A stretch of 62,858 nt of DNA, taken from Candidatus Omnitrophota bacterium. GTDB taxonomy: Bacteria > Omnitrophota > Omnitrophia > Omnitrophales > Aquincolibacteriaceae. The position numbers and the translations under genes were made by a program. The stretch is from assembly GCA_041674705.1 (NCBI GenBank), contig JBAYVF010000008.1:1-62858 (forward strand). The letters run 5' to 3'. Numbering within the stretch: the first letter of the stretch is position 1; every line of letters begins with the position of its first letter. Positions 1-62,858 of the stretch are shown here, in pieces. Below the pieces are notes generated by a model. The model saw only the letters and a program-made list of their open reading frames with translations, ran no database searches and had not been told where the DNA came from.

Positions 1-2
1 CT

Positions 3-3000
3 CCCAGCGGACCCGCAGAGGGAGCATCACGTTCGGTCCTTGAAACAGCGATCGCGAAGCGTTCGGAAGTGCGGGGAGATTTCGACCCGGGAGCGACAAA
101 GGAACCGGGGGAGATAAAAGCTCGCCTGAACGCGGTGCTTTCAGAGATGTTTCGTTGGATTCGTGAAAAGGTTGAAGATCAGACTTTTTCCACATGGAGG
201 CCTGAGGCCGAAGTTCCTAACCGCGAACATGAATACATTCACGGGTTTAGCGCCCCCGGGTATCTGGATCCCGATTACGAAAAAATAAACAAGAGTATCG
301 ATTCTGAATACCTCCCCAGGTTCATCGCGCTTGGTGATCTGGCGATTCCTATCATCACGGAGTTGCTCGCTATTCCTGATGATAGTTCCAATCATTATCT
401 GAGGTTTTCTCTGGAGTATGTCGAATTCGCGTTGATGAAGCGGCAAGTGGAGGCTGGCCTTGCAGCAGTAGGAATTTCGCGGGTGGTGAATCATCCTGCG
501 AAACAAGGCGTTGAAATCGACCATACGATCAAGACGCTCGTGGAGTTATACAAATGGCACAGGGCTGCATGGACGAAACTCCTGGCCTACCTTGGCAAGA
601 AGTCTCAGCTTGATAGGGGCCGTCAGTTTACAGGGATCTATGTCTCACCGAGCGTTACGTTTCATCACATCATGAGCTCGTTCTCTGGGAATGGAGCTTT
701 TGGAGCCAAGAATTTTTGGGTCGTGGCGGTGCCGAGCAAGATCGATCCGCAGACGCTTGACTTCATGCCTGGCAAAGTACGCTTCAGCCGCTCGGAAGTG
801 CGCAATCAGAACACAGACCAGAGACTACAGACAACAGACCAAAGACCAACGACCAAAGACAAAGCTTCAAGTCTCCGGTCTCCCGCCACTAAAGTATCGG
901 CGGGCAGGCCAGTCTCCAGTCTGCTGTCCTCGGTTTTAGCGGTGGTGATGGGGATGATGGCGGTTTCCGTCAGGGCAGCGGAGAACACCCTTGCGGGTAG
1001 GATCCCTGCTTCCGGTCAAAACAAGGTTTCCTCCACCACTATCCAACAGATCTCTTTGACCCAGGCGGAGGTCCACCTGCTTGAAGAAGTGATGAATGAA
1101 GTGCACCCTACGTCCTTCCTGTTCGGCATGATGGATTGGGCCAAGGGCTATTTTAATGCGTTGGGCACAATAAAAACCCATCGTGCTCAGGGAACGCCGG
1201 TTCCAGATCGCGTTGTCACGGTCCGGACTGATTTTCCGCCTTTTGTTGAACGAGGCGTTCTGAAGAGTCTTTTCAAAAAAAGCATGATCGATGCGAAATC
1301 CAGCGCGATCGAAAAAGCTGTGGCGGAAAAATGTCTGATGATCTTTGGAAGGAATTTTAACGAACCCCTTGGGATCGCTTTGAATGATTCTGATTATTAT
1401 GTCCGTATCATTGCGGCTTATATCCTCGGAAAGCAAAATAACGACCCGAGGGCGATCACAAAGCTGTTGGAAATGCTAAAACAAGATAGCCCTTACGTCG
1501 ATCTCAAGTCAGTTCACGCGGGTGCTGCGATCGCAATAGGCGAGATCGGGACAAGAAATGAAGTTCAAAAACTGGTCGATATCGGGATCAATGAAAAAAA
1601 TCCAAAAGTCGGCGGGCTTGTGCTTGCTGCGATCCGTAAAATAGAAAAACGGGAAGGTCTGTCTCCGGTTACGGTCGATCTCCGGGAAAACGTCTCGCCG
1701 TCTGAAGTGTTTTTGGACGATTTTGATATGGGATGGATTAATGGTCTTCCAGACGAAACGACCGCTCATGAGAGGAAATTCCAGAACGCTCTCCTCGGCC
1801 TTCAGGAAAAAGCCGACAACGTCAAAAAAGAGGCCGCCGAAACATTAGGCCGGTTGAAGGATCGGCGCGGTATCCCCGTCCTGATCTGGGCTTTGAAAGA
1901 AGGGGGGGGGAATGAAGTTCGTGCCGCGGCGGCAAAGTCTCTCGGTGAGTTCGGCGACGAACGGGCTATTCATCCTCTGAAAAAGGCCGTTGAATCCGGT
2001 GACGAATCCCTTCGCCAGGCTGCGAAGGAAGCGCTCGAAAAGATCCAATCCTCTTTCCGCTCGGAAATGCGGGTAGATCTTATCTTGATCGCGTTCGTTG
2101 CCTTTTTCGCCATTACCGTCCTTCTTTCCGGGCATGAACTGCGGCATGTGAAAGCGCTTAAAAATAGGGATGAAGGGAGATATGGAAACTATCGAGCGGT
2201 CCTTGCTCAGCGTCTCGCGCAATTTAAGGGTATCGAGAACCCCACCGAAGAACAACTGCTTGCAGGAGCGGTGTGGGCCGCGCCCCAGGCTCCGGCGTTT
2301 TTCGCGGCTTTGGCCGGAGGCTTTGGAGCGTTTTATTTATTCCTGAGCTTGGGAGAAGTTGCTTTAAGCGCCGCTTTATCCTGCTTTGTTGTCTATTCCA
2401 TGGTGAAGTTTGGTGCTATCTCAATCGTGAATCAAGGGAAGTCCGGTCAAGGACCTGAGGATTCAAACCTATCCGATACCGAATCTCGCTCCGAAGTCCG
2501 CTTGCCCCTGCCTACCGGTCAGGCAGGCGCCAACGTTGCAGTGGCGGGGAAGGACGGCCGCGCGGAAGCGCGGGGGCAGCGGAAATGGTTAACGGCAATT
2601 AAAGCTATTCAGGGGTTAATCGTTGCTGTTGTGACTTCCAGAATAATCTGGAGCATTCATCTAATCGCGGCCCGTGGCCAAGAAGAGGCATTGGGAATAG
2701 ACGGTGTTGGATTACTTGGAATTATCATGGCGTGTTTGTTTATGGCGATACCTGCCGGGGTTGTTTTATTGCTGCCTTTTTTTGCTTGGAGTGGATTCCT
2801 GGATTACTTGTTTAAAAAATTCCCTACTCGATGGATCCCGGAAGGTTTCTCCCGAGACGATTTAAGGCGGCACTTACCTGTATTGGGCCATCTTTGGGAT
2901 AGCTTAAGGCTTTTGAAATGGGCGTCTTTACGGGACTCCGCAATGTTGCTTGCCATTGAAAATCATGATACCGACAAATTAGTTTCATTGGGTCATCCTC

Positions 3001-6000
3001 GAGCGATCAGATTTATGGCAAACGATGAATGGCTCGAATGGGATGCCAGCGCTAAAGACATTTGGAATGCGATGGCACTGCTCGAAAAATTTAATGCTAA
3101 AGAAAGAGATAAAACCAAAGCGCGTGAAATTTTTATAAAACACTTAACGTATGCCGCCTATAAAAATGAACATATTGGCGATCTTCATGAAACCGCTGCA
3201 CTGCTGAAAATGCTTAAGGCCACAGCTTTGCAAATAAGCGGTGCGGTCTCTCTGGTGCTTTCAACCTGTTCGAACCTCCTTCAGAACGATGGGAAAAATA
3301 TTTTTGAAAAGGTCTTGGAAGTAAAAGGAGCGACACCATCTTTCTTAAGAGAATATTTCCAAATGTATAAAGCCGGAATTTATGACCCCATTGTCAAGCT
3401 TGGATTGCCACCTGAACAAACGGTTCGTGATATCACCAAAGCTCTCAATCGCACAAAAATTTCCGTTATCCCAGCGGTTACAAGGGAGGAATATGAAGAG
3501 GAGACAGGGTATAACCAAGGCGGTCCTTCGACAGTAGAGGTTACCATTATACCTCGAGAAGAAAAGATCGATCTTGAACCGGCGATAAAAGAAGCGCAAA
3601 GAATTGTGGCAGAAGCAACAGGTCGTTCCGAAATGCGGACTTATCAGACACCCGTTATTTCTCAGATTCCAGCGGGTGATGCGAGCAATTTGACGGCAAA
3701 GATCGGGACGGCGATCCGAGTGGCGGCGAATACGCACCGCTCCGAAGTTCGGGGAAATCTGAGCGCTAAACCCTCTACGCTATTCGCTAAAAGGCTAATG
3801 CTGGCGGCGGTGATGGAAATGATGGCAATTTCCGGATTGGTGGGATGCGTATCATTCCGCCAGGCGACCCGTTTTGTTCCGGGCCCGACCAATTCTGCGA
3901 TGGTTCAGGCAGGGTCTCAGGTTTCTTCTCAGAGGATTTTGACCCGGGCCGAAGAGAAAAGATTTCGAGAGGCGATCAAAGGTTTAAAAGCCGAGCGTTC
4001 CTGGGACCAGGCAGACGCAGTAAAAGCGCTTGTTGCCTTGAAAGATCCACGTGCTATCCCCGAGCTGATCAAGTTACTGGATGCATCCACCGATGAGGAC
4101 TATTTTTATCACAACGAAGTGGTGAGCGCGATCGTTAAGCTGAAAGATTCTCAAACTGCTCCAAAGTTGATCGAGGCATTAAAAGATAAATCAGGGTCGG
4201 TGCGAAGCAACGCAGCCAAAGCGCTTACGGAGCTGAAAGATCCTCGAGCTTTCCTTGCATTGATTGAAGCCTTAAATGATGAGGACTATAAAGTTCGGGC
4301 TGCCGCCGCTGAGGCCCTTGGCGCTTTGAAGGATCCCAAGGCTGTTCCCGCGTTGCTCGTGAAATTAAAAGATGAATCATGGTGGGTCCGCAGCAACGCC
4401 GCCGATGCTCTTGGCGCGATAAAAGATTCCCGGGCTACCCCAGGGCTGGGCGAGGCCGTAAAAGATGAAAAAATGGGGGTTTTCATAAGCGCCGCGAAAG
4501 CCCTTTTGGAGATCGGAGATTTCGAGGCTATTTCTGTATTATTGTCAGCTTTAAAAGATCGCGAATATGACAATCTTTATACCGGCCTGTTCAGACAGAA
4601 AGCTCTGGAGAAGATCATGGGCTTTCTCGAAGACCCCCGCGCTATTCCTTTGGCGGTCGAGGCATCCAAGGATAAGGAAGATAATGTCCGCAATACTGCA
4701 GTGGAAGTGCTGAGACAGATCCGGAAGGCTGAGTCGGAGAGAAAAAAACAGAGCTCGCCGACGTCCGTGGATGCAAATGAAAAAGCCGAAGCCCGCTCGG
4801 AAACTCGCTCCCCAAGTTTCCGCACTGAGAGTGACGGCAAGGTCGGCACCGTACGTGCCGAAGTCCGCTTGATGCCCGAGCAACTGCATACGGCTGCCAC
4901 GGCGATTTTTGCCATTTCTTCTCTTTTGACCGTGTATTTTTCAGGGTCTCTTTTGTGGAAAGCAGTCAAGTTCAGAACGGGTAAATTTACCGCCTCTGAT
5001 CGTGAAATCGCACTGGCGAGAAGCTATCTGGCTCAAAAGGGGCTCCCATTCTATGTCGGGAAAAATATCGACCTTTTATTCAACGTCCTTCGTTATTACA
5101 TCGAAACGGATCCAAGATTGGCAAGAGGGTTTTTGCCTGTTGCTGTTCTGATGTATTACGGAATGATTAATGGGCCTAATTCGATCGGAGCTGTCTTGCT
5201 TGGCGGAAGCGTTATTGTCGCGTTTGCTTACGGGAAATTCCTGAAGTGGATCGCCGCGCATATCGCGAGCCCGGACGATCTTGACGTGAATCAATATGAC
5301 CGTCCTCGTGGTCGCTCCGAAGAAACCGGACGCCGTCCGGAGGGAAAGGGTAAAGAAGCCCGCTCGGAAATGAGAAATGATGAGCCCGACCTTGCGTTAT
5401 TGGGGGCTGTTATTAAAAGCATGGCTTATGGCTCGCCGGAGGCTGATGGCTTGCCGGTTCAGCTTGAAGAATTGTCAAGGTCGACCTTGTTATATATTTT
5501 TAAAGATCGTGATTGGGTTGCTCTTTCGGTAAAAAAAGGAATCAGCATGGCGGATAGTGAGCGCGATTCTGAAGGACTAGAGCCGGTCGGCGATGATGAG
5601 GCTAATGTCGAACAATCTATTCGAAAGATAAGGCAGCGCTTTGCCGACAGGCTCCGTGAGATTAGTCGGACGCCGAAGGCAATACGTGAGTGGAGATTTT
5701 TTGCGGAGGGGCCCGGAAAGAGCGGAGTTAATCTGCCAGGTTTGAAGCGGGAGGTACAATCCTTGGCAACGTTTACACCTGAAATTATAAGAGAATCCGA
5801 GGTTTTTCCGAATTTATCCCGAGAAACACTTATGGCTTTCTTTCTTGAGGATAAAGCGAGAGTTCGCAGATGGATAAGCGCAAACTTGCTCTCCCTCGAA
5901 GTTCCGGGCGCAATCTACGAAGCTGAGGATCGCCGTAAAGCGGTCGAAGATCGGATCGCGGCTAAGCTCGTTGACATGAGTACAACGACTTCTGAATTAA

Positions 6001-7430
6001 TGGAGCTCACCGAGCTGAAGGGAGAAGGGTTGTACGAAAATGGGGAGCTTTTTGAGAAATTAGCTAAAAGCCTGCCTTATTTTACCTATGCTCAGGCCTT
6101 TCTTGCTCAAGATTTTCCGGGTCGCGCCTTGGCCATCGCTAAGATCGATGAGTTTTATCAAAGGCAAGATATTAACGATCAAACAAAGGCTGAGATTACG
6201 GCGAGATTGAGTGAATTTCTTAAAAAAGAAGATCCGAATTTACTCAATCTGATGAATAGTCTTTTGAAAAGAAGCCAGGGGGCTTTTTACCTTAGGGGAA
6301 ATCCAGGTATGCCGGGTCAAAAGAAAACGGTTACCATCGAGATTCAAACTATCACTCGTGCGTTTCTCGAGCTTCTGAAGGGCGTATCCGATATAAAAGT
6401 GCTTAAAGCTTTAACTTCGGCGCTCATTCAATTACTTAGATACAGCCTTCTTTACGGACCTGCCGATGTTAAGGCCGATATTAAAGAGGCTCTCATCCGA
6501 TTTGACGATCGAGCCAAATCTGAAAGAATTCCTTTGAATATTTATGATCACATGGAAGCAGGAATTAAGGCGGAAATGCGGTCGGAGGTACGATCGAATG
6601 AAAAGCCGAATCGGAAAGCGCTTGATTGGGTAGTTTATCCGAAGCGAAATGCGTTGGAAACGATTGGAATTGACAAAAGCAGCATAGGCGCGAAGATCGG
6701 GACGGCGATCCGGGTAGCGGCGAATACGGTTTCGCCGCTGCTCTCAAGTAAGCCGGCGTATGCCTCAGAGATCGCGCCGCAGGTTTTTGCCGGGACAAGT
6801 CATTTTCAGAAGGTGACGGTGGTGCCTCCGGCGTTGGCGGCAAAATGGCCGGTTCTGAGTAAGATCATTGGCTCTTCCGCAACCGCTTCGACTGAGCGCA
6901 TGGTCATCGACCAGCGGCAGGGGATCCCTGATGCGGCGAGCCTACTGCCCTTGGTCACTTTCGCCGCTTACAATCCGAAAGCGAGCGTGGTGCTTGCCTT
7001 GATCGCGGATGCTTCTGATGTGGAGGCTTTTATTAAAGAGCTTGCGGCCTTGAGTCCGAAGGGCGCTCTTCCGCAAAATTTTAAGGTAAAAGCATTCGCC
7101 AACGAAAATGAATTCGTCCGGGCCTTTGCCGGATTCTATAACGATGCAGCTCCGCTTGGACAATCCGTGGCGCTTGTGACGGATCGCGAGAATTCGATCG
7201 TGACGAAGAAGATCGGTTCGCGCAAGAAGCTTTTGAGCGTGGTCGGTGCCACGAGTCCGTTGAAGCAGACTGCGTCGACGCTTCTGGCCGCGGACAAACT
7301 CCTCAATGAGGCGATCTGGTCTTTGGGGTATCACTTCGTGTCAGTCGAGAAACTCGGCGGTCTGGAGGCCCTCATGGCCGAATTGACGAGCTATGTCGCC
7401 ACCCAGGCGAAGGTATTGGCCTCAGCGTAG
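3..7430 (+). CDS. Giant modular protein G1, 5'-partial: HEAT/PBS-lyase-like repeat modules, TM segments, unknown helical modules and a C-terminal domain, separated by RSExR linkers
   Basis: The ORF track gives 69..7430, but the same frame is open from position 3 (PSGPAEGASRSVLETAIAKRSEVR...) with no stop, and the GTG at 69 is the V of an RSEVR motif. HEAT-like repeats (e.g. VRAAAAKSLGEFGDERAIHPL, VRSNAAKALTELKDPRAFLAL). 11 R[SA]ExR motifs. Ends ..ATQAKVLASA*. Confidence 0.9.
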   Translation, partial: PSGPAEGASRSVLETAIAKRSEVRGDFDPGATKEPGEIKARLNAVLSEMFRWIREKVEDQTFSTWRPEAEVPNREHEYIHGFSAPGYLDPDYEKINKSIDSEYLPRFIALGDLAIPIITELLAIPDDSSNHYLRFSLEYVEFALMKRQVEAGLAAVGISRVVNHPAKQGVEIDHTIKTLVELYKWHRAAWTKLLAYLGKKSQLDRGRQFTGIYVSPSVTFHHIMSSFSGNGAFGAKNFWVVAVPSKIDPQTLDFMPGKVRFSRSEVRNQNTDQRLQTTDQRPTTKDKASSLRSPATKVSAGRPVSSLLSSVLAVVMGMMAVSVRAAENTLAGRIPASGQNKVSSTTIQQISLTQAEVHLLEEVMNEVHPTSFLFGMMDWAKGYFNALGTIKTHRAQGTPVPDRVVTVRTDFPPFVERGVLKSLFKKSMIDAKSSAIEKAVAEKCLMIFGRNFNEPLGIALNDSDYYVRIIAAYILGKQNNDPRAITKLLEMLKQDSPYVDLKSVHAGAAIAIGEIGTRNEVQKLVDIGINEKNPKVGGLVLAAIRKIEKREGLSPVTVDLRENVSPSEVFLDDFDMGWINGLPDETTAHERKFQNALLGLQEKADNVKKEAAETLGRLKDRRGIPVLIWALKEGGGNEVRAAAAKSLGEFGDERAIHPLKKAVESGDESLRQAAKEALEKIQSSFRSEMRVDLILIAFVAFFAITVLLSGHELRHVKALKNRDEGRYGNYRAVLAQRLAQFKGIENPTEEQLLAGAVWAAPQAPAFFAALAGGFGAFYLFLSLGEVALSAALSCFVVYSMVKFGAISIVNQGKSGQGPEDSNLSDTESRSEVRLPLPTGQAGANVAVAGKDGRAEARGQRKWLTAIKAIQGLIVAVVTSRIIWSIHLIAARGQEEALGIDGVGLLGIIMACLFMAIPAGVVLLLPFFAWSGFLDYLFKKFPTRWIPEGFSRDDLRRHLPVLGHLWDSLRLLKWASLRDSAMLLAIENHDTDKLVSLGHPRAIRFMANDEWLEWDASAKDIWNAMALLEKFNAKERDKTKAREIFIKHLTYAAYKNEHIGDLHETAALLKMLKATALQISGAVSLVLSTCSNLLQNDGKNIFEKVLEVKGATPSFLREYFQMYKAGIYDPIVKLGLPPEQTVRDITKALNRTKISVIPAVTREEYEEETGYNQGGPSTVEVTIIPREEKIDLEPAIKEAQRIVAEATGRSEMRTYQTPVISQIPAGDASNLTAKIGTAIRVAANTHRSEVRGNLSAKPSTLFAKRLMLAAVMEMMAISGLVGCVSFRQATRFVPGPTNSAMVQAGSQVSSQRILTRAEEKRFREAIKGLKAERSWDQADAVKALVALKDPRAIPELIKLLDASTDEDYFYHNEVVSAIVKLKDSQTAPKLIEALKDKSGSVRSNAAKALTELKDPRAFLALIEALNDEDYKVRAAAAEALGALKDPKAVPALLVKLKDESWWVRSNAADALGAIKDSRATPGLGEAVKDEKMGVFISAAKALLEIGDFEAISVLLSALKDREYDNLYTGLFRQKALEKIMGFLEDPRAIPLAVEASKDKEDNVRNTAVEVLRQIRKAESERKKQSSPTSVDANEKAEARSETRSPSFRTESDGKVGTVRAEVRLMPEQLHTAATAIFAISSLLTVYFSGSLLWKAVKFRTGKFTASDREIALARSYLAQKGLPFYVGKNIDLLFNVLRYYIETDPRLARGFLPVAVLMYYGMINGPNSIGAVLLGGSVIVAFAYGKFLKWIAAHIASPDDLDVNQYDRPRGRSEETGRRPEGKGKEARSEMRNDEPDLALLGAVIKSMAYGSPEADGLPVQLEELSRSTLLYIFKDRDWVALSVKKGISMADSERDSEGLEPVGDDEANVEQSIRKIRQRFADRLREISRTPKAIREWRFFAEGPGKSGVNLPGLKREVQSLATFTPEIIRESEVFPNLSRETLMAFFLEDKARVRRWISANLLSLEVPGAIYEAEDRRKAVEDRIAAKLVDMSTTTSELMELTELKGEGLYENGELFEKLAKSLPYFTYAQAFLAQDFPGRALAIAKIDEFYQRQDINDQTKAEITARLSEFLKKEDPNLLNLMNSLLKRSQGAFYLRGNPGMPGQKKTVTIEIQTITRAFLELLKGVSDIKVLKALTSALIQLLRYSLLYGPADVKADIKEALIRFDDRAKSERIPLNIYDHMEAGIKAEMRSEVRSNEKPNRKALDWVVYPKRNALETIGIDKSSIGAKIGTAIRVAANTVSPLLSSKPAYASEIAPQVFAGTSHFQKVTVVPPALAAKWPVLSKIIGSSATASTERMVIDQRQGIPDAASLLPLVTFAAYNPKASVVLALIADASDVEAFIKELAALSPKGALPQNFKVKAFANENEFVRAFAGFYNDAAPLGQSVALVTDRENSIVTKKIGSRKKLLSVVGATSPLKQTASTLLAADKLLNEAIWSLGYHFVSVEKLGGLEALMAELTSYVATQAKVLASA
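807..934. repeat. Heptamer-based degenerate inverted repeat inserted in frame in G1
   Basis: Eight 7-mers (CAGAACA CAGACCA GAGACTA CAGACAA CAGACCA AAGACCA ACGACCA AAGACAA) followed by complementary-type arms (AGTCTCCGGTCTCC, AGTCTCCAGTCTG). Starts 3 nt after RSEVR 789-803. Confidence 0.7.
1380..2050 (+). other. HEAT-repeat module 1 in G1
   Basis: Repeated 'VR..AA..LG...D.RAI..L' units (DSDYYVRIIAAYILG, KKEAAETLGRLKDRRGIPVL, EVRAAAAKSLGEFGDERAI). Confidence 0.8.
2507..2527. repeat. REP-like hairpin CCTGCCT-ACCGGTC-AGGCAGG, in frame in G1
   Basis: Perfect 7-bp arms, directly after RSEVR 2487-2501. Encodes LPTGQAG. Confidence 0.55.
3960..4730 (+). other. HEAT-repeat module 2 in G1
   Basis: About 7 tandem ~31-aa units (DKSGSVRSNAAKALTELKDP, DEDYKVRAAAAEALGALKDP, DESWWVRSNAADALGAIKDS). 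Confidence 0.85.
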
Positions 7431-7524
7431 TGAATTTCATTGAATTCACACGCTGAGGTATTTGCACAAAGGTGCAAATGCCTTAGGCGTAGCGGATTAT
7501 CGAAAAATCCGCGTCAAAATTTCG

Positions 7525-7561
7525 ACCCTGTACACACCCGGTGTGTACTGGGTGTTTTTTT
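7525..7561 (+). terminator. Putative intrinsic terminator downstream of G1
   Basis: Stem GTACACAC/GTGTGTAC (7530-7548), extendable by ACCC/GGGT, followed by a T-run at 7555-7561. It lies between convergent G1 and hicA. Confidence 0.5.
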
Positions 7562-7585
7562 GGGGGGGCAGGTGAGGAGGAGGTT

Positions 7586-7817
7586 TTATTTCAGAAGATC
7601 GGTGAATTCTTCGGGCGCGATACGGGCGCCGCGAAGGATGGCACGCAGCGTGCCGGGTTTGACGGTTTTAGAGCCGTGAACCGGAACAATGGCGCGTCGG
7701 TTGAGATCGGTGTGATGGCGCAGAACAGCGTGACTCCCGGATTGACGTAGAAGAATAAACCCGGCTTTCTGAAGGGCGCGTCACGCGGCGGCCGCTGACT
7801 TGGGGAACGAAGGGCAT
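7586..7817 (-). pseudogene. hicA: HicA-family mRNA interferase toxin, frameshifted near the 5' end
   Basis: ATG at 7817 gives MPFVPQVSGRRVT; another frame continues RALQKAGFILLRQSGSHAVLRHHTDLNRRAIVPVHGSKTVKPGTLRAILRGARIAPEEFTDLLK* (HicA GSH, VPxH and GTL..IL motifs). Length is 232 nt, and restoring one CG in GTGACGCGCCC gives 78 codons. Not in the ORF track. Confidence 0.8.
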
Positions 7818-7820
7818 GAC

Positions 7821-8045
7821 TCAGGCTTTATTAAAAGGGACCGAAACATCGCGGATCATTACGTGAGATTTTTGCAGAGACTCGCGATCCTGTTTCACAG
7901 ACCAGCAGTAAAGGTGAATGGCTTCCTTGATGTTCTTGATCGCTTTCTGGCGGGTCTCGCCCTGCGAGGCGCATCCGGGGAGTTCCGGAACGTAAACGGA
8001 ATAACCGCCCCCTTGCTCTTTCTCCAAAACAACCTTGTATTTCAT
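7821..8045 (-). CDS. hicB: HicB-family antitoxin (UPF0150-type, short)
   Basis: MKYKVVLEKEQGGGYSVYVPELPGCASQGETRQKAIKNIKEAIHLY is the HicB signature. ATG 8045 has GGAG upstream (preferred over 8078). Its stop is 3 nt from the hicA start. Confidence 0.9.
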   Translation of the reverse strand: MKYKVVLEKEQGGGYSVYVPELPGCASQGETRQKAIKNIKEAIHLYCWSVKQDRESLQKSHVMIRDVSVPFNKA

Positions 8046-8094
8046 AAAGACATCTCCGCGGCTAATTTTTTTTCGCATCGTTGCTTCTTTTGAG

Positions 8095-8123
8095 ATTATA
8101 GCCCAGTCCTTCGTGCCCGTCCA
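8095..8123 (-). promoter_or_regulatory. Putative sigma70 promoter for hicBA
   Basis: Minus strand TGGACG-17 nt-TATAAT, ~50 nt upstream of the hicB ATG. Confidence 0.5.
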
Positions 8124-8184
8124 ATCAGCTCGAAAGGCGAAGTAAGCTTTGCGCTATGCAGGGATCTTGGCGTGAGAGACACAA

Positions 8185-8213
8185 ACCTATCCGACCTCCG
8201 AGGTCGGATGGGT
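8185..8213. repeat. GC-rich palindrome (REP-like)
   Basis: ACCTATCCGACCTC-C-GAGGTCGGATGGGT: 14-bp arms with one G:U-type mismatch. Confidence 0.55.
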
Positions 8214-8509
8214 AAATTTGAAAGGCAGGATTTTTTTCGAAGATTTTCCTGCCGCAATTTGGAGCTGTTCCGTTTTTGAAATTAGTTTCTTCAGCTGATT
8301 AAAACGAATTCATTTTAAAAAACTTTTTATCAATACGATAAATATGTTTATTGTGTAAGCCGTTTTTTAGTCAAAAAAAGGTCATTTTTCGTGTTTTCTA
8401 ATGCTATAAGAAATGCTATGGAATGTTAAAAAAGTTCATATTTTTTTAAGGAGTATCATAACCAATTGATTGATAATGGGTTACATCATTAAAAATCTTT
8501 TAGGTTTGC

Positions 8510-8538
8510 TTGACTTGGGAGCTTCCATTGGGTATATT
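8510..8538 (+). promoter_or_regulatory. Putative sigma70 promoter for G2
   Basis: TTGACT-17 nt-TATATT in an AT-rich intergenic region, ~108 nt before the ATG at 8646. SD-like GAGGA at 8631-8635. Confidence 0.65.
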
Positions 8539-8645
8539 TCTATTGAGGTTAGTAAGGCTTTAAAATAAGTTTTATATCGTAGTGACTTAGAAGCTTTGGA
8601 ATACAAGATCAGTTCTAATCGGCTTTAAGAGAGGACGGCAATCCG

Positions 8646-11600
8646 ATGATTAGCTGGCAAACACATAGTTTTAAGCCTTGGCTTAGGACCGTTGCGCTAT
8701 TGACGGTTTGTGTGTTTACCTTCACATCGATTGTTTGGGACGGCGGCATCAACAAAGCTTATGCAGCGGCTCCCAGTCCTTCCAGTCCCACCCCCGTAGA
8801 AACCTTCAAAGCCAATGCCATACTTTCTCTGATCGATCGTCCTGACCTTCCCGATAGTTATGGAACGATCAAGGGAACCTTCAAGGGGAATCGCGACACG
8901 ATCGTGATCGCGATCCAGGACGCGCACATCAACGAAGAAGCCCAACGCAATATCGCCAATATCATTCGTTATTTCTCGGAAAAATATCAGCTCAACCTCG
9001 TGAACCTCGAAGGCGCGAGTGGCGAACTTTACACCGAACTCTTTTCCTTTTTCCCGAATAAAGAAGCCCGCCGGAATGTCGCCGATTATTTCCTGAAAGA
9101 AGGACGCCTTACCGGCCCCGAATATCTCGCCATTGTTGACAAGCCGGCGATGACACTTTTCGGTGTGGAAGATAAAGACCTTTACGAAGAAAACCGCAAA
9201 GCCTACGTGGACGCGCTCCAGTTCAAGGATCGCGATGAAAAGATCCTCGCCGAACTCGATAAGGTCCTTCAAGGGGTAAGCCGTTTTGTGTTCCCGGAAG
9301 AAATGCGTGAGCTGACCCGCCGCCGCGCCGCGTTCCAGGAAGGCGGGCCGGAGCTCGTCGCTTATGTCCGTTATCTTGTGGAGCTGGCCCGTAAGCATAA
9401 TATCGCCTTGGATGAATATCCGGGCATGCATTCCCTGATCGAGCTCGTGGACCTTGAAAAGAAAGTCGATTTTGACAAGGCTGAAAAAGAGACCGATGAA
9501 CTCGTTAATGACATGAAGCGCGTTCTCTCGCGCGAGAAGCTCTCCCGTTTCCTCACCAACACCGTCCACTTCCGCATGAAGAAGATGAAACGCGCCGCCT
9601 ATTACGGCTATCTTCAGGATGAGATCCAGGGGATTAGCGTGGCCCAAACGGGAGGGGAAGACCTGAACACGAAATACGCTAATGTGATCGCCTATATTCA
9701 ATACATGAAACTCTATGACGCGATCGATGTTTCGATCTTTGACGAGATCGAGTTCCTTGAGAAGACCGTCAAGAACAAGCTCTTCACGTCGCCGGAACAG
9801 GTCCAGCTCGATCACATCCTCAGGATCTATGATATCTACTGTAAGATGTTCGACTTTACGCTCACCAAACAGGATGCCGAGTTCTATTACACGTATCAAG
9901 ACGAGTTCAAGTCAGAAACCTTTGTAAGTTTTCTCAACCCGCTCATGTCGAAGTACCACTTCACCTACGGATTGCCGTCCCAAGTGAAGACACTCGATCA
10001 AGATCTGCCGCGTGTGGAGCGCTTCTATAAAGCCGCTCTGGAACGTGATCAGGTGTTGGTCGAGCGAGCGGTTGAGAAAACCTTTGCCACTGGGCAGAAG
10101 ATATCCGCCATCGTCACAGGCGGTTTCCATACGCCCGGGATCGAGAAGTACCTTCGCGAGAAGGACATCTCTTATATCGTCGTCGCCCCGCGCATCACCA
10201 AGGCGATCGACAAGAAAAAGGAAAGCGCGCTCTATGACGCCGCCCTGCGCGAAACCCCGCTCCCGATCGAAAAAGTCCTGACGGAGACATTCCTCCAGCC
10301 CCGGAGCGCCGTTCTGAATGACCCGCGGTTCCAGCTGGCCGCATGGCACATGATCCTGGCGAAGGGAGATAAGCTCGATTTTTCCAGTTTTGATTCCGAT
10401 CGCGTTCTCTACTTTCCGATCGAAATGGCAGCTTCGCTTTTGCGGGCCTCGGACGTTACGACCGCTTTTAAGGAAATCACGGACTCGCTTGCGAAGCTCG
10501 AGGAGAACGCTAGCGCCAGGGACAAGCCGGCGGTGGCAGCCCTGAAAGCATTGCTTGCCAAGTTTAAGCCGGAAAATATCACTGAAGAAGCCGACGGGAA
10601 CAGGACCTTGTGGATGCCGACGGTCGGAGAAGATTTCCTTGCTTTTACATTGCATGGCGAAAAATGGAAAGTGACTGAAGTGAAGGGCGCTATTCCGGGG
10701 TCGCGTCGTTCGATCCCGTCCGGCGAAAAAACAATCTCTCTTTATCGTGTGCGTGGTTTCATGGTTCCGGAGAAGGTGAAGACGGCCCGCGCTGAACTTC
10801 GTATCGGGGATGTTCTAGTTCGGACCGGTGAGCTTCCCATGACGGATGGCTCTGCCGCACTTAAACTTGAACCGACTGCCGGACCCAATCTCAGGCTAGT
10901 CGAGGTGGCGCAGGAAGCGGCCATTAAAGCGTCTCAGACGCAGCAAGAGCTCTATGAGCGCAATCTTGATCGTTATAAAAAATCCGGATTTGAAGTCCCG
11001 ACCCAAAAAGATGCCCAGACGGCGTTCCGCGCTCTTCTTTCAAACGCAAAATCCGGGGACAAGCTCCAAGCGCTGATCGAGACAGGCGCGCCCCAAGCGT
11101 TAAAAGCCGGTCTTATGGACCGCGTTATGATCATCCGGCTTTTAGGCCCACGTTATTCGGCGGATATGATCCGTACGAGAGTTCCGCGTCTTCTTGCCTC
11201 GGATGTCCCGGTGAATACCTACACGATGACTTTCCGGACCGATGCAGACATTGATGTCTATCGCCAGCGTTTGAGTGAACGGCAAGAAGAGGTTTTTGCG
11301 AAAAGCTATGGGGAAGGTCTTGAGCCGTTGATCCGTCAGGAGTTGGAGGGACTTCGCTCCGCCGGTATTACGCCCAACTTGGATACGATGAGAGTCCAGG
11401 TGGAGGCGGGTAAAAAATTAGCGCAGGGATCCTTGTATCGTCTCCCGATGGGTTTTGGTAAGACCCTGGCCTTGCGAGTGGCGGCTCACATGCTTGCCAG
11501 CGAAAGAAATTTTAAAACGGCCGAAGGTAAAGGCGTTCTTGTTTGCACGGTGAATGATGACCTTGCTATGAGGGACGCGACGGCGGCAGGCAAAATACTT

Positions 11601-14600
11601 TCGAATTTCGGTCTTCGGGTAGGATTTGTGAAAGATAAAGAGGGCCAGAAAGTCGGCTATATTTTCAACAAAGAGACCGGTGCCCTGACGGAGACTTCAG
11701 CGGATGAGGTCTATCGAAGCGCTGATGTCATCTATGGGACGGTCGACAAGTTTGTACACAGGTACGAGGACGAGGAGCTCGCGCTCGACGTGACTGACAG
11801 GGTATTCTCGAAACGGCAGTACTTTGTTCTTTTTGACGAGGCCGACGAACCTCTGACTTATCAGCTTATGATGCCGTTTATCGTTTCGGGTGGCGAAAAA
11901 GCCGATGCCGAAAGGATAAGACAGCAGAATATTAGCGCGCGTGAACTTGCAATGGCTATTTATGGCGCCAATGGCGAAGGCGTTAGTCAAGGGATGGTTG
12001 ACATTTCCAAGGAAAAGCAAAAACGGGTTTCGCTGACCCCCAACGGAGCGAATCGCTTGGAAGTTCTTCTGAACGAAAAACAGGTGGAGCTCAAGGAAAA
12101 GTGCGGCTTGGGGGCTGACGTCGTGTTGTGGAAACGCCTGGTCGAGCAGGCTCTTGCGGTCGAGAGGAGTTATAGCCTGGGCACGGATTATCTGATCATA
12201 GGGAAAGAAATCGTCATTATTGGCGAGGATGGCAAACCCCATCCTGGCACGAGGTGGTCGATGGGGCTCCACGCTGCTGTCGAGGCCAAGCATATGAAAG
12301 ACGGAGTCGAGGTTCAGGTCGAGCAGATCACAAGAAACTCCATGATGCTTAAGACGTTCCTTGGTAATAAGAAGCTTATCGCTGATTTTGCGGGCGCCAG
12401 CGGCACCCTTGACGCAGAATTTATGAAGGAAATCCATGGAAAATCCGTTGAAGAGCCCTCCGTAGCGGCCAGTTCCCGTCTTGATACAGACATGATGTAT
12501 GCCGGTGAGGCGTCTAAATGGGAGGCTTTCTTCAAAGAAGTAATTGAGAAAGCCCGCCAAGGGATACCCTTGGTTATTAAAGTCGAGGAAGGAACGGCTT
12601 CCGAGATGGAAGCGAATCTTCGGAAAATGGGGATCCCGTCCGGGGCAGTCATTCGCATATTTGATGCGTCTTCCGAAACCGATATCGCTGAAATAGAAAA
12701 ATTTGGCGGGCAGACGGGCGCTATTACGATCGTGACGAATCGCGGGGGCCGCGGCGTTGATATCAAGCTGGCCGAAGCCTTCAAAAAAGTCAGTGAGGAG
12801 GCAGCCAAAAGCGGCAAGCTGTTCACGGTTTATTCAACCTATATCGACGAGCTGGAGGCCCATGATGTGCAGTTTAGAGGCCGGGCCGCGCGTCGAGGAG
12901 AGTCTGGCCAGTTTAAGGCTTATTGGTCGGTCGAAGACAAGATATTCAAAAAATACGAGGCTCTGCCCGCGGTTCAGGCCGCGTTGGCTGCCATTAAACG
13001 GGAATTCAAGACCGCGGGGGAACCGATCAAAGAAACACGCGAAAAAGGTTCTACGACCGTGACCGATCTTATCGCTGCTTTAAGACGTGCGATCATGAAT
13101 TCGAGAGTCCAGCAGTTCAAACAAGATCAGCCCTTCGAAAAAGAAATGGAAGATCGCAAAGCCGCGTTCCAAAAAATCCGGGAGGCGGTGTTGGCCGGCC
13201 GTTTCGATGATGTCGTTCTCAATGCAGCTATTCCCGGGATCGTCGATCTCGCCCGGCGCGTCAGCAAGGGGAGAGAAGAAGCTTTCAGGAAAGGAATCCT
13301 CGAGTTGATCGACCGGGGTTTTTCCCAATACCTTGATATCGCCGGCAAAGTGAAACATGATCTTTCCCAGGAGATGCAGGAAGATTGGAAAGGGGTCGCC
13401 GCGCAACAGGATCCGTACGTCAAGTTCAGAGATATATCGCTTGCGGCCTACAGGAACGCCCTCGAGTTCATTAATGTTTCGATCGCCCGGAATGCCCCGA
13501 AAGACTGGACGCCCACCGCCACAGCAAAAGCCTTTGGCGTGAAACTCGATACCTTAAAGAGGAAAGCATCCGGATATTTATTCGGCGGAGCTCTTCTGGC
13601 CGGTTCGGTGTGGGTGATCAGTTTTGTGATGCAAGGAGCGAGTTTTATTCAGAAATTGGCGGCAGGGGGTGCCGTCGGCGATATGACCTCAAAACTGGAA
13701 TTTTTGCAAACGCTTTCGACGAACGTGTTCCAGAGCGTCCCTGCAGCGGTTTGGGTGGTTGCCGCGATAGGACTTATAGTTCTCGGATTTACTTTAGCGC
13801 AGACCTATGTGAAGAAATTTTCTCAGAATTATAAAGGATCCAGGAATATGGCCCTGTTTTTCAGAGGGACTGCAACCTGGTCCGAGCGCCTTGGGGCGGT
13901 GGTGTCCATTCCGGTTTCTGTGCTGACCATGCTTAGTTCGATGATGCCCTTGAGTGCGCTGCTCGCTTCGATCGCCGTGCTCGCGTTTCCCGCGACGGCT
14001 TCGTTTCTGATCCCCCTGGTGGTCGCCATGGCTGCGGTAGGGGTTGTCGCAGCGGCGCTTCTTATCGCGGTGAATTACCGCAGCATCAAGGAAACGCGCC
14101 TGGATCAGCCCAGTAATTTTCAACGCGCGATGCGTTCGTTATTGTTCGGGCTTACTTACCTGACGGCGGTCGGGCTGATCGTGATGTTTGTTCCGGGCAT
14201 GCTCTCGGCGGTGTTCGCCGCTGCGGCAATAGGCGTGATCGGCATTCGTGCCCATCAACGGTTCCGGGCGGATTATGGGAAGATTCTTGAGCCATCGATG
14301 CGCGCCAAGGCGGCAGGTTTGGTCGCTGCTGCGGTAGTTTTTACCGGGATTTTCGCCCTGGCATCCTTTGTGGGTTCCGTGGCCGGATTATTTGCAGCGA
14401 TGATGACCGTAGGATCGATCATTCTCATCATTACAACCGGGCTTTATTTTTTCGCTCTTCCTTATATTGCCTCGCGTTTGGCGGCCGTTGAAGCTCAAAC
14501 GATAGGCGGCAAGCACAAAGCTCTTACTCTGAGAGAACTGCTCGAATCCGCGGCTCCGAACGCCCGCGGGATCATCATTGGTGGCAGTGCGGTAGGCGCG

Positions 14601-17600
14601 CTTAGCATGAGTGTTGTTGGATTGGCGGGCAGTTTGCCGGTTCTTACGCTGGTGGGGGTGACCCTCGCGGTGATCGGGGCCGGATTTCTATCTGTGGCGG
14701 GTTTTTTAAATTACAGGAAAAAAGTTTTGGCGTTACGGGCAAAGGGCGAAACTCCGGAGGGTGTTTTTTCGACGCTCCTGGGTACGGACAGCAGGAAGAT
14801 TGTTCAGGGGCTGATGTCCAGTGTGGCGCTTACCGCGGCCCTTCCGTCGATTGGGGCGGGAGCGATGCTTGCCCCGGTAGCCTCTGTAACGCAAAGTATC
14901 TATGCCACCCAGACGAGAGATCAGCTGGTCGAAAATCTCAGCAGTGTTTTTAACATTGCTGTTGCCCCTCAGATTGAGGCGAAAAAACCCGAGGCTGCAC
15001 CGCACACAGGGCTTGCTCCGCCCGTTGCAGACGCTCAAGTCGAAACGGTGCAAAAAGAATTATTGAAGGAGCTGGCAAAAGTGCCGCCGATGGATATGAG
15101 GCGGACACAGCTCGAGGATGCGGTCCGTCAGGCGAAGACGGCTCCGGAATTAGCGAGTCTTACCCAGAGAATCTCGATGATGGTTGCCGCGTCTGAGGCT
15201 GTTGTTACAACTCCCGTGGTGGAAAAAGCGCCGGTGGCAGTCACGGCCGATCAAGATGCAGTTCTTTTTAAAAAGGGTCCGACGGAACCTACCGGTCCTA
15301 CGGGACCCACCGGTCCCACAGGTCCCGGGGGTGGTCCGGGCGGCGGTCCTCCTCCTGGTGGTGGGGGTCCTACAGGTCCGACAGATCTGGGTGGTTTACC
15401 TCCGGGCGCGCTCCCGCCAGGCGGCATCACGGTCCCGATCGATCGCCGAAATGAAGAGAAAGTTGAATTTTCTGAAGAAGCGCTGCGGGCGACCGCAGGG
15501 ACGCTTGGGACCTATGCCGGTCCGTCAATGGTCATGAACGCCAAGGCGAAGGCCGAGCTTGAAAGGATCGACAAACTCGAGGCCCAAGAAAAATCCGCCG
15601 CGGCTCTCGATCAAGCCCGCCTCGAAACGATCAACAGCCGGATCCGTTTCCTGACGCAGGATATTCAGCAAATGAACCGGGATCTGAACGGCGCCGGAAG
15701 TGATGTGACCGAGGCTCTTTCCGCCAAGATCGCAGAGGCTAAGGGTGAGATCACGCGTCTTGAGCAGGAATCTGCGCGTCTTCGTGTGACTCCCAAAGTT
15801 GTGCCGCCTGAAGTGAAAGCTGCGGAAACGCCGAAGGCTATGGCTGTCCCTCCCGCCGCTCCCAGAGCCGAACTCATCAAAGAAGATGCTGCCAAGGCTG
15901 CCGGAGAAGGTGCGACATCCGGGCTGGTGGGTGTTGCTTCGGGGATTCTCGTAGCGTCGGTTGAAATACCCCTGGTAATGAATCAGGCTGAAAAGGATCT
16001 TGCGGACGCGGATCCTGCCCTGTGGCTCTTGAACAGAACGCTCGGAAATAATTTTGCTTTGCGCTGGCAACAGAATGCGAAGGAACAGAGAGAAATCGCG
16101 CTCAAGGCCGTACAGTGGAGGAACTCCATTTTCAAGCTGATGATGAACTTCTCGTGGAATTTTAATCCGCGGGTTTATCACATGAGCCAGAATAAAGTGG
16201 AGATGGCTGAAGGACAGAATATCGATTTTCCTTATAAGTGGGCTAGTGACTCCGAAGGCAATGTTTATCTCCGGCAGTTGGGCGTGGAAGGTCCCAAGGT
16301 GAGTCCGAGAGTGACCGTGATCCAGGACAAAGATCTTGTGTCAGACAAGATGCTGGATCTCGGGGATGTCAGTATTTCGGTAGGCCAATACCTCAATAAT
16401 TTGAATCAGATCCTGAAGTGCCCGGATTTCTGGAAGTATGTCGGCCATGCGCCCGTGGATCCTCTGGAATTTGTCAGTAATGACGCCTACGCCAAGTGGT
16501 CGGGCGTGGCGGGCTATTGGGCATCTCATTACGACACGGTCAAAGGGGAATTCAATAACGCGTCTCTTCCCGAGATCATGAAGGCCTTGGCGGAAACCAA
16601 GGTCAATCTCGAACAGTCTTTGGGCAGGGAACTCGATTTGCAAAATATCAAGGATGCGAGTCTTCTCTCCTGTCTGGCGAAATACAAGATTGAGGGGATC
16701 AATACCGATGAGCTTTTTGGGGAACGTGATAAAGGAAACGTTTTTCTTCTGGCCCAGGCGGAACTAGTCAGCACGCTGACGACTCATTACCGGGGAATCC
16801 TCGAAAAAGAGTTCGAGCGCGAAGATCTGACCCTCCAGTCGATGAAACTGGAAAAGATCGAACAACAGGGCCGGTTCACTACGGAATATCGCGCAATTCA
16901 GGGAGAGATTGTTCAGATAGGCGGCCAGATCACTGATCTGGAGACAATCAGGACTGCCGCAGAAAAGGCGAAGCCGGAGAATATGCTTTTGGAGATCGCC
17001 CGGGCCAAGAGAAATAATGAGCCCATTCCGAGCATTGGATTCGTTCCTTCCGAACAAAATATCAAAGATCTGGACATCGCCATCTCCGACAGAAAAGCGA
17101 AGCTCATTGAGTTGAAGCGCGATCTCTGGAGAAAGGAAAAGGAAATCCGGGATGCGGCCAGTCTTGATATCCACGCAAAGCTTCCCATCGATCTTTCGAA
17201 GATCACGGAGGATCAGATGATGAAGGCCGTCAAGAGTTTGGGGATCGCCGACTATTCTTCGCTTCAGATCCGTCTTTCACAGAATTCCATGGAGATTTTG
17301 CAGAGGAGGATCTCGAATGTCGCGGAGGTCAGCGGCGGCCTTGAATCGATCATTGATGCTTTCAAGATCGGGAATGTCTACAACATCGGGACCGAGGCGG
17401 ATCTCGGCATTTATTTGAAGCTCACGTGGGGCTGGAAAAATCTCCATCAGCGAGGTGTTGAAAAGCAGAAATATGAGAAGTCGGTCTATGAATTTATTGA
17501 TAACGTCCGTTCCGTGCGGCTCAAGCACAACGAAATAAACGCTAAGGTGGAAAGACTCGAGAGGGTTTTGGAGGCCACCCGGCAGTATCTTGATGCCCGC

Positions 17601-20600
17601 AAAAAAGCGACGGCTGAAATGGAGAGGCAGTTTTTGAGCCCTGACGGTAACGCTTCGTTAAAAGCGTTGATCTCCGCCCAAGATTCCGTTCGCCAGGCGG
17701 AGATCCTGGTGCAGGGACTCGAGCAGCTTCTTGCGAATGCAAAGCTCCGTGTCGCCATGTATGAGAATGCTTATGCGGATCTGAAGAAAGCCTTCCAGGC
17801 TGAGGAGAAGACGTTTGCGAAGATGGAAATTCCGGTCCGGGAACTGGACGAGTGGGTGGGCGAGAAGGGCGGCGTTGAGGTGCCGGTCGCAAAACCCGTT
17901 ACGCTTACGAATCCATCCATTCAGGAGCTGGTAGGGCTTTCGCAAAGTAAGATTGATTTGTTCAAAAGAACGGGAACCACCATGAGCGCGGACCACGAGA
18001 CGGTCCAGTGGATTGCGTTCGAAGTTTTGGGGGGGCTGAAGCTTTGGCAGTATGGAAATGCTCAGGATTATATCCAGGGAGATCAAAGCACCTGGATCGG
18101 GCAAGGAAACTTTGGATTCTGGAAGGATCTTATGTTTGGTTCTATGGCGCCGAGGATCCAGGTGGTGGATGCTCCAACGGTCATGCGTCACCTGACAGGA
18201 CAGGTTTCCGATGAAACCCTGGCAGGCCAGGTTGGTCGTGATACGGTCGAGATAGAGTTGATCCATCACAATCAGCGCATTGCCGACCAGGTACGTGAAG
18301 CGGTGCGGCTCCGGACGTCCCTGCAGGATAAGGAGAATCGTCTCCGTAACGAGATCAGTGCCCTGAAAGGGCGCATGAGCGAAGGGGTTAAGGAAATCCG
18401 GGACGCGGGCCTTTTGAGTTCCTCGGAAAATTCGGGACCCCCCCAGAGAATGCAGATTCTTGAAAAAGCAGTGAAGGATTTTTCCGAAAATGAGGCGGAG
18501 ACTGTTAAAAAGCTTTTGCGAGAAACAGGTCTTTCAGAAGAAACGCGAACGAAGTTAACGAAGTTGATGGAAGAGATAGTGAATCTCCGCAAAAAGGGCC
18601 GGACGGTAAGTAGCCTTGAGAATGAGATTGCGAACCTGAAGACGGAGATGAATAAAGGACTTGAGGAGATCCGTGCTGCAGGCTTTTTGAGCCCGAAAGG
18701 AATGAGGGTTTTTGACGAAGCGGTAAAGGATTTTTCCAAAAAGGGGTTTATCGTGGAAGAGGCGGAGAATGTTATAAATCTTTTGGGAGGAGGAACAGGC
18801 CTTTCGAGTAAGAAAGATCAGGAATTGATGTCGGAAATGGCGAATTTCTTCCAGCGGGTGGCGGATGTGGAGACAGCGCGGATGAAATATGACGTCTGCG
18901 TTTTTGAGCTCAAGTCGACGATCGGACTCAGTAACGGAGAAACCCTTATTTTTTCTCCGGATTACAATTTGAACGCACTGGAAGAAGGCTCGGAATTCCT
19001 GAAACCTTATCCCCGGATCCTGGATGCTCAGCTGACGCTCACGAAAGAGGGCCGGGAAAAGATAAATAAATTTTTGGATGAGATCAAACGGGCGATCAAA
19101 AAAGTCAACAAAGTTTCGACCCCCGAAAAACTTAAGGCACAAAAAGAGGGGGTCGTGAGCGCGTTGACGGCGGTCAAGGCGAATCTCGAGGCCGTCCTTT
19201 CCGGGACACGGTCGGCGGAGTCTTCGACGCCGGATCTGCTGACCCAGGCAAGTGTCATGTATCTGGAGGCGGAGCGTCTTTTCGCACAGACCTTCCCCAA
19301 ACGGGGCAACGCCCTTTTCAACAATGCACGGTTGCTGCTTGTGGATATTTCCGGTATCCCGCAGGTGCTTATGGCGGCCCGCCATCTGGGATGGGCAGAT
19401 CGTAATATCGGGATGCGGGATACGTTAAAGTGGGAGCCATTCAGTTTGGGAGCTTTTTTTGGAGTCGGTATAAAAGGAGCAAAAGTGGTTGCGGGTGTGG
19501 CGCCGGATAGCGAATTGCCGGAATATCTTATCGGGAGCACGCTGATCGGTATTCAGAAGGGTTGGCAAAAACTGCTTCCGGAGAAGAAGATTCCGATCGT
19601 GAGTAATTTTTTCCGTAACCTGGCGAACCTCTCCGGAACGAATCCCGAGGGACGTTGGCAGAAGATGCTGGAGTTTCAGACGCGTGCTATGCAGGAGATC
19701 CTTCTCGCCGAAGAACCCACGAATGAACCCCTGAGCCTTAAACAGAAATATAAAGCGGATTATATGGTTTTGGCGGAGTTGGAAGCGCTTTACAGCGCGC
19801 GGATCGATGAGGTCAATGCCCGGGAAGAGAAGGAAGCTCCCTTAAAAAGATTTCAGCAGGCGATGGACAATAACCAGACGATCGCACAGGGCTTTGAAGA
19901 GGACCGGCAAATTCTGACAGAACGTATGAATTACACGAAGAACGTAAAAGACGCGATCGCGTTCCGCATTCGCCTGCTCGGGGGCCCGGATCAGAAGACG
20001 TTGGATCAGGAACTTAATCCGCGTCCCATAATCGAAGGGGAAGTTCGGCAAGGCTCGGTTAAATTTCTCGCGGGTGATTTGAAGGGAGATTTTGACGCCA
20101 ATGCCTTGAAGGGGAACGGGTTAGCGGATGGATGGGACCAAGGGAAGCTTGACGCGATAAGGACGAGGCTTGGGATCGGAGTTGCTGTCACTAAAGAAGA
20201 GTGGGTGGGGGAACTCAACCAGATCCTAAAAGCCAAGATGCGTGTTGCGGATTATCAGGGCCTTCAGCAAAATCCCTTGATCCTGAAAAATCTCGACAGC
20301 GAGATCCAGGGATTACTAGCGAAGGTGCTGGACCCCAAAACGGTCGTGACGACAGAAGCAGAAGCGGAATTAATAAAACAAAAGCTGGATCCAAAACCTC
20401 ACATAACTGAAACAGAATTGGAGCGTCTGAACAGAAAATTATTAGAGGCCGTTTACCCGCAACAAATCGAGAAGACTATTTTTGATAAAGTTCGTTCTGT
20501 GGAAGGCGCCACGGCAGGGAAAGGAATTGGACAGTCTCCCGTACGGGAGGTTAGTTCTCTGGAAGGCGCTAAGGCGCTGAAGTCGGAAACCCTCGAAAGC

Positions 20601-23600
20601 CGGATCGAAGAGCTGGAAACGCAACTTGCGGAGAAGGGAAGGTACCTCCCGTATGTGGCAAGCAAAACCCCCGTGAGCCGGCTGTTGAATACCGGGATCT
20701 ATGGCAAAAACTACAAGCCGGACCGGACGCTCATGTTCTCGTTTGATCTGGGCGAGATCTTTATGGCGTTATCGCAAAAAGTAAGGAACGTGATCGCCGA
20801 CCGTTCTCAGGCGAAGAAAGACAAAGTCCAGGAAGCTGCCGCCCAGGAGCTTCTTCAGAAGGCCTCCGTTTGCGCTCAAACGGAAGAAGAGATCCAGGCG
20901 ATTCTTCCTCGACTCGGACCGGAACGGGAGCAATTCCTCAACATTGTGACCCGGCTCCAGGCGTACGACGAATTCACCGCAAAAGACCGGGATATCGCGC
21001 TTGAGCAGATCGGGCGTTTGAATCGTGAGGCGGCGGAACTTCTTCAACGCTGGATCGCGGCCCGCGAGGATCTGAATAATGTCCAAAAAGGGTTTTCATT
21101 CCGGATCGAAACAAAGCGGTTCGCGGCCGGGCAAGAGATCGAAACGGGAGCGTTGGAGGCCCTGACGGAAGATCAGCTCAAAAAACATCCTGATGTCAAT
21201 TATGTCACCAAGCTTTTTGACGAAGCCGAGAAAAACGCGCGCAAAACTCTTTTGGAGGGTTTCAACGCCTGGTACGAAGTTGGTGAGGCGGACAATCTGG
21301 ACGGGACAAAGTCGGTTGCGGGGTTATCGGTTCCGCTTTGGGGATACGGGAAGCAAAGCCGGAGAGGCATCGCAAGAAAAAATGTCCAGATCCAGAAAGA
21401 AGCCGTGGACGAAGTCATGCGCCAGGTCAAGTCCGACTTCGAAGCTGTAAAAGTCGAATATAACACCAACCGGGATATTCTGAGAGAGCGGGAGCGTGCG
21501 GCCAAGGTGGCTTCTCCGACGGAATTGAAATCCCGCGAAAAAGCCATGAATGAGCAGAATACCGTGAGCGGAGACTACTCAAGTTCTCTGGACCAGTGGG
21601 CGGCCGCTGTTAAGTCGGCGTCGGCCGCGAGGGTGGACTATTACCGTTCTTCGGCTAAATTGATCCACATCTTGGATCTCTTCAAGGTGCCCGTGAAACA
21701 AACCGGTCCTGTTACAGAAGTGCCCGGGCCTTCCACGCCGGCACCGGCTACGCCGGAAGAAATAGCGAAAAAAGAAGCGGATGCCCTGACGGCAGCGATC
21801 GCAAGCGTCATGTCAAAAGACGTGCCGTACGGGAACGTGGAGTCGCCGGAAGTTGTGTCGAACAAGTCGCTTTCTTATGGCAAGGATTCTGAGACGAAGG
21901 CCGGCGAGGTGATGACAAAGATCTTTCACCGGACGCTGCCGGAAGAGCTTGCGCTTGAAGTGAAGAAGATCCCGGCGAAGATCGAGGCGCAGAAAAAAAT
22001 CGTGCAGACGGCGAAAGCGGTAGCGAATGAGGCAACAACAGCCTATCAGAACTATGTGACAGACCATTCAAGACCTTTTGTCAAGTTCCTGGGGATCAGG
22101 ATCCGTTGGGCTTGGGTCCTGAAGCTGGTTCCCGAATCCTGGATCCGGACGAAAATGGATGCCGCGGAATTGAAAAAAGCGGAGGAGTTGAAAAAGGATC
22201 AGGAACAGAAACGCGGAGAATTTTCCAAGGCCGAAGAGAGCCTGAGAGGGTTTGAGAAAGAGCTTCGTGAAAAGACGGCTGAAATCGACGAAATGAAGAA
22301 AATCCGGGTCCTTCTTGCCAATATCCTTGGCCGTTACGGCCAACGCCTTATGGTGCAACGCCCTGATTGGGTGGAGCATATCATCAGTCTCTCGGAAGGG
22401 CTCGGCGATGGGTTCATTCCGGAATTTTTCAAAAATGATAAAGAATCGCAGGAAAAAGATAAAAAGAAAGATGTGACAGAAAAAAAAGAGGATCCGGCCG
22501 GACCGTTGCTGGCATTGTGGGGGCGCCAGATCGAATTGCCCTCGCCGATGCTTTTTACGGACAGCCAGCTGCTTCAAAAATACAATGTGAATTTGAAGTT
22601 GATCGGGTTTTTGAATTTCTTTGCCCGCTTTGGAGATAAGCTCGATAAAGATCCGGAATTTTTCGCAAAATACAAAAGTGACCTATACGACAGGAGCGAC
22701 AAAGCCGACAAGAGCGCTGAAGCTCGGAAAAAGGATAGAGACCAGTGGATTCAGGAGCTGGTGGCTTCTTTGCCGACGGTGCGTGATTTTGTGGAGATCT
22801 ATCGTTCCAGTAATCCAAACCTTGAACCGCATAAACTTCTCGCGAATGATCCGAAAGATCTCGGGAGTTACATCTCTGGATGGGCCCTTTACGCGAAATT
22901 GACGGGTTTTAAGATCACTCGGGGGATGTCCTCTGAGAGCGTGATCTCCTGGATGAAAGAGAACCAGGAGGCGATGGGGGCCATGATGAAAGGTCTCAGC
23001 TTTAATAATCTGGTAGTGAAGGTCGAAGCCCAGGATGTGCCGCCGCAAGATCTGATGGAGGGTTTGAAGCCCATGGCGTTGGCCCATACCATTGATACGG
23101 GGGAACGAACCACGACGGATCAGGATTCTCACATGATGGATGTGGCCACAGTCACCGCAGTGAATTTTGACCGCTTCTTGAAAAACCGGAAATCACCGGA
23201 ACAAGAGCTGGACATGGGACGCGTTAATAGCCGTATCCGGCAGGCGGTCAAGACAGCTTTTAACGAAAAGATCTGGGCCGAGGTGGATGTCCGGCGTCAG
23301 CCGGGAGCCTCTTTCCTGCGAGACAGGAAACCCCGCCAGGGAGAGCCTGAGGGTCCCGAGGATGTTCTTTATGACACAGTTTATGCGAGTGTCGAAAAGG
23401 CGCTGACCGGGGGAGTTGCCGGTGGGTACGAGAACATCATTCTTGCCGGTGTTCATATTGACAATCAGGAAGCCCGGCAAAAATGGGTGAGTATGCCTTT
23501 GGACGAAAGGGTTACGCGCATCGAAGAACTCATCAGTATTGCCGGTGATCTTGTGGAGCCTCTCGAAAAGCTTTATGGAAAACTCGATATTTGGTCCCCG

Positions 23601-26600
23601 GATGGTCGGGATATGGGGATCCTCATGGCCCACGCGCAATTTGTTCAGATGATCACGGGGCACGAAAAAGGCCAGCGCGCGGCTGAGAAATACGCGGCAG
23701 GCGGGGATCTGACCCGAAGCGAGCTCGATGAAAAGATCGACTATGAGCGCTGGAAATTTAAAGACAAAGAAAAGAAGATCGAATCCACGAAAGAAGAACG
23801 GCGTGACGAATACATTCGACGGATCAAGCTGCTAACCGATCTTCGCGACGCTCCCGAGACCCGAGACATTTGGGATAAAATGGGCCAGGTTTTTACGGTG
23901 ATGCATCCCGGCGTTCCTGCAGATCTTCGGTCAGGAGACGGCGCGTTTCTTGGTTTTCTTCTCAACGAAGTGGCCCAGGCGAATGATAAGGATAAACCTA
24001 AAGAAACGCCGGAGCAGATGCGGACTAAATATGAAAACATTTTGAGACTCACAGGTTCGCCTGTTTCTCTTATAGGGACGCCTTCTTATATTTTTTCGCC
24101 TTCTTCCTCTTACGCGGAATACTTGCAAGAGCTCGGAAAAGAGGGTGATCTCCAATCGATTCTCAGAGAGCTTTCGGATGCGATCACGGGACTTTCTGAC
24201 GAGATCCAGAGCCTTTCCCGCGAGATTGCTGTTGAAAAAGGTCAGGTTCCACCGGCTGACAAAGTCGAGGCCTACAAAAAGGCTGTCAAAGATTACAACG
24301 GAAAGATCAGGGATTACAACGACCTGGTCGGCAGGCTTACTGCCGTTGCGCGGACACTTCCCGACAATTTTGAGACCCTCTACGCTGAACGAGCGGCGGT
24401 TTTGAAACTTTTAAAAGAGAGGTATGGGCGCGGATCATTAAAGGCGCTTCAATTGTGGATGCAAGCGATCTATGAAGAGGTCCATACGGCGTCTCTTGAG
24501 CCTGGGAAACCCGCAAAAAGTTTTTGGGACATTGAGAGAGAGGTTTTTGATTTTCTTCCAAGAATGCGCTACGGGGAGGAGACAAAAGACTCTCGTGTCC
24601 AAAAACTATTGAAAAAGGAATCAGACGAAAATTTTCCGTTAGCACTGGTGGAAGGGGAAGTTGCAGGGCTTGTGCTTTTGTTGAATGACCTTGGGATTAA
24701 GGATCCTGCCGCGATGCAGGGCGCGGAAAGCAGGCGGATCATCAACGACTACTTTGAAAAAGGGCTCAGGCCGAGCAATGGGTATCCCTCATTTCGGCAA
24801 ATGCTCTGGCCGGAAGTCCAGCAGCAGTTGAAATATTTGAAGCAGTCTCTTTCGCTGAACGAACCGGACATTGCGTTGGCCCTGGAGGATCCGGGAAAAC
24901 AGCAGATGCTTTATTACGTCATTGCCAAACAGGGCCAATTGGGAGTTGCGAGTTATTGGATTAAATACATTGATATGGCGAAGAGTCGCAAGGATATGAG
25001 CGCTCCTCCCACGTTTAAAAAATACAAAGAGATGATTGAAAGAGCTCGGAAGAGCTGGGAGCTTTCGGATACATATCTGGCGAGTTTTGGATTCGAAGTT
25101 ACGCCTGCGGATATCGACAGTGTAGTGTCTAATCCTAAGGTTAAGACCGCAGAATTGGAAGAGTATTTTAAGTTCGGGCGAGTATTTCTGGCGCTTGCAA
25201 AAGGCGATATCGATAGCATTCCAAAGGAATATGCGGATCTTATGGACCCGAAATTCAAAAAGGAAGTCGCGAAGTCGAACATGGGGCGTCTTCTGACCTT
25301 TGATGAAATGAGCGGCTACATCACGATGTTGCGAAGCATGAAAGGCAATTACTACCAGGGGCACCTGCTTCCCCAAGTAGCATTTTCATTAATAGGACCG
25401 AGTAAAATTGCAAATGTGGATTCTTTAGACCCCAAACGTTTGTATGCTTTGTCAGCTGGTATGGAAGGAGAAAAATCGCGAGCGTTGTTCAACGCGATGA
25501 TCTGGAAGTTTTCCAGGAATCTGTTGCTGGAATATCCTGGCTCTCAGGGTTCGGTGGATACGAACCTTTACTCATATTTGGAATTTTTGATGAAAGAGAT
25601 CGAACAAAAGAATGCGGGGATGTCTCCCGAGAATGTTCGCGTGACTGCAGCAGGGCTTTTCGATTTTTCAAGAAAAATAAAGAATGCCATGCGCAGTGAA
25701 TGGTTTGAAAGACAGATCGTTTTTGACAAATCAATTGACAAAAACGACGACCAAATGAACCGCATTATTGAATTGAGGCTTCTGACCCGTCCGGCCAAAC
25801 GCGAACTGATTACGAACGAAGAAAGAGTTGCTCTTTACGGTAAGGATTGGGAAAAACAGGATGAGAAGGACAGAAGGCCGAATAGGGAGGCTTTTGTAGA
25901 TTATCTCTTGGAGCAGAATCATTTTTACAGCATGAAAGCTCCTTGGACTTCCTTGATTTCTAAGAAGCGTCGGGACGAATTAGCTAAAATGGACCCGGAA
26001 GTTTCGAATGCGGTGATCAATGACACCAAGGTGTTGATGCGGATGTTCGTCGTTGGCTGGCAGGTCCGGCCTGTGGTCGACGACTTGATGGCCGGGGTTA
26101 TGAACGTCCGTTCGAACGGCGAAGGAGTTCGCTTTCTTAAGGCCGAAGAAGCTGTTCTACGGCGATATCTGGATATCTCGATGAATCCTCCGAAAGCTGT
26201 TGTATTTACGGACAAAGAAAAAGAACTGACCGACGCTGATTTTCTGAGACAAGAAATTAACACGGCGGCGGTGCCGATGGCTGATGAAGATCTCATGAAA
26301 TGGGAGAAGGCGTTAAAGCGCGGCGAGATTAGCCGTGAAAAAGTTCGCCAGATCTTTTCAGATATTCATGATTTCCGAAAAGTTTTTGAAGAGCAAAAGA
26401 TTTCGATGCCATTAGAAAGAATTTTGCGGGTGATTGAGGTGGGGCGGTCGGTGTCGTTGAGTCACGCCGGGATACTTGAACCGCGCGGCTTGGAACTCCT
26501 TACGGAGGAGGAGGCGAAAAATCGTGACGCTTTCTATGAATCCCAGGATACGGAGTTAGCCAATGATTCGCAGGACCTCTTTTTCAATAATTTCGTTCTG

Positions 26601-29600
26601 AAAAACAATCCTCAAGTAAAAGAAAAAATGGCGAAGGACGAATCGGGGAAACCCCTGACGCCAAAAGCCTACGAACTTTTCCTGTCGTCTCCGGAAAGGA
26701 TCAAAACCGGAATTCAATCGGGATTCAGTCTCATTTTCATCGGGATCATGGCGGTAGTGGCATTTCTGGTTATTGCGGGTGCCGCATTGGATCTGCGGCG
26801 CCGTAAAGCGCAGGCGGTCGATCGATCGCGTACCGGAGCCGACAGGCCGGAATTGATCCGGACGAATCGCCGGGAGAAAACTGGACAAGTTCGTTCGGAA
26901 GTCCGGACCCCGCCTGTTGAGGTGGAACAGAAGCGTTCCGAAGTCCGGATCGAGTCCGAACTGCAAGCCGCTGGTGTTACCAAACCGCGCATTCCCGAGT
27001 CTTTCAATAAAGGGCCGGGTTCGATGACTGCGCGCGGATGGTTTTATATGTTTCTTCACTTTGCGATCGCAGGGCTCTTTGTGTACGCGGTATTCGGGGT
27101 GATGGATCTGTCCAACACTTCGATGATGGGAGCCGCTTTCGAATTGGCATGGGATTTTTTTCTTGGCCTCGGCCTCGCCCACCGCTTGACGGCATTTTTG
27201 TCAACTCAAGTCCATCACATTCGGGCGAAAATGGGCGGGTCGCGATCGAGCCGCGATGCGGTCGAACGTCCCGAGGCCGACAAATTCACTCCTGTCCTTA
27301 AAGAGAAAAAATCCTTCGAGTTTTCTGTCCGTGATTTTAAAGGAGATTTTGATGCCAATTCGTTGAAGGGTAATGGCCTGGCTGATGGGTGGGACCATGG
27401 AGAAGCTGGGGGTAAAGTAGGTCTCGATACGGTACGAGCTAAAGGAAGCTCGGCTACCAAAGAAGAATGGGCTACAGCGCTCAACGAGGTTTTGAAAGGC
27501 CGGATGAGGAGTGCGGATTATGCGGCGGCTGAATCCAATGAGTCGGTTTTGAACAGTCTCAGTGATGACGAACAGGCCCTTTTGAAAAAAGCGAAAAATG
27601 CTGCAGCCAATGTGAAGAACGTTGAGGAATTAACGCGTCTCAATAGACGATTGCTAGAGGCTTTTTATCCGCAACAATTCAATAAAGTCTACGAACGCTA
27701 TTGGGATATGGATAAGAATGAAGAAATCTTTGTCAAAAACAATGTGATCCTGACTGGTGTCGGAGCCGAAACGGCCCGGCAGGCGGCTTTGGCGGCGCGC
27801 GCGACGAATCCCTTGCCTGTTTTTAATACTGAGCCGATCACTCGCGAGGCGGGTGATGCGAAAGAAATATTCATGAAAGGCGAGAACAACCGGATCGTTT
27901 CACTCAGAAGCCCTGAAGGGCAAAACATTTTTGCGATCGCCAAGGGCCATAAAGTGGCTCACGCCTACTTCCGTTTCAATCTTATGAATTTACCGGGTTG
28001 CGGAAGTAAAAAACTTTTAAATCAGGAAGAGGAGAGCCTTCCAGAAAAAGAAAAAAAAGAGCTTTTGGAAAAGAAGCAGAAGGCTCATGCGGCGCAGCTC
28101 TATGAGTTCTTTGGGGAAGCTTTTAAGAACGACTGGAGTTTGGATTATGCGGAGGCGGAATTCCAGCGCCGGATCAAGGAAGTGTGGACGGGCGCGAATG
28201 ACAGCTTCAAATGGGAGTGGATGAAGGATGACAATGGTGATGACTTGGTTCTTGCGAAAGCGTTCGCGGATTATTATTTTCTCCGGAATATTATCCGTTC
28301 GGCCGCGAATAATCTGGACCCGAGAGGGAACACGACACTTGCGGTCGTGACTGAAAAAGAAGGCGCCATGATCGATAAGGCGAGGAAATACCGGCAAGAC
28401 TCGGCCAATATCGATGCCCTTCTGAGTAGTCCTGAAGCTAAAACTCGGGTCGAGGTGCTGGAAAAGAGCAAAAAGAACAATGGTCGGATCTCGCAGGACG
28501 ACGAAGCTTGGCTGAAGGACTATAACGACAAGAAAGGCTGGAAGGACAACGAAAAGACATTCAGATTTGTCAGTGATGCGCTTGATTATGCCAGACGCCA
28601 GCTTGTGACCATCGGACAGAGCCGGTTTGGGAGCGATTTTTATAAGGCGGATTCAACAGACCAGAAAACCAGGATAGGCCGACAGCTTATTTATTGGATG
28701 CCTCTTTCCGATGTGATTCTGGAAAAGAAACAAGGCTACATTCTCGCCTTTCTGGATTATGTGAACGGGCAGAATGGAGCTCCTGTTGTGGAAAAAGGTC
28801 AGGCGGTCCCGATGAACCGGCATTTCGGGCGAGTCAATGATCGGGCGGCGCATGCTTGGATCGGCGTTGTAGGAATTCTCTTTGGCGTGGGAACTTTCTT
28901 TGGACTTATTCCTGTGGTCACCATGCTCCTGGAAGGGGTTGTTCTCGGCACAGCGCCCGCTGTGTTGATCAGCTTGGGGATGGCTTGGATCGGGCTCATC
29001 GCGGGACGTTACTTGATCAATTTACTGGCGCAGTCGCAGACAGCCGATGGGACGTTCTTTTACGAGACGAACAGCCGTGGGGCGAAGTTTCTCAGAGCGA
29101 TCGGATGGTTGCGTCCCTCGAATATGAAACAGACGGGGCGGGCGGACCGGTATTTTGTGGATGAGATTTACGATGACCCCGGTTCTATTTTTGGAATGGA
29201 CCCTGACCATTTATTGAGAATGAAGCGCAAAGTCGGGATGAAACTCATGCCTGTTCGCGAAGAATATTCCCGACCGGCGGCATGGCTCCGTAAGCTTTTG
29301 CGCAAACAGGTCAACCCAGAGCGCATGGAAATGGTCCAGCAATTTGAGCTGAACCCGGATGGCAGCGCCTATATGTTCTCGGCGGATGATAAGAATGTTT
29401 TGGGGGACCCTCCGGATCGTCCCAAGTACGCGACAGAGGACCCTTCGCTTCTTTTCCCGACCCGGAAACTGATCGAAGTGGCGACGAACAAGTACAACTG
29501 GGCGGGGATCATTGTCCCGCGAACCAAGATTGTTACGGACCCGAAAGAAAGAACGGGTTATTCATCCACGAACGATTTCTTCGGAGAGCTCGGCATTTTT

Positions 29601-32600
29601 TATGCGTATGCGCTTCAGCTAATCCGCGGCCGCGGAAATTTTACCGGTAAAGCGCTGATGAATCTTACGGTGGTCTACGGACACGGGGATCGTCGGAATA
29701 GCCCGACGCGTTGGTGGGCCCCCACCGCCGGCCTTTTGGCTGGTTTTGCGGTCGGGTTCATGATTTGGATGACCTTGGGGCAAGTGGTAATCTTGCCGCT
29801 GGCTTTTTGGCTTTTTGGATCTATGAATGCCGCGGTTTTTGCTGCGCTGTTTTTCTCCTGCGCAACGGGAGGTTCCTACGGACTCGTCAAGTTCAAGCAG
29901 CTGAGCCATGACTACCGCGAGGGAGATACGGCCGGAGCCGTGTATGTCACTAATGCAGCGATCACCGAGCCTTCCACGGACACTTTTTTTGCGGCCGTCG
30001 GACGTGGCTTTGTCCGTTGGGGGCAAGGCGATATGATGCGCGGGGATGAGATCTTTGCGGCAGGAACGCCGATGGGTGCACGGTGGATGAATCTTGTGGC
30101 CCTCGCGGGGTACCTGGAGCCTGTGATCTTCGGATTCTGGATCATCAAGCGCTTCTTCATCGACCCGTCTTTTTCAGGTCTTTCAAACATTTATTCTCTC
30201 GGGTTTCACAAAGTGGCAGAGTGGATGATCGTACCCGGGATTCTGAGCCCGCTGACCGTAGGGATTATTGTCGGGATATTAGCAGCACTTTTGATCATCG
30301 GATTTATTCAGCGAAAAGGTGAGCAGGCTAGCCACGCATCTACAAGGAAGCCTCTCCAGGGTTGGAGCCGCGCAGCAATGCCGCTCATTCTCACCGCGCT
30401 GTCTACGTTATTGGCAATCATCCTCTCTCCGGCATGGGCGGGTTTTTTCGGAGTTCAAGCAGGTGTGATCTTGTTTTCCTATTCGTTTACACTGCTTCTT
30501 GAGAACGAAAAGGTGGGGAACAAGCTTTCGTCTTGGATTCCGCCGTTTCTTAAAAAACTTCTTAACATTGAAAAAGGTTCGATCGCGAATCAAATGAATG
30601 GAAAAATCTACTATTTTGTTTTGGCTCCGTTAGTGGTTTTGGGCTCAATTTTATTTTTTGTCTTGATTGTTTCGTCCGGAGTTGTGCAGTTGCCAATGTC
30701 TGCACTGTCGCTTATTTTTATCGCGGTGATGTATCAGGTGCTTGTTTTTCCGGTGTTCTTTGGCAGCCTTTCCGGGATGTACTGGAATAAATTTTCCGGC
30801 TTTATTAAAACGACCACTACGGGATTGTCAGATGTCTTTCTGCATCTGCGGTTTACCTTCTGGGAAAATTCGTGGAAGCTTTTTATGGTAGGTCACCAGG
30901 ATACGGGTCGTGCGTGGTTCATGTCGACCGGAGCGACCATCGGGCAGTGGCTCATCTGGACCTTGCGCTTGGGGATCGTTCTTGTCCCGCTTTCATTTAT
31001 CGTGTTGCCCATGTTCGGGTTGCCCACGCTGGCCAGTCTTGCCGTAGCCGGACTGGCAAAACTGAGCTTTGTTAATTTTGTGATTACGTCCAAACTGACG
31101 GCAGTTCCGCTGGCCGCCAAGGTCTTGGCCGTTGTAAAAATGTCTCTTCCCGGGTTGATGGCGTTTTGGATCAGCTATGCCTATGTTCGTTACGCATTCA
31201 AATTCACGCGGATGCTGGAAGTGGCTCTAAGGAATCAACAGCTGCCGTGGACCACCTTCTCACAGGGAGGCGGTAAAAAGAAGACGCTGCTTGAATCTTA
31301 CCAGTTTTATATCGCTTCGCTTATCGCGGCGGTCGCCGCCGTTGCTTTGGGCGTTTTTACTCATACTAACTTCTATATCTTTTTGTTCGGAGCGCCCTTC
31401 CTTTGGTCATGGTCATTCGCGCCCTGGGTGTCGTGGCTCGACCAGTTCCCTTTGCCGCCGAATTACCCCAACTTTGATGCGAAGGGGAAGCGTTGGGTGA
31501 GAGTTAAATGGCGTTTTATTCATGTGGTTAATGTCATTTCTAAGGAGCTTTCCGGTTCGGAGATCATCGATGTGAAACGCGTCGAAGATGCCGAAAAAAG
31601 TGGACGTTCTTCATTCAGGCATTCGTTTCTTGGATCTTTAAAATTTTCCACAGATGATCTCGAAGGGGATTTTGATTCTAATTCCTTGACGGGGACGGGG
31701 TTGCCCGGAGGGTTGTCTGCGGGATGGGACCAGGGCGCACTTGCTTCTGTAGAGAATAAGCGTAAAGCGATTTTGGAGAAAATCATGGAAATTACAGAAG
31801 GCTCCACAATTGTTCCTGCGTATGATTCTGTAAAGGCTGTTTTGGCGGATGGATGGGACCATGGAGAACATCGCGACAAGGATGGCCTCAACGCAGTACG
31901 GGCTAAAGGAAGTTTTGTCACTAAAGTGGAATGGGATTCCGCAATAAACGAGGTTCTGAGGGTCCGGATGCCTATTGGAGCTTACCGGAATGTTCAGGCC
32001 AATGCCGCCCTATTCAGCAAGCTTGATCCTGAGACTCGGGCTCTCCTCACAAAGGCTTTGGATGCGGATCCCGATGCGACTATGACGGAAGAGGAGTTAA
32101 TTCGCTTGAACAGAAAGCTGTTGGGTGTCATTTTTCCAAAAATTCTATCAAAGAGCATCACGGCTCCAGGTCAGATCAAAAAAGAAATTGACGGGAAAAG
32201 AAAACAGCTCGACGAGGCAAAGGCGAAGCTTGAAAGTATAAAAACTGCTACCGAAGAAGAATGGGTGAAGGCGGAAGCGGTTCTAGAAAAGTCAAAAAAA
32301 GAACTGGAAAAGTCACAACAAGAACTGGAAAAGTCAGAACAAGATCTGAAGAAAGCTAAGGATGAGTTGAAAAATTATAAAAAAGGATGGGCCGAAGCGC
32401 TCAACCCGATCCTGAAAGTCAGGATGCTCAGCGAGGATTATCAGGCGGTTCAGGAGAATTCCTTACTACTGAAAGGTTTCGATAAGGAGGTCAGGGCTCT
32501 GCTGGCGAAGGCGCTGAAGATTCCGGTTGATGAAATGACTGAAACGGAATTGGAACAATTGAATAGGCGAATATTAGAAGCTGTTTATCCCCAGAAAATC

Positions 32601-35600
32601 CGGCCGGCCAGGAGCTTTTTAGCGAGGCTTGGCGGGCGGAGTGCCGTGGGATTTTTTCAAGTGTTGGGGGATGCGCTTGTAACGTCGTTGAAGCTTCTCG
32701 GGGGCACTGTGAGGGTGATCATCATGAGAGGCGTGCTTTATTCCCTTTGGCTGTTAGTTAAATCGGCTCGTCCCTCGCTGCGGGAAGATGCGCTGAAGCA
32801 GATTGGACGAAATGTGGAGGATGTTGCGCTCTGGTCCAAAGGGATTGCTGAAGAATCGATGAAGACAGCGAATCGTTTGTTTCATGCCGGTTTTTATTTC
32901 GGGATCGCCGGAATGATCACGATGATCGTTATCTTGGCGTTTTATGCCGCATCAGGTGTTGGTGCTGTCCAGTTTTTCTTTGCCTTGCCGCCGCTTTTCG
33001 TGATCCCGGCTGTTACGGCGTTTGCGTTGGCCGGTCTTATCCTTCTCTTGAGTGCCTTGCCTCGTCACTTGGACAGCTTTTTTCAGGCGTACTATAACGA
33101 TGAAGTGGCTTCTGCCAAGAATGAGAATTTGCCGCAGTCAACGAGGCTTTACAGATGGTTGACAAAGTACGCTCCTGCCTTGGGCGGGAAGATCGAGTCC
33201 AAATTCGCAAACGTACCACCGAAATTTGTTTTTAAATTAAATGCAGACGGAACGAAGATTGAAGAAACCAACGAAGATGATACCGGCGCTTTTCCGACGC
33301 AGACGCGTCTTTGGGCCAAGACAAACGCAGACTCAACAAGCGGGAAATCGTTCGAGTTTTCTGCGGGCGATTTTAAAGGAGATATTAATTCTAATTCCCT
33401 GAAGGGGACAGGGTTGCCGGATGGGTTATCTTTGGGATGGGATCAGACGACACTGGATGCTGCAAGAAAAGGGCTGGATAAAGCAAAGGAAAACCTTGAG
33501 ACTAAAAAAGCTGTCACAGGAAAAGTCCTTTCGAAAGAAGAGCGCAAGATGGTCAAGGATGAGATTAAGAGGGCAGAAGACGAGCTGAAGAAAGCAAAAA
33601 AAGAATGGCTGGATGCGCTCAATCGGACTCTTTCGATCAGGATGAGTAAAGCTGATTATGATGCGGTTTTTGATAATGTGTCGGTCCGCAAAAAACTCAA
33701 TCCTGACGAACAAGCTCTTTTGGAAAAAGCAAGAAACTCAGCTGCCATGTCAACTGGGGCGGAATTAAGGAACTTGAACCGGAGATTATTAGAGGTTTTT
33801 TACCCGCAGCAAATCAAGAAGAGCTCGGATGCTAATGTCCCCAAGGCGGAGGTTAGTGCCGCCGCGATTGAGACATTGGCTGAGCAATTAAAAGCAAAGA
33901 TAATCGCGGACCCGAGGGCTGTAGCTGCAAACGTGGTGGATCGTACGCGGACTATCGAGGTTCTTTATGGACAAACCCGGAGCACGAATCCGGCCGATCG
34001 GGAACATTCGATGAGGCAAATAAAAAATCTGCGAGCTGAGCAGAGCGCATGGGATAGTGCGTTGGAAAAATTGCGCCGAGATTATCGCCAAAGCGATGAT
34101 CCGTTTGCGGATAAGCTGGCAGAAACGTTTACTCTCATCCAGCAACGTTCTGAAATACGGGCGGAGACGCGGGAATCGGTGGAGAAGGAAGTCCGGACGG
34201 TCGCAGAGTTTCTTGCGAAGCGGAATGCCTTGGTTGAAAAAACAAAACTGTTGGTGGTCTTTGCAAACGAGGATGTGAGAGTGTCTATTTTAGCGGCCAA
34301 GCTTTATCTCTCGGGCATGGCCAAAGCGGTGGTGGTAGCGCCCAGCATCGGAGCGGCGGCTGTTAACTTTGACCCTGAAAAGATGGAGGCCTCCATCGCG
34401 TTCCTGGTGGCAGCCGGGATTCCTTATACGCAAGCGCAAAAGTTTCTTTTGAGCTGGAAACTCGGAACAAAGTCTGAAGTGCAGGTTTTTAAAGATATCC
34501 TGGCGGCGCTTGGGGTTCCGGAGACGGATATCATCACGGAGACAGGCGTCCCATTCTCAAAACAGCAAAGTATTATTTTTATGGATGCTCCCTTGAATCT
34601 GAGAGAAGCAAGGGGAGAAGTGAAGGCGAAATTCCCGGAGATCAAGGATCCCCGTCTCTATGGTCATGCGCCGGCTTTGCCGGATTTTTCTAAGATGAGC
34701 GACGCGGAGTTGGCCCGGACGGTTGAACGCGCGCTTGGGTTCATTCAAAAATTGAAAGATAACGGATCCGTCGAAATCCCGCAAGAGATCGCGGACTCCG
34801 TCCAAAGATTGCAGACCGGGACGCTGGTCGAGCGTTCTGAGGTCCGAAAACCTCTCGCGGATGAGATCAAGAAGCTTTGGCTGAAAGGTGTCGGGACGGA
34901 TAAATACCTTCTGCCCCCGGCGAGCATTCTTCCCGGCCGGGAGGGATTTGAGCTTATCGTGCTCGAGAAAAAACAGACGATCGAAAGAGAACGCGCTAAG
35001 CCGCCTTTTGATTCGACTCCGGTCAATCTTCCATTTGAAGTCCCGTTCAGCAGCGATGCCTTGACCTTTGGGAAGATCATTCAGCGCCATCCGGAGCAGA
35101 CCCTCAAACAAATAAAGATCGAGGGTGTTCCTGTTTTTATCCAGCGTAATTATGCGCCGGTTTACCCGAATCATTTTATGGTCGTGATCGATCCTGCTTC
35201 GCATCACAATCAGACGATGGATCAGGCGTCACTCTTGATCGCGCTTAAGGCACTTGAGCAGATCGGGGATGAAGATGCGTTCCTTGGAATGAACGTGGGG
35301 AAAGCGGCCTCGGCATCGATCAATTCCCAGCACTTACCGGGTGGTTTTGTGAAACGGGCCCGTGTCGAAAGAAGGCCGGTCGCGAAGACGATCGTTGCTT
35401 CTTCGGAGACTGGGGCGTCGGTCGGGGAACTTTGGGGTGATGCGGAGCCGACGTTCATTGTGAAGGCTCCTTCGCTCGAGAGCCTTGCCGCGTATGCGTC
35501 GCTCGTTTCAGACTTCTTGCTGGAATTGGATATACCTTCCACTCTTTTTATCCGGCCGGGATCGGCGAACCGGTCCTGGACGATGTATATCGAACCGCGT

Positions 35601-36596
35601 TCGCGTGTGCGCCCGGAGTTTTTCCCCGGGAATGCAGGTTTCGCGGAGATCATGCTCGGAAGGATCTCTTCGGATGGGAAAAAAGAAATCCGCGAAGAGG
35701 AGGTTGCTGAAGCGCTCCGCATTGCCGGAGTCACGCCTGAAGTGTTCAAAACGCTTTCAGAAGGTTTAATGCGATATGCCCAAGCCCAAGCGACCGGCGA
35801 AGAGAAACGGGCTGTGGTTGAGTCCACGAAGACTGCGCTTAATACAGTGAAAGCCGTGGCCGTCAGCGAAACGCCTGTGGAGCTCCGCTCTGAAGTCAAG
35901 ACTCCCGCCGCGGAAATCGATACGGCCATGGAAGAAGAGCTTAAGCGGATTGCTGAGAAAAAGGCGGAAGCACCGGCGGGTTTGACAGCGGCGCTTAAAT
36001 CTATTCAGACCGTGAAAATGGACACAGAGATCGCGTCGATCTTTTCGAAGGCTCAAGTCCTGGGGATCGAAGATCTTCTGCTAGACAATATTCTGAATTT
36101 TTCGAAGGATGCGCGTGTGATGGAAGCTCTCAATAGTGCTCGCAGGGCAAACGGATTGCCGGCGATCGTGGTGCCTACGGTGGGTGAGCCCCAGCTCTTG
36201 ATCATTAAGGGTTTTGATGAGGCGGTCATCATGGATCTCGCTGGCAAAGTCGACGCAGATACCAACATCGTGATCTCGGATGTCCCGGCCGCACAAATTG
36301 ATTTGGTTCAGGTTTCTCTGGCTAAGATGGGGTTGAAGAAAGCGGAGGCTTCTTCGGATGATGCCCTGAAGATCCTTGCGGCCAAGAGAGTGCCGAGAAA
36401 TACGGTGAAGCAGATCCTGGGTCATCAGACTCTGGATAAGAAGATCTATGCGCAACTTTTGGCGGGCTCAAAGGAGTTGGGCGTTGTGATCGCGGGCGAA
36501 GAAAAACGTCTCTCCGGGATCACCCAGTTCATGTACGTTGCCGAGATCATCAGCGCCTCATTCGAAGCTGCCCAAGCCGTCGCCCAGTCGGCGTAA
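8646..36596 (+). CDS. Giant multidomain membrane protein G2 (9,316 aa)
   Basis: Uninterrupted 27.95-kb ORF with RBS and promoter. N-terminal basic-hydrophobic helix, then recognisable SecA-like, TM, TolC-like, GT, DUF218-like and HIT-like segments separated by R[SA]ExR motifs. Ends ..AAQAVAQSA*. Confidence 0.93.
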   Translation: MISWQTHSFKPWLRTVALLTVCVFTFTSIVWDGGINKAYAAAPSPSSPTPVETFKANAILSLIDRPDLPDSYGTIKGTFKGNRDTIVIAIQDAHINEEAQRNIANIIRYFSEKYQLNLVNLEGASGELYTELFSFFPNKEARRNVADYFLKEGRLTGPEYLAIVDKPAMTLFGVEDKDLYEENRKAYVDALQFKDRDEKILAELDKVLQGVSRFVFPEEMRELTRRRAAFQEGGPELVAYVRYLVELARKHNIALDEYPGMHSLIELVDLEKKVDFDKAEKETDELVNDMKRVLSREKLSRFLTNTVHFRMKKMKRAAYYGYLQDEIQGISVAQTGGEDLNTKYANVIAYIQYMKLYDAIDVSIFDEIEFLEKTVKNKLFTSPEQVQLDHILRIYDIYCKMFDFTLTKQDAEFYYTYQDEFKSETFVSFLNPLMSKYHFTYGLPSQVKTLDQDLPRVERFYKAALERDQVLVERAVEKTFATGQKISAIVTGGFHTPGIEKYLREKDISYIVVAPRITKAIDKKKESALYDAALRETPLPIEKVLTETFLQPRSAVLNDPRFQLAAWHMILAKGDKLDFSSFDSDRVLYFPIEMAASLLRASDVTTAFKEITDSLAKLEENASARDKPAVAALKALLAKFKPENITEEADGNRTLWMPTVGEDFLAFTLHGEKWKVTEVKGAIPGSRRSIPSGEKTISLYRVRGFMVPEKVKTARAELRIGDVLVRTGELPMTDGSAALKLEPTAGPNLRLVEVAQEAAIKASQTQQELYERNLDRYKKSGFEVPTQKDAQTAFRALLSNAKSGDKLQALIETGAPQALKAGLMDRVMIIRLLGPRYSADMIRTRVPRLLASDVPVNTYTMTFRTDADIDVYRQRLSERQEEVFAKSYGEGLEPLIRQELEGLRSAGITPNLDTMRVQVEAGKKLAQGSLYRLPMGFGKTLALRVAAHMLASERNFKTAEGKGVLVCTVNDDLAMRDATAAGKILSNFGLRVGFVKDKEGQKVGYIFNKETGALTETSADEVYRSADVIYGTVDKFVHRYEDEELALDVTDRVFSKRQYFVLFDEADEPLTYQLMMPFIVSGGEKADAERIRQQNISARELAMAIYGANGEGVSQGMVDISKEKQKRVSLTPNGANRLEVLLNEKQVELKEKCGLGADVVLWKRLVEQALAVERSYSLGTDYLIIGKEIVIIGEDGKPHPGTRWSMGLHAAVEAKHMKDGVEVQVEQITRNSMMLKTFLGNKKLIADFAGASGTLDAEFMKEIHGKSVEEPSVAASSRLDTDMMYAGEASKWEAFFKEVIEKARQGIPLVIKVEEGTASEMEANLRKMGIPSGAVIRIFDASSETDIAEIEKFGGQTGAITIVTNRGGRGVDIKLAEAFKKVSEEAAKSGKLFTVYSTYIDELEAHDVQFRGRAARRGESGQFKAYWSVEDKIFKKYEALPAVQAALAAIKREFKTAGEPIKETREKGSTTVTDLIAALRRAIMNSRVQQFKQDQPFEKEMEDRKAAFQKIREAVLAGRFDDVVLNAAIPGIVDLARRVSKGREEAFRKGILELIDRGFSQYLDIAGKVKHDLSQEMQEDWKGVAAQQDPYVKFRDISLAAYRNALEFINVSIARNAPKDWTPTATAKAFGVKLDTLKRKASGYLFGGALLAGSVWVISFVMQGASFIQKLAAGGAVGDMTSKLEFLQTLSTNVFQSVPAAVWVVAAIGLIVLGFTLAQTYVKKFSQNYKGSRNMALFFRGTATWSERLGAVVSIPVSVLTMLSSMMPLSALLASIAVLAFPATASFLIPLVVAMAAVGVVAAALLIAVNYRSIKETRLDQPSNFQRAMRSLLFGLTYLTAVGLIVMFVPGMLSAVFAAAAIGVIGIRAHQRFRADYGKILEPSMRAKAAGLVAAAVVFTGIFALASFVGSVAGLFAAMMTVGSIILIITTGLYFFALPYIASRLAAVEAQTIGGKHKALTLRELLESAAPNARGIIIGGSAVGALSMSVVGLAGSLPVLTLVGVTLAVIGAGFLSVAGFLNYRKKVLALRAKGETPEGVFSTLLGTDSRKIVQGLMSSVALTAALPSIGAGAMLAPVASVTQSIYATQTRDQLVENLSSVFNIAVAPQIEAKKPEAAPHTGLAPPVADAQVETVQKELLKELAKVPPMDMRRTQLEDAVRQAKTAPELASLTQRISMMVAASEAVVTTPVVEKAPVAVTADQDAVLFKKGPTEPTGPTGPTGPTGPGGGPGGGPPPGGGGPTGPTDLGGLPPGALPPGGITVPIDRRNEEKVEFSEEALRATAGTLGTYAGPSMVMNAKAKAELERIDKLEAQEKSAAALDQARLETINSRIRFLTQDIQQMNRDLNGAGSDVTEALSAKIAEAKGEITRLEQESARLRVTPKVVPPEVKAAETPKAMAVPPAAPRAELIKEDAAKAAGEGATSGLVGVASGILVASVEIPLVMNQAEKDLADADPALWLLNRTLGNNFALRWQQNAKEQREIALKAVQWRNSIFKLMMNFSWNFNPRVYHMSQNKVEMAEGQNIDFPYKWASDSEGNVYLRQLGVEGPKVSPRVTVIQDKDLVSDKMLDLGDVSISVGQYLNNLNQILKCPDFWKYVGHAPVDPLEFVSNDAYAKWSGVAGYWASHYDTVKGEFNNASLPEIMKALAETKVNLEQSLGRELDLQNIKDASLLSCLAKYKIEGINTDELFGERDKGNVFLLAQAELVSTLTTHYRGILEKEFEREDLTLQSMKLEKIEQQGRFTTEYRAIQGEIVQIGGQITDLETIRTAAEKAKPENMLLEIARAKRNNEPIPSIGFVPSEQNIKDLDIAISDRKAKLIELKRDLWRKEKEIRDAASLDIHAKLPIDLSKITEDQMMKAVKSLGIADYSSLQIRLSQNSMEILQRRISNVAEVSGGLESIIDAFKIGNVYNIGTEADLGIYLKLTWGWKNLHQRGVEKQKYEKSVYEFIDNVRSVRLKHNEINAKVERLERVLEATRQYLDARKKATAEMERQFLSPDGNASLKALISAQDSVRQAEILVQGLEQLLANAKLRVAMYENAYADLKKAFQAEEKTFAKMEIPVRELDEWVGEKGGVEVPVAKPVTLTNPSIQELVGLSQSKIDLFKRTGTTMSADHETVQWIAFEVLGGLKLWQYGNAQDYIQGDQSTWIGQGNFGFWKDLMFGSMAPRIQVVDAPTVMRHLTGQVSDETLAGQVGRDTVEIELIHHNQRIADQVREAVRLRTSLQDKENRLRNEISALKGRMSEGVKEIRDAGLLSSSENSGPPQRMQILEKAVKDFSENEAETVKKLLRETGLSEETRTKLTKLMEEIVNLRKKGRTVSSLENEIANLKTEMNKGLEEIRAAGFLSPKGMRVFDEAVKDFSKKGFIVEEAENVINLLGGGTGLSSKKDQELMSEMANFFQRVADVETARMKYDVCVFELKSTIGLSNGETLIFSPDYNLNALEEGSEFLKPYPRILDAQLTLTKEGREKINKFLDEIKRAIKKVNKVSTPEKLKAQKEGVVSALTAVKANLEAVLSGTRSAESSTPDLLTQASVMYLEAERLFAQTFPKRGNALFNNARLLLVDISGIPQVLMAARHLGWADRNIGMRDTLKWEPFSLGAFFGVGIKGAKVVAGVAPDSELPEYLIGSTLIGIQKGWQKLLPEKKIPIVSNFFRNLANLSGTNPEGRWQKMLEFQTRAMQEILLAEEPTNEPLSLKQKYKADYMVLAELEALYSARIDEVNAREEKEAPLKRFQQAMDNNQTIAQGFEEDRQILTERMNYTKNVKDAIAFRIRLLGGPDQKTLDQELNPRPIIEGEVRQGSVKFLAGDLKGDFDANALKGNGLADGWDQGKLDAIRTRLGIGVAVTKEEWVGELNQILKAKMRVADYQGLQQNPLILKNLDSEIQGLLAKVLDPKTVVTTEAEAELIKQKLDPKPHITETELERLNRKLLEAVYPQQIEKTIFDKVRSVEGATAGKGIGQSPVREVSSLEGAKALKSETLESRIEELETQLAEKGRYLPYVASKTPVSRLLNTGIYGKNYKPDRTLMFSFDLGEIFMALSQKVRNVIADRSQAKKDKVQEAAAQELLQKASVCAQTEEEIQAILPRLGPEREQFLNIVTRLQAYDEFTAKDRDIALEQIGRLNREAAELLQRWIAAREDLNNVQKGFSFRIETKRFAAGQEIETGALEALTEDQLKKHPDVNYVTKLFDEAEKNARKTLLEGFNAWYEVGEADNLDGTKSVAGLSVPLWGYGKQSRRGIARKNVQIQKEAVDEVMRQVKSDFEAVKVEYNTNRDILRERERAAKVASPTELKSREKAMNEQNTVSGDYSSSLDQWAAAVKSASAARVDYYRSSAKLIHILDLFKVPVKQTGPVTEVPGPSTPAPATPEEIAKKEADALTAAIASVMSKDVPYGNVESPEVVSNKSLSYGKDSETKAGEVMTKIFHRTLPEELALEVKKIPAKIEAQKKIVQTAKAVANEATTAYQNYVTDHSRPFVKFLGIRIRWAWVLKLVPESWIRTKMDAAELKKAEELKKDQEQKRGEFSKAEESLRGFEKELREKTAEIDEMKKIRVLLANILGRYGQRLMVQRPDWVEHIISLSEGLGDGFIPEFFKNDKESQEKDKKKDVTEKKEDPAGPLLALWGRQIELPSPMLFTDSQLLQKYNVNLKLIGFLNFFARFGDKLDKDPEFFAKYKSDLYDRSDKADKSAEARKKDRDQWIQELVASLPTVRDFVEIYRSSNPNLEPHKLLANDPKDLGSYISGWALYAKLTGFKITRGMSSESVISWMKENQEAMGAMMKGLSFNNLVVKVEAQDVPPQDLMEGLKPMALAHTIDTGERTTTDQDSHMMDVATVTAVNFDRFLKNRKSPEQELDMGRVNSRIRQAVKTAFNEKIWAEVDVRRQPGASFLRDRKPRQGEPEGPEDVLYDTVYASVEKALTGGVAGGYENIILAGVHIDNQEARQKWVSMPLDERVTRIEELISIAGDLVEPLEKLYGKLDIWSPDGRDMGILMAHAQFVQMITGHEKGQRAAEKYAAGGDLTRSELDEKIDYERWKFKDKEKKIESTKEERRDEYIRRIKLLTDLRDAPETRDIWDKMGQVFTVMHPGVPADLRSGDGAFLGFLLNEVAQANDKDKPKETPEQMRTKYENILRLTGSPVSLIGTPSYIFSPSSSYAEYLQELGKEGDLQSILRELSDAITGLSDEIQSLSREIAVEKGQVPPADKVEAYKKAVKDYNGKIRDYNDLVGRLTAVARTLPDNFETLYAERAAVLKLLKERYGRGSLKALQLWMQAIYEEVHTASLEPGKPAKSFWDIEREVFDFLPRMRYGEETKDSRVQKLLKKESDENFPLALVEGEVAGLVLLLNDLGIKDPAAMQGAESRRIINDYFEKGLRPSNGYPSFRQMLWPEVQQQLKYLKQSLSLNEPDIALALEDPGKQQMLYYVIAKQGQLGVASYWIKYIDMAKSRKDMSAPPTFKKYKEMIERARKSWELSDTYLASFGFEVTPADIDSVVSNPKVKTAELEEYFKFGRVFLALAKGDIDSIPKEYADLMDPKFKKEVAKSNMGRLLTFDEMSGYITMLRSMKGNYYQGHLLPQVAFSLIGPSKIANVDSLDPKRLYALSAGMEGEKSRALFNAMIWKFSRNLLLEYPGSQGSVDTNLYSYLEFLMKEIEQKNAGMSPENVRVTAAGLFDFSRKIKNAMRSEWFERQIVFDKSIDKNDDQMNRIIELRLLTRPAKRELITNEERVALYGKDWEKQDEKDRRPNREAFVDYLLEQNHFYSMKAPWTSLISKKRRDELAKMDPEVSNAVINDTKVLMRMFVVGWQVRPVVDDLMAGVMNVRSNGEGVRFLKAEEAVLRRYLDISMNPPKAVVFTDKEKELTDADFLRQEINTAAVPMADEDLMKWEKALKRGEISREKVRQIFSDIHDFRKVFEEQKISMPLERILRVIEVGRSVSLSHAGILEPRGLELLTEEEAKNRDAFYESQDTELANDSQDLFFNNFVLKNNPQVKEKMAKDESGKPLTPKAYELFLSSPERIKTGIQSGFSLIFIGIMAVVAFLVIAGAALDLRRRKAQAVDRSRTGADRPELIRTNRREKTGQVRSEVRTPPVEVEQKRSEVRIESELQAAGVTKPRIPESFNKGPGSMTARGWFYMFLHFAIAGLFVYAVFGVMDLSNTSMMGAAFELAWDFFLGLGLAHRLTAFLSTQVHHIRAKMGGSRSSRDAVERPEADKFTPVLKEKKSFEFSVRDFKGDFDANSLKGNGLADGWDHGEAGGKVGLDTVRAKGSSATKEEWATALNEVLKGRMRSADYAAAESNESVLNSLSDDEQALLKKAKNAAANVKNVEELTRLNRRLLEAFYPQQFNKVYERYWDMDKNEEIFVKNNVILTGVGAETARQAALAARATNPLPVFNTEPITREAGDAKEIFMKGENNRIVSLRSPEGQNIFAIAKGHKVAHAYFRFNLMNLPGCGSKKLLNQEEESLPEKEKKELLEKKQKAHAAQLYEFFGEAFKNDWSLDYAEAEFQRRIKEVWTGANDSFKWEWMKDDNGDDLVLAKAFADYYFLRNIIRSAANNLDPRGNTTLAVVTEKEGAMIDKARKYRQDSANIDALLSSPEAKTRVEVLEKSKKNNGRISQDDEAWLKDYNDKKGWKDNEKTFRFVSDALDYARRQLVTIGQSRFGSDFYKADSTDQKTRIGRQLIYWMPLSDVILEKKQGYILAFLDYVNGQNGAPVVEKGQAVPMNRHFGRVNDRAAHAWIGVVGILFGVGTFFGLIPVVTMLLEGVVLGTAPAVLISLGMAWIGLIAGRYLINLLAQSQTADGTFFYETNSRGAKFLRAIGWLRPSNMKQTGRADRYFVDEIYDDPGSIFGMDPDHLLRMKRKVGMKLMPVREEYSRPAAWLRKLLRKQVNPERMEMVQQFELNPDGSAYMFSADDKNVLGDPPDRPKYATEDPSLLFPTRKLIEVATNKYNWAGIIVPRTKIVTDPKERTGYSSTNDFFGELGIFYAYALQLIRGRGNFTGKALMNLTVVYGHGDRRNSPTRWWAPTAGLLAGFAVGFMIWMTLGQVVILPLAFWLFGSMNAAVFAALFFSCATGGSYGLVKFKQLSHDYREGDTAGAVYVTNAAITEPSTDTFFAAVGRGFVRWGQGDMMRGDEIFAAGTPMGARWMNLVALAGYLEPVIFGFWIIKRFFIDPSFSGLSNIYSLGFHKVAEWMIVPGILSPLTVGIIVGILAALLIIGFIQRKGEQASHASTRKPLQGWSRAAMPLILTALSTLLAIILSPAWAGFFGVQAGVILFSYSFTLLLENEKVGNKLSSWIPPFLKKLLNIEKGSIANQMNGKIYYFVLAPLVVLGSILFFVLIVSSGVVQLPMSALSLIFIAVMYQVLVFPVFFGSLSGMYWNKFSGFIKTTTTGLSDVFLHLRFTFWENSWKLFMVGHQDTGRAWFMSTGATIGQWLIWTLRLGIVLVPLSFIVLPMFGLPTLASLAVAGLAKLSFVNFVITSKLTAVPLAAKVLAVVKMSLPGLMAFWISYAYVRYAFKFTRMLEVALRNQQLPWTTFSQGGGKKKTLLESYQFYIASLIAAVAAVALGVFTHTNFYIFLFGAPFLWSWSFAPWVSWLDQFPLPPNYPNFDAKGKRWVRVKWRFIHVVNVISKELSGSEIIDVKRVEDAEKSGRSSFRHSFLGSLKFSTDDLEGDFDSNSLTGTGLPGGLSAGWDQGALASVENKRKAILEKIMEITEGSTIVPAYDSVKAVLADGWDHGEHRDKDGLNAVRAKGSFVTKVEWDSAINEVLRVRMPIGAYRNVQANAALFSKLDPETRALLTKALDADPDATMTEEELIRLNRKLLGVIFPKILSKSITAPGQIKKEIDGKRKQLDEAKAKLESIKTATEEEWVKAEAVLEKSKKELEKSQQELEKSEQDLKKAKDELKNYKKGWAEALNPILKVRMLSEDYQAVQENSLLLKGFDKEVRALLAKALKIPVDEMTETELEQLNRRILEAVYPQKIRPARSFLARLGGRSAVGFFQVLGDALVTSLKLLGGTVRVIIMRGVLYSLWLLVKSARPSLREDALKQIGRNVEDVALWSKGIAEESMKTANRLFHAGFYFGIAGMITMIVILAFYAASGVGAVQFFFALPPLFVIPAVTAFALAGLILLLSALPRHLDSFFQAYYNDEVASAKNENLPQSTRLYRWLTKYAPALGGKIESKFANVPPKFVFKLNADGTKIEETNEDDTGAFPTQTRLWAKTNADSTSGKSFEFSAGDFKGDINSNSLKGTGLPDGLSLGWDQTTLDAARKGLDKAKENLETKKAVTGKVLSKEERKMVKDEIKRAEDELKKAKKEWLDALNRTLSIRMSKADYDAVFDNVSVRKKLNPDEQALLEKARNSAAMSTGAELRNLNRRLLEVFYPQQIKKSSDANVPKAEVSAAAIETLAEQLKAKIIADPRAVAANVVDRTRTIEVLYGQTRSTNPADREHSMRQIKNLRAEQSAWDSALEKLRRDYRQSDDPFADKLAETFTLIQQRSEIRAETRESVEKEVRTVAEFLAKRNALVEKTKLLVVFANEDVRVSILAAKLYLSGMAKAVVVAPSIGAAAVNFDPEKMEASIAFLVAAGIPYTQAQKFLLSWKLGTKSEVQVFKDILAALGVPETDIITETGVPFSKQQSIIFMDAPLNLREARGEVKAKFPEIKDPRLYGHAPALPDFSKMSDAELARTVERALGFIQKLKDNGSVEIPQEIADSVQRLQTGTLVERSEVRKPLADEIKKLWLKGVGTDKYLLPPASILPGREGFELIVLEKKQTIERERAKPPFDSTPVNLPFEVPFSSDALTFGKIIQRHPEQTLKQIKIEGVPVFIQRNYAPVYPNHFMVVIDPASHHNQTMDQASLLIALKALEQIGDEDAFLGMNVGKAASASINSQHLPGGFVKRARVERRPVAKTIVASSETGASVGELWGDAEPTFIVKAPSLESLAAYASLVSDFLLELDIPSTLFIRPGSANRSWTMYIEPRSRVRPEFFPGNAGFAEIMLGRISSDGKKEIREEEVAEALRIAGVTPEVFKTLSEGLMRYAQAQATGEEKRAVVESTKTALNTVKAVAVSETPVELRSEVKTPAAEIDTAMEEELKRIAEKKAEAPAGLTAALKSIQTVKMDTEIASIFSKAQVLGIEDLLLDNILNFSKDARVMEALNSARRANGLPAIVVPTVGEPQLLIIKGFDEAVIMDLAGKVDADTNIVISDVPAAQIDLVQVSLAKMGLKKAEASSDDALKILAAKRVPRNTVKQILGHQTLDKKIYAQLLAGSKELGVVIAGEEKRLSGITQFMYVAEIISASFEAAQAVAQSA
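8850..10250 (+). other. Conserved N-terminal domain of giant proteins (G2 copy)
   Basis: Motifs IQDAHINEEAQ, NLEGASG, ERDQVLV and VTGGFH align with IENAHANYGAQ, FVEGAAE, QREKVF and VTGGFH in G3. Confidence 0.8.
11330..13200 (+). other. SecA-like DEAD ATPase domain within G2
   Basis: SecA motifs in order: PMGFGKT (11451), VCTVNDDLAMRDA, DVIYGT, FDEADEPL (DEAD 11835-11846), DYLI..KEIVII, RWSMGLHAAVEAK, AGASGT, IVTNRGGRGVDIKL, DVQFRGRAARRGESG, YWSVED. Confidence 0.85.
13560..14900 (+). other. Multi-pass transmembrane bundle following the SecA-like domain
   Basis: About 10 or more long hydrophobic stretches (e.g. YLFGGALLAGSVWVISFV, LIPLVVAMAAVGVVAAALLIAV, GLVAAAVVFTGIFALASFV). Confidence 0.75.
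17250..21680 (+). other. TolC/outer-membrane-efflux-like helical repeats within G2
   Basis: Beta-strand-then-coiled-coil pattern: IYLKLTWG..., LISAQDSVRQAE..LANAKL, VAGLSVPLWGYG (21315-21350)...ASAARVDYYRSSAKL. Recognised by eye only. Confidence 0.5.
20058..33821 (+). repeat. Dispersed ~120-150-aa internal repeat domain in G2, five copies (~20058-20472, 27312-27686, 31638-32153, 32385-32603 partial, 33348-33821)
   Basis: Consensus F...DF.GD.D.NSL.G.GL...GWD...EW...LN..L..RM...DY......L...E.ALL.KA....EL..LNR.LLEA.YPQ. Confidence 0.85.
27010..30450 (+). other. Processive glucosyltransferase domain (cyclic beta-1,2-glucan synthase Cgs/NdvB- or MdoH-like) with flanking TM helices
   Basis: Motifs YMFSADD, AGIIVPR, GNFTGKAL, LSHDYREG (29901-29924) and RGFVRWGQGD (~30015) match the Cgs/MdoH pattern (LDAD, QPR, F.GKG, LSHD..EG, R..RW..GD). 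Confidence 0.65.
34190..34800 (+). other. DUF218/YdcF-like domain (possibly truncated) in G2
   Basis: VAEFLAKR..LLVVFANEDVRVSILAAKLY..G.A..VV...SEVQVFKDIL..LGVPETDIITE. Bounded by RSEIR/RAETR and RSEVR. Confidence 0.5.
34850..35800 (+). other. HIT-fold GDP-hexose phosphorylase (GDPGP1/VTC2/DUF4922)-like domain, degenerate
   Basis: NYAPVYPNHFMVV...HNQ...FLGMNVGKAASASINSQHL resembles N..P....H...GFN...A.ASVNHLH. Confidence 0.5.
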
Positions 36597-36787
36597 TGGA
36601 TTTCCCTAATCCACGCGCCGCAGTGCTTGCGCGTTGGGCGCAAGCGCAGTCGGCGTAATGGATTTCCCTAATCCACGCGCCGCAGTGCTTGCGCGTTGGG
36701 CGCAAGCGCAGTCGGCATAATGGATTCCCCTAATCCACGCGCCGCAGTGCTTGCGCTGCGCATTGGGCGCAAGCGCAGTCGGCGTAA
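36585..36787 (+). repeat. Tandem repeat: units of 62, 62 and 67 bp plus a terminal 12-mer, each starting with the last codons of G2
   Basis: CAGTCGGC(G/A)TAA at 36585, 36647, 36709 and 36776. Each unit holds hairpins TGGATT..AATCCA and GCTTGCGC..GCGCAAGC. Confidence 0.95.
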
Positions 36788-36988
36788 TTCAGGCCACAGG
36801 CAACAGACTGCAGTTTAAAGCGTTTTCGATCTATCTATATCTTTCAGCCCTGTGCCTCAATGAAAGCTCTCTATTGATCAAACTTGATAGAATCTGCCGC
36901 TTAAAGTTGTCCACTCAAAGCCACGAAATACCCGCGCCCGTTCACCCCTCCAGGCTATAATTTTTAAAATTTATATGTGTCCTATCTC

Positions 36989-37016
36989 TTGACTGGCGAA
37001 GGAGATGTGTTACATT
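36989..37016 (+). promoter_or_regulatory. Putative sigma70 promoter for G3
   Basis: TTGACT-16 nt-TACATT with an extended -10 TG. SD AAGGAG lies 9 nt before the TTG at 37080. Confidence 0.55.
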
Positions 37017-37079
37017 TTCGGCATGGATTTGTTGCTTCGAAAACAGTAAAAATATCCTTTAAGAAAGGAGCCGTCGGTT

Positions 37080-40000
37080 TTGAGAACCTCGAGTAAAACT
37101 CTCAGGGTCATCAGTTTTTTGACGGCATCCTGCTTTCTGATCACCTCGATTAGCTGGGCCTCTCCGGAAGGCATGGGCGTGTCCCGAGCGATCACAAATC
37201 CCGAGCTTCCTTTCGTCGGCGGGTTCCAAATTCCCGAGCAGTTGGGTTCGGTAAACGAAGTTTACCGCGTTGAGCGGGGAACGGGGAACGGAGAACGCAA
37301 CGACGAAAATGTTTCCCGTTCCCCGTTTGCCGTTTCCCGGTACGACCGCATGGTCGTGCTCATCGAAAACGCCCACGCGAATTACGGCGCGCAGGTCAAG
37401 GTCCGGGAGCTTCTCCGCTACCTGGACAAAACCTACGGCATCAAGACGGTCTTTGTTGAAGGCGCGGCCGAAAAGCTCGATCCTTCCTCGCTCCAATTTT
37501 TTCCTGAAAAAGAAAAGAATCTTAAGCTTGCGGAGTATCTTGCGCAGGAAGGGATCCTGAGCGGGGCGGGGCTCTATCTTGCGGAAGATCCCAAGGGTGT
37601 GGAAGGCCTGCCGCTTGAAGATATAAAACTCTACCGCGCCAATTACGAGGCCCTCAAAAAAGTATTCTCGGCCGGAACTTCAATGGATCGCGGCCTGGAG
37701 ACTATGGAAGCGCGTCTCGGGAAACTTTCCTCCAAAACCCTCTCACCGGAACTCAGGAAAACGCTTGAGGAATGGCAGCGCTTTGAAAAAGGACGGCGGG
37801 AATTTCTGCCTTTTACCGGCCGGCTCGTGGTGCAGGCCAAAGAAGTCCTTCATCTGGACATGCAGAATGCCTACAGCCAGCTCGAGTGGCCTCAGATGGT
37901 CCGATTGCTCGCGCTCCAGAAGATGGAAAAAAAGATCGATCCCGCCAAAGTCCGCGAGGAACGAACGCGCCTTGTGCGTTTTCTAAAAGAGAAGCGTGTT
38001 TCCGAGGGAACGATCCTGTCGCTTGAGCAAGCATTTGGTGAGACTCCGGCGGACCCGAAGCTGGATCTCCGTGCTGTTTTCGAATCCTTCGTGACGGATG
38101 CACGGGCCAAAGGGCTGCTTCTCAAGGATTGGCCTTCTTTTACGGCTTATGCCGCACACCGCACGCTGCAGCAGGAGCTCGATGCCCCTGCCCTTTTTAA
38201 GGAGATCGGGCGCCTCTTTGCCGGGATCACGGATTCACTTGCGAAAACGGATCAAGAAAAAGCCCTCGTTCGGCTTCATCGCGATCTCACTCTTTTCTCG
38301 AAACTGCTTCATCTTGAATTGTCGAGGGATGAGTGCTCGGAACTATTGGCTCGCAAAATATCGCCCAAAAGATTGACGGATCAACTTAATCTGGCGCAAC
38401 GCGCAACGGCCAACGCGCAACGATTGACGAATTTCAAGACTGGCCCGTCATCCCCGAACGTTTTAATCGGGGATCAAGGTCTGGATTCCCGCTTTCGCGG
38501 GAATGACATGGAGGCGATCCATGCGAATGCTCTCGCTTTCTATTCCTTCGCCTCTCAGCGTGAAAAGGTTTTTTATGACAAGATCGATCGCGCGATGCGT
38601 GAGAAGGGGATCACGAAAGCGGTTGTCGTGACCGGCGGTTTTCATACGGAAGGCATGAGCCAGATCCTTCGCGAAAAAGGGGCGGGTTTTGCGGTCGTGA
38701 CGCCGCATATCTCGGAAACTTCCGATGCCCGTCTTTATAAAGATGCGATGCTTGGCAGGCGTAATGCTGTCATTGCGAGTCGCGAAGACGGCGAAGCAAT
38801 CTCGGCGATGCAACATTCAGATCCCAGTCAGTTCGCAGGAGCTTCTTTTCTCGATGCCGCCCAGCCCCAGCAATCTGCAGGCGTCGTGACCGCCCTCCGG
38901 GGCAGTTCCTATCGCTCCGACATCGCGGCCGGCCTTACCCAGATCACCGGCATCCATGATCCACAGCGAATCGCTGCCGTGATGAGCGTGAAACAAACTT
39001 CAGACCGCAAGTCGCAAGAAGTAGTAGGAATCTCGGATCTTCGGTCTTCATCCTCCGATCTTCAGTCTGGAAAAATTCGCGCCGAGGTGAGGAAAGATAA
39101 TGAGAAGGACAAAAAACCTGGTTCCTCGGACAAGGTCAAAAACTTCATAAAAAGCAAAATAACTCCCGATAAATTTTCCATTATCGATGATAATCGGAAC
39201 CACGCCGCCAAGAACATTCTGCAAGTCCTGGCCCGGGGGCAATTGCCCGTGGTGTTCCCGTACCAGATCCAGCTCGACCTAACTCAATTTTGTCCTTTTT
39301 GGGATGTCATCCAGCGGACGGGGAAGGGGTTCAAAGATTGTATCCATTGTGCCTTTCCGAGCAAGACAAGACGCCAGGTCGACCCCGCCATTCTGACCAA
39401 GATTCTGAAGAATTTCGAAGCGCACGGGGGCAAATCCATTTTTGTCACCGGCGGCGGTGAGCCCGGTGTCTACGAGTCCTGGCATGAATTTTTTAGTTTT
39501 TTGGCAGGTTCTCGATTAGGCCTGACGATGAACACCAATGGCCTGTTCGTTAAAAAACTGTTCAAGGAAGATCCCGATATTCTCCGGAAGGTTTTTTCGG
39601 AGGAAAAAGACCCCAGCGTGATCAGTATTTCGATCCATGGGGACTATGCGTATAAGTTGGTAACACAACTGAATGATATGCGTCAAAAGTTAGGGCTGAA
39701 CATCGTGATTCGTAACACCTATCTTGTTCATCCCGACACGCCCATTTCGGAACTCACCGAATTTCTCGAAAAAAGCCAGGGATCAGGGGCGGACATGGTT
39801 TCTTTTAAGCCGGAGCACGTTTTAAAAGGGGATCAGCGGGTCTTTTCCACGAATGAGGTGGCCTACCGCTTTATTCAGAATCTTCTTTACCAGCAAGCGG
39901 CTAAGGACAAGGGGATGCTCGAGCTGGCTCACCCCTACGATCTGGTGATCACGGCCATGAGGCCAAATCGCCTGAAGAACGATTTTGAATCCGTCCGTAC

Positions 40001-43000
40001 GATCTATCAGCGGCAGGTGGATACGGATCACGATCCTCTCTGCTTTGGGCCCTTGTGCAATTTGTACCTCAATACGGAGCTTCTTCTCGGTATGTGCTGT
40101 GATACTAAGGACAAAGGGATCGGGGGAACTCCGGCAGAGGTTTTTGCGGATTCTTTGTTCGTTCAGGATAAGCCGCAGGATTACTTTTTGGCCGCCATGC
40201 TCGGCATGATCAAGTTGAACCCCAAACACTGCATTGTGGGTTGTGGTTTTATGGAGCCCAATTTCACTTATCCCATGACGCTCGGGTTGAAATATTTAAC
40301 TGATACATTGAAGGCGTTAAGAACGGCATGGCGCAGAGGTGAAATAACCGAGGAACATATTAAGGAGCACTTGAAACAAGCATTCATTGAAAATGTTAAA
40401 GAGGCCGGTGATGCCAGCAACGAAAACTCCGCGCGGCGTGCCGAAGTGCGTTCCGCACCTCTTCTTCGAAGTCTGGAGGGATCCGATGCGAGAGGCCAAG
40501 CCTTGGCACAGATCGCCCAATATCTTGTGAGCCTTTTGAATTCTCAACCCCGATCCGAGGCGCGGGGAACAGTTTCAGAAGAAGTGCGGGCTTTTGATGC
40601 GAACGTGCAAAATGAAATAGAAAAGATTGAACGTAAGCTTCCTTCGGCCGATCTTGTGGTTCTCCTGCCTTTCTTTAATGAAATCCCGGAAGTAGCGGCT
40701 TTACCCGGAACAAAAGGTCAGCCGATCGATGTCCGGGAGTTGGTAAAAACAATCGGACGATCGTTGCCGGATGTCTTGAAACAGTATGGGCTGAAGCATG
40801 CTCTGGTTCTCTGTGTCGGCGAGACGAAGGGGAAAGGGGCAATGGACTCGCTTGAGGCGCTCACGCAAGGAATTCCCAAAGACAACGAATCTGTGAAGTT
40901 CGAAGTGTACGGAAAAGAAGGGGAATTTACGGGTAAAGGGCTGTCCGGAAAGAAATGGGCGACGAGGCTCGGGATGAAAGTCGCCGAGCGGTTGGGGGCC
41001 CACTTTGTTCTGATCGACAGCGATATGACGGTCGATCAAAATTGGCTTTCCCGATTCGTGGAGCCGGTCTTAGCGGGCCGCGTGGATTATGTCTCGCCCC
41101 ACTATGCTCGGTATTACAGCAAGGATGATATTTCGATCATTGATCATCTTGTGTTCCCGCTCTTTTCGTCCCTGTTTGGAGCACCGGTGAGAATGCCTAA
41201 TGCGGGTGAACTTGTCGCATCCAAAGACCTGATCGAAGGATATTTAAACGATGACGCCATCTGGACCGCGGCCTGGCCGTACGAAGAACAGTTTGCAGTT
41301 CGCGCGGTGGCGCAGGGGAAAAAGACTGCCAATGTCTGGATGGATGAGAAGATTCATAAGAAAGCTCCGATCGAAGGAAATTTATCGCCTTATTTGAAAG
41401 CCGCATTCGACGTTTTCGCACAGCAGATGACCGATCATCCGGATTGGTGGCGGTCCGCGAAAGAAACTAAAACAAGGGCGCCCCTCGAAGATAGCACGCT
41501 GCCGTTGGATCAAATGAATCGTCCCGCAAACGAACTGTATGGCGATCGGAGTTCTCAAATGGGTGGCCAGAACGGTATCGATCGATCCGCGTGGATCAAG
41601 ATCTTTAAAGATGAATATTCAGCGGTGAAAAACTGGTATCGGGACAACTTTCCAGAAACCGGCTCCGTTTTAGAGGGGCTGTTAAAGTCCTCAGATGAAG
41701 AATTCAGATTTTCTTCCAGGGATTGGGCGCAATTCGTCATGCAATTCATGCAGGGCTATAGGATCGCCAATGCTGATAGCCGTGCGGTGTATTTAAGCGC
41801 CTTCATTCCGGCTTTCCGGGCCCGCGTGGCCAGCTTCATCGGGGAGACGGAAAAACTGACGCTTCGCCAGGCCGAACAACAGCTTCGTGCCCAAGCTCAG
41901 GATTTTACTGATGCGAAGATGGTTGTTCTAGAGAATCAGCGAATGAGGATGAGGTACGATGACATCTTTTCTGGAGCTCTCGTAGCAAATGATTTTACCC
42001 TCGAAAGGCTTTTTGCCAATAAAGATCACTATCACGACGGGAAGCCGTTAAGCGGTGTTGCGGCAGCATTGTTATTCATGGCGACAAAACAAAAAGATTC
42101 GAAGCTGTTGACGAACAATATCCACGATCTCGTGAGGGAACTTACGGAAAGTCTCCGGCTCAAGTCAGGTGAAGTTTTCTGGACGCCTCAAACGGATCTT
42201 CATACGGCGATCGCGACCCCGAACAAAAAATTCCTGCCGGAACTTCCGGCCCAGACGTTTGACCCTGCGACGGTGGAAAAAATCCGGAAAACGGTCGCTT
42301 CGGCCGGTTCCTTTGATATCCGTTGGCAGGGGATCACGATGGGAGACAATGGCGTCATGATCCTTCAGGGTTTTATTTCAAACCCTGAGATCATCAAATT
42401 GCGGGCCGCGTTGGCTCAAGATTTCCCGAAGTCGGTATTTCCGGATGTTTTTATCCCGAACATTATCCACATGACTTTGGGGCGCTTTCGTGCGCCCATT
42501 GGCGCTGACCGGTACCGGAAACTTCTGGAGAAGGTCGCTGAACGTCGGAATCTTGAATTCGGGACATCTCATGTTGAAAATCTGAACTATGTTCGCGCCA
42601 CCCTCAAATCAGGGCAACAGATCGGTGAGGAATCGTACGTGCTCCTTCACGAGTTGCGACTGTCGACATCCCCTCGCTCCGAGATGCGGGTTGACGCTAG
42701 ATTTTCCGAAGGCAAGTTTTCCTCGGTTGCAATTACCGGTGCGAGTGGGGATCTTGGCGCGATGCTGGGACGTTATGTCGATTCCAAGGGCCATTTTGTC
42801 AGGGCCATGGTGCGGTCTGACAAAGGTAAACAGAAATATGAGGACAGGGCTTTGCGCGGTCTTCCGAACGACAGGTTTCTCCTGTTGGATATTTTGGACC
42901 GTGAAAAAATGAAAAGCATTATGGCGGAAAGTTCAGTGTTCTATCATCTGGCCGCTCTTGTGGGGCTCGGTAAAGACTCCAAAAGCTTCGCAGAGAATTT

Positions 43001-46000
43001 CAAGGTAAATGGCCTGGCCGCGGTCGGTCTGGTAAAGCTTGCGGAAGAGAATAACCCCGGCGTCCGTTTTATTTTTGCCTCAACTCAACGTGTTTGCGGG
43101 ATCGAGCAACTGCCGGCGGTCAACCGGTGGATTGACGGGGTCCTGCAGATGATCGAAGAAAATGACGCTCTTTTTCACGAAAAGAATTACGAGGTGGCGA
43201 TCGATCGGCTGATGGAGATTATTCTGCAAAAGCAGCCATTTCCCGAAGATGTTTATCCCTACGAACTGGGCAAGCTTCTGGTGGAACGGTATCTTGAAAA
43301 AAGCAGGTTGAAGCAGTTCATCTCCGTTCGCATCTCCAGTTTGTACGGCCCGGGAAATCTTTCGGGACGTAAAGTTCAGCGCATGATCGAAGCTCGCCTG
43401 AAGGGACAGACCATCACGGAACAGCGAGAAACGCGAGACTATATTAATACGCAGGACGCAGTTGAAATCATGTATCAATTGGGTGTGCGCGAAAAACTTC
43501 CCGTCGAGCATGTGATTGACCTGGCTTCCGGTGAAGAAGTTTCTGGTGAGGATATCTGGAAGATCATCGAGAGACACACACCAGAAGCGGACGGTAAAAT
43601 CGAGTGGAAGGGCGAGCCGGTTCCTGCGAACGTCCAATCCAATGAAATTGGCAGGAATATCTTGGGGAGGGATTTCGCCCACATCGAGACAGGGGTTCGG
43701 AACCAGATCGACGAAATTCGGCGCCGTCTTCCTTCCGCAGTAAAAAGACAAGGCCTCGTGCTGGTCATAGATGCTGGCGGCACATCGACCCGGATGGGTG
43801 TGTGGGACGGAGAAAAACTTACAGATCAGATCAAGGTCCCAACGATTAATTATGTCTCAGCTGAAGCTCAGGGCAAACCGATCGATCAAATGCAAGAGAT
43901 CTGGCTTGAAGCCCTTGCTCAGAAAATCCGAGAATACCGGGCACGGTACCCCCATATGCAAAGCATTTCAATGGGGTTCGCAGGACCTGTGGGCGAGGGA
44001 GGAGACCTTACCGAATCGGCGGTGATCTGGGGCCATGACAGGCATAAGATTTCTAATCCGGAGCTCCAGAAAAAGTGGGGATTGCCTGTGAAAGTCGTAA
44101 ACGATCTTACAGCTGCAGTCTACCGTTATGGGCGGTCCAAAAAATTCTCCGGAATGCGAACGATCGCTTTAATCACAGTCAGTAGCGGTATTGGATCCAA
44201 ATTGTTTGACGTAGTTCATGGGGAAGTGGTCATTGACCGCCAAGGCCGCGCCGGGGAGATTGGCCATACGATTGTTGATTACGCCGGAAACGCAATCTCG
44301 GGAGAGGGACTAAAGGGTGAATTGAACGCCTATGCCTCAGGCCGCGGTCTTTCGAATTTGGCAAAACGTTTGGTTGAGCAAAAGAAATTCAAGGTGCTTT
44401 ACGAAAGATCTTTCTTGAAAATGGATATCGAAAAGGTCGGCCAAAAGATTGAGAGCATCGATCGTGACCTTTTAACACGCTTGCTTGTGGAAGCGATCAA
44501 TAAAAAAGACGATTTCTCTATGCAAGTTATGAAAATCTCGATCACGTATTTGGTTCGTGTTGTCGGGCCTTTTATCTTGCAAAATGCGCCAGATGTCATT
44601 GTGTGGATGGGGAGCATCGCCGAGCATCTGGGACCTGTTTATCTGGACGAGGTGATCGATCAGCTTCTTAGTAAGGGGTTATATGGTTATACACGGGACG
44701 ATCTGAAAAAGATGTTCGCGATGGGAGAAAATGACGATGAGAATGGCCTTCGCGGAGCAGGGCTGATGGTATTTGACAAGCACGGTGAGGCGACGGAGAA
44801 GGTAGTCCATAATCCGGGATATGTCAGGGATAGCGTGGACCTTCGCGGACACGAGATGATCGAAGCCGTGGCTCCGAATGATTTGCAGCAGCGAAATTAT
44901 TTTACGGAGGGCGCTTTTGATGTCGAGAATCCCATCCTTGCTGATGTGCTCGAAAAACGTAACGTAATTTTTGTGGTAGAAAAGTCCGTCGCTGATAAGG
45001 TCCTTCAGCCTTTAAAGCAGTACATTCGACATTATCGTCTGGAAAAGAATATTAAAGGCGAGATCCAAGTCCTGGATGGCGGGGAAAAGATTAAAAGTGA
45101 CGAGCAGGTAAAAAATTTAACTGATTATGCGCAGGACCAAAAACTGGATCGTAACGGGATTTTCGTGGTCGTGGGTGGTGGGGCCGTTATGGATATGGTC
45201 GGGATGGTTGCTAACCAATTCCGGCGCGGGGTTCGATATGTTCGGATTCCCACGACGCTTTTGGCGCAGGTCGATGCCGCGGTCGGAGTCAAAGTCGGTA
45301 TAGATTATCGAACTGCTAAAAACTTTCTCGGGGCCTTTTATCCACCTTTTGCGACGATCACCGATACTCGTTTTCTTGAAACCCTGCCCGAGCGTCAGAT
45401 CCAAGGAGGCATTGCAGAGATCATCAAGGTAGCCCTTATTTCAAATCCTTCGCTTTTTGAAATTTTGGAAAAATACGGAACGAATTTTATCCGTGATATG
45501 CCAAAGGACGAGGAGCAGGCTTTTATCAAGGACGCCGCGGCTGAGCTTCTGAAGCATCTTCAAATGGATTTTTTCGAGCATAATCTGATGCGGCATGTCG
45601 ATTTTGGGCACGTTCTCGCTCACAAATTCGAATCGATGACGAACTATGAACTTTCTCACGGGGAAGCGGTCGCCATTGATATTCTCATGTCTTCTTACAT
45701 TGCCCGCGAACGCGGTCTATTGAGCGGCCAGGCTTTTCAGCGGATTTTAGCTTTGCATGGGAAGTTGAAGCTTCCATTTTATCACCCTGCCTTAAATCCA
45801 AACCTTGCGTGGGAAGGGCTCGAAGAGGCCAAGGCGCACAAAGGCGGGCGCCTCATGATGGTAGTCCCTATCGAAATTGGCCAGACTACTTTTATAGATT
45901 CCTTGCGACGCGATGAGTTGGATGCAGCGCTCGACTTTCTGCGACGACACCAGGAACAAGACGATGAAGAGCTGATGATCCATGAAATTAATGAAGATCA

Positions 46001-49000
46001 TCCGCCTGTGGAATTAAGGTATCTTCAGCAGTATTTGGAATCTCTTCCCTCAGACCCAATTTATTATCTAACAGAAATTAGTAATGTTCTCAACGATCTT
46101 TTGGGGCCATCCGTTCAAATGATCATCAACGTTGCAACGAACCAGCATTTGGATCCTGGAACGCGAGCCAAAGCTGCAGAAATGCTCGCAAAGTACGGTC
46201 TTCATACGGATCGTAATGGGAAAGCAATAAGCCTGAGCTCAATGGCTTCGCCGAACCTAAAAAATATAAAATTCAGGCGGCATGGCGAATCTTTTGTTCC
46301 AGACGTGCCAATTAAAGTGCAAGCCGATGAAGCTGTCGCGCAGCAGCTCCTAGATAAAGAGGCATTTGTTTTTGATATTGATGGGACGCTCATTTCTCGG
46401 AGGCTGGATCCTGAGATCGTCGAATTAATCATCGAGCTTCTTAAGCGAAACAAGACGGTTGTTTTTGCAACAGTGAGAGGGCTTACATTGGAAGATTATT
46501 ACGCTCATATCCAAAAAGGAGAAGGGCTCGGCATTCTCAAGAATATTTTTGAGCACCCTGATTTTAAGCCGGAAATGCTTTCCAAGATCTTTGCTTATAC
46601 GGATGTGGCAAGTTACAAATATGCTTTTCGCATGAAACCCGGTCATTTTCGTTCTGGATGGTTCAATGTCGAACCTTTTCCGGATAAAAAATTTACCGCT
46701 AAATATCGGCAAGCCAAGATTTTTTCGGAAGAAGATGCCATTCGTTTGAAAGAGATTAAAACATCGCTTTTAGAGATTGAGAACCGTTTTTCCAAAGAAT
46801 ACGGTTTTGCTAATCCTGATCAGGATTATGAGGGTTTTGTGCGTGGCGCTAAGATTCAGGAAGATGAAAAAGCGGTTCTTTATTTTCCACGGACAAAGCA
46901 GGGCGAAGTTGAGAATTGGAAGCTGAGGAGCATGCTTCAAAAGCTCAGGGATCGATTGGCGGAAAAATCTCCTAAGGAATTCGTCAAAGGGCTGACCTTC
47001 CGCGTTGTTTGGCGCAAGGGGATAGTTATTGCGAAGCAGAATAATCGGAAGAATGAAGCGCTTTTGGATCTTGAGGCGATGGGTTTTTCCAGGGACAAGC
47101 TTTGTTTTTTTGGGGATGACGTCGTAGCGGACGGGCTTGACCGTTTGGTTGCCGAGATTCCTGGGCTTATGGTTATATCAACTGCAGCGCCGATTCCCGG
47201 AGAGATTTCAATGTTTCAAATTGAAACCGAAACTTCGAAAAGCGGACCTGATCGAGTTAAGCGTATTATGAAAGCCTATCTCAACCTCGTTCAGCGGGGA
47301 ATGATCCGTTCCGAAGTTCGTCTTACCGATTCGGAAGTGAAGGAGTTTCTGGCCAACTGGGTTGTTGAGGGGCATCGGTTCAATCCTGATGAGCTCCAGC
47401 CGGTGAGCCGGGCTGTTTTTCTAAGTGAGGCGGAGAGCCTTGGAAGCGCCAATCCTGAATGGGTCCTGAGAAGTATCTTGGGGAAAACTTCCAGGGAAAA
47501 AATTTCTGCTGAAGAAGTTGAGCTTTTTCTTTACCAAGGGAAGGTGAGACCAGTCTCAATTCTTTACAAGCCGCGCATCCGGCCTGGGGATATCCAGCAT
47601 TCGAACCGGTTTAAAAAAGGTGTTCCTGTCACGTCAAGCAATCACCCGATCTCTCCGGTTATCGCGGAGAGCCTAGCTGCGGCACTTGTTGCGAAGATGC
47701 GCTCCCGTATCGATTTGAGCGAACATGCTAGAAAAGGTCTCTGTGTCCTCGGGAAATATACGGGAAGCTTGGTCCTCGGTAGTTTGGTAGCAAATCTTTT
47801 GAAACTGCCTTTTGTCACTCTTACGAAACGGTCTTATGCCTTTGATCTTCCCGCGAATAAAGAGATGGTTAAAATACCGGAGCCACATATGCCTCCAGAG
47901 AATCCGGAATATTTTTCCTACATGACTTTGCCTCACAACAGTCGTGTTCTTTTTGTCGACGATGAGATTACTTCAGGGGAGGTGGTGAAAAATACGTCTC
48001 AGGCGCTAAAGCAGAATCTGAACGCAGACATGGTGGGAGTTGGCGTGGCACTTGAATCTTCTCCGGCTGCGCGTCTGCGTCTTGAGGAGATGAATCTGCC
48101 ATATACCTCACTCGATCAGCTCAACGAAGGGGATCTGGCAGCTGCTGATAAAAAAAATAGTCCGACTCTTGTTCCTTTCCGAGAAGCGATACCCCTTGCA
48201 CTTCGAACTGAAGTGAAAAAATCGGAGAAATCATCCAGGGATATTAACGTGGAGTTCCTCAAAATGAATAATGGGGCCGTTTTTGCGGACCATCCATTTC
48301 GGGGAATGACACTCGGCTTAGATCCAGATCTCTCAGACCAGGTTGGAGAAAGGATTGCGGGAGAATTGGAAGAACAACTAGGCTCCCTGAGCGCCCTTCG
48401 GAAAAAATACTATGAAAGGGGAAGGACCTTATTCATGGTTGGCACGACCCCCAGCGGGATACTTGGGGCTTTGCCGGCCTCTCGTGTTACGCGACTTCCT
48501 CTTATCGGTGCTATGAACCGTCCCGAACCCAAGGATTATGATCAGCTCAATATGTCAGATGTGGTCAACTACATCGGGTTGGACGGATATGCTTACTCGA
48601 TGTTCGGCTTGACGGCTGGAGACGGGATTCTTCTCGTGACGGGGGAGCTCACGGATGGAGAAGAACAGATTCGGATCATTCAATCACTGAAACAAAAAGG
48701 GATTGATGTTCTCGGAGTTGTTTCCTTGATCGAAAATACACGGTACAGCGGGCGGGAAAGGATCAGGCAAAACGCCGGCGTCTTTGTAACTTCGCTTCAA
48801 CCCTACCAGGCCAAAGAAAATATTCCAGAAGTGAACGTGACAGATCGATCTTGGGCGGCTCTTAAGTATGCCGTCATGCTCTTAGAAGACGAGATCAAAA
48901 AAATCAACCCCGAGGCGTACTTGGATTCCATTCGTGTGCTTCCCAGTTCGTTAACCGGAAATTTCATGATCTCGGCAAGCGATCTTGATGAAGCTTATAT

Positions 49001-52000
49001 TTGGGTTGACGGGTTAAGTCAATTTCAGCTCGAGCAATTACAGCCGGTTTTTAATCAATGGCTCGAAAACGGCGGTTTTAAGTTTGACGGTCATTCGAAT
49101 AAGGCCCCACTCTTACTATCATTATGGCATCGTGAGTCGAATGAAAAAATATATGAACTTCATCATTTTCCGCACATCGAAATTTACCGCGGTGGGCAAT
49201 TTTATTCACCCGAGGCGCTGGTTAAAAGCGGAGTGTTGCCCACGCGAAAAGTGCAATCGAAAAATCTAGCGCGATTAAAATGGTTTTATTCTTTAAATGA
49301 AATTGGTGTGGAGTTTCTTAAGGACTTGCTTGTGCTCGCAGTCAAATCAGGCAAATGGCCGCAAGGAAGAATCAAGGTTTTGAGCGATCTTATCGACAAC
49401 CTGGCGAAAGAACGGTTGAGCGCAGCTGCGCTTGAATGTCTGCGATGGATCGACCGAGAATATCTAGCCGGGACAAGGGACCTAGCCATTCCACAGGAAA
49501 AATCGGAAGTTTTTCAGGCTGCGCTTCAGGAATTGGTACAAAAAGGCATTTTTCGAATCTACGGAAACAAGATCTTATTAGTGACGCGTCATGGAACTGT
49601 TGTCTATTCGGATCGTTTTTGGAAAGATCAAATGCGTATCTTGGGCCATGATGATTTTTTGAAGTTCGTTGAAGCTCGGTGGCGAATGTCAACGCCGGAA
49701 TATCGGATGATGGCTGAACAGTATTCAGCCGCAATCATAAAAAAATGGGATCGTGAAACGCCAAGACTTCTTCCGGAATTAGTGATGCGGTCATGGATCG
49801 ATCGTATGGCCCCTTTAACAGATGAAGAAAAAGAACGCTGGTTTGAATCCTTTGAGTGTGATGACGCTTTGATCTTTGCAGCCGCTATTGAGGCGGGAGA
49901 GCGGAGGGAGGTGGAGCTTAAGGAATTTTTGAAGCGAAAGGTCCTCGCAATATTAAATCTTCCTGCAGAAAAGAACGGCTCATTACACTCCTATTCGGGT
50001 CATTTGCAAGTGCAGCTTCATTTATCCCTCAACATGATGTTTCGATGGATGCGTCAGCACAAAGGTGTGATCGATGACGACATCCTCTTCATTATGGACG
50101 CTATAATCAATGGTCCTAAAGATATTCGCATCCCGTCAATGATTTTACAGGACCTGACGGTCTATTTTGCAGGAGTTTACGAACAAATTATGGACAATGG
50201 ATTAAAACAACGCGTATATCGTTTCATTCGAGACGAAAAAGGGAGTTTTAAATACCGTTCCAACCAGTTGGGAAGTAAAGCGTTTAAAACGATTATCGAG
50301 AAATCTCCGGAGGACGCTGCTTTGGTATCGTCGCAGTCTTTTCGGATGATCGCGCCTGAGGCAGTTCAGAATGAAGAACGGAAAAAAATATTTCATGCGA
50401 TTGAACGAAAAAGAAAAAATGGCCAGCCCATCGAATTTTTAGCTTCCGATTGGGATGGTTCTTTGGTTGCGTTTTCTTCCGGGCAAGAAAGCAGGCTGTC
50501 GCCCGAGATGGCATTCTGGCTCAACTGGCTTATGTCGAAAGGTAAGCAAATAGTGATCACTACGGCAGCTTCCTATTCGCGATTCTACCGCCAAACAATG
50601 GATCCTAGTTCCAATCCGGTCCCGCTTGTTAAATCCAAAAATTTCAATGTTTTCAATGACACGGTTGCGTATTTAAATGATCGGCCGGTTTCATTACGCG
50701 AGTTTACGCCATCTTTTTTAAAGCAGTTACATGCAGTTATGGAAAAAATGAAATGGCATTTTCTCGATGACGGCAGGCCTCCTCAGCTGGCTTTTTGGCA
50801 CGAAACGCTCTCACGTGAAGAAGCGGTCCGGGAATCGGAGGCGATCAAAAGCCTGCTGCCGCAAGGAAATAATTTTTATTTAACGTTGTCGAAATTTCGA
50901 AAAAACGAATGGATCATCAAGCTTTATTACGAAACCAAAGAACTTATTTATCAAACTCCGCTGGCCAATGGTGAAAAAATTCAGCCAGGTCGTTCTCTTG
51001 TCATGGGAGACGATGCAGGACCGATGGGCAATGATGAGCCGCTTTTTCGAGGCGCGGCAGATGGCCTTAAGATCGCTTTGGGCGAAGAAAATATCTCAGG
51101 TGCTATGACCATGCAAACCAAAAATAAGGAAGGCGCTTTATTGGCCATCGAAGCGTGGGTCGCGTCGATTTTAATTGATGAAGCGTCTCAAGAATTGCTT
51201 CCTTTGGGAGAGAAACTTCAAGAGTTAGTAGTGATGATTGATGGAACGCCGGGTCTCGGCCCTGAAGTCTCAGAGCGCATGAAGAAAAACATCGGTGGTT
51301 TGCTAGCAAGAGTCAGGAGTGAAATGCGCGCCGATGAATCGGGCGAATTAACAGAAGAAGATTTGATCAGAAAAGCGGTAATTGAAAACCCTAACGCGGT
51401 TCTTCCCTCACCCGTCTATTTTCTGGAACTACATCCGACGAATCAGTGTAACCTTCGCTGCAAAGATTGTATCGCGGGTAAACGTGATCATGCGTTTGTT
51501 TTTCCATTCGACCAATTAAAAAATGTCGGTACCCTCAAGCCCTCTGAAGTATTGGTGATCGGAGGCGGAGAGCCGACCATCTATCGGGATGGTCAGCATA
51601 ACTTCAACGACTACATTTTAAAACTTGCCGCTGTTGCGCCGCAGGCAAATATTGGATTGGGTACGAACGGTGTTTATGTGCCGAAAGGGGATTGGACAAA
51701 GAAAATCAAATGGGTCAGCATTTCTTTGCATGGGACCAGTCAAGATCGGTTCCTTGGTTTTACCGGACGAGATAAATTCGACCAGGTTTGGCACAATATT
51801 TTTCAAGAATACGCGCTTAAAAGTCCCATTGAAGAAATTAAGATTTCTTTCGTATATACGAAGGAGAACTTAAAAGAGGTTCTGCCATTATTAGAGAAAA
51901 TTCGGAGTGCATGGACAGCCGTTGAGGCAGAGTTAGCGAAAAAAGGCATTAAGAAACGCTTCTGGTTTTATTTGCAGGCTGAAGCCGTTGACCATGGCCC

Positions 52001-55000
52001 GGATAGGCCCTTCGCTATTTTAAACCTTGATGATGAGTCCAAACGTATGTGGGCGGATGCGGTGGAGAAAATGCGTATTGAGAATCCGCCGTTATGGGCA
52101 TTTATTCAAGAGCATTGTCCCTGGATTTCCGGTGGACCGTTGAAGGAACGCAAGTCTGAACCTGCGAAACTTTGCTATATGGTAACTAATTATCTCCTTA
52201 TTGCCGCCAGCGGGTTAATTTACCCGTGCTGTGTAATGCCGGCATCGGCTCCCCGAACGAATCTCGGGCACATTACACAATCTTTGGAAGAGCTTCTTCG
52301 TAGACGTATGAAATTCATGTTCGCGCTACCTAAACGCTGTCGCATAGGTTGTCATATAGGCAATACGCTATCCGGGCAGACTGTAAAAAGACTATTATTG
52401 GAACCGGCCAATGCGGCTAACCCGGATTTGAAAATTAAAAACGCTCAAGCGACGAATGGAGTACAAGTCTCCGCGACTATTTCTTCAAACACCAAACAAG
52501 TAGGTCAGATCCAGCCCACCGTTAATGAACGAGAGAATCGATCTGAAATGCGCGCCAATGCTGTTGACTTAGCGCAGCAGAATAAAGATCTGATCGATCG
52601 CTTATTTTATGCGAAAGGTGTGCTGGCTGCCGAAGGTGCGAGGGTGGAGATGGCGAAGCGCGGGTTGATACTTTTAGAGCAATTTCCGATCGAAGATAAA
52701 CAAGTTATGGGTGCTGTTTTTAGGATGCGAGTTCGGGAAGTTCTGGGATCACGGATTTTATTGGCTGTGAAAGTTCCTAGCGTTGAGCGTGCGGCGTATT
52801 ATTCTTACGCGTTTGGAAATGTTGATTTGCTTGTATTACCAGCTGGCCCAAAGCCGGTTGAGCAACGGATGGCTAATGCCGTGCTGGATGAGTCAATGGT
52901 AAAACGATTGCCACCCTCCGTCTTTCCGAAAATATTTCGATATCTTGATTTTGGGCAGAGACTGAATTTGCAGACATTGAACTTTATTTTAGATTACCCT
53001 TGGAATGCTTCCAGTCCGGATGTTTATGAGCGAGAACTTGCTCAACTCCGCAAATACAGAAATGAAGCACCCCTGGGGCGCTTAATAACGAATAGAGAGA
53101 TGTTCCCAACGGATCGCGACGGAAATTTATACGCTCTTCATATTACAAGTGGCAAGTCAGCTATTCTTACATCTGCGAATAAAGAGATGCATACTACGCC
53201 CCATGCAGTTGGACCCGTTATTTATGCAACACCGCTTATCAGGAATGGTTTGAAACCGCTTTCTGAATCAGCAAAACCGGTCAGCCTGGCTGAAGATGTA
53301 TGGAAAAATCTGAGCGCTCGCCGGGAGATCGCTCATGATGAAAACATTGACAACTATGGGCTCGTGATCCGCGTTCCCTATCAAAGCGCTAGCGCAAATC
53401 GATTGACGAATTGGGTCGACTATTTTGGCTTCGGGCGCGCCGAACTCGAGACCTATTATCGTTTTCGAGCTAGGCCGGAGTGGACACCCGTTATGGATAG
53501 CATTATCCAGAAAGAGGTTGCCAGACAATATAACAGTTCCCATGAATTTCTTAAGAAAATATTGGGTAGCCGAAGCGTGGATGTCCAGCGAGATTGGCCG
53601 GCTTTCTGGGGCGCATTTAAAGAAGCTAGGGGCAATATGCCGATCCTCAATCACGCGTTTTTTGAAATCTTAAAATCTTATATTTTATTATTTCAAAACG
53701 ATCAGCAGTCGTTTGCAATGCGCGATGAGGGAAATATGAATGTGGGGCTTCAATACAAAGTGCTTTTTGAGGTCGATCCGAATCAGCGGATGCATTTCAG
53801 TACCCAACGTTTTACGCCCGAGATAGATGCTCTTCTGATCGCGCTCGCTAAGCATATCCGTTCCTTTTCTTCCGACCATTTTAAGGCATATGTCATGGAA
53901 CGCTTCCCGATGTTTATTGCCATTAAATTCTTAGAAGGTGAAACCCTTTCAGGTCCAGTCGATCAATTTGACGACTTGGCTGTGCGGCTTCCGAATATCG
54001 CTGGTTTATTACATTATAATGTTGCGTACGATAAGCTTTTAGAAACCTCATCGGATTTGAAATATGAGTATCAGCTTGTTTTTTCGCAGGTTTTGCGAGA
54101 CATTTTTAGAAAACGACGTATTTTTGTCCCGATTTTTGGGATGATGGTTCCGACGGGCGAATTAGGCGTGTGGCAGATGGGCGATGAAGATATTAAAATT
54201 TTTGATTTGTATTTTGATTTGCCCAAGCAAATAAGCCCATTAACTATTGGTAAGTCGTTGGATATTCATATCGCACGAAATAAGACGATTCGGGATGAAG
54301 AACGAGGATTAAGCTACAAGAGACCGGTGCGCGACGAATCTACTGCAGCTCATTCGGAGGAGAGTGATAAGCGGGATCGAAAAGAACATGGAAAACGTTC
54401 CGAAATACGAACTGTTACAGAATTATTGACGGACCGATATGCCTCGGTGGTGGGGCTGGAAGTGGAGGTCGGGCAACTGGATGAGGCGAGGCTTTCTTCT
54501 GTGACGCTGACGGCGCTTGTGCATGGCGGGATCTTTAACATTGGAATTTCTTCTGCGAAGATCGAAGCTGCGATTCGTGAAGTCCAGGCCGCGATGGCGG
54601 GGGATCTTTGGAGCGGAAATCTGAAGCGACTTCAAAAGGTGATGGCGTCCCGTCCGGATTCGATTTTTAAACCGTCGGATGCCCAGGGGGGGCTGATCGT
54701 TCCTCTTAAAGGTTTACCCGCCTCAGACCAGATCGCTCGCGATGTGTTTGCGATGATCACGAATACGGGCGTTCGGAAAACATATGTGTTGGAAGACGTA
54801 TCGGAGGCAGCTTGGAGATCTTTGCTCGAGCCCTTTGCGGCGACGAAAGATCTAAGAGGCGAATCGGTGCTTGATCGCTTGAAGATCGTTCCTGCAAAAA
54901 AAGGCGACCTGATGAAAGTAGTTTCGAGCTATGGCACGGGCATGGCACATCTTCTTGAGATGGATCCCCAGGATATTGTGGTGCTTTTTGAAGGGGCTGG

Positions 55001-55280
55001 GGCGGTTCCCGCCAGGGAGCGGATGGCTCAGACCATGATCGTCTCGGATCTTGGGGGTCGAGAGAATCTTGGACCGGCGCGCGATTACCTTGCGATGTGG
55101 GCGTCCATGATGAATGTCCGGATGGATAACGATGCCTGGACGCTTCTTAACCAAAAAGTTGCGAACGCTCTGAAAAAGAAGGACGGATTTTTTAAAATGG
55201 ATCGCGATGCCCTGGCAGGCCTTGCCGAGATCTTGAGCCAGATCTTTGTGCAGGAGCGGGTGACCTCAACGGCAGCGTAG
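37080..55280 (+). CDS. Giant multi-enzyme protein G3 (6,066 aa)
   Basis: Uninterrupted 18.2-kb ORF with TTG start and AAGGAG. Signal-like N-terminus, shared N-terminal domain, more than 12 enzyme-like domains separated by R[SA]ExR. Ends ..QERVTSTAA*. Confidence 0.93.
   Translation: [6066 protein letters not shown]
37275..37339. repeat. Heptamer inverted repeat, in frame in the G3 N-terminus
   Basis: CGGGGAA CGGGGAA CGGAGAA ... TTTCCCG TTCCCCG TTTGCCG TTTCCCG. Confidence 0.7.
37350..38760 (+). other. Conserved N-terminal domain of giant proteins (G3 copy)
   Basis: IENAH (H at 37374), FVEGAAE, QREKVF, VTGGFH (38634-38645); colinear with the G2 domain. Confidence 0.8.
38447..38507. repeat. 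GTCAT..ATGAC two-hairpin miniature element, in frame in G3
   Basis: GTCATCCCCGAACGTTTTAATCGGGGATC-AAGGTC-TGGATTCCCGCTTTCGCGGGAATGAC. Confidence 0.85.
39180..40350 (+). other. Radical SAM domain 1 with C-x15-C-x2-C and a SPASM/twitch-like tail
   Basis: Cys at 39291, 39339 and 39348; VTGGGEP, MNTNG; C-terminal LCF...GMCCD...HCIVGC. Confidence 0.75.
40600..41950 (+). other. GT-A glycosyltransferase, mannosyl-/glucosylglycerate synthase-like
   Basis: [14 protein letters not shown], LIDSD (DxD), [36 protein letters not shown], EKIHK. Confidence 0.7.
41990..42660 (+). other. 2H phosphoesterase-like domain
   Basis: Two His motifs, LHTAI (42201) and IHMTL (42468), with typical spacing. Confidence 0.65.
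42700..43740 (+). other. NAD-dependent epimerase/dehydratase (extended SDR) domain
   Basis: [20 protein letters not shown], YELGK (YxxxK), [9 protein letters not shown], RDYI. Confidence 0.85.
43750..44780 (+). other. ROK-family sugar/cyclitol kinase domain
   Basis: [44 protein letters not shown]. Confidence 0.85.
44830..45960 (+). other. Sugar-phosphate cyclase (DHQS superfamily; sedoheptulose-7-P cyclase/EEVS-like)
   Basis: [63 protein letters not shown] (45597), HGEAVAID. Confidence 0.85.
46340..47290 (+). other. HAD-superfamily phosphatase domain 1
   Basis: FDIDGT (46374), FATVRG, K in RKNEAL, FFGDD...GLD. Confidence 0.75.
47620..48820 (+). other. Two tandem type I phosphoribosyltransferase-like domains
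   Basis: [11 protein letters not shown] (47955) in the first; degenerate [11 protein letters not shown] in the second. Separated by RTEVK at 48204. Confidence 0.65.
50420..51150 (+). other. HAD-superfamily phosphatase domain 2
   Basis: ASDWDGS (50448), VITTAA, LVMGDD..PMGND. Confidence 0.7.
51380..52400 (+). other. Radical SAM domain 2 (canonical CxxxCxxC) with a SPASM/twitch-like tail
   Basis: [13 protein letters not shown] (51447-51470), GGGEPTI, LGTNG, LCY...IYPCC...RCRIGC. Confidence 0.85.
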
Positions 55281-55372
55281 CGGTTCTAGTTTTAATTCCT
55301 GCTTTAAGACCGGGTCTTAGAATTCCAAGATTCGGTCTTTTGTATTTGTCCCCCATTGCAGAAGAGGAGATC

Positions 55373-55462
55373 ATGAACTTATCACAAATTGTGATAAGTT
55401 CGGGGATCAAGCACGCTCCCATTCCCGAAAAAAAGAAAGGGCCGATCGGCTTCCATCCGTAG
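55373..55462 (+). pseudogene. 29-codon ORF resembling an internally deleted ORF6N-type DNA-binding protein gene, containing a 25-bp palindrome
   Basis: SD GAGGAG then MNLSQIVISSGIKHAPIPEKKKGPIGFHP*. Palindrome AACTTATCACAA-A-TTGTGATAAGTT at 55376-55400. SQIVISS and K..IGF resemble ORF6N motifs (recollection, not searched). Confidence 0.4.
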
Positions 55463-55513
55463 AAGCCCCGGTCTTTTGCTGCAGTCTCCAGTCTGTGGTC
55501 TCCGGTCTAGTTA

Positions 55514-55522
55514 TGATATAAT
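55514..55522 (+). promoter_or_regulatory. Extended -10 element upstream of nadE (possibly leaderless)
   Basis: TGaTATAAT ends 8 nt before the ATG at 55531; no SD is visible. Confidence 0.5.
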
Positions 55523-55530
55523 TCCGCGTT

Positions 55531-57357
55531 ATGAAACCTCCTCTTAAAATTGCGATTGCGCAAATGAATCCCACTGTCGGAGATTATGCTTCGAATACGG
55601 CGAGGATCCTTCGATGGCTTGATCTGGCTGAGCGGCAAGGCGCGGATCTGATCGTTTTCCCTGAGGCCGCTCTCTGCGGCTATCCTGTCTGGGATCTTGC
55701 CAATAAAAAGCAATTCCTGGCCGAAGGAATGAAGTGTTTGAAAAAGATCGCGGCGGCTACCCGGAAAAAGAATATCGCAGTCGTGGTCGGTTTTATTGAT
55801 GCAGGTACGGCGTACGGAGTAAGGTGTACGGCGAAAACGTCTGACGCCGTACACCGTACACCTTACGCTTTTAATGCTCTCGCCTGGATCGAAAAGGGCA
55901 AGATCCGGACGATTTATCACAAACAATTGTTGCCCACCTATGATGTCTTTTTGGAAGATATCTTCTTTCGGCCCGGGACCGAGACCAAGGTCGTCTCTTT
56001 TCGAGGTTATAAAGTGGGGCTGACGATCTGTGAGGATATGTGGGACGAACGTTATGAGGTCAAGCCCCTTGCTGCGCTTGCGAAAAAGAAAGCCGAGCTT
56101 GTCCTTAATATTTCCGCTTCGCCCTATTACCGGGCTGTTGCCGCGGCCCGCGAAAAGCTTCTTCAAGGCCATGTGCGCCGCTATGGTTTCCCGATCCTTT
56201 ATGTGAATCAGGTCGGGGGGCAGGACGACCTGCTTTTCGACGGCCGCAGTCTTTTTATGGACGCGAAAGGCCGCGTTCTTTTTAAGGCACCCGCGTTTGA
56301 AGAGGGGCTTTTCTTTTTCAGCCATGATCCTTCTCAACCTCCGAGGTTGAAAATCCGACCTCGGAGGTTGGATCCGGTTCGAGAGGTGTATCAGGCGCTT
56401 GTGATGGGCGTGCGGGATTATTTCCGGAAGAATGGGTTCAGGAAAGCTGTGATCGGTTTGAGCGGCGGGATCGATTCCGCTTTGGTTGCGACGATCGCGG
56501 TGGATGCTCTTGGAAAAGAGGCTGTCAAAGGTGTGACGATGCCCGGGCCTTTTTCCTCCGAAGGGAGCTGGAAAGATTCCGAAGAACTCGCGAAGAACCT
56601 TGGCATTGCTTTTGAAGTGAGGCCGATCAAAGAAATGTACCGGACGTTTTTAAAAAAAGGCAAAGCCCCCTCACCTTTGTCCTCTCCCCAGGGGAGAGGG
56701 TTGGGTGAGGGGAATGCTGCTCAGGGAAAGGGGCCGACGCTAGCGATGGAAAATCTTCAGGCGCGGCTACGCGGCATGGAGCTCATGTTCATTTCGAATG
56801 ATGAAGGCCGTTTGGTCCTGACGACCGGAAATAAATCCGAGCTGGCCATGGGGTATTGCACGCTTTATGGCGACATGGCGGGCGGCCTTGCGGTGATCGG
56901 CGATGTTTATAAAACTGATGTCTACCGGCTTGCACGCTACCGGAACACCCTTAAGAAAGTGATCCCGGAGGCCACGCTTACCAAGGCTCCGTCTGCGGAA
57001 CTCCGGCCCAACCAGAAGGATCAGGATTCGTTGCCGTCTTATGATGCGCTGGATGAAGTGCTCGGCCTCTATATTGAAAAAAATCTGAGCCGTGATGAGA
57101 TCATCCGGAAGCTGATGAGGAAAGGAAAGGCTTTTATGTCATTCCCGCATGTTGTAAGCGGGAATCCAGATTCTGGATCCCCGATAAAAGCATTCGGGGA
57201 TGACAAGACAAAGAGAATCTCTCTCTTAGTAAACGAAGTGGTCCGTAAGGTGGACCATAATGAATACAAGCGCCGCCAAACGCCTCCCATTCTGCGTGTA
57301 ACCGAAAAAGCATGGTTCGGACGCCGCATGCCGATCACGAATCGATTTTTGGGGTAG
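55531..57357 (+). CDS. nadE: Glutamine-dependent NAD+ synthetase
   Basis: Nitrilase-type E-K-C triad (FPEAALCGY, YHKQLLP, ICEDMW) plus synthetase motifs GLSGGIDS, NLQARLR, TGNKSE, PSAEL and NEYKRRQ. Carries three in-frame repeat insertions. Confidence 0.97.
   Translation: MKPPLKIAIAQMNPTVGDYASNTARILRWLDLAERQGADLIVFPEAALCGYPVWDLANKKQFLAEGMKCLKKIAAATRKKNIAVVVGFIDAGTAYGVRCTAKTSDAVHRTPYAFNALAWIEKGKIRTIYHKQLLPTYDVFLEDIFFRPGTETKVVSFRGYKVGLTICEDMWDERYEVKPLAALAKKKAELVLNISASPYYRAVAAAREKLLQGHVRRYGFPILYVNQVGGQDDLLFDGRSLFMDAKGRVLFKAPAFEEGLFFFSHDPSQPPRLKIRPRRLDPVREVYQALVMGVRDYFRKNGFRKAVIGLSGGIDSALVATIAVDALGKEAVKGVTMPGPFSSEGSWKDSEELAKNLGIAFEVRPIKEMYRTFLKKGKAPSPLSSPQGRGLGEGNAAQGKGPTLAMENLQARLRGMELMFISNDEGRLVLTTGNKSELAMGYCTLYGDMAGGLAVIGDVYKTDVYRLARYRNTLKKVIPEATLTKAPSAELRPNQKDQDSLPSYDALDEVLGLYIEKNLSRDEIIRKLMRKGKAFMSFPHVVSGNPDSGSPIKAFGDDKTKRISLLVNEVVRKVDHNEYKRRQTPPILRVTEKAWFGRRMPITNRFLG
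55805..55868. repeat. GTACGGC heptamer inverted repeat, in frame in nadE
   Basis: GTACGGC GTACGGA GTAAGGT GTACGGC ... CGCCGTA CACCGTA CACCTTA. Same family as 58323-58390. Confidence 0.8.
56667..56712. repeat. CCCTCTCCC/GGGAGAGGG REP-like element, in frame in nadE
   Basis: CCCCTCACC..CCTCTCCCC-A-GGGGAGAGG..GGTGAGGGG, encoding PSPLSSPQGRGLGEG. Confidence 0.8.
57138..57204. repeat. GTCAT..ATGAC miniature element, in frame in nadE
   Basis: GTCATTCCCGCATGTTGTAAGCGGGAATCCAGATTCTGGATCCCCGATAAAAGCATTCGGGGATGAC. Confidence 0.85.
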
Positions 57358-57399
57358 CAAAAATCGAGACCGCAGACCACAGACTCTAGACTACAGCCA

Positions 57400-57888
57400 A
57401 TGCAAAAGCTTCGAAAAATTTCTGTAAAAACCCGCGCTGGGACTTTTGTGCTTGAAATGAGTTCCAAGGGGCTTTGGGCCGTGCGGTTTCCGGTGTTTTC
57501 GCGCGTCACATCGGGGACACTCACTTTTTCGCGAACAATGAATGTCCCCGCTTTTAAAAAAATCCGGAAGATGAAGCTCGATCTTACGGGTTACACCCCA
57601 TTTCAGGCCAAGGTCTATGCCGCGCTTCGCAAGGTGCGGGCCGGCCAGACCGTGACATATGGCGAGCTTGCAAGGCGAGCAGGATATCCCGGCGCGGCTC
57701 GTGCCGTCGGAAGCGCCATGAAAAAGAACCGCCTTCCGATCATCGTCCCGTGTCACCGGGTCCTTCCCGCGGTGGGTGGGCTTGGGGAATATTCGGCAGG
57801 GAAGAAGTGGAAGCGGTGGTTGTTGGAATATGAATTAAAGCAGGATGGTGGAGGGAGGATGGAGCGAAATAGAAAAGCAAAGGCTTGA
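57400..57888 (+). CDS. ogt: Methylated-DNA-[protein]-cysteine S-methyltransferase
   Basis: TPFQAKVYAALRKV..GQTVTYGELA...AARAVGSAM..N.LPIIVPCHRV (PCHR active site). Confidence 0.93.
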   Translation: MQKLRKISVKTRAGTFVLEMSSKGLWAVRFPVFSRVTSGTLTFSRTMNVPAFKKIRKMKLDLTGYTPFQAKVYAALRKVRAGQTVTYGELARRAGYPGAARAVGSAMKKNRLPIIVPCHRVLPAVGGLGEYSAGKKWKRWLLEYELKQDGGGRMERNRKAKA

Positions 57889-57911
57889 CGCCATCCACCA
57901 TCCGTCATCCA
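57843..57911. repeat. GGATGG heptamer inverted repeat overlapping the ogt stop
   Basis: GGATGGT GGAGGGA GGATGGA ... CCATCCA CCATCCG TCATCCA. Confidence 0.65.
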
Positions 57912-57986
57912 ATACGATTAAGTGCCTTTGTGCTCGTGTAACGCCATGCTATAATGCCGAAACTTTTTTGAGGAAAGGGAGTCAAA

Positions 57987-58319
57987 TTGCAGCCTAAAAA
58001 GATCGCCGAATTGTTAAGAACGCTTGCGGAAGACAAGAAGGCCGAAGAACCGGTCCTTCTGGATATTTCCAAGCAGTCCAGCATTGCGCATTATTTCCTG
58101 ATCTGTCACGGGAATAGCGACCGCCATGTGAAGTCCATTGCGATGCATCTGATGGATGAAATGAAGCAGAAGAAGATGCAAGCCTTCCACGTCGAGGGCC
58201 TGGTGGAAGGGAAATGGGTGCTTCTCGACTTCGGACCTGTGATCGCCCATATCTTCTATCATGAAACCCGAGAATTCTACGGCCTCGAGCGGCTGTGGGG
58301 AGAAGCGAAGAAAATATAA
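57987..58319 (+). CDS. rsfS: Ribosome silencing factor RsfS (Iojap)
   Basis: DKKAEEPVLLDI, YFLICHGNSDRHVKSIA, WVLLDFGPVIAHIF..ETREFYGLERLW; SD AGGGAG; TGCTATAAT upstream. Confidence 0.95.
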   Translation: MQPKKIAELLRTLAEDKKAEEPVLLDISKQSSIAHYFLICHGNSDRHVKSIAMHLMDEMKQKKMQAFHVEGLVEGKWVLLDFGPVIAHIFYHETREFYGLERLWGEAKKI

Positions 58320-58322
58320 AGA

Positions 58323-58390
58323 GTACTGCGTACGGAGTACGGCGTACGGCGAAAAAAATACGCCGTACGCGTGACGCCTTCCGCCGTACG
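58323..58390. repeat. GTACGGC heptamer inverted repeat, intergenic rsfS-argS
   Basis: GTACTGC GTACGGA GTACGGC GTACGGC GAAAA... CGCCGTA CGCGTGA CGCCTTC CGCCGTA. Confidence 0.8.
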
Positions 58391-58396
58391 AGTCTT

Positions 58397-60058
58397 ATGA
58401 AATCCAAACTCGAAATCCTCATCAATTCCGTGGTCGACGCATATTGCAGCCAGCAGGGCGCTGCAAAGCCCGAGGGCTTTGCGTATGACCTCCATCCTCC
58501 CAAAGACAGCCAGCACGGGGACCTTTCGTGCAATGTCGCGTTCCGGCTCGCAAAAGTCACACGTCAAAAGCCCGCCGAGATCGCTGACGGATTGATCAAG
58601 TTGCTTGAGCAAAAGCCCGCCAAGGATTCCCCGGTCGAAAAAACGGAGATCGCCGGCGGGGGATTCATCAATTTCTACCTGACAAAGTCAGGTCTCGGCG
58701 CAGTACTCCTCGAAATCCATAAGCAGGACAAGCATTACGGCCGTTCCGATTTCGGAAAAGGCAAAAAGGCCATCCTGGAATTTGTGAGTGCCAATCCCAC
58801 GGGGCCGCTCACGATCGCGCACGGCCGCCAGGCTGCGATCGGGGATTGTCTGGCGCGCATCCTCAAGTTCACAGGCCATGCGGTGCATTCGGAATATTAT
58901 CTGAACGATGCCGGTCGCCAGATGCGGATGCTGGCTCAAAGCGTCTGGGTCCGCTACAACGAACTTTTGGGAATGGAGATGCCGTTCCCCGAGGAAGGTT
59001 ATCAGGGGGATTATGTCCGCGAGATTGCGCGCGATATTATTGAAAAGGAAAAGAAGGATTCACTCCTTAAAGATCCTGAAGCAAAGGCGGTCGAATATTG
59101 CGGGCTTTATGCGGTCAAGTATCTGATGGGCACGATCGAAGCGGATCTTGCCAAAATGCGGGTTCACTTCGATCATTTTTTCAGCGAGAAGACGCTTTAT
59201 GCCAAAAATGAAGTGGAGCACGCGCTCGGGGTTCTGAAAGAAAAGGGCTATCTTTATGAAAGCGAGGGCGCGCTTTGGTTCCGTTCGACAGATCTTGGGG
59301 ATGATAAGGATCGAGTGGTCAAAAAATCCACGGGGGAATATACGTATTTGGCGCCGGATATTGCGTACCATCTTTCCAAGTACGAACGCGGCTACAACAT
59401 GCTTGTTAATTTCTGGGGGCCGGACCACCACGGCTATATCCCGCGCCTCAAGGCCGCTTGCCAGGTGCTGGGTTATCCTCCGGAAGCCATTCATATCGGG
59501 ATCGTTCAGCTGACCACGCTTTTCAGGAAGGGACAGCCGGTCCGGATGTCCACGCGTGCCGGGGAATTCGTGACGCTCAAGGAACTTTATGACGAAGTGG
59601 GCGTGGACGCAACGCGATTTTTCTTTGTAATGCGCCGCCAGGAAAGTCATCTGGATTTTGATCTCGATCTCGCCAAAGAGCAATCGCAGGAGAATCCCGT
59701 TTTTTATCTGCAGTACGCCCATGCCAGGATCGCGAGTCTTGCGAAGTATGCCGAGCAGGGGATCACGACAAAGGTAGATCTGAAACTTCTTGCGACGCCG
59801 GAAGAAGCCGAGCTGATCGGTTGTCTTTCGCAATTTTCCGAATATCTCATTCAGGCGAGCCGTTCGACCGAGCCGTACCGCTTAGCGGATTATTTGCGTC
59901 AGGTGGCGGCGTGCTTTCATAAGTTCTACAGTCATCACCGCATTGTTACCGAAGACAAAGAGCTGACCAAGGCGCGTCTTCTGTTGGCCGATGCCACCCG
60001 CATCGTCCTCCGCAACGGCCTCGAGCTTCTCGGCATCTCCCAACCGGAGAGTATGTAG
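58397..60058 (+). CDS. argS: Arginine--tRNA ligase
   Basis: HGDLSCNVAF, FVSANPTGPLTIAHGR (HIGH-like), YYLNDAGRQ, TYLAPDIAYH, MSTRAG, NPVFYLQYAHARI. Start 58397 preferred because the longer 5' part is repeat-derived. Confidence 0.96.
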   Translation: MKSKLEILINSVVDAYCSQQGAAKPEGFAYDLHPPKDSQHGDLSCNVAFRLAKVTRQKPAEIADGLIKLLEQKPAKDSPVEKTEIAGGGFINFYLTKSGLGAVLLEIHKQDKHYGRSDFGKGKKAILEFVSANPTGPLTIAHGRQAAIGDCLARILKFTGHAVHSEYYLNDAGRQMRMLAQSVWVRYNELLGMEMPFPEEGYQGDYVREIARDIIEKEKKDSLLKDPEAKAVEYCGLYAVKYLMGTIEADLAKMRVHFDHFFSEKTLYAKNEVEHALGVLKEKGYLYESEGALWFRSTDLGDDKDRVVKKSTGEYTYLAPDIAYHLSKYERGYNMLVNFWGPDHHGYIPRLKAACQVLGYPPEAIHIGIVQLTTLFRKGQPVRMSTRAGEFVTLKELYDEVGVDATRFFFVMRRQESHLDFDLDLAKEQSQENPVFYLQYAHARIASLAKYAEQGITTKVDLKLLATPEEAELIGCLSQFSEYLIQASRSTEPYRLADYLRQVAACFHKFYSHHRIVTEDKELTKARLLLADATRIVLRNGLELLGISQPESM

Positions 60059-60072
60059 ATGGCAGGGGGCAA

Positions 60073-60104
60073 CCCTCTCCCTTCAGGGAGAGGGAAGGGT
60101 GAGG
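60073..60104. repeat. CCCTCTCCC/GGGAGAGGG REP-like hairpin after argS
   Basis: CCCTCTCCC-TTCA-GGGAGAGGG-AAGGGTGAGG; same family as 56667-56712. Confidence 0.75.
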
Positions 60105-60132
60105 TCGTGGTATCAAGGTTTCAGGTCTCTTT

Positions 60133-60492
60133 GTCATCCCCGAATGTTTTAATCGGGGATCCATTTTATGAATGACTTCTTTCTTTACATTCTTGCCAGC
60201 AAAAAAAACGGAACTCTTTACATTGGCGTGACGAACGATCTTGCTAAGCGGATCTATGAGCACAAGAATGATTTGGTTGAAGGGTTTACGAAGCGCTATG
60301 GAGTCCACTTTCTGGTTCATTTTGAGATAACAGATTCTATAGAAAGTGCCATTGCAAGAGAGAAGCAGCTCAAGAAGTGGAACCGCCAATGGAAGATCGA
60401 ATTGATTGAAAAGGGCAATCCGGAATGGGCGGATCTTTATCTGCGTATCGTAAATGGGGAGAAAGATGGATCCCCGCTTTCGCGGGGATGAC
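60133..60492 (+). mobile_element. Candidate autonomous element: left hairpin arm, GIY-YIG nuclease gene, right hairpin arm
   Basis: Left arm 60133-60163 GTCATCCCCGAATGTTTTAATCGGGGATCCA and right arm 60467-60492 TGGATCCCCGCTTTCGCGGGGATGAC are the two halves of the miniature elements at 38447, 57138, 61272 and 62729. Confidence 0.6.
60168..60491 (+). CDS. GIY-YIG nuclease family protein (small, standalone)
   Basis: FLYILASKKNGTLYIGVTNDLAKRIYEHK...GFTKRY...AIAREKQLKKWNRQWKIELIE..NPEW. Confidence 0.93.
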   Translation: MNDFFLYILASKKNGTLYIGVTNDLAKRIYEHKNDLVEGFTKRYGVHFLVHFEITDSIESAIAREKQLKKWNRQWKIELIEKGNPEWADLYLRIVNGEKDGSPLSRG

Positions 60493-61527
60493 ATGAAGAA
60501 AAATCCGTTGGTTCTTTTCATTGTGGGTCCTACCGCCTCAGGAAAATCAGCTCTTGCGGTCGCGCTCGCTAAAAAACTCGACGGTGAAATCCTCTCCGCG
60601 GATTCCATGCTTGTCTACAAGGGGATGGATATCGGGACCGCGAAACCCACAAAAAAAGAGCGCGGCGATATTCCGCATTACGGTCTTGACCTTATTCCGC
60701 CTACCAAAAGTTTCTCGGTTTTTGCCTACCGCCAATATGCTCTCAAGGTCCTCAAGGATATCGTCAGGCGTGGCAAGATCCCTATAGTAGCCGGGGGGAC
60801 TGGCTTTTACGTTAGGGCCCTTCTGGAGGGGCTTTCTCCTCTACCCGGCACTCATGCCGCTATACGGGCAAAGCTCGAGCGGGAGGCCCAGGCGAAGGGC
60901 TTGCCGGCCCTCTATAAACGCCTGCGTAAGTTGGACCCCCGAAGGGCCAAGGCGATCGGGCCTCACAATCAGAGGCGCATCATACGGGCTTTGGAGATCT
61001 ACCTCGCCTCAGGGAAGAAGCCTTCCGAGCCGGCTCCGAAAACGCCGGGTCTTCGGGAGCTGGGCTACAAGCCTTTTGTGATCGGCCTTCACCGGGATCG
61101 TGAGGCGCTTTATCAGAAGATCAATCAGCGCGTGGATACCATGTTCCGAAAAGGGCTCGTGCGCGAAGTGACGCGTCTTGCCCGGAAAAAACTTTCCAAA
61201 ACCGCGCTTCAAGGCGTGGGGTATAAAGAGACGCTTGATTGGATTAAAAATAAGTCGAGCAAAATACCGATGTCATTCCCGCGTGTAATAAGCGGGAATC
61301 CAGAGCGTGGATCCCCGATTAAAGCATTCGGGGATGACAAAGCGAGGGGGACTCCGGTCTCTATAAATGATGTCAAAAATACAATCAAGCAAACAACGCG
61401 GCACTTTGCGAAACGACAGTGGACCTGGTTCAAGCGTGAGAGCGGTATTTGTTGGGTCTGGTGGCCGGAAGGCGCCAGCCTGAAAAGCATTTGTGATCTT
61501 GTCATCCAAAAATTCCAGAGGCTCTAA
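60493..61527 (+). CDS. miaA: tRNA dimethylallyltransferase
   Basis: VGPTASGKS, SADSMLVYKGMDIGTAKP, GGTGFY, NQRRIIRALE, GVGYKE, TRHFAKRQWTWF. Start 60493 chosen because upstream codons are repeat-derived. Confidence 0.96.
   Translation: MKKNPLVLFIVGPTASGKSALAVALAKKLDGEILSADSMLVYKGMDIGTAKPTKKERGDIPHYGLDLIPPTKSFSVFAYRQYALKVLKDIVRRGKIPIVAGGTGFYVRALLEGLSPLPGTHAAIRAKLEREAQAKGLPALYKRLRKLDPRRAKAIGPHNQRRIIRALEIYLASGKKPSEPAPKTPGLRELGYKPFVIGLHRDREALYQKINQRVDTMFRKGLVREVTRLARKKLSKTALQGVGYKETLDWIKNKSSKIPMSFPRVISGNPERGSPIKAFGDDKARGTPVSINDVKNTIKQTTRHFAKRQWTWFKRESGICWVWWPEGASLKSICDLVIQKFQRL
61272..61338. repeat. GTCAT..ATGAC miniature element, in frame in miaA
   Basis: GTCATTCCCGCGTGTAATAAGCGGGAATCCAGAGCGTGGATCCCCGATTAAAGCATTCGGGGATGAC; near-identical to the nadE copy. 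Confidence 0.85.
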
Positions 61528-61529
61528 GA

Positions 61530-62603
61530 ATGCCACGCGATAAAGTCTGCCTCGTCATTATCAAAACCGGCGCCCGGGATCTTCCGGACCTTCGGGAGGT
61601 TTTGGAAGAAATGACAGAACTCACCGAATCGGCGCAGGGGATCGTGGTCGCGAGCCTTACGGCGAGCGTTCCGCATCCAAGTCCAAGCCATTTTATCCGC
61701 GGAGGAAAGATCGAAGAATTGCGGGAAGAGATCGCAAAGACGGGGGCGAACGTGGTGATCTTCAGCGTGGACCTGACGCCTGCCCAGGCACGGAACCTCG
61801 AGACTGAATGTGGTAAACGCGTTGTGGACCGGACGGGTCTTATTTTGGATATCTTTGCGCGGCGCGCGATCTCAAGTGATGGAAAGCTCCAGGTAGAGCT
61901 CGCGCAAATGGAATATCTTCTACCGCGACTTCTGGGACTGGGCGTGGTCCTGTCGCGTCTCGGAGGCGGGATCGGGACCCGCGGGCCTGGAGAACAAATG
62001 CGTGAGGTGGACCGTCGCAAAATCCAAAGGCGCATCGATCATATCAAGGGGCAGATCGAACATCTCCGGACGCACCGCGCGCAGATGCGCCAGGGCCGCA
62101 GGCAAAAAGGGCTCAAACAAGTCGCGATCGTTGGCTACACGAACGCCGGAAAATCCACGCTTCTGAACGCCTTGACCAAAGCGGACGCTTATGTCGAGAA
62201 CCGGCTTTTTGCGACGCTCGATCCCAAGACGCGGATCTATGAGGATGGCCGTGGTCCGGGCATTCTTTTCACCGACACCGTGGGTTTCATCCGCAATTTG
62301 CCGCACGGGCTTGTGAAGGCATTCCACGCGACACTTGAAGAAGTTCTGGATGCGGATTTGATCCTCATCGTGGTGGATGCGGCGACCGAACACGCCGTAC
62401 AGCATAAACGCGTGGTGGATGAAGTCCTCAAAGAGCTGGGCGCGGAATCCCGGCCAAGGCTTCTCACCCTTAACAAGATCGATCTTCTGGGCGATCCGGA
62501 GAAGGCCCGGATCCAGGATGTTTTTCCGGAGGCGGTGCTTATCTCGGCCACGCAAAAGCTCGGGATGCAGGAATTGATCGCAAGGGTCCGGCAAATGTTG
62601 TGA
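61530..62603 (+). CDS. hflX: Ribosome-splitting GTPase HflX
   Basis: ILDIFARRA, LQVELAQ..Y.LPRL, GGGIGTRGPGE, GYTNAGKST, LFATLDP, DTVGFIR.LP, NKID. Confidence 0.96.
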   Translation: MPRDKVCLVIIKTGARDLPDLREVLEEMTELTESAQGIVVASLTASVPHPSPSHFIRGGKIEELREEIAKTGANVVIFSVDLTPAQARNLETECGKRVVDRTGLILDIFARRAISSDGKLQVELAQMEYLLPRLLGLGVVLSRLGGGIGTRGPGEQMREVDRRKIQRRIDHIKGQIEHLRTHRAQMRQGRRQKGLKQVAIVGYTNAGKSTLLNALTKADAYVENRLFATLDPKTRIYEDGRGPGILFTDTVGFIRNLPHGLVKAFHATLEEVLDADLILIVVDAATEHAVQHKRVVDEVLKELGAESRPRLLTLNKIDLLGDPEKARIQDVFPEAVLISATQKLGMQELIARVRQML

Positions 62604-62668
62604 CACCGGGCCACCACGTCACCTGTCACCAAGCCGTTTTTTCGGTGTCATGGTGTCTTGGTGACTTG
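62600..62668. repeat. Degenerate CACC/GGTG inverted repeat (about 8-nt period) at the hflX end
   Basis: GTGACACCGGGCCACCACGTCACCTGTCACC ... GGTGTCAT GGTGTCTT GGTGACTT. Confidence 0.55.
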
Positions 62669-62728
62669 GGATCTTTATGGTACAATTTCGCCTGTTTTTC
62701 CCGCCGCACTATAACTTTATTTACACAT

Positions 62729-62788
62729 GTCATCCCCGAATGTTTTTGTCGGGGATCCAGCCTGGATTCCCGCTTTCGCGGGAATGAC
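62729..62788. repeat. GTCAT..ATGAC miniature element, intergenic
   Basis: GTCATCCCCGAATGTTTTTGTCGGGGATCCAGCCTGGATTCCCGCTTTCGCGGGAATGAC. Confidence 0.85.
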
Positions 62789-62829
62789 AAAGTTCTTGGA
62801 CCGTCATTGAATCGAGAAAGGGAACTATT

Positions 62830-62858
62830 ATGGATACATGCATGACGAGTTTGCCGAG
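62830..62858 (+). CDS. Possible start of the next gene, cut by the window edge (unidentifiable)
   Basis: GAAAGGGA upstream of the ATG at 62830; only about 9 codons visible. Confidence 0.3.

What the first reader, a model, noticed from the sequence alone, without database searches (positions are those of the whole stretch)
55531..61527. Housekeeping enzymes carry in-frame palindromic DNA insertions: three different families in NadE, one in MiaA
Seen: NadE has TAYGVRCTAKTSDAVHRTPY (55805), PSPLSSPQGRGLGEG (56667) and MSFPHVVSGNPDSGSPIKAFGDDK (57138). MiaA has MSFPRVISGNPERGSPIKAFGDDK (61272), with the same element, frame and orientation as in NadE. Catalytic motifs are intact. Established: Rickettsia palindromic elements set a precedent for coding insertions. 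Three unrelated families in one essential enzyme suggests very active repeat traffic creating new peptide loops.
Basis: partly seen in the sequence, partly recalled or inferred. Interest (0 to 1): 0.7.

Follow-up and report, generated by a model that had tools for sequence, protein, structure and literature searches.

The report
Hairpin DNA repeats translated inside enzymes
In this uncultivated Omnitrophota bacterium, short hairpin-forming DNA repeats that litter the genome also sit in frame in floppy surface loops of NadE, MiaA and at least 14 other ordinary genes. This is a new example of the "selfish DNA inside genes" known from Rickettsia, and one repeat family turns out to be the known target motif of a small nuclease encoded next to miaA.

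Summary
NadE carries four hairpin repeats in frame, not three: families A, B, C and a small family D. MiaA carries a second family C copy, 90% identical, in the same frame and orientation. All four families are dispersed in the 1.78-Mb genome, at about 75, 13, 36 and 7 loci.

Both genes are single-copy and intact, with dN/dS of 0.09-0.20. In AlphaFold models the inserts fall in low-confidence coils between helices or strands.

The habit is genome-wide. Pfam confirmed 14 further hosts, including PriA, UvrA, UvrD, DprA, CysS, ValS, QueA and IspDF.

Family C is a dimer of the published NTS/SRM motif, a CGTC-type REP. The window encodes an SsnA-like GIY-YIG nuclease flanked by this motif directly upstream of miaA. 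Within the genus, carrying that nuclease goes with a high family C copy number (p = 0.003).

Across 120 Omnitrophota NadE proteins, 64 insertions fall in only five loops and come from several families.

This is a new member of a known kind: Rickettsia palindromic elements and intragenic REPs. It appears unreported for Omnitrophota.

The parts
55531..57357 (+). nadE, glutamine-dependent NAD+ synthetase, 608 aa. It is the host gene for four in-frame hairpin elements.
   Evidence: Pfam CN_hydrolase plus NAD_synthase. PDB relatives 4f4h and 5kha at E = 1e-114. The AlphaFold model matches them with TM 0.75-0.77. Single copy in the genome. dN/dS 0.09-0.14.
55804..55870 (+). Family A element: a hairpin whose arms are arrays of the heptamer GTACGGN. 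It encodes residues about 92-114 (GTAYGVRCTAKTSDAVHRTPYAF).
   Evidence: Inverted repeat of 24-nt arms. 75 loci in the genome. z = -4.9. pLDDT below 50 for residues 94-109, in a coil between strands 83-90 and 114-121. It replaces a loop of about 12 residues in orthologs, a net gain of 10.
56335..56373 (+). Family D element, not in the original finding: perfect 13-nt inverted repeat in the interdomain linker. It encodes QPPRLKIRPRRLD.
   Evidence: 7 loci, also in ValS, MqnA, a DUF1016-SNase protein and a giant ORF. Ortholog L005 carries the same family at the same site. The linker 266-281 is coil in the model.
56668..56712 (+). Family B element: two nested GC-rich stems. It is a clean 45-nt, 15-codon insertion encoding PSPLSSPQGRGLGEG.
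   Evidence: 13 loci in the genome, of which 9-10 lie inside ORFs. z = -7.3. pLDDT below 50 for residues 378-400, between helices 367-377 and 404-425.
57137..57205 (+). Family C element: a dimer of two different SRM/NTS-type hairpins in inverted orientation (TGTCAT...ATGACA). It is 69 nt, 23 codons, and encodes (M)SFPHVVSGNPDSGSPIKAFGDD(K).
   Evidence: The left arm 57137-57169 matches the published SRM search pattern. The empty-site-like ortholog L003 has TTTTTA|AG at the junction. pLDDT below 50 for residues 539-553, between helices 521-530 and 559-575.
60132..60163 (+). Single SRM-type hairpin (GTCATCCCCGAATGTTTTAATCGGGGATCC) immediately upstream of the GIY-YIG gene.
60168..60491 (+). SsnA-like single-domain GIY-YIG nuclease gene, 107 aa, flanked on both sides by family C hairpins.
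   Evidence: PF01541 at E = 1e-16. Flanks shown. Homologs of at least 64% identity occur in 6 of 9 congeners with at least 8 family C copies and in 0 of 10 with fewer. The gene is adjacent to miaA also in G002 and G008.
60466..60493 (-). Single SRM hairpin (TGTCATCCCCGCGAAAGCGGGGATCCAT) overlapping the 3' end of the GIY-YIG ORF. It is also the spurious N-terminal extension (MDPRFRGDDM) of the MiaA ORF.
   Evidence: Matches the published SRM pattern. Orthologs of MiaA start at the equivalent of ATG 60493.
60493..61527 (+). miaA, tRNA dimethylallyltransferase, 344 aa from the likely start. It is the host of one family C element.
   Evidence: Pfam IPPT at E = 2e-79. The model matches the E. coli MiaA-tRNA complexes 3foz and 2zm5 with TM 0.84 and rmsd 3.3 A. 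Single copy. dN/dS 0.15-0.20.
61271..61339 (+). Family C element in MiaA, with the same architecture, frame and orientation as in NadE. It encodes (M)SFPRVISGNPERGSPIKAFGDD(K).
   Evidence: 90% identity to the NadE copy. The left arm matches the SRM pattern. Residues 256-285 of the model have pLDDT below 50 and form a coil between helices 244-255 and 291-315. No ortholog in 18 relatives has this element, but 7 carry other hairpin families in the same loop.

Best explanation
The segments are copies of four dispersed, hairpin-forming DNA repeat families. They have entered the reading frames of nadE and miaA at positions that encode disordered, hypervariable surface loops. There they are read through as extra residues: net about +10, +15 and +23 in NadE and about +24 in MiaA.

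The genome is compact, about 88% coding, so many repeat copies land in genes. Only copies that keep the frame, contain no stop codon and sit in tolerant loops survive. That explains why the same few loops are hit again and again in related species.

Family C is a head-to-head dimer of the NTS/SRM motif, a CGTC-type REP. This motif is the recognition hairpin of SsnA-type GIY-YIG single-strand DNA nucleases, and one such nuclease gene, flanked by the motif, lies directly upstream of miaA. Family A is a hairpin built from inverted arrays of the heptamer GTACGGN. B and D are short GC-rich palindromes.

**Shown here:** the repeats, their family membership, the in-frame insertion points, the intact and constrained host genes, the predicted loop location, the genome-wide habit, and the co-occurrence of the nuclease gene with family C.

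**Inferred:** that the segments are translated; that they are neutral passengers; and that spread happens through single-stranded DNA hairpins, with the Ssn-like nuclease involved for family C.
For: - **Repeat families.** nhmmer finds 75, 13, 36 and 7 loci for A, B, C and D. There are 34 full family C dimers with conserved GTCAT...ATGAC ends.
- **Insertion points.** Protein and codon alignments with 19 NadE and 18 MiaA orthologs define them.
- **Host genes are functional.** Both are single-copy. Catalytic residues are invariant. dN/dS is 0.09-0.20. The identical insert-bearing NadE occurs in two assemblies.
- **Loop location.** The inserts coincide with pLDDT below 50 coil segments between secondary-structure elements. 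The model cores match solved NadE and MiaA structures. The PDB alignments have gaps at sites B and C.
- **Genome-wide habit.** Copies fully inside ORFs: A 27/75, B 9/13, C 13/36, D 5/7. Pfam-confirmed hosts are PriA, Lnt, a GT2 glycosyltransferase, MqnA, DUF1016-SNase, IspDF, a histidine kinase, CitMHS_2, DprA, UvrD, CysS, QueA, UvrA, Peptidase_MA and ValS.
- **Family C is NTS/SRM.** There are 12 exact matches to the Neisseria NTS core. The SRM pattern matches 45 times against 4-15 in shuffles. The NadE and MiaA left arms match the SRM pattern. The motif definition and the SsnA biochemistry come from PMC11893778.
- **Nuclease link.** The GIY-YIG gene is flanked by the motif. Its presence co-varies with copy number within the genus: Fisher p = 0.003, Mann-Whitney p = 0.002.
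- **Hot loops.** 64 insertions of at least 7 residues in 120 Omnitrophota NadE proteins fall in only five loops. 13 of 20 ortholog insertions are strong hairpins (z < -2.5) against 3 of 40 control segments.
- **Precedent.** Intragenic CGTC and GTAG REPs and RPE-4/RPE-6 occur often in repair genes (PMC3733652).
Against: - Translation through the elements is not shown.
- The AlphaFold models rest on shallow alignments of 19-20 sequences. They have other low-confidence segments besides the inserts, so low pLDDT alone does not prove a surface loop.
- No transposase is identified for A, B or D. No Y1/RAYT gene passes the Pfam cut-off.
- No target-site duplication is seen for C.
- Whether SsnA-type nucleases mobilise their motifs is only a hypothesis in the source paper.
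- The link between nuclease presence and copy number rests on 19 incomplete MAGs. Three repeat-rich genomes lack a detected gene.
- Concentration in five loops may reflect targeting of existing hairpins and not tolerance alone. Element A replaces the old loop instead of simply adding to it. Ortholog L002 keeps an A right arm next to a different palindrome.
Confidence: 0.85

Rival explanations
1. Slot overwriting, not independent insertion. The loops, and certain intergenic spacers, are old hairpin 'slots'. Their sequence is periodically replaced, through a hairpin-directed repair or conversion process, by whichever repeat family is amplified in that species.
For: - Element A encodes the entire loop (22 residues) where orthologs have 12, so it is a replacement and not an addition.
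- Ortholog L002 keeps the A right arm joined to a different palindrome.
- The 'uninserted' site B loops of orthologs are themselves tandem heptamer or 14-mer repeats.
- The spacer upstream of a conserved, syntenic GIY-YIG gene holds a heptamer-array hairpin in about 13 of 14 congeners, but with species-specific words: GTACGG, GGGAACG, GGGACTC, CCACG.
Against: - B and C look like clean additions of 45 and 69 nt to a loop of normal length.
- Most orthologs have short loops with no hairpin at site C.
- Repeated insertion plus deletion in a tolerant loop gives the same picture.
- No enzyme or intermediate is known.
Confidence: 0.15
2. The inserts are functional, selected features and not passengers. 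For example, they could be mRNA hairpins that slow translation or set transcript stability. They could be Ssn cutting sites that restrict recombination of incoming DNA at essential genes. Or they could be peptide loops with a role in the proteins.
For: - In Neisseria the motif-nuclease pair modulates transformation (PMC11893778).
- Elements are more often stop-free than shuffled controls: A has 3.99 open frames of 6 against 2.71, and C has 2.66 against 2.05.
- The same loops are occupied in many species.
Against: - The occupying family and peptide differ from species to species at the same loop.
- The closest relatives lack the NadE and MiaA family C copies.
- Family C is read in all three frames in different hosts.
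- Host genes are functionally unrelated.
- The predicted segments are disordered.
Confidence: 0.08
3. The genes are pseudogenes or assembly artefacts. On this reading, the repeats were joined into the genes by mis-assembly of a metagenome bin, or the genes are decaying.
For: The genome is a fragmented MAG of 58 contigs, 87% complete. Repeats are classic sites of mis-assembly.
Against: - All four NadE inserts and the MiaA insert keep the frame, with conserved sequence on both sides.
- dN/dS is 0.09-0.20.
- The same protein is present in two assemblies, on contigs of 62.9 and 114 kb.
- Dozens of independent Omnitrophota MAGs show equivalent insertions in the same loops.
Confidence: 0.02
4. The segments are removed after transcription or translation, as tiny introns, inteins or ribosomal bypass, so the mature enzymes lack them.
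For: The hairpins would be stable in RNA, with dG of -27 to -49 kcal/mol. No expression data could be obtained.
Against: - No Rfam family reaches threshold in 55000-62858.
- The elements are 39-69 nt, far below any self-splicing intron or intein, and have no intein motifs.
- They are maintained in frame and stop-free, which would be unnecessary if they were removed at the RNA level.
- By Di Nocera et al.'s citation, R. conorii proteins carrying RPE-1 elements at the N terminus are expressed in vivo.
Confidence: 0.03

Closest known systems
Rickettsia palindromic elements (RPE-1 to RPE-10; Ogata et al. 2000/2002, as summarised in PMC3733652 and PMC10969869)
   Same: Both are dispersed palindromic repeats found between genes and in frame inside many unrelated, still functional housekeeping genes. 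Both add short peptide segments in a small genome.
   Different: - A different phylum: free-living or epibiotic Omnitrophota, not an obligate intracellular alphaproteobacterium.
- The elements are smaller, 39-69 nt, against about 100-150 nt for RPE-1.
- Several unrelated families converge on the same loops of the same gene in related species.
- One family is built from heptamer arrays.
- Sequence homology to RPEs was not tested here.
Intragenic CGTC- and GTAG-tagged REPs (Di Nocera et al. 2013, PMC3733652)
   Same: - Family C starts with (T/C)GTCAT like CGTC REPs and occurs as single units and inverted dimers.
- The dimers encode 20-30 residues.
- Hosts include UvrA, UvrD, PriA and DprA, echoing the reported excess of replication and repair genes.
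- No dedicated tyrosine transposase is present.
   Different: - The in-gene fraction here is very high: 36% of C and 69% of B.
- The paper reports the most intragenic copies in R. conorii (CGTC) and O. terrae (GTAG).
- NadE and MiaA as hosts, and Omnitrophota as a phylum, were not searched for in that paper.
- Families A, B and D carry neither tag.
NTS / Ssn-related motifs with SsnA GIY-YIG ssDNA nucleases (Chenal et al. 2025, PMC11893778)
   Same: - Family C arms match the NTS core and the SRM pattern.
- A 107-aa single-domain GIY-YIG gene is flanked on both sides by the motif, the IS-like motif-gene-motif unit.
- Motif abundance co-varies with presence of the gene.
   Different: - In N. meningitidis only 2% of NTS lie inside genes. 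Here about a third do, in frame.
- The motifs occur mostly as hetero-dimers of two arm variants.
- The nuclease activity of this protein, and its membership of cd10448, were not tested.
REPIN-RAYT systems
   Same: Both have two REP-like hairpins in inverted orientation forming a larger hairpin, present in tens of copies.
   Different: No RAYT (Y1 transposase) passes the Pfam cut-off in this genome. There is no GTAG tag. The associated gene is a GIY-YIG nuclease.

Membership tests
RPE-like intragenic palindromic repeats | Dispersed repeat family with copies both between genes and inside genes | tested here: met
   A has 75 loci, B 13, C 36 and D 7. Of these, 27, 9, 13 and 5 lie fully inside ORFs.
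RPE-like intragenic palindromic repeats | Palindromic, hairpin-forming sequence | tested here: met
   Inverted repeats found. Folding z-scores range from -4.9 to -7.3.
RPE-like intragenic palindromic repeats | In-frame insertion, with the host ORF intact and under purifying selection | tested here: met
   Ortholog alignments. Invariant catalytic residues. dN/dS 0.09-0.20.
RPE-like intragenic palindromic repeats | Encoded segment lies on the protein surface, away from the core | tested here: met
   The inserts coincide with low-pLDDT coil between secondary-structure elements in the AlphaFold models. The PDB alignments have gaps at sites B and C. This rests on prediction, not a solved structure.
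RPE-like intragenic palindromic repeats | Insert is present in the mature protein | not testable with these tools
No proteomic data are available.
RPE-like intragenic palindromic repeats | Sequence homology to a named RPE family | not tested
   No RPE sequences were compared. Di Nocera et al. equate RPE-4 and RPE-6 with CGTC REPs, which is only an indirect link to family C.
NTS / SRM - Ssn system | Match to the published NTS consensus or SRM degenerate pattern | tested here: met
   12 exact NTS-core matches in the genome. The SRM pattern matches 45 times against 4-15 in ten dinucleotide shuffles. The NadE 57137-57169 and MiaA 61271-61303 arms match the SRM pattern.
NTS / SRM - Ssn system | Small single-domain GIY-YIG gene flanked by the motif on both sides | tested here: met
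   ORF 60168-60491 hits PF01541 at E = 1e-16. Hairpins lie at 60132-60163 and 60466-60493.
NTS / SRM - Ssn system | Motif abundance associated with presence of the ssn gene across genomes | tested here: met
   The gene is present in 6 of 9 congeners with at least 8 copies and in 0 of 10 with fewer (Fisher p = 0.003). The sample is small and the MAGs are incomplete.
NTS / SRM - Ssn system | Protein belongs to the Ssn clade (cd10448; BLAST E < 1e-10 to N. meningitidis SsnA) | not tested
   Only Pfam GIY-YIG membership was tested. No SsnA reference sequence was compared.
NTS / SRM - Ssn system | Nuclease cuts single-stranded DNA next to its motif | not testable with these tools
   This needs a biochemical assay.
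REPIN - RAYT | REP-associated tyrosine transposase (Y1_Tnp) in the genome | tested here: not met
   The only PF01797 hit scores 22 bits, below the 23-bit cut-off, at E = 2e-4. The genome is 87% complete.
MITE | Terminal inverted repeats plus target-site duplication | tested here: not met
   Family C has inverted ends, but the 34 aligned copies show no flanking duplication. A, B and D are simple hairpins.

The most novel reading that the evidence does not exclude
Omnitrophota may have a hairpin-directed replacement process. Existing hairpin 'slots' would be repeatedly overwritten by whichever hairpin family is currently amplified in that species. Such slots include loops of essential genes like nadE and miaA, and fixed intergenic spacers such as the one upstream of a conserved GIY-YIG gene. 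The roughly ten small GIY-YIG (Ssn-like) paralogs would act as the single-strand nucleases, each matched to one family, with the heptamer-array hairpins forming a new class of Ssn motif. On this reading the coding loops would be maintained diversification cassettes rather than accidents.
Probability: 0.15. Interest if true: 0.8.

Novelty: new member of a known kind. Interest (0 to 1): 0.45.

Why it matters
This shows that the Rickettsia-type phenomenon of selfish palindromic DNA living inside essential genes is not peculiar to intracellular parasites. It is widespread in a large, uncultivated phylum with small genomes.

It links one such in-gene repeat to the recently described Ssn nuclease and SRM motif system. 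That gives a concrete enzyme to test for how these repeats spread.

The mapped set of five permissive loops in NadE and one in MiaA is a natural experiment in where enzymes tolerate insertions of 15-30 residues. It also shows how new peptide segments can arise.

For annotation, it explains odd low-complexity peptides and false N-terminal extensions in Omnitrophota proteins, such as the MiaA and ArgS ORF starts here.

Tried and rejected
- **Sequencing runs.** I tried to find RNA or DNA runs to test for translation, removal or population polymorphism.
- **Rfam.** A scan of 55000-62858 gave only a sub-threshold miRNA chance hit on the GC-rich B palindrome. Introns and known RNA families are rejected.
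- **RAYT/IS200-type transposase.** None passes the cut-off. REPIN-RAYT membership is rejected.
- **PF05635 genes.** Earlier notes flagged these (23S rRNA IVS protein) as partners of heptamer hairpins. There are six copies, each flanked by heptamer arrays of other words, but none by family A. No partner is assigned to A this way.
- **Strain-level NadE variants lacking the inserts.** In 5.8 billion proteins the nearest non-identical relative is only 76% identical. The insertions cannot be dated as recent.
- **First inverted-repeat scanner.** My first scanner for the GIY-YIG flanks was too strict and missed the known family A copy. I replaced it with direct folding of the flanks.
- **Literature.** A search for Omnitrophota plus palindromic repeats found nothing relevant.
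- **Spurious hosts.** Several 'spanning ORFs' from the mechanical census are artefacts, for example the minus-strand ORF over 58323-58389. Four candidate hosts had no Pfam hit (L041, L043, L044; L059, L060, the latter two short). These are not counted as confirmed hosts.

Full report
**1. What is there**

The window is contig C8 of a 1.78-Mb, 58-contig, 87%-complete metagenome-assembled genome. Its close relatives are all labelled Candidatus Omnitrophota.

The ORF 55531-57357 is a glutamine-dependent NAD+ synthetase: Pfam CN_hydrolase plus NAD_synthase, with PDB relatives at E = 1e-114. The ORF 60454-61527 is MiaA (Pfam IPPT). By comparison with orthologs its real start is most likely the ATG at 60493.

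Each is encoded by an inverted repeat.

- **Family A:** 24-nt arms at 55810-55833 and 55845-55868.
- **Family B:** two nested perfect 9-nt stems within 56667-56712.
- **Family C in NadE:** 34-nt arms at 57137-57170 and 57172-57205.
- **Family C in MiaA:** 61270-61340, 90% identical to the NadE copy, in the same frame and orientation.

Folding energies are 4.9 to 7.3 standard deviations below shuffled sequence.

**2. They are members of dispersed repeat families**

Iterative nhmmer searches of the whole genome give 75 loci for A, 13 for B, 36 for C and 7 for D.

- **A** is a hairpin whose arms are arrays of the heptamer GTACGGN.
- **B and D** are short GC-rich palindromes.
- **C** has conserved ends (GTCAT...ATGAC) and is 60-88 nt long. 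It always consists of two different hairpin units in inverted orientation, and it shows no target-site duplication.

**3. They are insertions into intact, constrained genes**

I took NadE and MiaA orthologs from 30 related genomes and aligned them as proteins and codon by codon.

- **B** is a clean addition of 45 nt (15 codons) to a loop of normal length.
- **C in NadE** is a clean addition of 69 nt (23 codons) between TTTTA and AG. One ortholog, L003, has the uninterrupted sequence TTTTTA|AG at that point.
- **A** encodes 22 residues where orthologs have about 12, so it replaces the old loop (net +10).
- **D** lies in a linker of variable length. Ortholog L005 carries the same family at the same place.
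- **C in MiaA** is absent from all 18 orthologs examined.

Several lines show the genes are functional.

- Downstream sequence stays conserved and in frame.
- The catalytic residues fall in invariant alignment columns. These are the NadE Glu-Lys-Cys triad and SGGxDS motif, and the MiaA P-loop and DS motif.
- dN/dS against four orthologs each is 0.09-0.14 for NadE and 0.15-0.20 for MiaA.
- Neither gene has a second copy in the genome.
- The insert-bearing NadE occurs in two assemblies.

Where orthologs have equally long loops, those loops are themselves hairpin repeats of other families.

**4. Where the inserts lie in the proteins**

AlphaFold models built from the ortholog alignments match solved structures.

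| Model | Best PDB matches | TM-score |
|---|---|---|
| NadE | 4f4h, 5kha | 0.75-0.77 |
| MiaA | E. coli MiaA-tRNA complex 3foz, 2zm5 | 0.84 (rmsd 3.3 A) |

The inserts coincide with low-confidence coil.

| Insert | Low-confidence or coil residues | Flanking structure |
|---|---|---|
| NadE A | 94-109 | strands 83-90 and 114-121 |
| NadE B | 378-400 | helices 367-377 and 404-425 |
| NadE C | 539-553 | helices 521-530 and 559-575 |
| NadE D | linker 266-281 | between the two domains |
| MiaA C | 256-285 | helices 244-255 and 291-315 |

The alignments are shallow and the NadE model has other weak segments, so this is supporting evidence and not proof.

**5. It is a genome-wide habit**

A mechanical census counted copies fully inside long ORFs: 27 of 75 A, 9 of 13 B, 13 of 36 C and 5 of 7 D. 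The genome is about 88% coding by the same crude measure.

Pfam confirmed 15 further host proteins:

- PriA
- Lnt
- a GT2 glycosyltransferase
- MqnA
- a DUF1016-SNase protein
- the IspD-IspF fusion, with the element in the linker
- a histidine kinase
- a CitMHS_2 transporter
- DprA
- UvrD
- CysS
- QueA
- UvrA
- a Peptidase_MA protein
- ValS

The Lnt copy sits 41 residues from the ORF start and may lie upstream of the true start. Several giant ORFs are also hosts, including the 6,066-codon ORF in this window.

Family C is read in all three frames in different hosts. The shared frame in NadE and MiaA therefore has no special meaning. Four elements in one 1.8-kb gene is unlikely by chance (P = 0.002).

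**6. Family C is a known motif with a candidate enzyme next door**

A lead from earlier notes of this scan led me to Chenal et al. 2025 (PMC11893778). They define the Neisseria NTS as CGTCATTCCCGCGMAVGCGGGAATCYRG. They also define a degenerate 'Ssn-related motif' (SRM). They show that the small GIY-YIG nuclease SsnA cuts single-stranded DNA next to the motif, and that ssnA genes are typically flanked by it.

The evidence in this genome:

- The 27-nt NTS core occurs 12 times exactly.
- The SRM pattern matches 45 times, against 4-15 in dinucleotide shuffles.
- The left arms of the NadE and MiaA elements match the SRM pattern.
- The ORF 60168-60491, between argS and miaA, is a 107-residue single-domain GIY-YIG protein.
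- That ORF has a family C hairpin on each side, at 60132-60163 and 60466-60493.
- The downstream hairpin encodes the nuclease's last residues and produces the false MDPRFRGDDM extension of the MiaA ORF.

Among 19 congeneric genomes, family C ranges from 0 to 34 copies. A homolog of this nuclease of at least 64% identity is present in 6 of the 9 genomes with at least 8 copies. It is absent from all 10 genomes with fewer (Fisher p = 0.003). The nuclease gene is also adjacent to miaA in the two relatives G002 and G008.

Di Nocera et al. 2013 (PMC3733652) had already described CGTC-tagged REPs. They found no dedicated transposase for them. They noted that such REPs occur inside genes, often replication and repair genes, as dimers encoding 20-30 residues. 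They equated them with Rickettsia RPE-4 and RPE-6.

Family C inside UvrA, UvrD, PriA, CysS, QueA, NadE and MiaA fits that description. What differs is the frequency: about a third of copies are in genes here, against 2% of NTS in N. meningitidis.

**7. The same loops are hit again and again**

In orthologs, the NadE and MiaA loops carry other hairpins.

- **L002, NadE site A, and L033, MiaA loop:** a perfect palindrome, ATCACACTGCGTAAGTGTG...
- **L006, NadE site B:** GGGACTC heptamer arrays.
- **L010, NadE site C:** a GGGTCAGACACAATTT palindrome.
- **L022 and L023, MiaA loop:** GTCATTGCGAG-type hairpins.
- **L025 and L032, MiaA loop:** CCCTGTACACACC palindromes.

Of 20 ortholog insertions of at least 7 residues, 13 are strong hairpins (z < -2.5), against 3 of 40 control segments from the same genes.

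In 120 Omnitrophota NadE proteins retrieved from the large protein collection, 64 insertions of at least 7 residues fall in only five loops.

| Loop | Sequences with an insertion |
|---|---|
| Site A | 19 |
| Interdomain linker | 2 |
| Site B | 17 |
| A site near residue 474 | 5 |
| Site C | 21 |

These include a family C-type peptide at site B in one species and a B-type peptide at site B in another.

The simplest reading is many independent insertions filtered by tolerance. Some details point instead to targeting or replacement of existing hairpins.

- A overwrites the old loop.
- L002 retains an A right arm next to a new palindrome.
- The 'baseline' site B loops are themselves short tandem repeats.
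- A conserved, syntenic GIY-YIG gene (contig C7:43061-43354) is preceded by a heptamer-array hairpin in about 13 of 14 congeners, but with species-specific words.

I carry this as the main rival and as the boldest reading.

**8. What could not be done**

Translation, RNA-level removal and population polymorphism are therefore untested.
- Rfam shows nothing above threshold.
- No RAYT-type transposase passes the cut-off.
- PF05635 genes are flanked by heptamer arrays of other words, not by family A.
- No near-identical NadE lacking the inserts exists in the protein collection, so the insertions cannot be dated.
- No paper in the held library reports such repeats in Omnitrophota.

**9. Verdict**

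This is a new member of a known kind: RPE-like intragenic REPs.

For family C, the repeat can now be named (NTS/SRM, a CGTC-type REP) and a candidate partner enzyme sits in the window. Earlier notes of this scan describe the same habit in other Omnitrophota genomes, including nadE and miaA in another genome. The marginal surprise is therefore moderate.

Noticed in passing
window 60132-60494: An IS-like unit of hairpin, GIY-YIG gene, hairpin lies between argS and miaA. The nuclease ORF ends inside its 3' hairpin. The same hairpin creates a false 13-codon N-terminal extension of the MiaA ORF.
   Followed up: yes
window 58323-58389: A family A hairpin lies in the rsfS-argS spacer. The mechanical ArgS ORF (start 58295) reads through it (TAYGVRRTAKKIRRTRDAFRRTS). 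The real start is probably further downstream (MKSKLEIL), so this copy is intergenic.
   Followed up: partly
window 37080-55280 (element at 38447-38509): A 6,066-codon giant ORF carries a family C dimer in frame (PSSPNVLIGDQGLDSRFRGNDM). Giant ORFs on other contigs carry many A, B and D copies, for example five A copies within 1.5 kb on contig C34.
   Followed up: partly
window 60071-60104: A family B hairpin lies just after the argS stop, 28 nt from the family C hairpin. Different families therefore sit side by side in spacers as well as in genes.
   Followed up: no
window 62600-62680 and 62727-62790: Downstream of hflX there is a heptamer-array hairpin with the word GTGACAC/GTCACCT. A similar word flanks a PF05635 gene on contig C9. 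A further family C dimer follows it.
   Followed up: partly
window 57358-57402 and 57512-57550: The nadE-ogt spacer is a short tandem run of heptamers (AGACCGC AGACCAC AGACTCT AGACTAC). The N-terminal part of ogt holds a unique 8-bp-stem hairpin (GGGGACA...TGTCCCC) that is not a repeat family in this genome.
   Followed up: partly
G000 contig C7:42905-43395 (locus L141/L145) and loci L146-L160: A GIY-YIG gene conserved and syntenic in 29 of 31 related genomes is flanked here by family A hairpins on both sides. In congeners the same upstream spacer holds heptamer-array hairpins with different, species-specific words.
   Followed up: partly
G000 contigs C24:9244, C11:55872, C9:46761, C5:49214, C10:42396, C10:56776: Six PF05635 (23S rRNA IVS protein family) genes are each bracketed by inverted heptamer arrays with their own word. 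None uses the family A word.
   Followed up: partly
G000 contig C11:28122-28379 (locus L142): A second Ssn-like GIY-YIG paralog, 45% identical, is flanked by GTCATTGCGAG-type hairpins. That type is translated in the MiaA loop of relatives L022 and L023 and at NadE site C of P0009 and P0025.
   Followed up: partly
locus L015 (NadE of G017) and proteins P0015, P0021, P0027, P0032, P0059: A 28-residue insertion (TVPIPINFLGEEIGAVQTTIMEEKQKVW) lies at a fifth NadE loop near residue 474. It is shared by five proteins. Its DNA forms two strong hairpins (z = -6.3).
   Followed up: partly

Follow-up and report, generated by a model that had tools for sequence, protein, structure and literature searches.

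Architecture of the locus

A 107-codon GIY-YIG gene, bracketed by two outward-facing, (T/C)GTCAT-tagged hairpins, occupies positions 60132-60493 of the window, the 62,858-nt stretch of a 1.78-Mb Omnitrophota MAG (G000) analyzed here. The L arm ends 4 nt (TTTT) before the ATG at 60168, its 3' half (GGGGA) lying 8-12 nt upstream of that codon. The TGA stop (60489-60491) falls within the R arm, whose last A (60493) doubles as the A of the miaA ATG. The first-pass annotation had described a gene enclosed by two arms, with this 4-nt gap on the left and an overlap with the stop on the right, and all its coordinates hold. Of the two arms, R conforms to the published SRM search pattern; L, with a 9-nt loop, fails it, though tag, stem, and tail are the same. 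A promoter scan around the cassette gave no match.

Between argS and the L arm lies debris of other cassettes (Table 1). Its hairpin at 60073-60094 corresponds to the left arm of a DUF559-type cassette that is intact at argS-miaA in two relatives (G006 and G009), and the argS-miaA spacer of G006 begins near-identically (ATGGCAGGGGGTAACCCTCTCCCC...GGGAGAGGG). After the hairpin comes a short heptamer-like stretch (GGTATCAAGGTTTCAGGTCTC).

Table 1. Positions of the cassette, its neighbors, and the gene-less hairpin pairs within the window
Feature	Position	Strand	Description
Gene-less pair	38446..38508	+	63 nt; in frame within a 6066-codon ORF
Gene-less pair	57137..57205	-	69 nt; in frame within nadE (MSFPHVVSGNPDSGSPIKAFGDD); absent from 17/17 relatives aligned
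argS (arginyl-tRNA synthetase), upstream neighbor	58295..60058	+	From the ORF list; C-terminal motif LELLGISQPESM* conserved in relatives
Debris of other cassettes, argS to L arm	60059..60131	+	CCCTCTCCC-TTCA-GGGAGAGGG hairpin (60073-60094)
L arm	60132..60163	+	T-GTCATCCCCGAATGTTTTAATCGGGGAT-CCA; tagged hairpin TGTC-ATCCCCGA-(9-nt loop)-TCGGGGAT-CCA, tag on outer side
ssn-like gene	60168..60491	+	107 aa; PF01541 GIY-YIG, E = 1e-16
R arm	60467..60493	-	Plus strand TGG-ATCCCCGCTTTCGCGGGGAT-GAC-A; minus strand TGTC-ATCCCCGC-GAAA-GCGGGGAT-CCA
miaA, downstream neighbor	60493..61527	+	From alignment with 20 relatives; true start, the ATG immediately following ATGAC
Gene-less pair	61271..61339	-	69 nt including T and A flanks; in frame within miaA (peptide MSFPRVISGNPERGSPIKAFGDD)
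Gene-less pair	62728..62789	+	Intergenic, downstream of hflX (61530-62603)

The encoded protein resembles the Ssn nucleases

PF01541 is the only domain of the encoded protein, which consists of a core of ~95 residues (94-97 in orthologs) and a 12-residue end (NGEKDGSPLSRG) produced by read-through into the R arm. The AlphaFold model (pLDDT 87.7) comprises a single GIY-YIG domain with no second domain, and its closest folds are UPF0213 (1zg2), Slx1, and the UvrC N-terminal domain; no Ssn structure was found in the PDB. Across 16 orthologs, residues Y7, Y18, R28, H32, E65, and N84 do not vary.

SsnA, a GIY-YIG enzyme of 94 aa, is a nuclease that cuts single-stranded DNA site-specifically and whose cleavage is abolished by mutation of Y6, Y17, or E64 (Chenal et al., Nat Commun 2025, PMC11893778). 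Y7, Y18, and E65 reproduce the spacing of these residues (11 and 47 positions). Membership of the Ssn family, whose cognate hairpins are termed NTS or SRM, is defined by CDD cd10448 or a BLAST E < 1e-10 to N. meningitidis SsnA (PMC11893778). Size, fold, residue spacing, and motif place the ssn-like protein, indirectly, as a probable member of this family; no Neisseria locus occurs among the best 80 matches of a profile search of genome contigs.

The gene and the hairpin stems are under long-term purifying selection. Comparison with G002 gives a pS of 0.82, at which synonymous sites are saturated, and a pN of 0.14; in comparisons with the orthologs, too, pN lies far under pS. Despite this saturation, the R arms of the two genomes are identical and the L arms differ in the loop only.

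Gene-less twin hairpins form a genome-wide repeat family

The G000 genome contains 34 gene-less hairpin pairs and a further one that has a compensated AC..GT stem. Four of them are in the window, with cores (omitting the T and A flanks) at 38447-38507, 57138-57204, 61272-61338, and 62729-62788. In each window copy, a hairpin of one kind faces a hairpin of the other, and the GTCAT tags are on the outer sides. This confirms the positions given in the first-pass annotation and its description of these copies as arm L joined to arm R; the copies at 57138 and 61272 run opposite to the other two. Two of its further statements stand in part. The arms at the gene, thought to be the same as those of the miniature copies, do belong to the same hairpin family, but the R stem reads ATCCCCGC and not ATTCCCGC as in the copies. 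In-frame insertion holds for three window copies (in the 6066-codon ORF, nadE, and miaA) and not for the intergenic one at 62729. Its structural reading, a gene-carrying copy with gene-less derivatives of one hairpin family, is borne out.

The pattern GTCATYCCCGN{6,12}CGGGRATCC has 64 matches in the G000 genome, and its reversed control has none in all 41 genomes searched; the repeat is commoner than chance. The SRM pattern, which is degenerate and tolerates loops no longer than about 5 nt (PMC11893778), matches 45 times, versus 6-14 times in simulated genomes. Across 69 hairpins, perfect 8-bp stems are present in 64, the palindrome is preceded by GTC in all 69 and followed by a cytosine in 68, the base before GTC is T (63) or C (6), and a CCA tail is found in 65. 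The GTC and the cytosine are both critical for SsnA binding and cutting (PMC11893778). Loops measure 4 nt (GAAA, GAAG, or GGAA) in 21 hairpins and 9 nt in 48, with drift in the loops and conservation in the stems. The short-loop hairpin reads GTCATTCCCGCGAAAGCGGGAATCCAG; 12 hairpins match the published Neisseria NTS, CGTCATTCCCGCGMAVGCGGGAATCYRG (PMC11893778), save for the first base. The dRS3-like cores and REP/RAYT-like layout recognized in the first-pass annotation are upheld, and the short-loop hairpin fits the Neisseria NTS consensus. The 34-35 twins are head-to-head dimers of NTS/SRM repeats, that is, of dRS3-type CGTC/TGTC-tagged REPs; an Rfam search over the twins returned sub-threshold noise only.

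Almost all the repeats are arranged in tight head-to-head pairs, and an apparent solo hairpin on contig C3 proves to be a pair whose partner has the compensated AC..GT stem. The twin spacer measures 1-30 nt, and the ssn gene occupies exactly that place in the cassette. In every gene-less pair, one stem position distinguishes the two hairpins, a difference that keeps both local hairpins folded in ssDNA. At stem position 3, the two hairpins agree in the ssn cassette and in no other pair. Two twin subfamilies (6 and 26 copies) are separated by four compensated changes, indicating copying by descent. No target-site duplication was seen in the 34 copies, in which a near-invariant T precedes GTCAT and a near-invariant A follows ATGAC. 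About one-fifth of the pairs are inserted in frame within genes, the twins having landed in seven housekeeping or giant genes, and hairpin copies are present inside the repair and replication genes UvrA and PriA. Hairpins are also frequent in the intergenic DNA of the genome.

Hairpin arms accompany homologous nucleases across phyla

Among the best 80 close homologs (55-73% identity, many phyla), retrieved with a profile built from a 7-sequence ortholog alignment, 57 carry both arms and 17 carry one arm. Outward-tagged hairpins are present on both sides in 14-15 of 17 orthologs from related Omnitrophota. The arrangement is recurrent, with tags always outward and hairpins within a few nt of the start and stop. 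Homologs from many other phyla are as similar to the ssn-like protein as its genus-mates are, which points to frequent horizontal movement of the gene together with its arms.

Across 40 relatives, gene and repeat co-occur (Fisher p = 0.003). Arm type follows both the nuclease clade and the repeat families of the genome: orthologs with ATTGCGAG, ATYCTGAG, or ATTCCGGC arms are found in host genomes rich in the matching hairpins, and residue 72 (Asn or Lys) covaries with stem position 6. Six relatives have an ortholog and lack the exact G000 hairpin type because their arm types differ, and the arm types of G033 are almost unique in its own genome. Conversely, four relatives (G022, 92% complete; G025; G013; G003) contain 21-52 hairpins and no close ssn gene. 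The first-pass annotation had asked whether flanking arms covary with the most abundant genomic repeat, and arm type does track the repeat families; homologs usually lacking arms and a repeat abundance independent of the gene, which it held would speak against a mobile element, are not what these surveys found.

Filled and empty sites differ between related genomes

Empty argS-miaA junctions, the counterpart with which the first-pass annotation proposed to compare the filled site, occur in sister genomes of cassette carriers (G002, G006, G009, and G010), the argS stop overlapping the miaA start by 4 nt (GTGA). The cassette is found at other sites in G006, G010, G031, and G037. The NadE and MiaA inserts are found in G000 only among the relatives compared: the former (69 nt) sits cleanly between TTTA and AG, and the latter is absent from same-genus MiaA proteins. 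These presence/absence differences between relatives show that the cassette and twins behave as mobile DNA. Exact insertion boundaries are set from diverged relatives, no same-species empty site being found; a metagenome search with MiaA returned no near-identical strain (best 73%, one fragment 86%).

The argS-miaA junction is a hotspot common to two other hairpin-bracketed small genes (DUF559 and PF05635). Cassette types swap reciprocally between this junction and the C9 site, and in G006 and G010 the gene points, with respect to arm type, the opposite way from that in G000. No gene-less NTS twin is present at ~32 genus-level argS-miaA junctions.

A probable nuclease cassette and its possible role in mobility

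The locus is very probably an NTS-ssn-NTS cassette, an Ssn-family gene bracketed by two hairpins of the type recognized by that family. Ssn cleavage is specific for ssDNA and occurs next to the hairpin, and SsnA leaves the reverse strand of its site uncut (PMC11893778). By analogy with such characterized homologs, we infer that the ssn-like protein cuts the G000 hairpins; it would bind the folded hairpin in single-stranded DNA only and place its nick a few nt to the 5' side of the (T/C)GTC tag. With tags pointing outward, each cassette or twin would be nicked once immediately beyond either end, the two nicks lying on opposite strands. Such nicks may in turn cause the cassette and twins to be inserted, excised, or copied.

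How far this activity extends to transposition is a matter of competing readings. The Ssn-like nuclease could be the transposase of a ~360-bp autonomous element, with the twins as MITEs moved in trans through ssDNA intermediates in the manner of IS200/IS605 and RAYT/REPIN, a reading we hold tentatively, as possible rather than probable. It is consistent with the gene's location exactly at the place of the twin spacer, the joint travel of arms and gene across phyla, the gene-repeat co-occurrence, and the empty sites in sister genomes. The two twin subfamilies imply copying by descent, the clean NadE insert and lack of visible target duplication resemble IS200/IS605-type elements, and the twin-difference rule would keep both hairpins folded in a single-stranded intermediate. 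The same idea was raised by Chenal et al. (PMC11893778). However, because SsnA spares the reverse strand, each twin strand would get only one nick and not the two same-strand cuts of a peel-and-paste mechanism. Repeat-rich genomes without the gene (G022, G025, G013, and G003) also speak against it, and homologous recombination of the conserved flanks could also spread filled alleles. GIY-YIG nucleases hydrolyze DNA, and we know of no covalent intermediate, strand-transfer, or strand-joining chemistry in this class, so that joining would need host factors. The first-pass annotation's proposal that a GIY-YIG enzyme mobilizes the repeats is a candidate reading, here as in the literature.

The Ssn protein and hairpins could instead constitute a domesticated ssDNA-restriction or genome-dynamics device of the host, the repeats having spread by other means; we regard this as somewhat doubtful. 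Ssn may then trim incoming transforming or conjugating single strands beside the repeats, and the arms of the gene may serve regulation or self-marking. Restriction of transforming ssDNA is the only function demonstrated for SsnA, whose deletion in N. meningitidis raises transformation with NTS-bearing DNA five-fold (PMC11893778). The long-term purifying selection on gene and stems and the drift of loops between conserved stems also fit a host function. Such a device, however, leaves unexplained the movement of gene and arms as a unit between phyla and sites, the sharing of a junction with two hairpin-bracketed, selfish-looking genes, and the in-frame twins in seven housekeeping or giant genes.

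Improbable, in our judgment, is a homing-like model in which the twins are pre-existing landing pads, and the ssn, DUF559, and PF05635 genes invade or exchange between hairpins by nick-stimulated recombination. On this view, the mini copies would represent empty slots and not deletion derivatives, and the DUF559 and PF05635 genes would use repeats of their own. The precise replacement of the 1-30-nt spacer by the gene, its flipped orientation in G006 and G010, and the reciprocal swaps with the C9 site agree with this model, but the ~32 genus-level junctions that lack a gene-less NTS twin do not. Nor can the cassette be read as an existing twin type that has merely been filled, since it alone has matching states at stem position 3. 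A chance placement of two solitary REP-like hairpins beside an unrelated small gene, for which the frequency of hairpins in G000 intergenic DNA might speak, has a negligible probability and is refuted by the recurrence of the arrangement in 57 of the best 80 homologs and 14-15 of 17 relatives, always with outward tags.

Beyond the NTS-ssn-NTS cassette itself, Ssn-type GIY-YIG nucleases could act as the enzymes of a separate class of mobile elements that move, in prokaryotes, through folded ssDNA, a generalization that we consider rather unlikely as it stands. The 360-bp cassette would be autonomous, and the CGTC/TGTC-tagged REP doublets (dRS3/NTS, RPE-4/6, and the G000 twins) would be its MITEs. 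The rule that doublet hairpins differ would then define the substrate, and covariation of Asn/Lys 72 with stem position 6 would be part of a recognition code. Cassettes and DUF559 and PF05635 mini-genes contesting the same junctions would form a guild of minimal selfish elements. If Ssn proved to mobilize the doublets, the "orphan" CGTC REP superfamily would gain its enzyme.

Comparison with known systems

I-TevI and the Seg proteins of T4 are free-standing GIY-YIG homing endonucleases. The locus shares with them the catalytic domain and the appearance of a selfish small gene between conserved genes; unlike them, its protein is devoid of a DNA-binding domain. Assignment to this class was rejected, as TIGR01453, the group I intron endonuclease model, scores 25 bits (cut-off 56) over the first 35 residues only and no second domain is present. 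To our knowledge, hairpin arms and gene-less copies are not among the features of homing endonuclease genes.

REP/REPIN-RAYT systems and IS200/IS605 elements are closer in layout, with a small nuclease gene between inverted hairpin repeats that are dispersed as doublets, hairpin recognition on ssDNA (predicted for the locus), and no visible target duplication. The locus differs from RAYT in encoding a GIY-YIG hydrolase and not an HUH tyrosine enzyme, and in its tag, GTC rather than GTAG. A RAYT partner for the hairpins was considered and rejected: the only RAYT-like ORF (56.6 bits against NF047646, cut-off 80) is on contig C26, where it is flanked by different palindromes (TCAAATACCSGGTAYTTGA) and no GTCAT hairpin was found.

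Family CGTC-1 of the CGTC/TGTC-tagged REPs, which includes Neisseria dRS3 and Rickettsia RPE-4/RPE-6, is characterized by a CGTC/TGTC tag, an 8-bp stem starting with AT, a 4-nt loop (with loop variants of CGTC REPs in some taxa), a CCA tail, and head-to-head dimers, and these REPs were concluded to be without a dedicated enzyme (Di Nocera, De Gregorio & Rocco 2013, PMC3733652). The G000 repeats share the tag, the AT-starting 8-bp stem, the CCA tail, the dimers, and copies in UvrA and PriA. In the loop the agreement is partial, 21 copies having the GAAA-type 4-nt form and the 9-nt-loop variant dominating. They differ in bracketing a GIY-YIG gene, as in Chenal et al. (2025).

The closest system is Ssn/NTS itself. 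NTS-ssn-NTS cassettes have been reported and called IS-like, with an analogy drawn to RAYT/REP (PMC11893778). The pairing of Ssn with its hairpins being already published, the locus is a further example and its interpretation is only partly new. Its value is comparative, extending the Ssn/SRM pairing to Omnitrophota and to homologs of many other phyla. Added here are the survey of homolog arms, the tracking of arm type with clade and repeats, the presence/absence of cassette and twins, the hotspot, and the twin-difference rule. Filled and empty sites for cassette and doublets are concrete, where the 2025 paper only speculated on an IS-like origin (PMC11893778). Candidate specificity residue Asn/Lys 72 and the folding rule for paired sites offer leads for programmable ssDNA cutters.

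In common with that system, the locus encodes a single-domain GIY-YIG protein of ~95 aa with Tyr, Tyr, and Glu at the mutated positions of SsnA; its hairpin fits the NTS consensus, flanks the gene on both sides, and is multiplied in the genome; and different clades pair with different hairpins. The host, in contrast, is an uncultured member of the Omnitrophota, and the activity of the protein is predicted from sequence. Two-thirds of the G000 hairpins have a 9-nt loop that falls outside the published search pattern, and tight head-to-head pairs, always with differing stems, are nearly the sole arrangement of the repeats. Around one-fifth of these pairs are in frame in genes, whereas 2% of NTS lie inside genes in N. 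meningitidis (PMC11893778).

Architecture of the nuclease locus

The argS-miaA junction in the window, which is contig C8 of an Omnitrophota MAG (G000; 1.78 Mb, 58 contigs), carries an ssn-like ORF bracketed by two tagged hairpins, the L and R arms, which confirms the first-pass observation. The stop codon of this ORF falls within the R hairpin, which ends on the A of the ATG of miaA. The left arm of a DUF559-type cassette persists in the spacer at 60073-60094, beside the Ssn cassette.

Layout of the argS-miaA junction in the window
Feature	Position or length	Remark
argS	58295-60058	upstream neighbour
Repeat debris	~73 nt	spacer from argS to L arm
L hairpin, TGTC-ATCCCCGA-ATGTTTTAA-TCGGGGAT-CCA	60132-60163	
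TTTT spacer	four T's	L hairpin to ORF
ssn-like ORF	60168-60491	107 codons
R hairpin, TGTC-ATCCCCGC-GAAA-GCGGGGAT-CCA	60467-60493	inverted, minus strand
miaA	60493	true start

The only domain in the ORF is GIY-YIG (PF01541, E = 1e-16), and the structure model, a confident one (pLDDT 87.7), consists of this lone domain, with UPF0213 1zg2 and Slx1 as the nearest folds. Residues Y7, Y18, and E65 are invariant in an alignment of 16 orthologs. Between the ssn genes of G000 and its relative G002, synonymous sites are saturated (pS 0.82) and replacement sites conserved (pN 0.14), the R arms are identical, and the L arms differ in the loop only; selection therefore acts on gene, tags, stems, and tails alike.

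Hairpin family and pair asymmetry

The G000 genome holds 69 hairpins, grouped as 34 pairs plus one pair whose partner has a compensated AC..GT stem. Perfect 8-bp stems are present in 64, and the four stem types (ATCCCCGA, ATTCCCGC, ATCCCCGC, and ATTCCCGA) are distinguished solely by compensated substitutions at stem positions 3 and 8. T precedes GTC in 63 copies and C does so in 6, a CCA tail lies 3' of the stem in 65, and the loop measures 4 nt in 21 and 9 nt in 48, varying freely in sequence (33 distinct loops). Short-loop hairpins match the NTS consensus save for T in place of the first C, with 12 exact fits. A reversed control pattern gave 0 matches in the 41 genomes searched, and no target duplication was visible around the copies.

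The four miniature copies described in the first-pass annotation are confirmed; both kinds of hairpin are present once in each, opposed to one another, and the GTCAT tags are outermost. At stem position 3, one hairpin has ATC and the other ATT in every one of the 33 gene-less pairs that the stem pattern captured (e.g., window 62729-62788); the gene-carrying copy is the only pair with the same state in both arms. The same rule holds among the matches listed for the relatives G011 and G012. When folded in silico as ssDNA, natural pairs retain two local hairpins and an outer TGTCAT/ATGACA stem, and pairs rendered identical form a single long hairpin with loss of both recognition hairpins, a modeled outcome that suggests why the difference within a pair could matter. 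A swapped subfamily of 6 copies, combining an ATT long-loop with an ATC short-loop hairpin, requires four coordinated changes, which argues for copying by descent.

Four of the six reading frames through the gene-less element are open, and genuine genes contain at least 7 in-frame copies (NadE, MiaA, QueA, UvrA, PriA, CysS, and a 6066-codon ORF), with an eighth in a uracil-DNA-glycosylase-like ORF. A second in-frame repeat insert in nadE (window 56665-56714; CCCCCTCACC..TCCTCTCCCCAGGGGAGAGG..GGTGAGGGG, peptide PSPLSSPQGRGLGEG) is from the family of hairpins found around DUF559 genes in relatives and has sub-threshold Rfam matches only.

Arms and repeats follow the gene

The association of nuclease and arms extends beyond the window. 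Among 40 related Omnitrophota genomes, 17 encode a close ssn ortholog. Of the 17 loci examined, 14-15 have outward-tagged hairpins on both sides of the gene, one 5-30 nt ahead of the start and the other 0-10 nt past the stop. A scan of species-representative genomes yielded, as its best 80 loci, homologs at 55-73% identity, no lower than inside the window's own genus, from many phyla, including Latescibacterota, Planctomycetota, Desulfobacterota, Chloroflexota, Patescibacteria, Cyanobacteria, Bacteroidota, and Alpha- and Gammaproteobacteria. Both arms are present in 57 of these 80, one arm in 17, and none in 6; homologs are thus usually armed. Repeat abundance is likewise linked to the gene, with at least 10 hairpins of this type in 11 of 17 genomes with a close ortholog vs. 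4 of 23 without (Fisher p = 0.003).

The proposed co-variation of the arms with the most abundant genomic repeat stood in part: the arms co-vary with a repeat family of the host genome, but not always with the most abundant one. The hosts of ATTGCGAG-armed orthologs (G023, G027, and G036) hold 49-199 such tags, and G037, with a ATTCCGGC-armed ortholog, is the sole genome with many tags of that type (47). The G032 ortholog is likewise ATTCCGGC-armed, with 7 such tags in the genome; ATYCTGAG-armed orthologs have 6-14 per host genome, and the G033 arms are nearly unique within their own genome. G000 also encodes a second Ssn-like paralog (C11:28122-28403, minus strand, 45% identity) that has tagged hairpins of the ATTGCGAG/ATCGCGAG type as its arms; the genome has nine of these, one of them in the window at 38769.

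Across the best 80 cross-phylum loci (L071-L150), stem sequence tracks residue 72: Asn72 (WNR) accompanies ATYCCCG and Lys72 (WKR) accompanies ATTCCTG or ATTCCGG. YCCCG stems occur in 59 of 71 arms of WNR proteins, and TCCTG/TCCGG stems in 23 of 36 arms of WKR proteins (YCCCG in only 6). More distant clades with GWVRKK or GGSRxKK have CTGAG and TGCGAG stems. Residue 72 is a candidate specificity determinant, a lead rather than proof because shared ancestry inflates the counts. Its codon occupies window 60381-60383, and the model places it where helices 58-70 and 73-83 meet.

Cassettes and doublets at variable sites

A survey of argS-miaA in ~32 genus-level genomes and metagenome contigs revealed a 4-nt overlap (ATGTGA) or a gap of a few nt as the commonest state of the ~32 junctions. 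The Ssn cassette occupies this junction in G000, G002, G008, and one metagenome contig. Elsewhere the junction holds a DUF559 gene between CCCTCTCCC/GGGAGAGGG hairpins (G006, L026; G009, L023), a gene of PF05635 (23S rRNA IVS protein family, Pfam) between heptamer arrays (G010, L028; G013, L029), or, in about nine others, gene-less heptamer hairpins. The junction is a hotspot for which three types of mini-gene bracketed by hairpins compete (Ssn, DUF559, and PF05635). In the MiaA tree, G002 clusters with two genomes whose junction is empty (98/91 support). G006 (100/99) and G009 (99/96) each have an empty-site contig as partner, and G010 clusters with one such contig and one genome that has hairpins only. 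The tree thus implies that cassettes arrived, or were precisely lost, on several occasions.

In G006, G010, and G031, an Ssn cassette sits between orthologs of G000 C9:45331-46626 and C9:47275-47688, where G000 instead holds a PF05635 gene with AAGTCACC/GGTGACTT heptamer arrays on either side (C9:46626-47275, compared with L005, L006, and L012). Between G000 and G010, this pattern is reversed at argS-miaA, a reciprocal swap. The site of the G037 cassette is empty in G000 (C12:30786-30894).

Gene-less pairs vary in the same manner. The NadE insert is absent in 17 of 17 aligned relatives and, against G008, is a clean 69-nt TGTCAT...ATGACA preceded by TTTA and followed by AG; the MiaA insert is unique to G000 among the compared relatives. 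In seven relatives, other peptides derived from repeats occupy the same MiaA surface loop (residues ~255-290, window 61255-61360; L022-L037), namely CHCEKRSDA... in G015, TPGVAPCTHPVCTG in G009/G011, SHPFFYWGVTPI in G012/G003, and further ones in G002 and G014; the loop is an insertion-tolerant hotspot.

Taken from comparative sequence, a mobile cassette plus mobile doublets is a well-supported reading. No move was observed, since a metagenome scan with MiaA found no same-species empty site. The mechanism proposed in the first-pass annotation, with Ssn as the mobilising enzyme, is a hypothesis already in print and possible but doubtful, because GIY-YIG enzymes are not known to have a joining chemistry and because repeat-rich relatives lacking a close ssn ortholog exist (4 of 23 at the threshold of at least 10 hairpins). 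The nicking of just one strand of its site by SsnA also weighs against it (PMC11893778).

Other small nuclease genes

The sole RAYT-like ORF of G000 (C26:7955-8796; L231 1141-1938) falls short of both family cut-offs, with 22 bits for PF01797 (threshold 23) and 56.6 bits for NF047646 (threshold 80). A different palindrome, TCAAATACCSGGTAYTTGA, flanks it as two pairs and has four more copies elsewhere in the genome (8 in total), and no GTCAT hairpin was found on this contig; each small nuclease gene is thus paired with a hairpin family of its own. This ORF and TCAAATACCSGGTAYTTGA look like a small REP/RAYT-like system apart from the GTCAT hairpins. Two further small GIY-YIG paralogs (C28:8098-8535 and C6:39028-39460), UPF0213/Slx1-like and ~30% identical to Ssn, adjoin tRNA-like sequences (GGCAGAGTGGTCGAATGCGGCGG...), one with a AGTCATTCGCGG..CCGCGAATGACT palindrome just upstream.

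Comparison with known systems

SsnA is a 94-aa single-domain GIY-YIG protein (CDD cd10448) that binds the hairpin of the Neisseria NTS, defined as CGTCATTCCCGCGMAVGCGGGAATCYRG, only in single-stranded DNA and cleaves one strand a few nucleotides upstream of it; the GTC 5' of the palindrome controls cutting, and the C 3' of it controls binding (Chenal et al. 2025, PMC11893778). SsnA reduces transformation by NTS-bearing DNA, and related motifs (SRM) lie on both sides of 42% of Ssn homologs (PMC11893778). Neither the pair-difference rule nor the tracking of stems by residue 72 was found in that study. Di Nocera et al. 2013 (PMC3733652) placed these repeats among the CGTC-1 REPs, characterised by a stem of 8 bp that begins with AT, a CCA tail, and head-to-head dimers, a class that takes in dRS3 and Rickettsia RPE-4/6, and concluded that these repeats are without a dedicated enzyme. 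The in-frame copies here recall the Rickettsia RPEs and Di Nocera's intragenic REPs in repair genes, and the spacing of Y7, Y18, and E65 is that of the mutated SsnA residues Y6, Y17, and E64. Judged by sequence, the locus represents the Ssn/NTS-SRM system in Omnitrophota and is of a kind already known.
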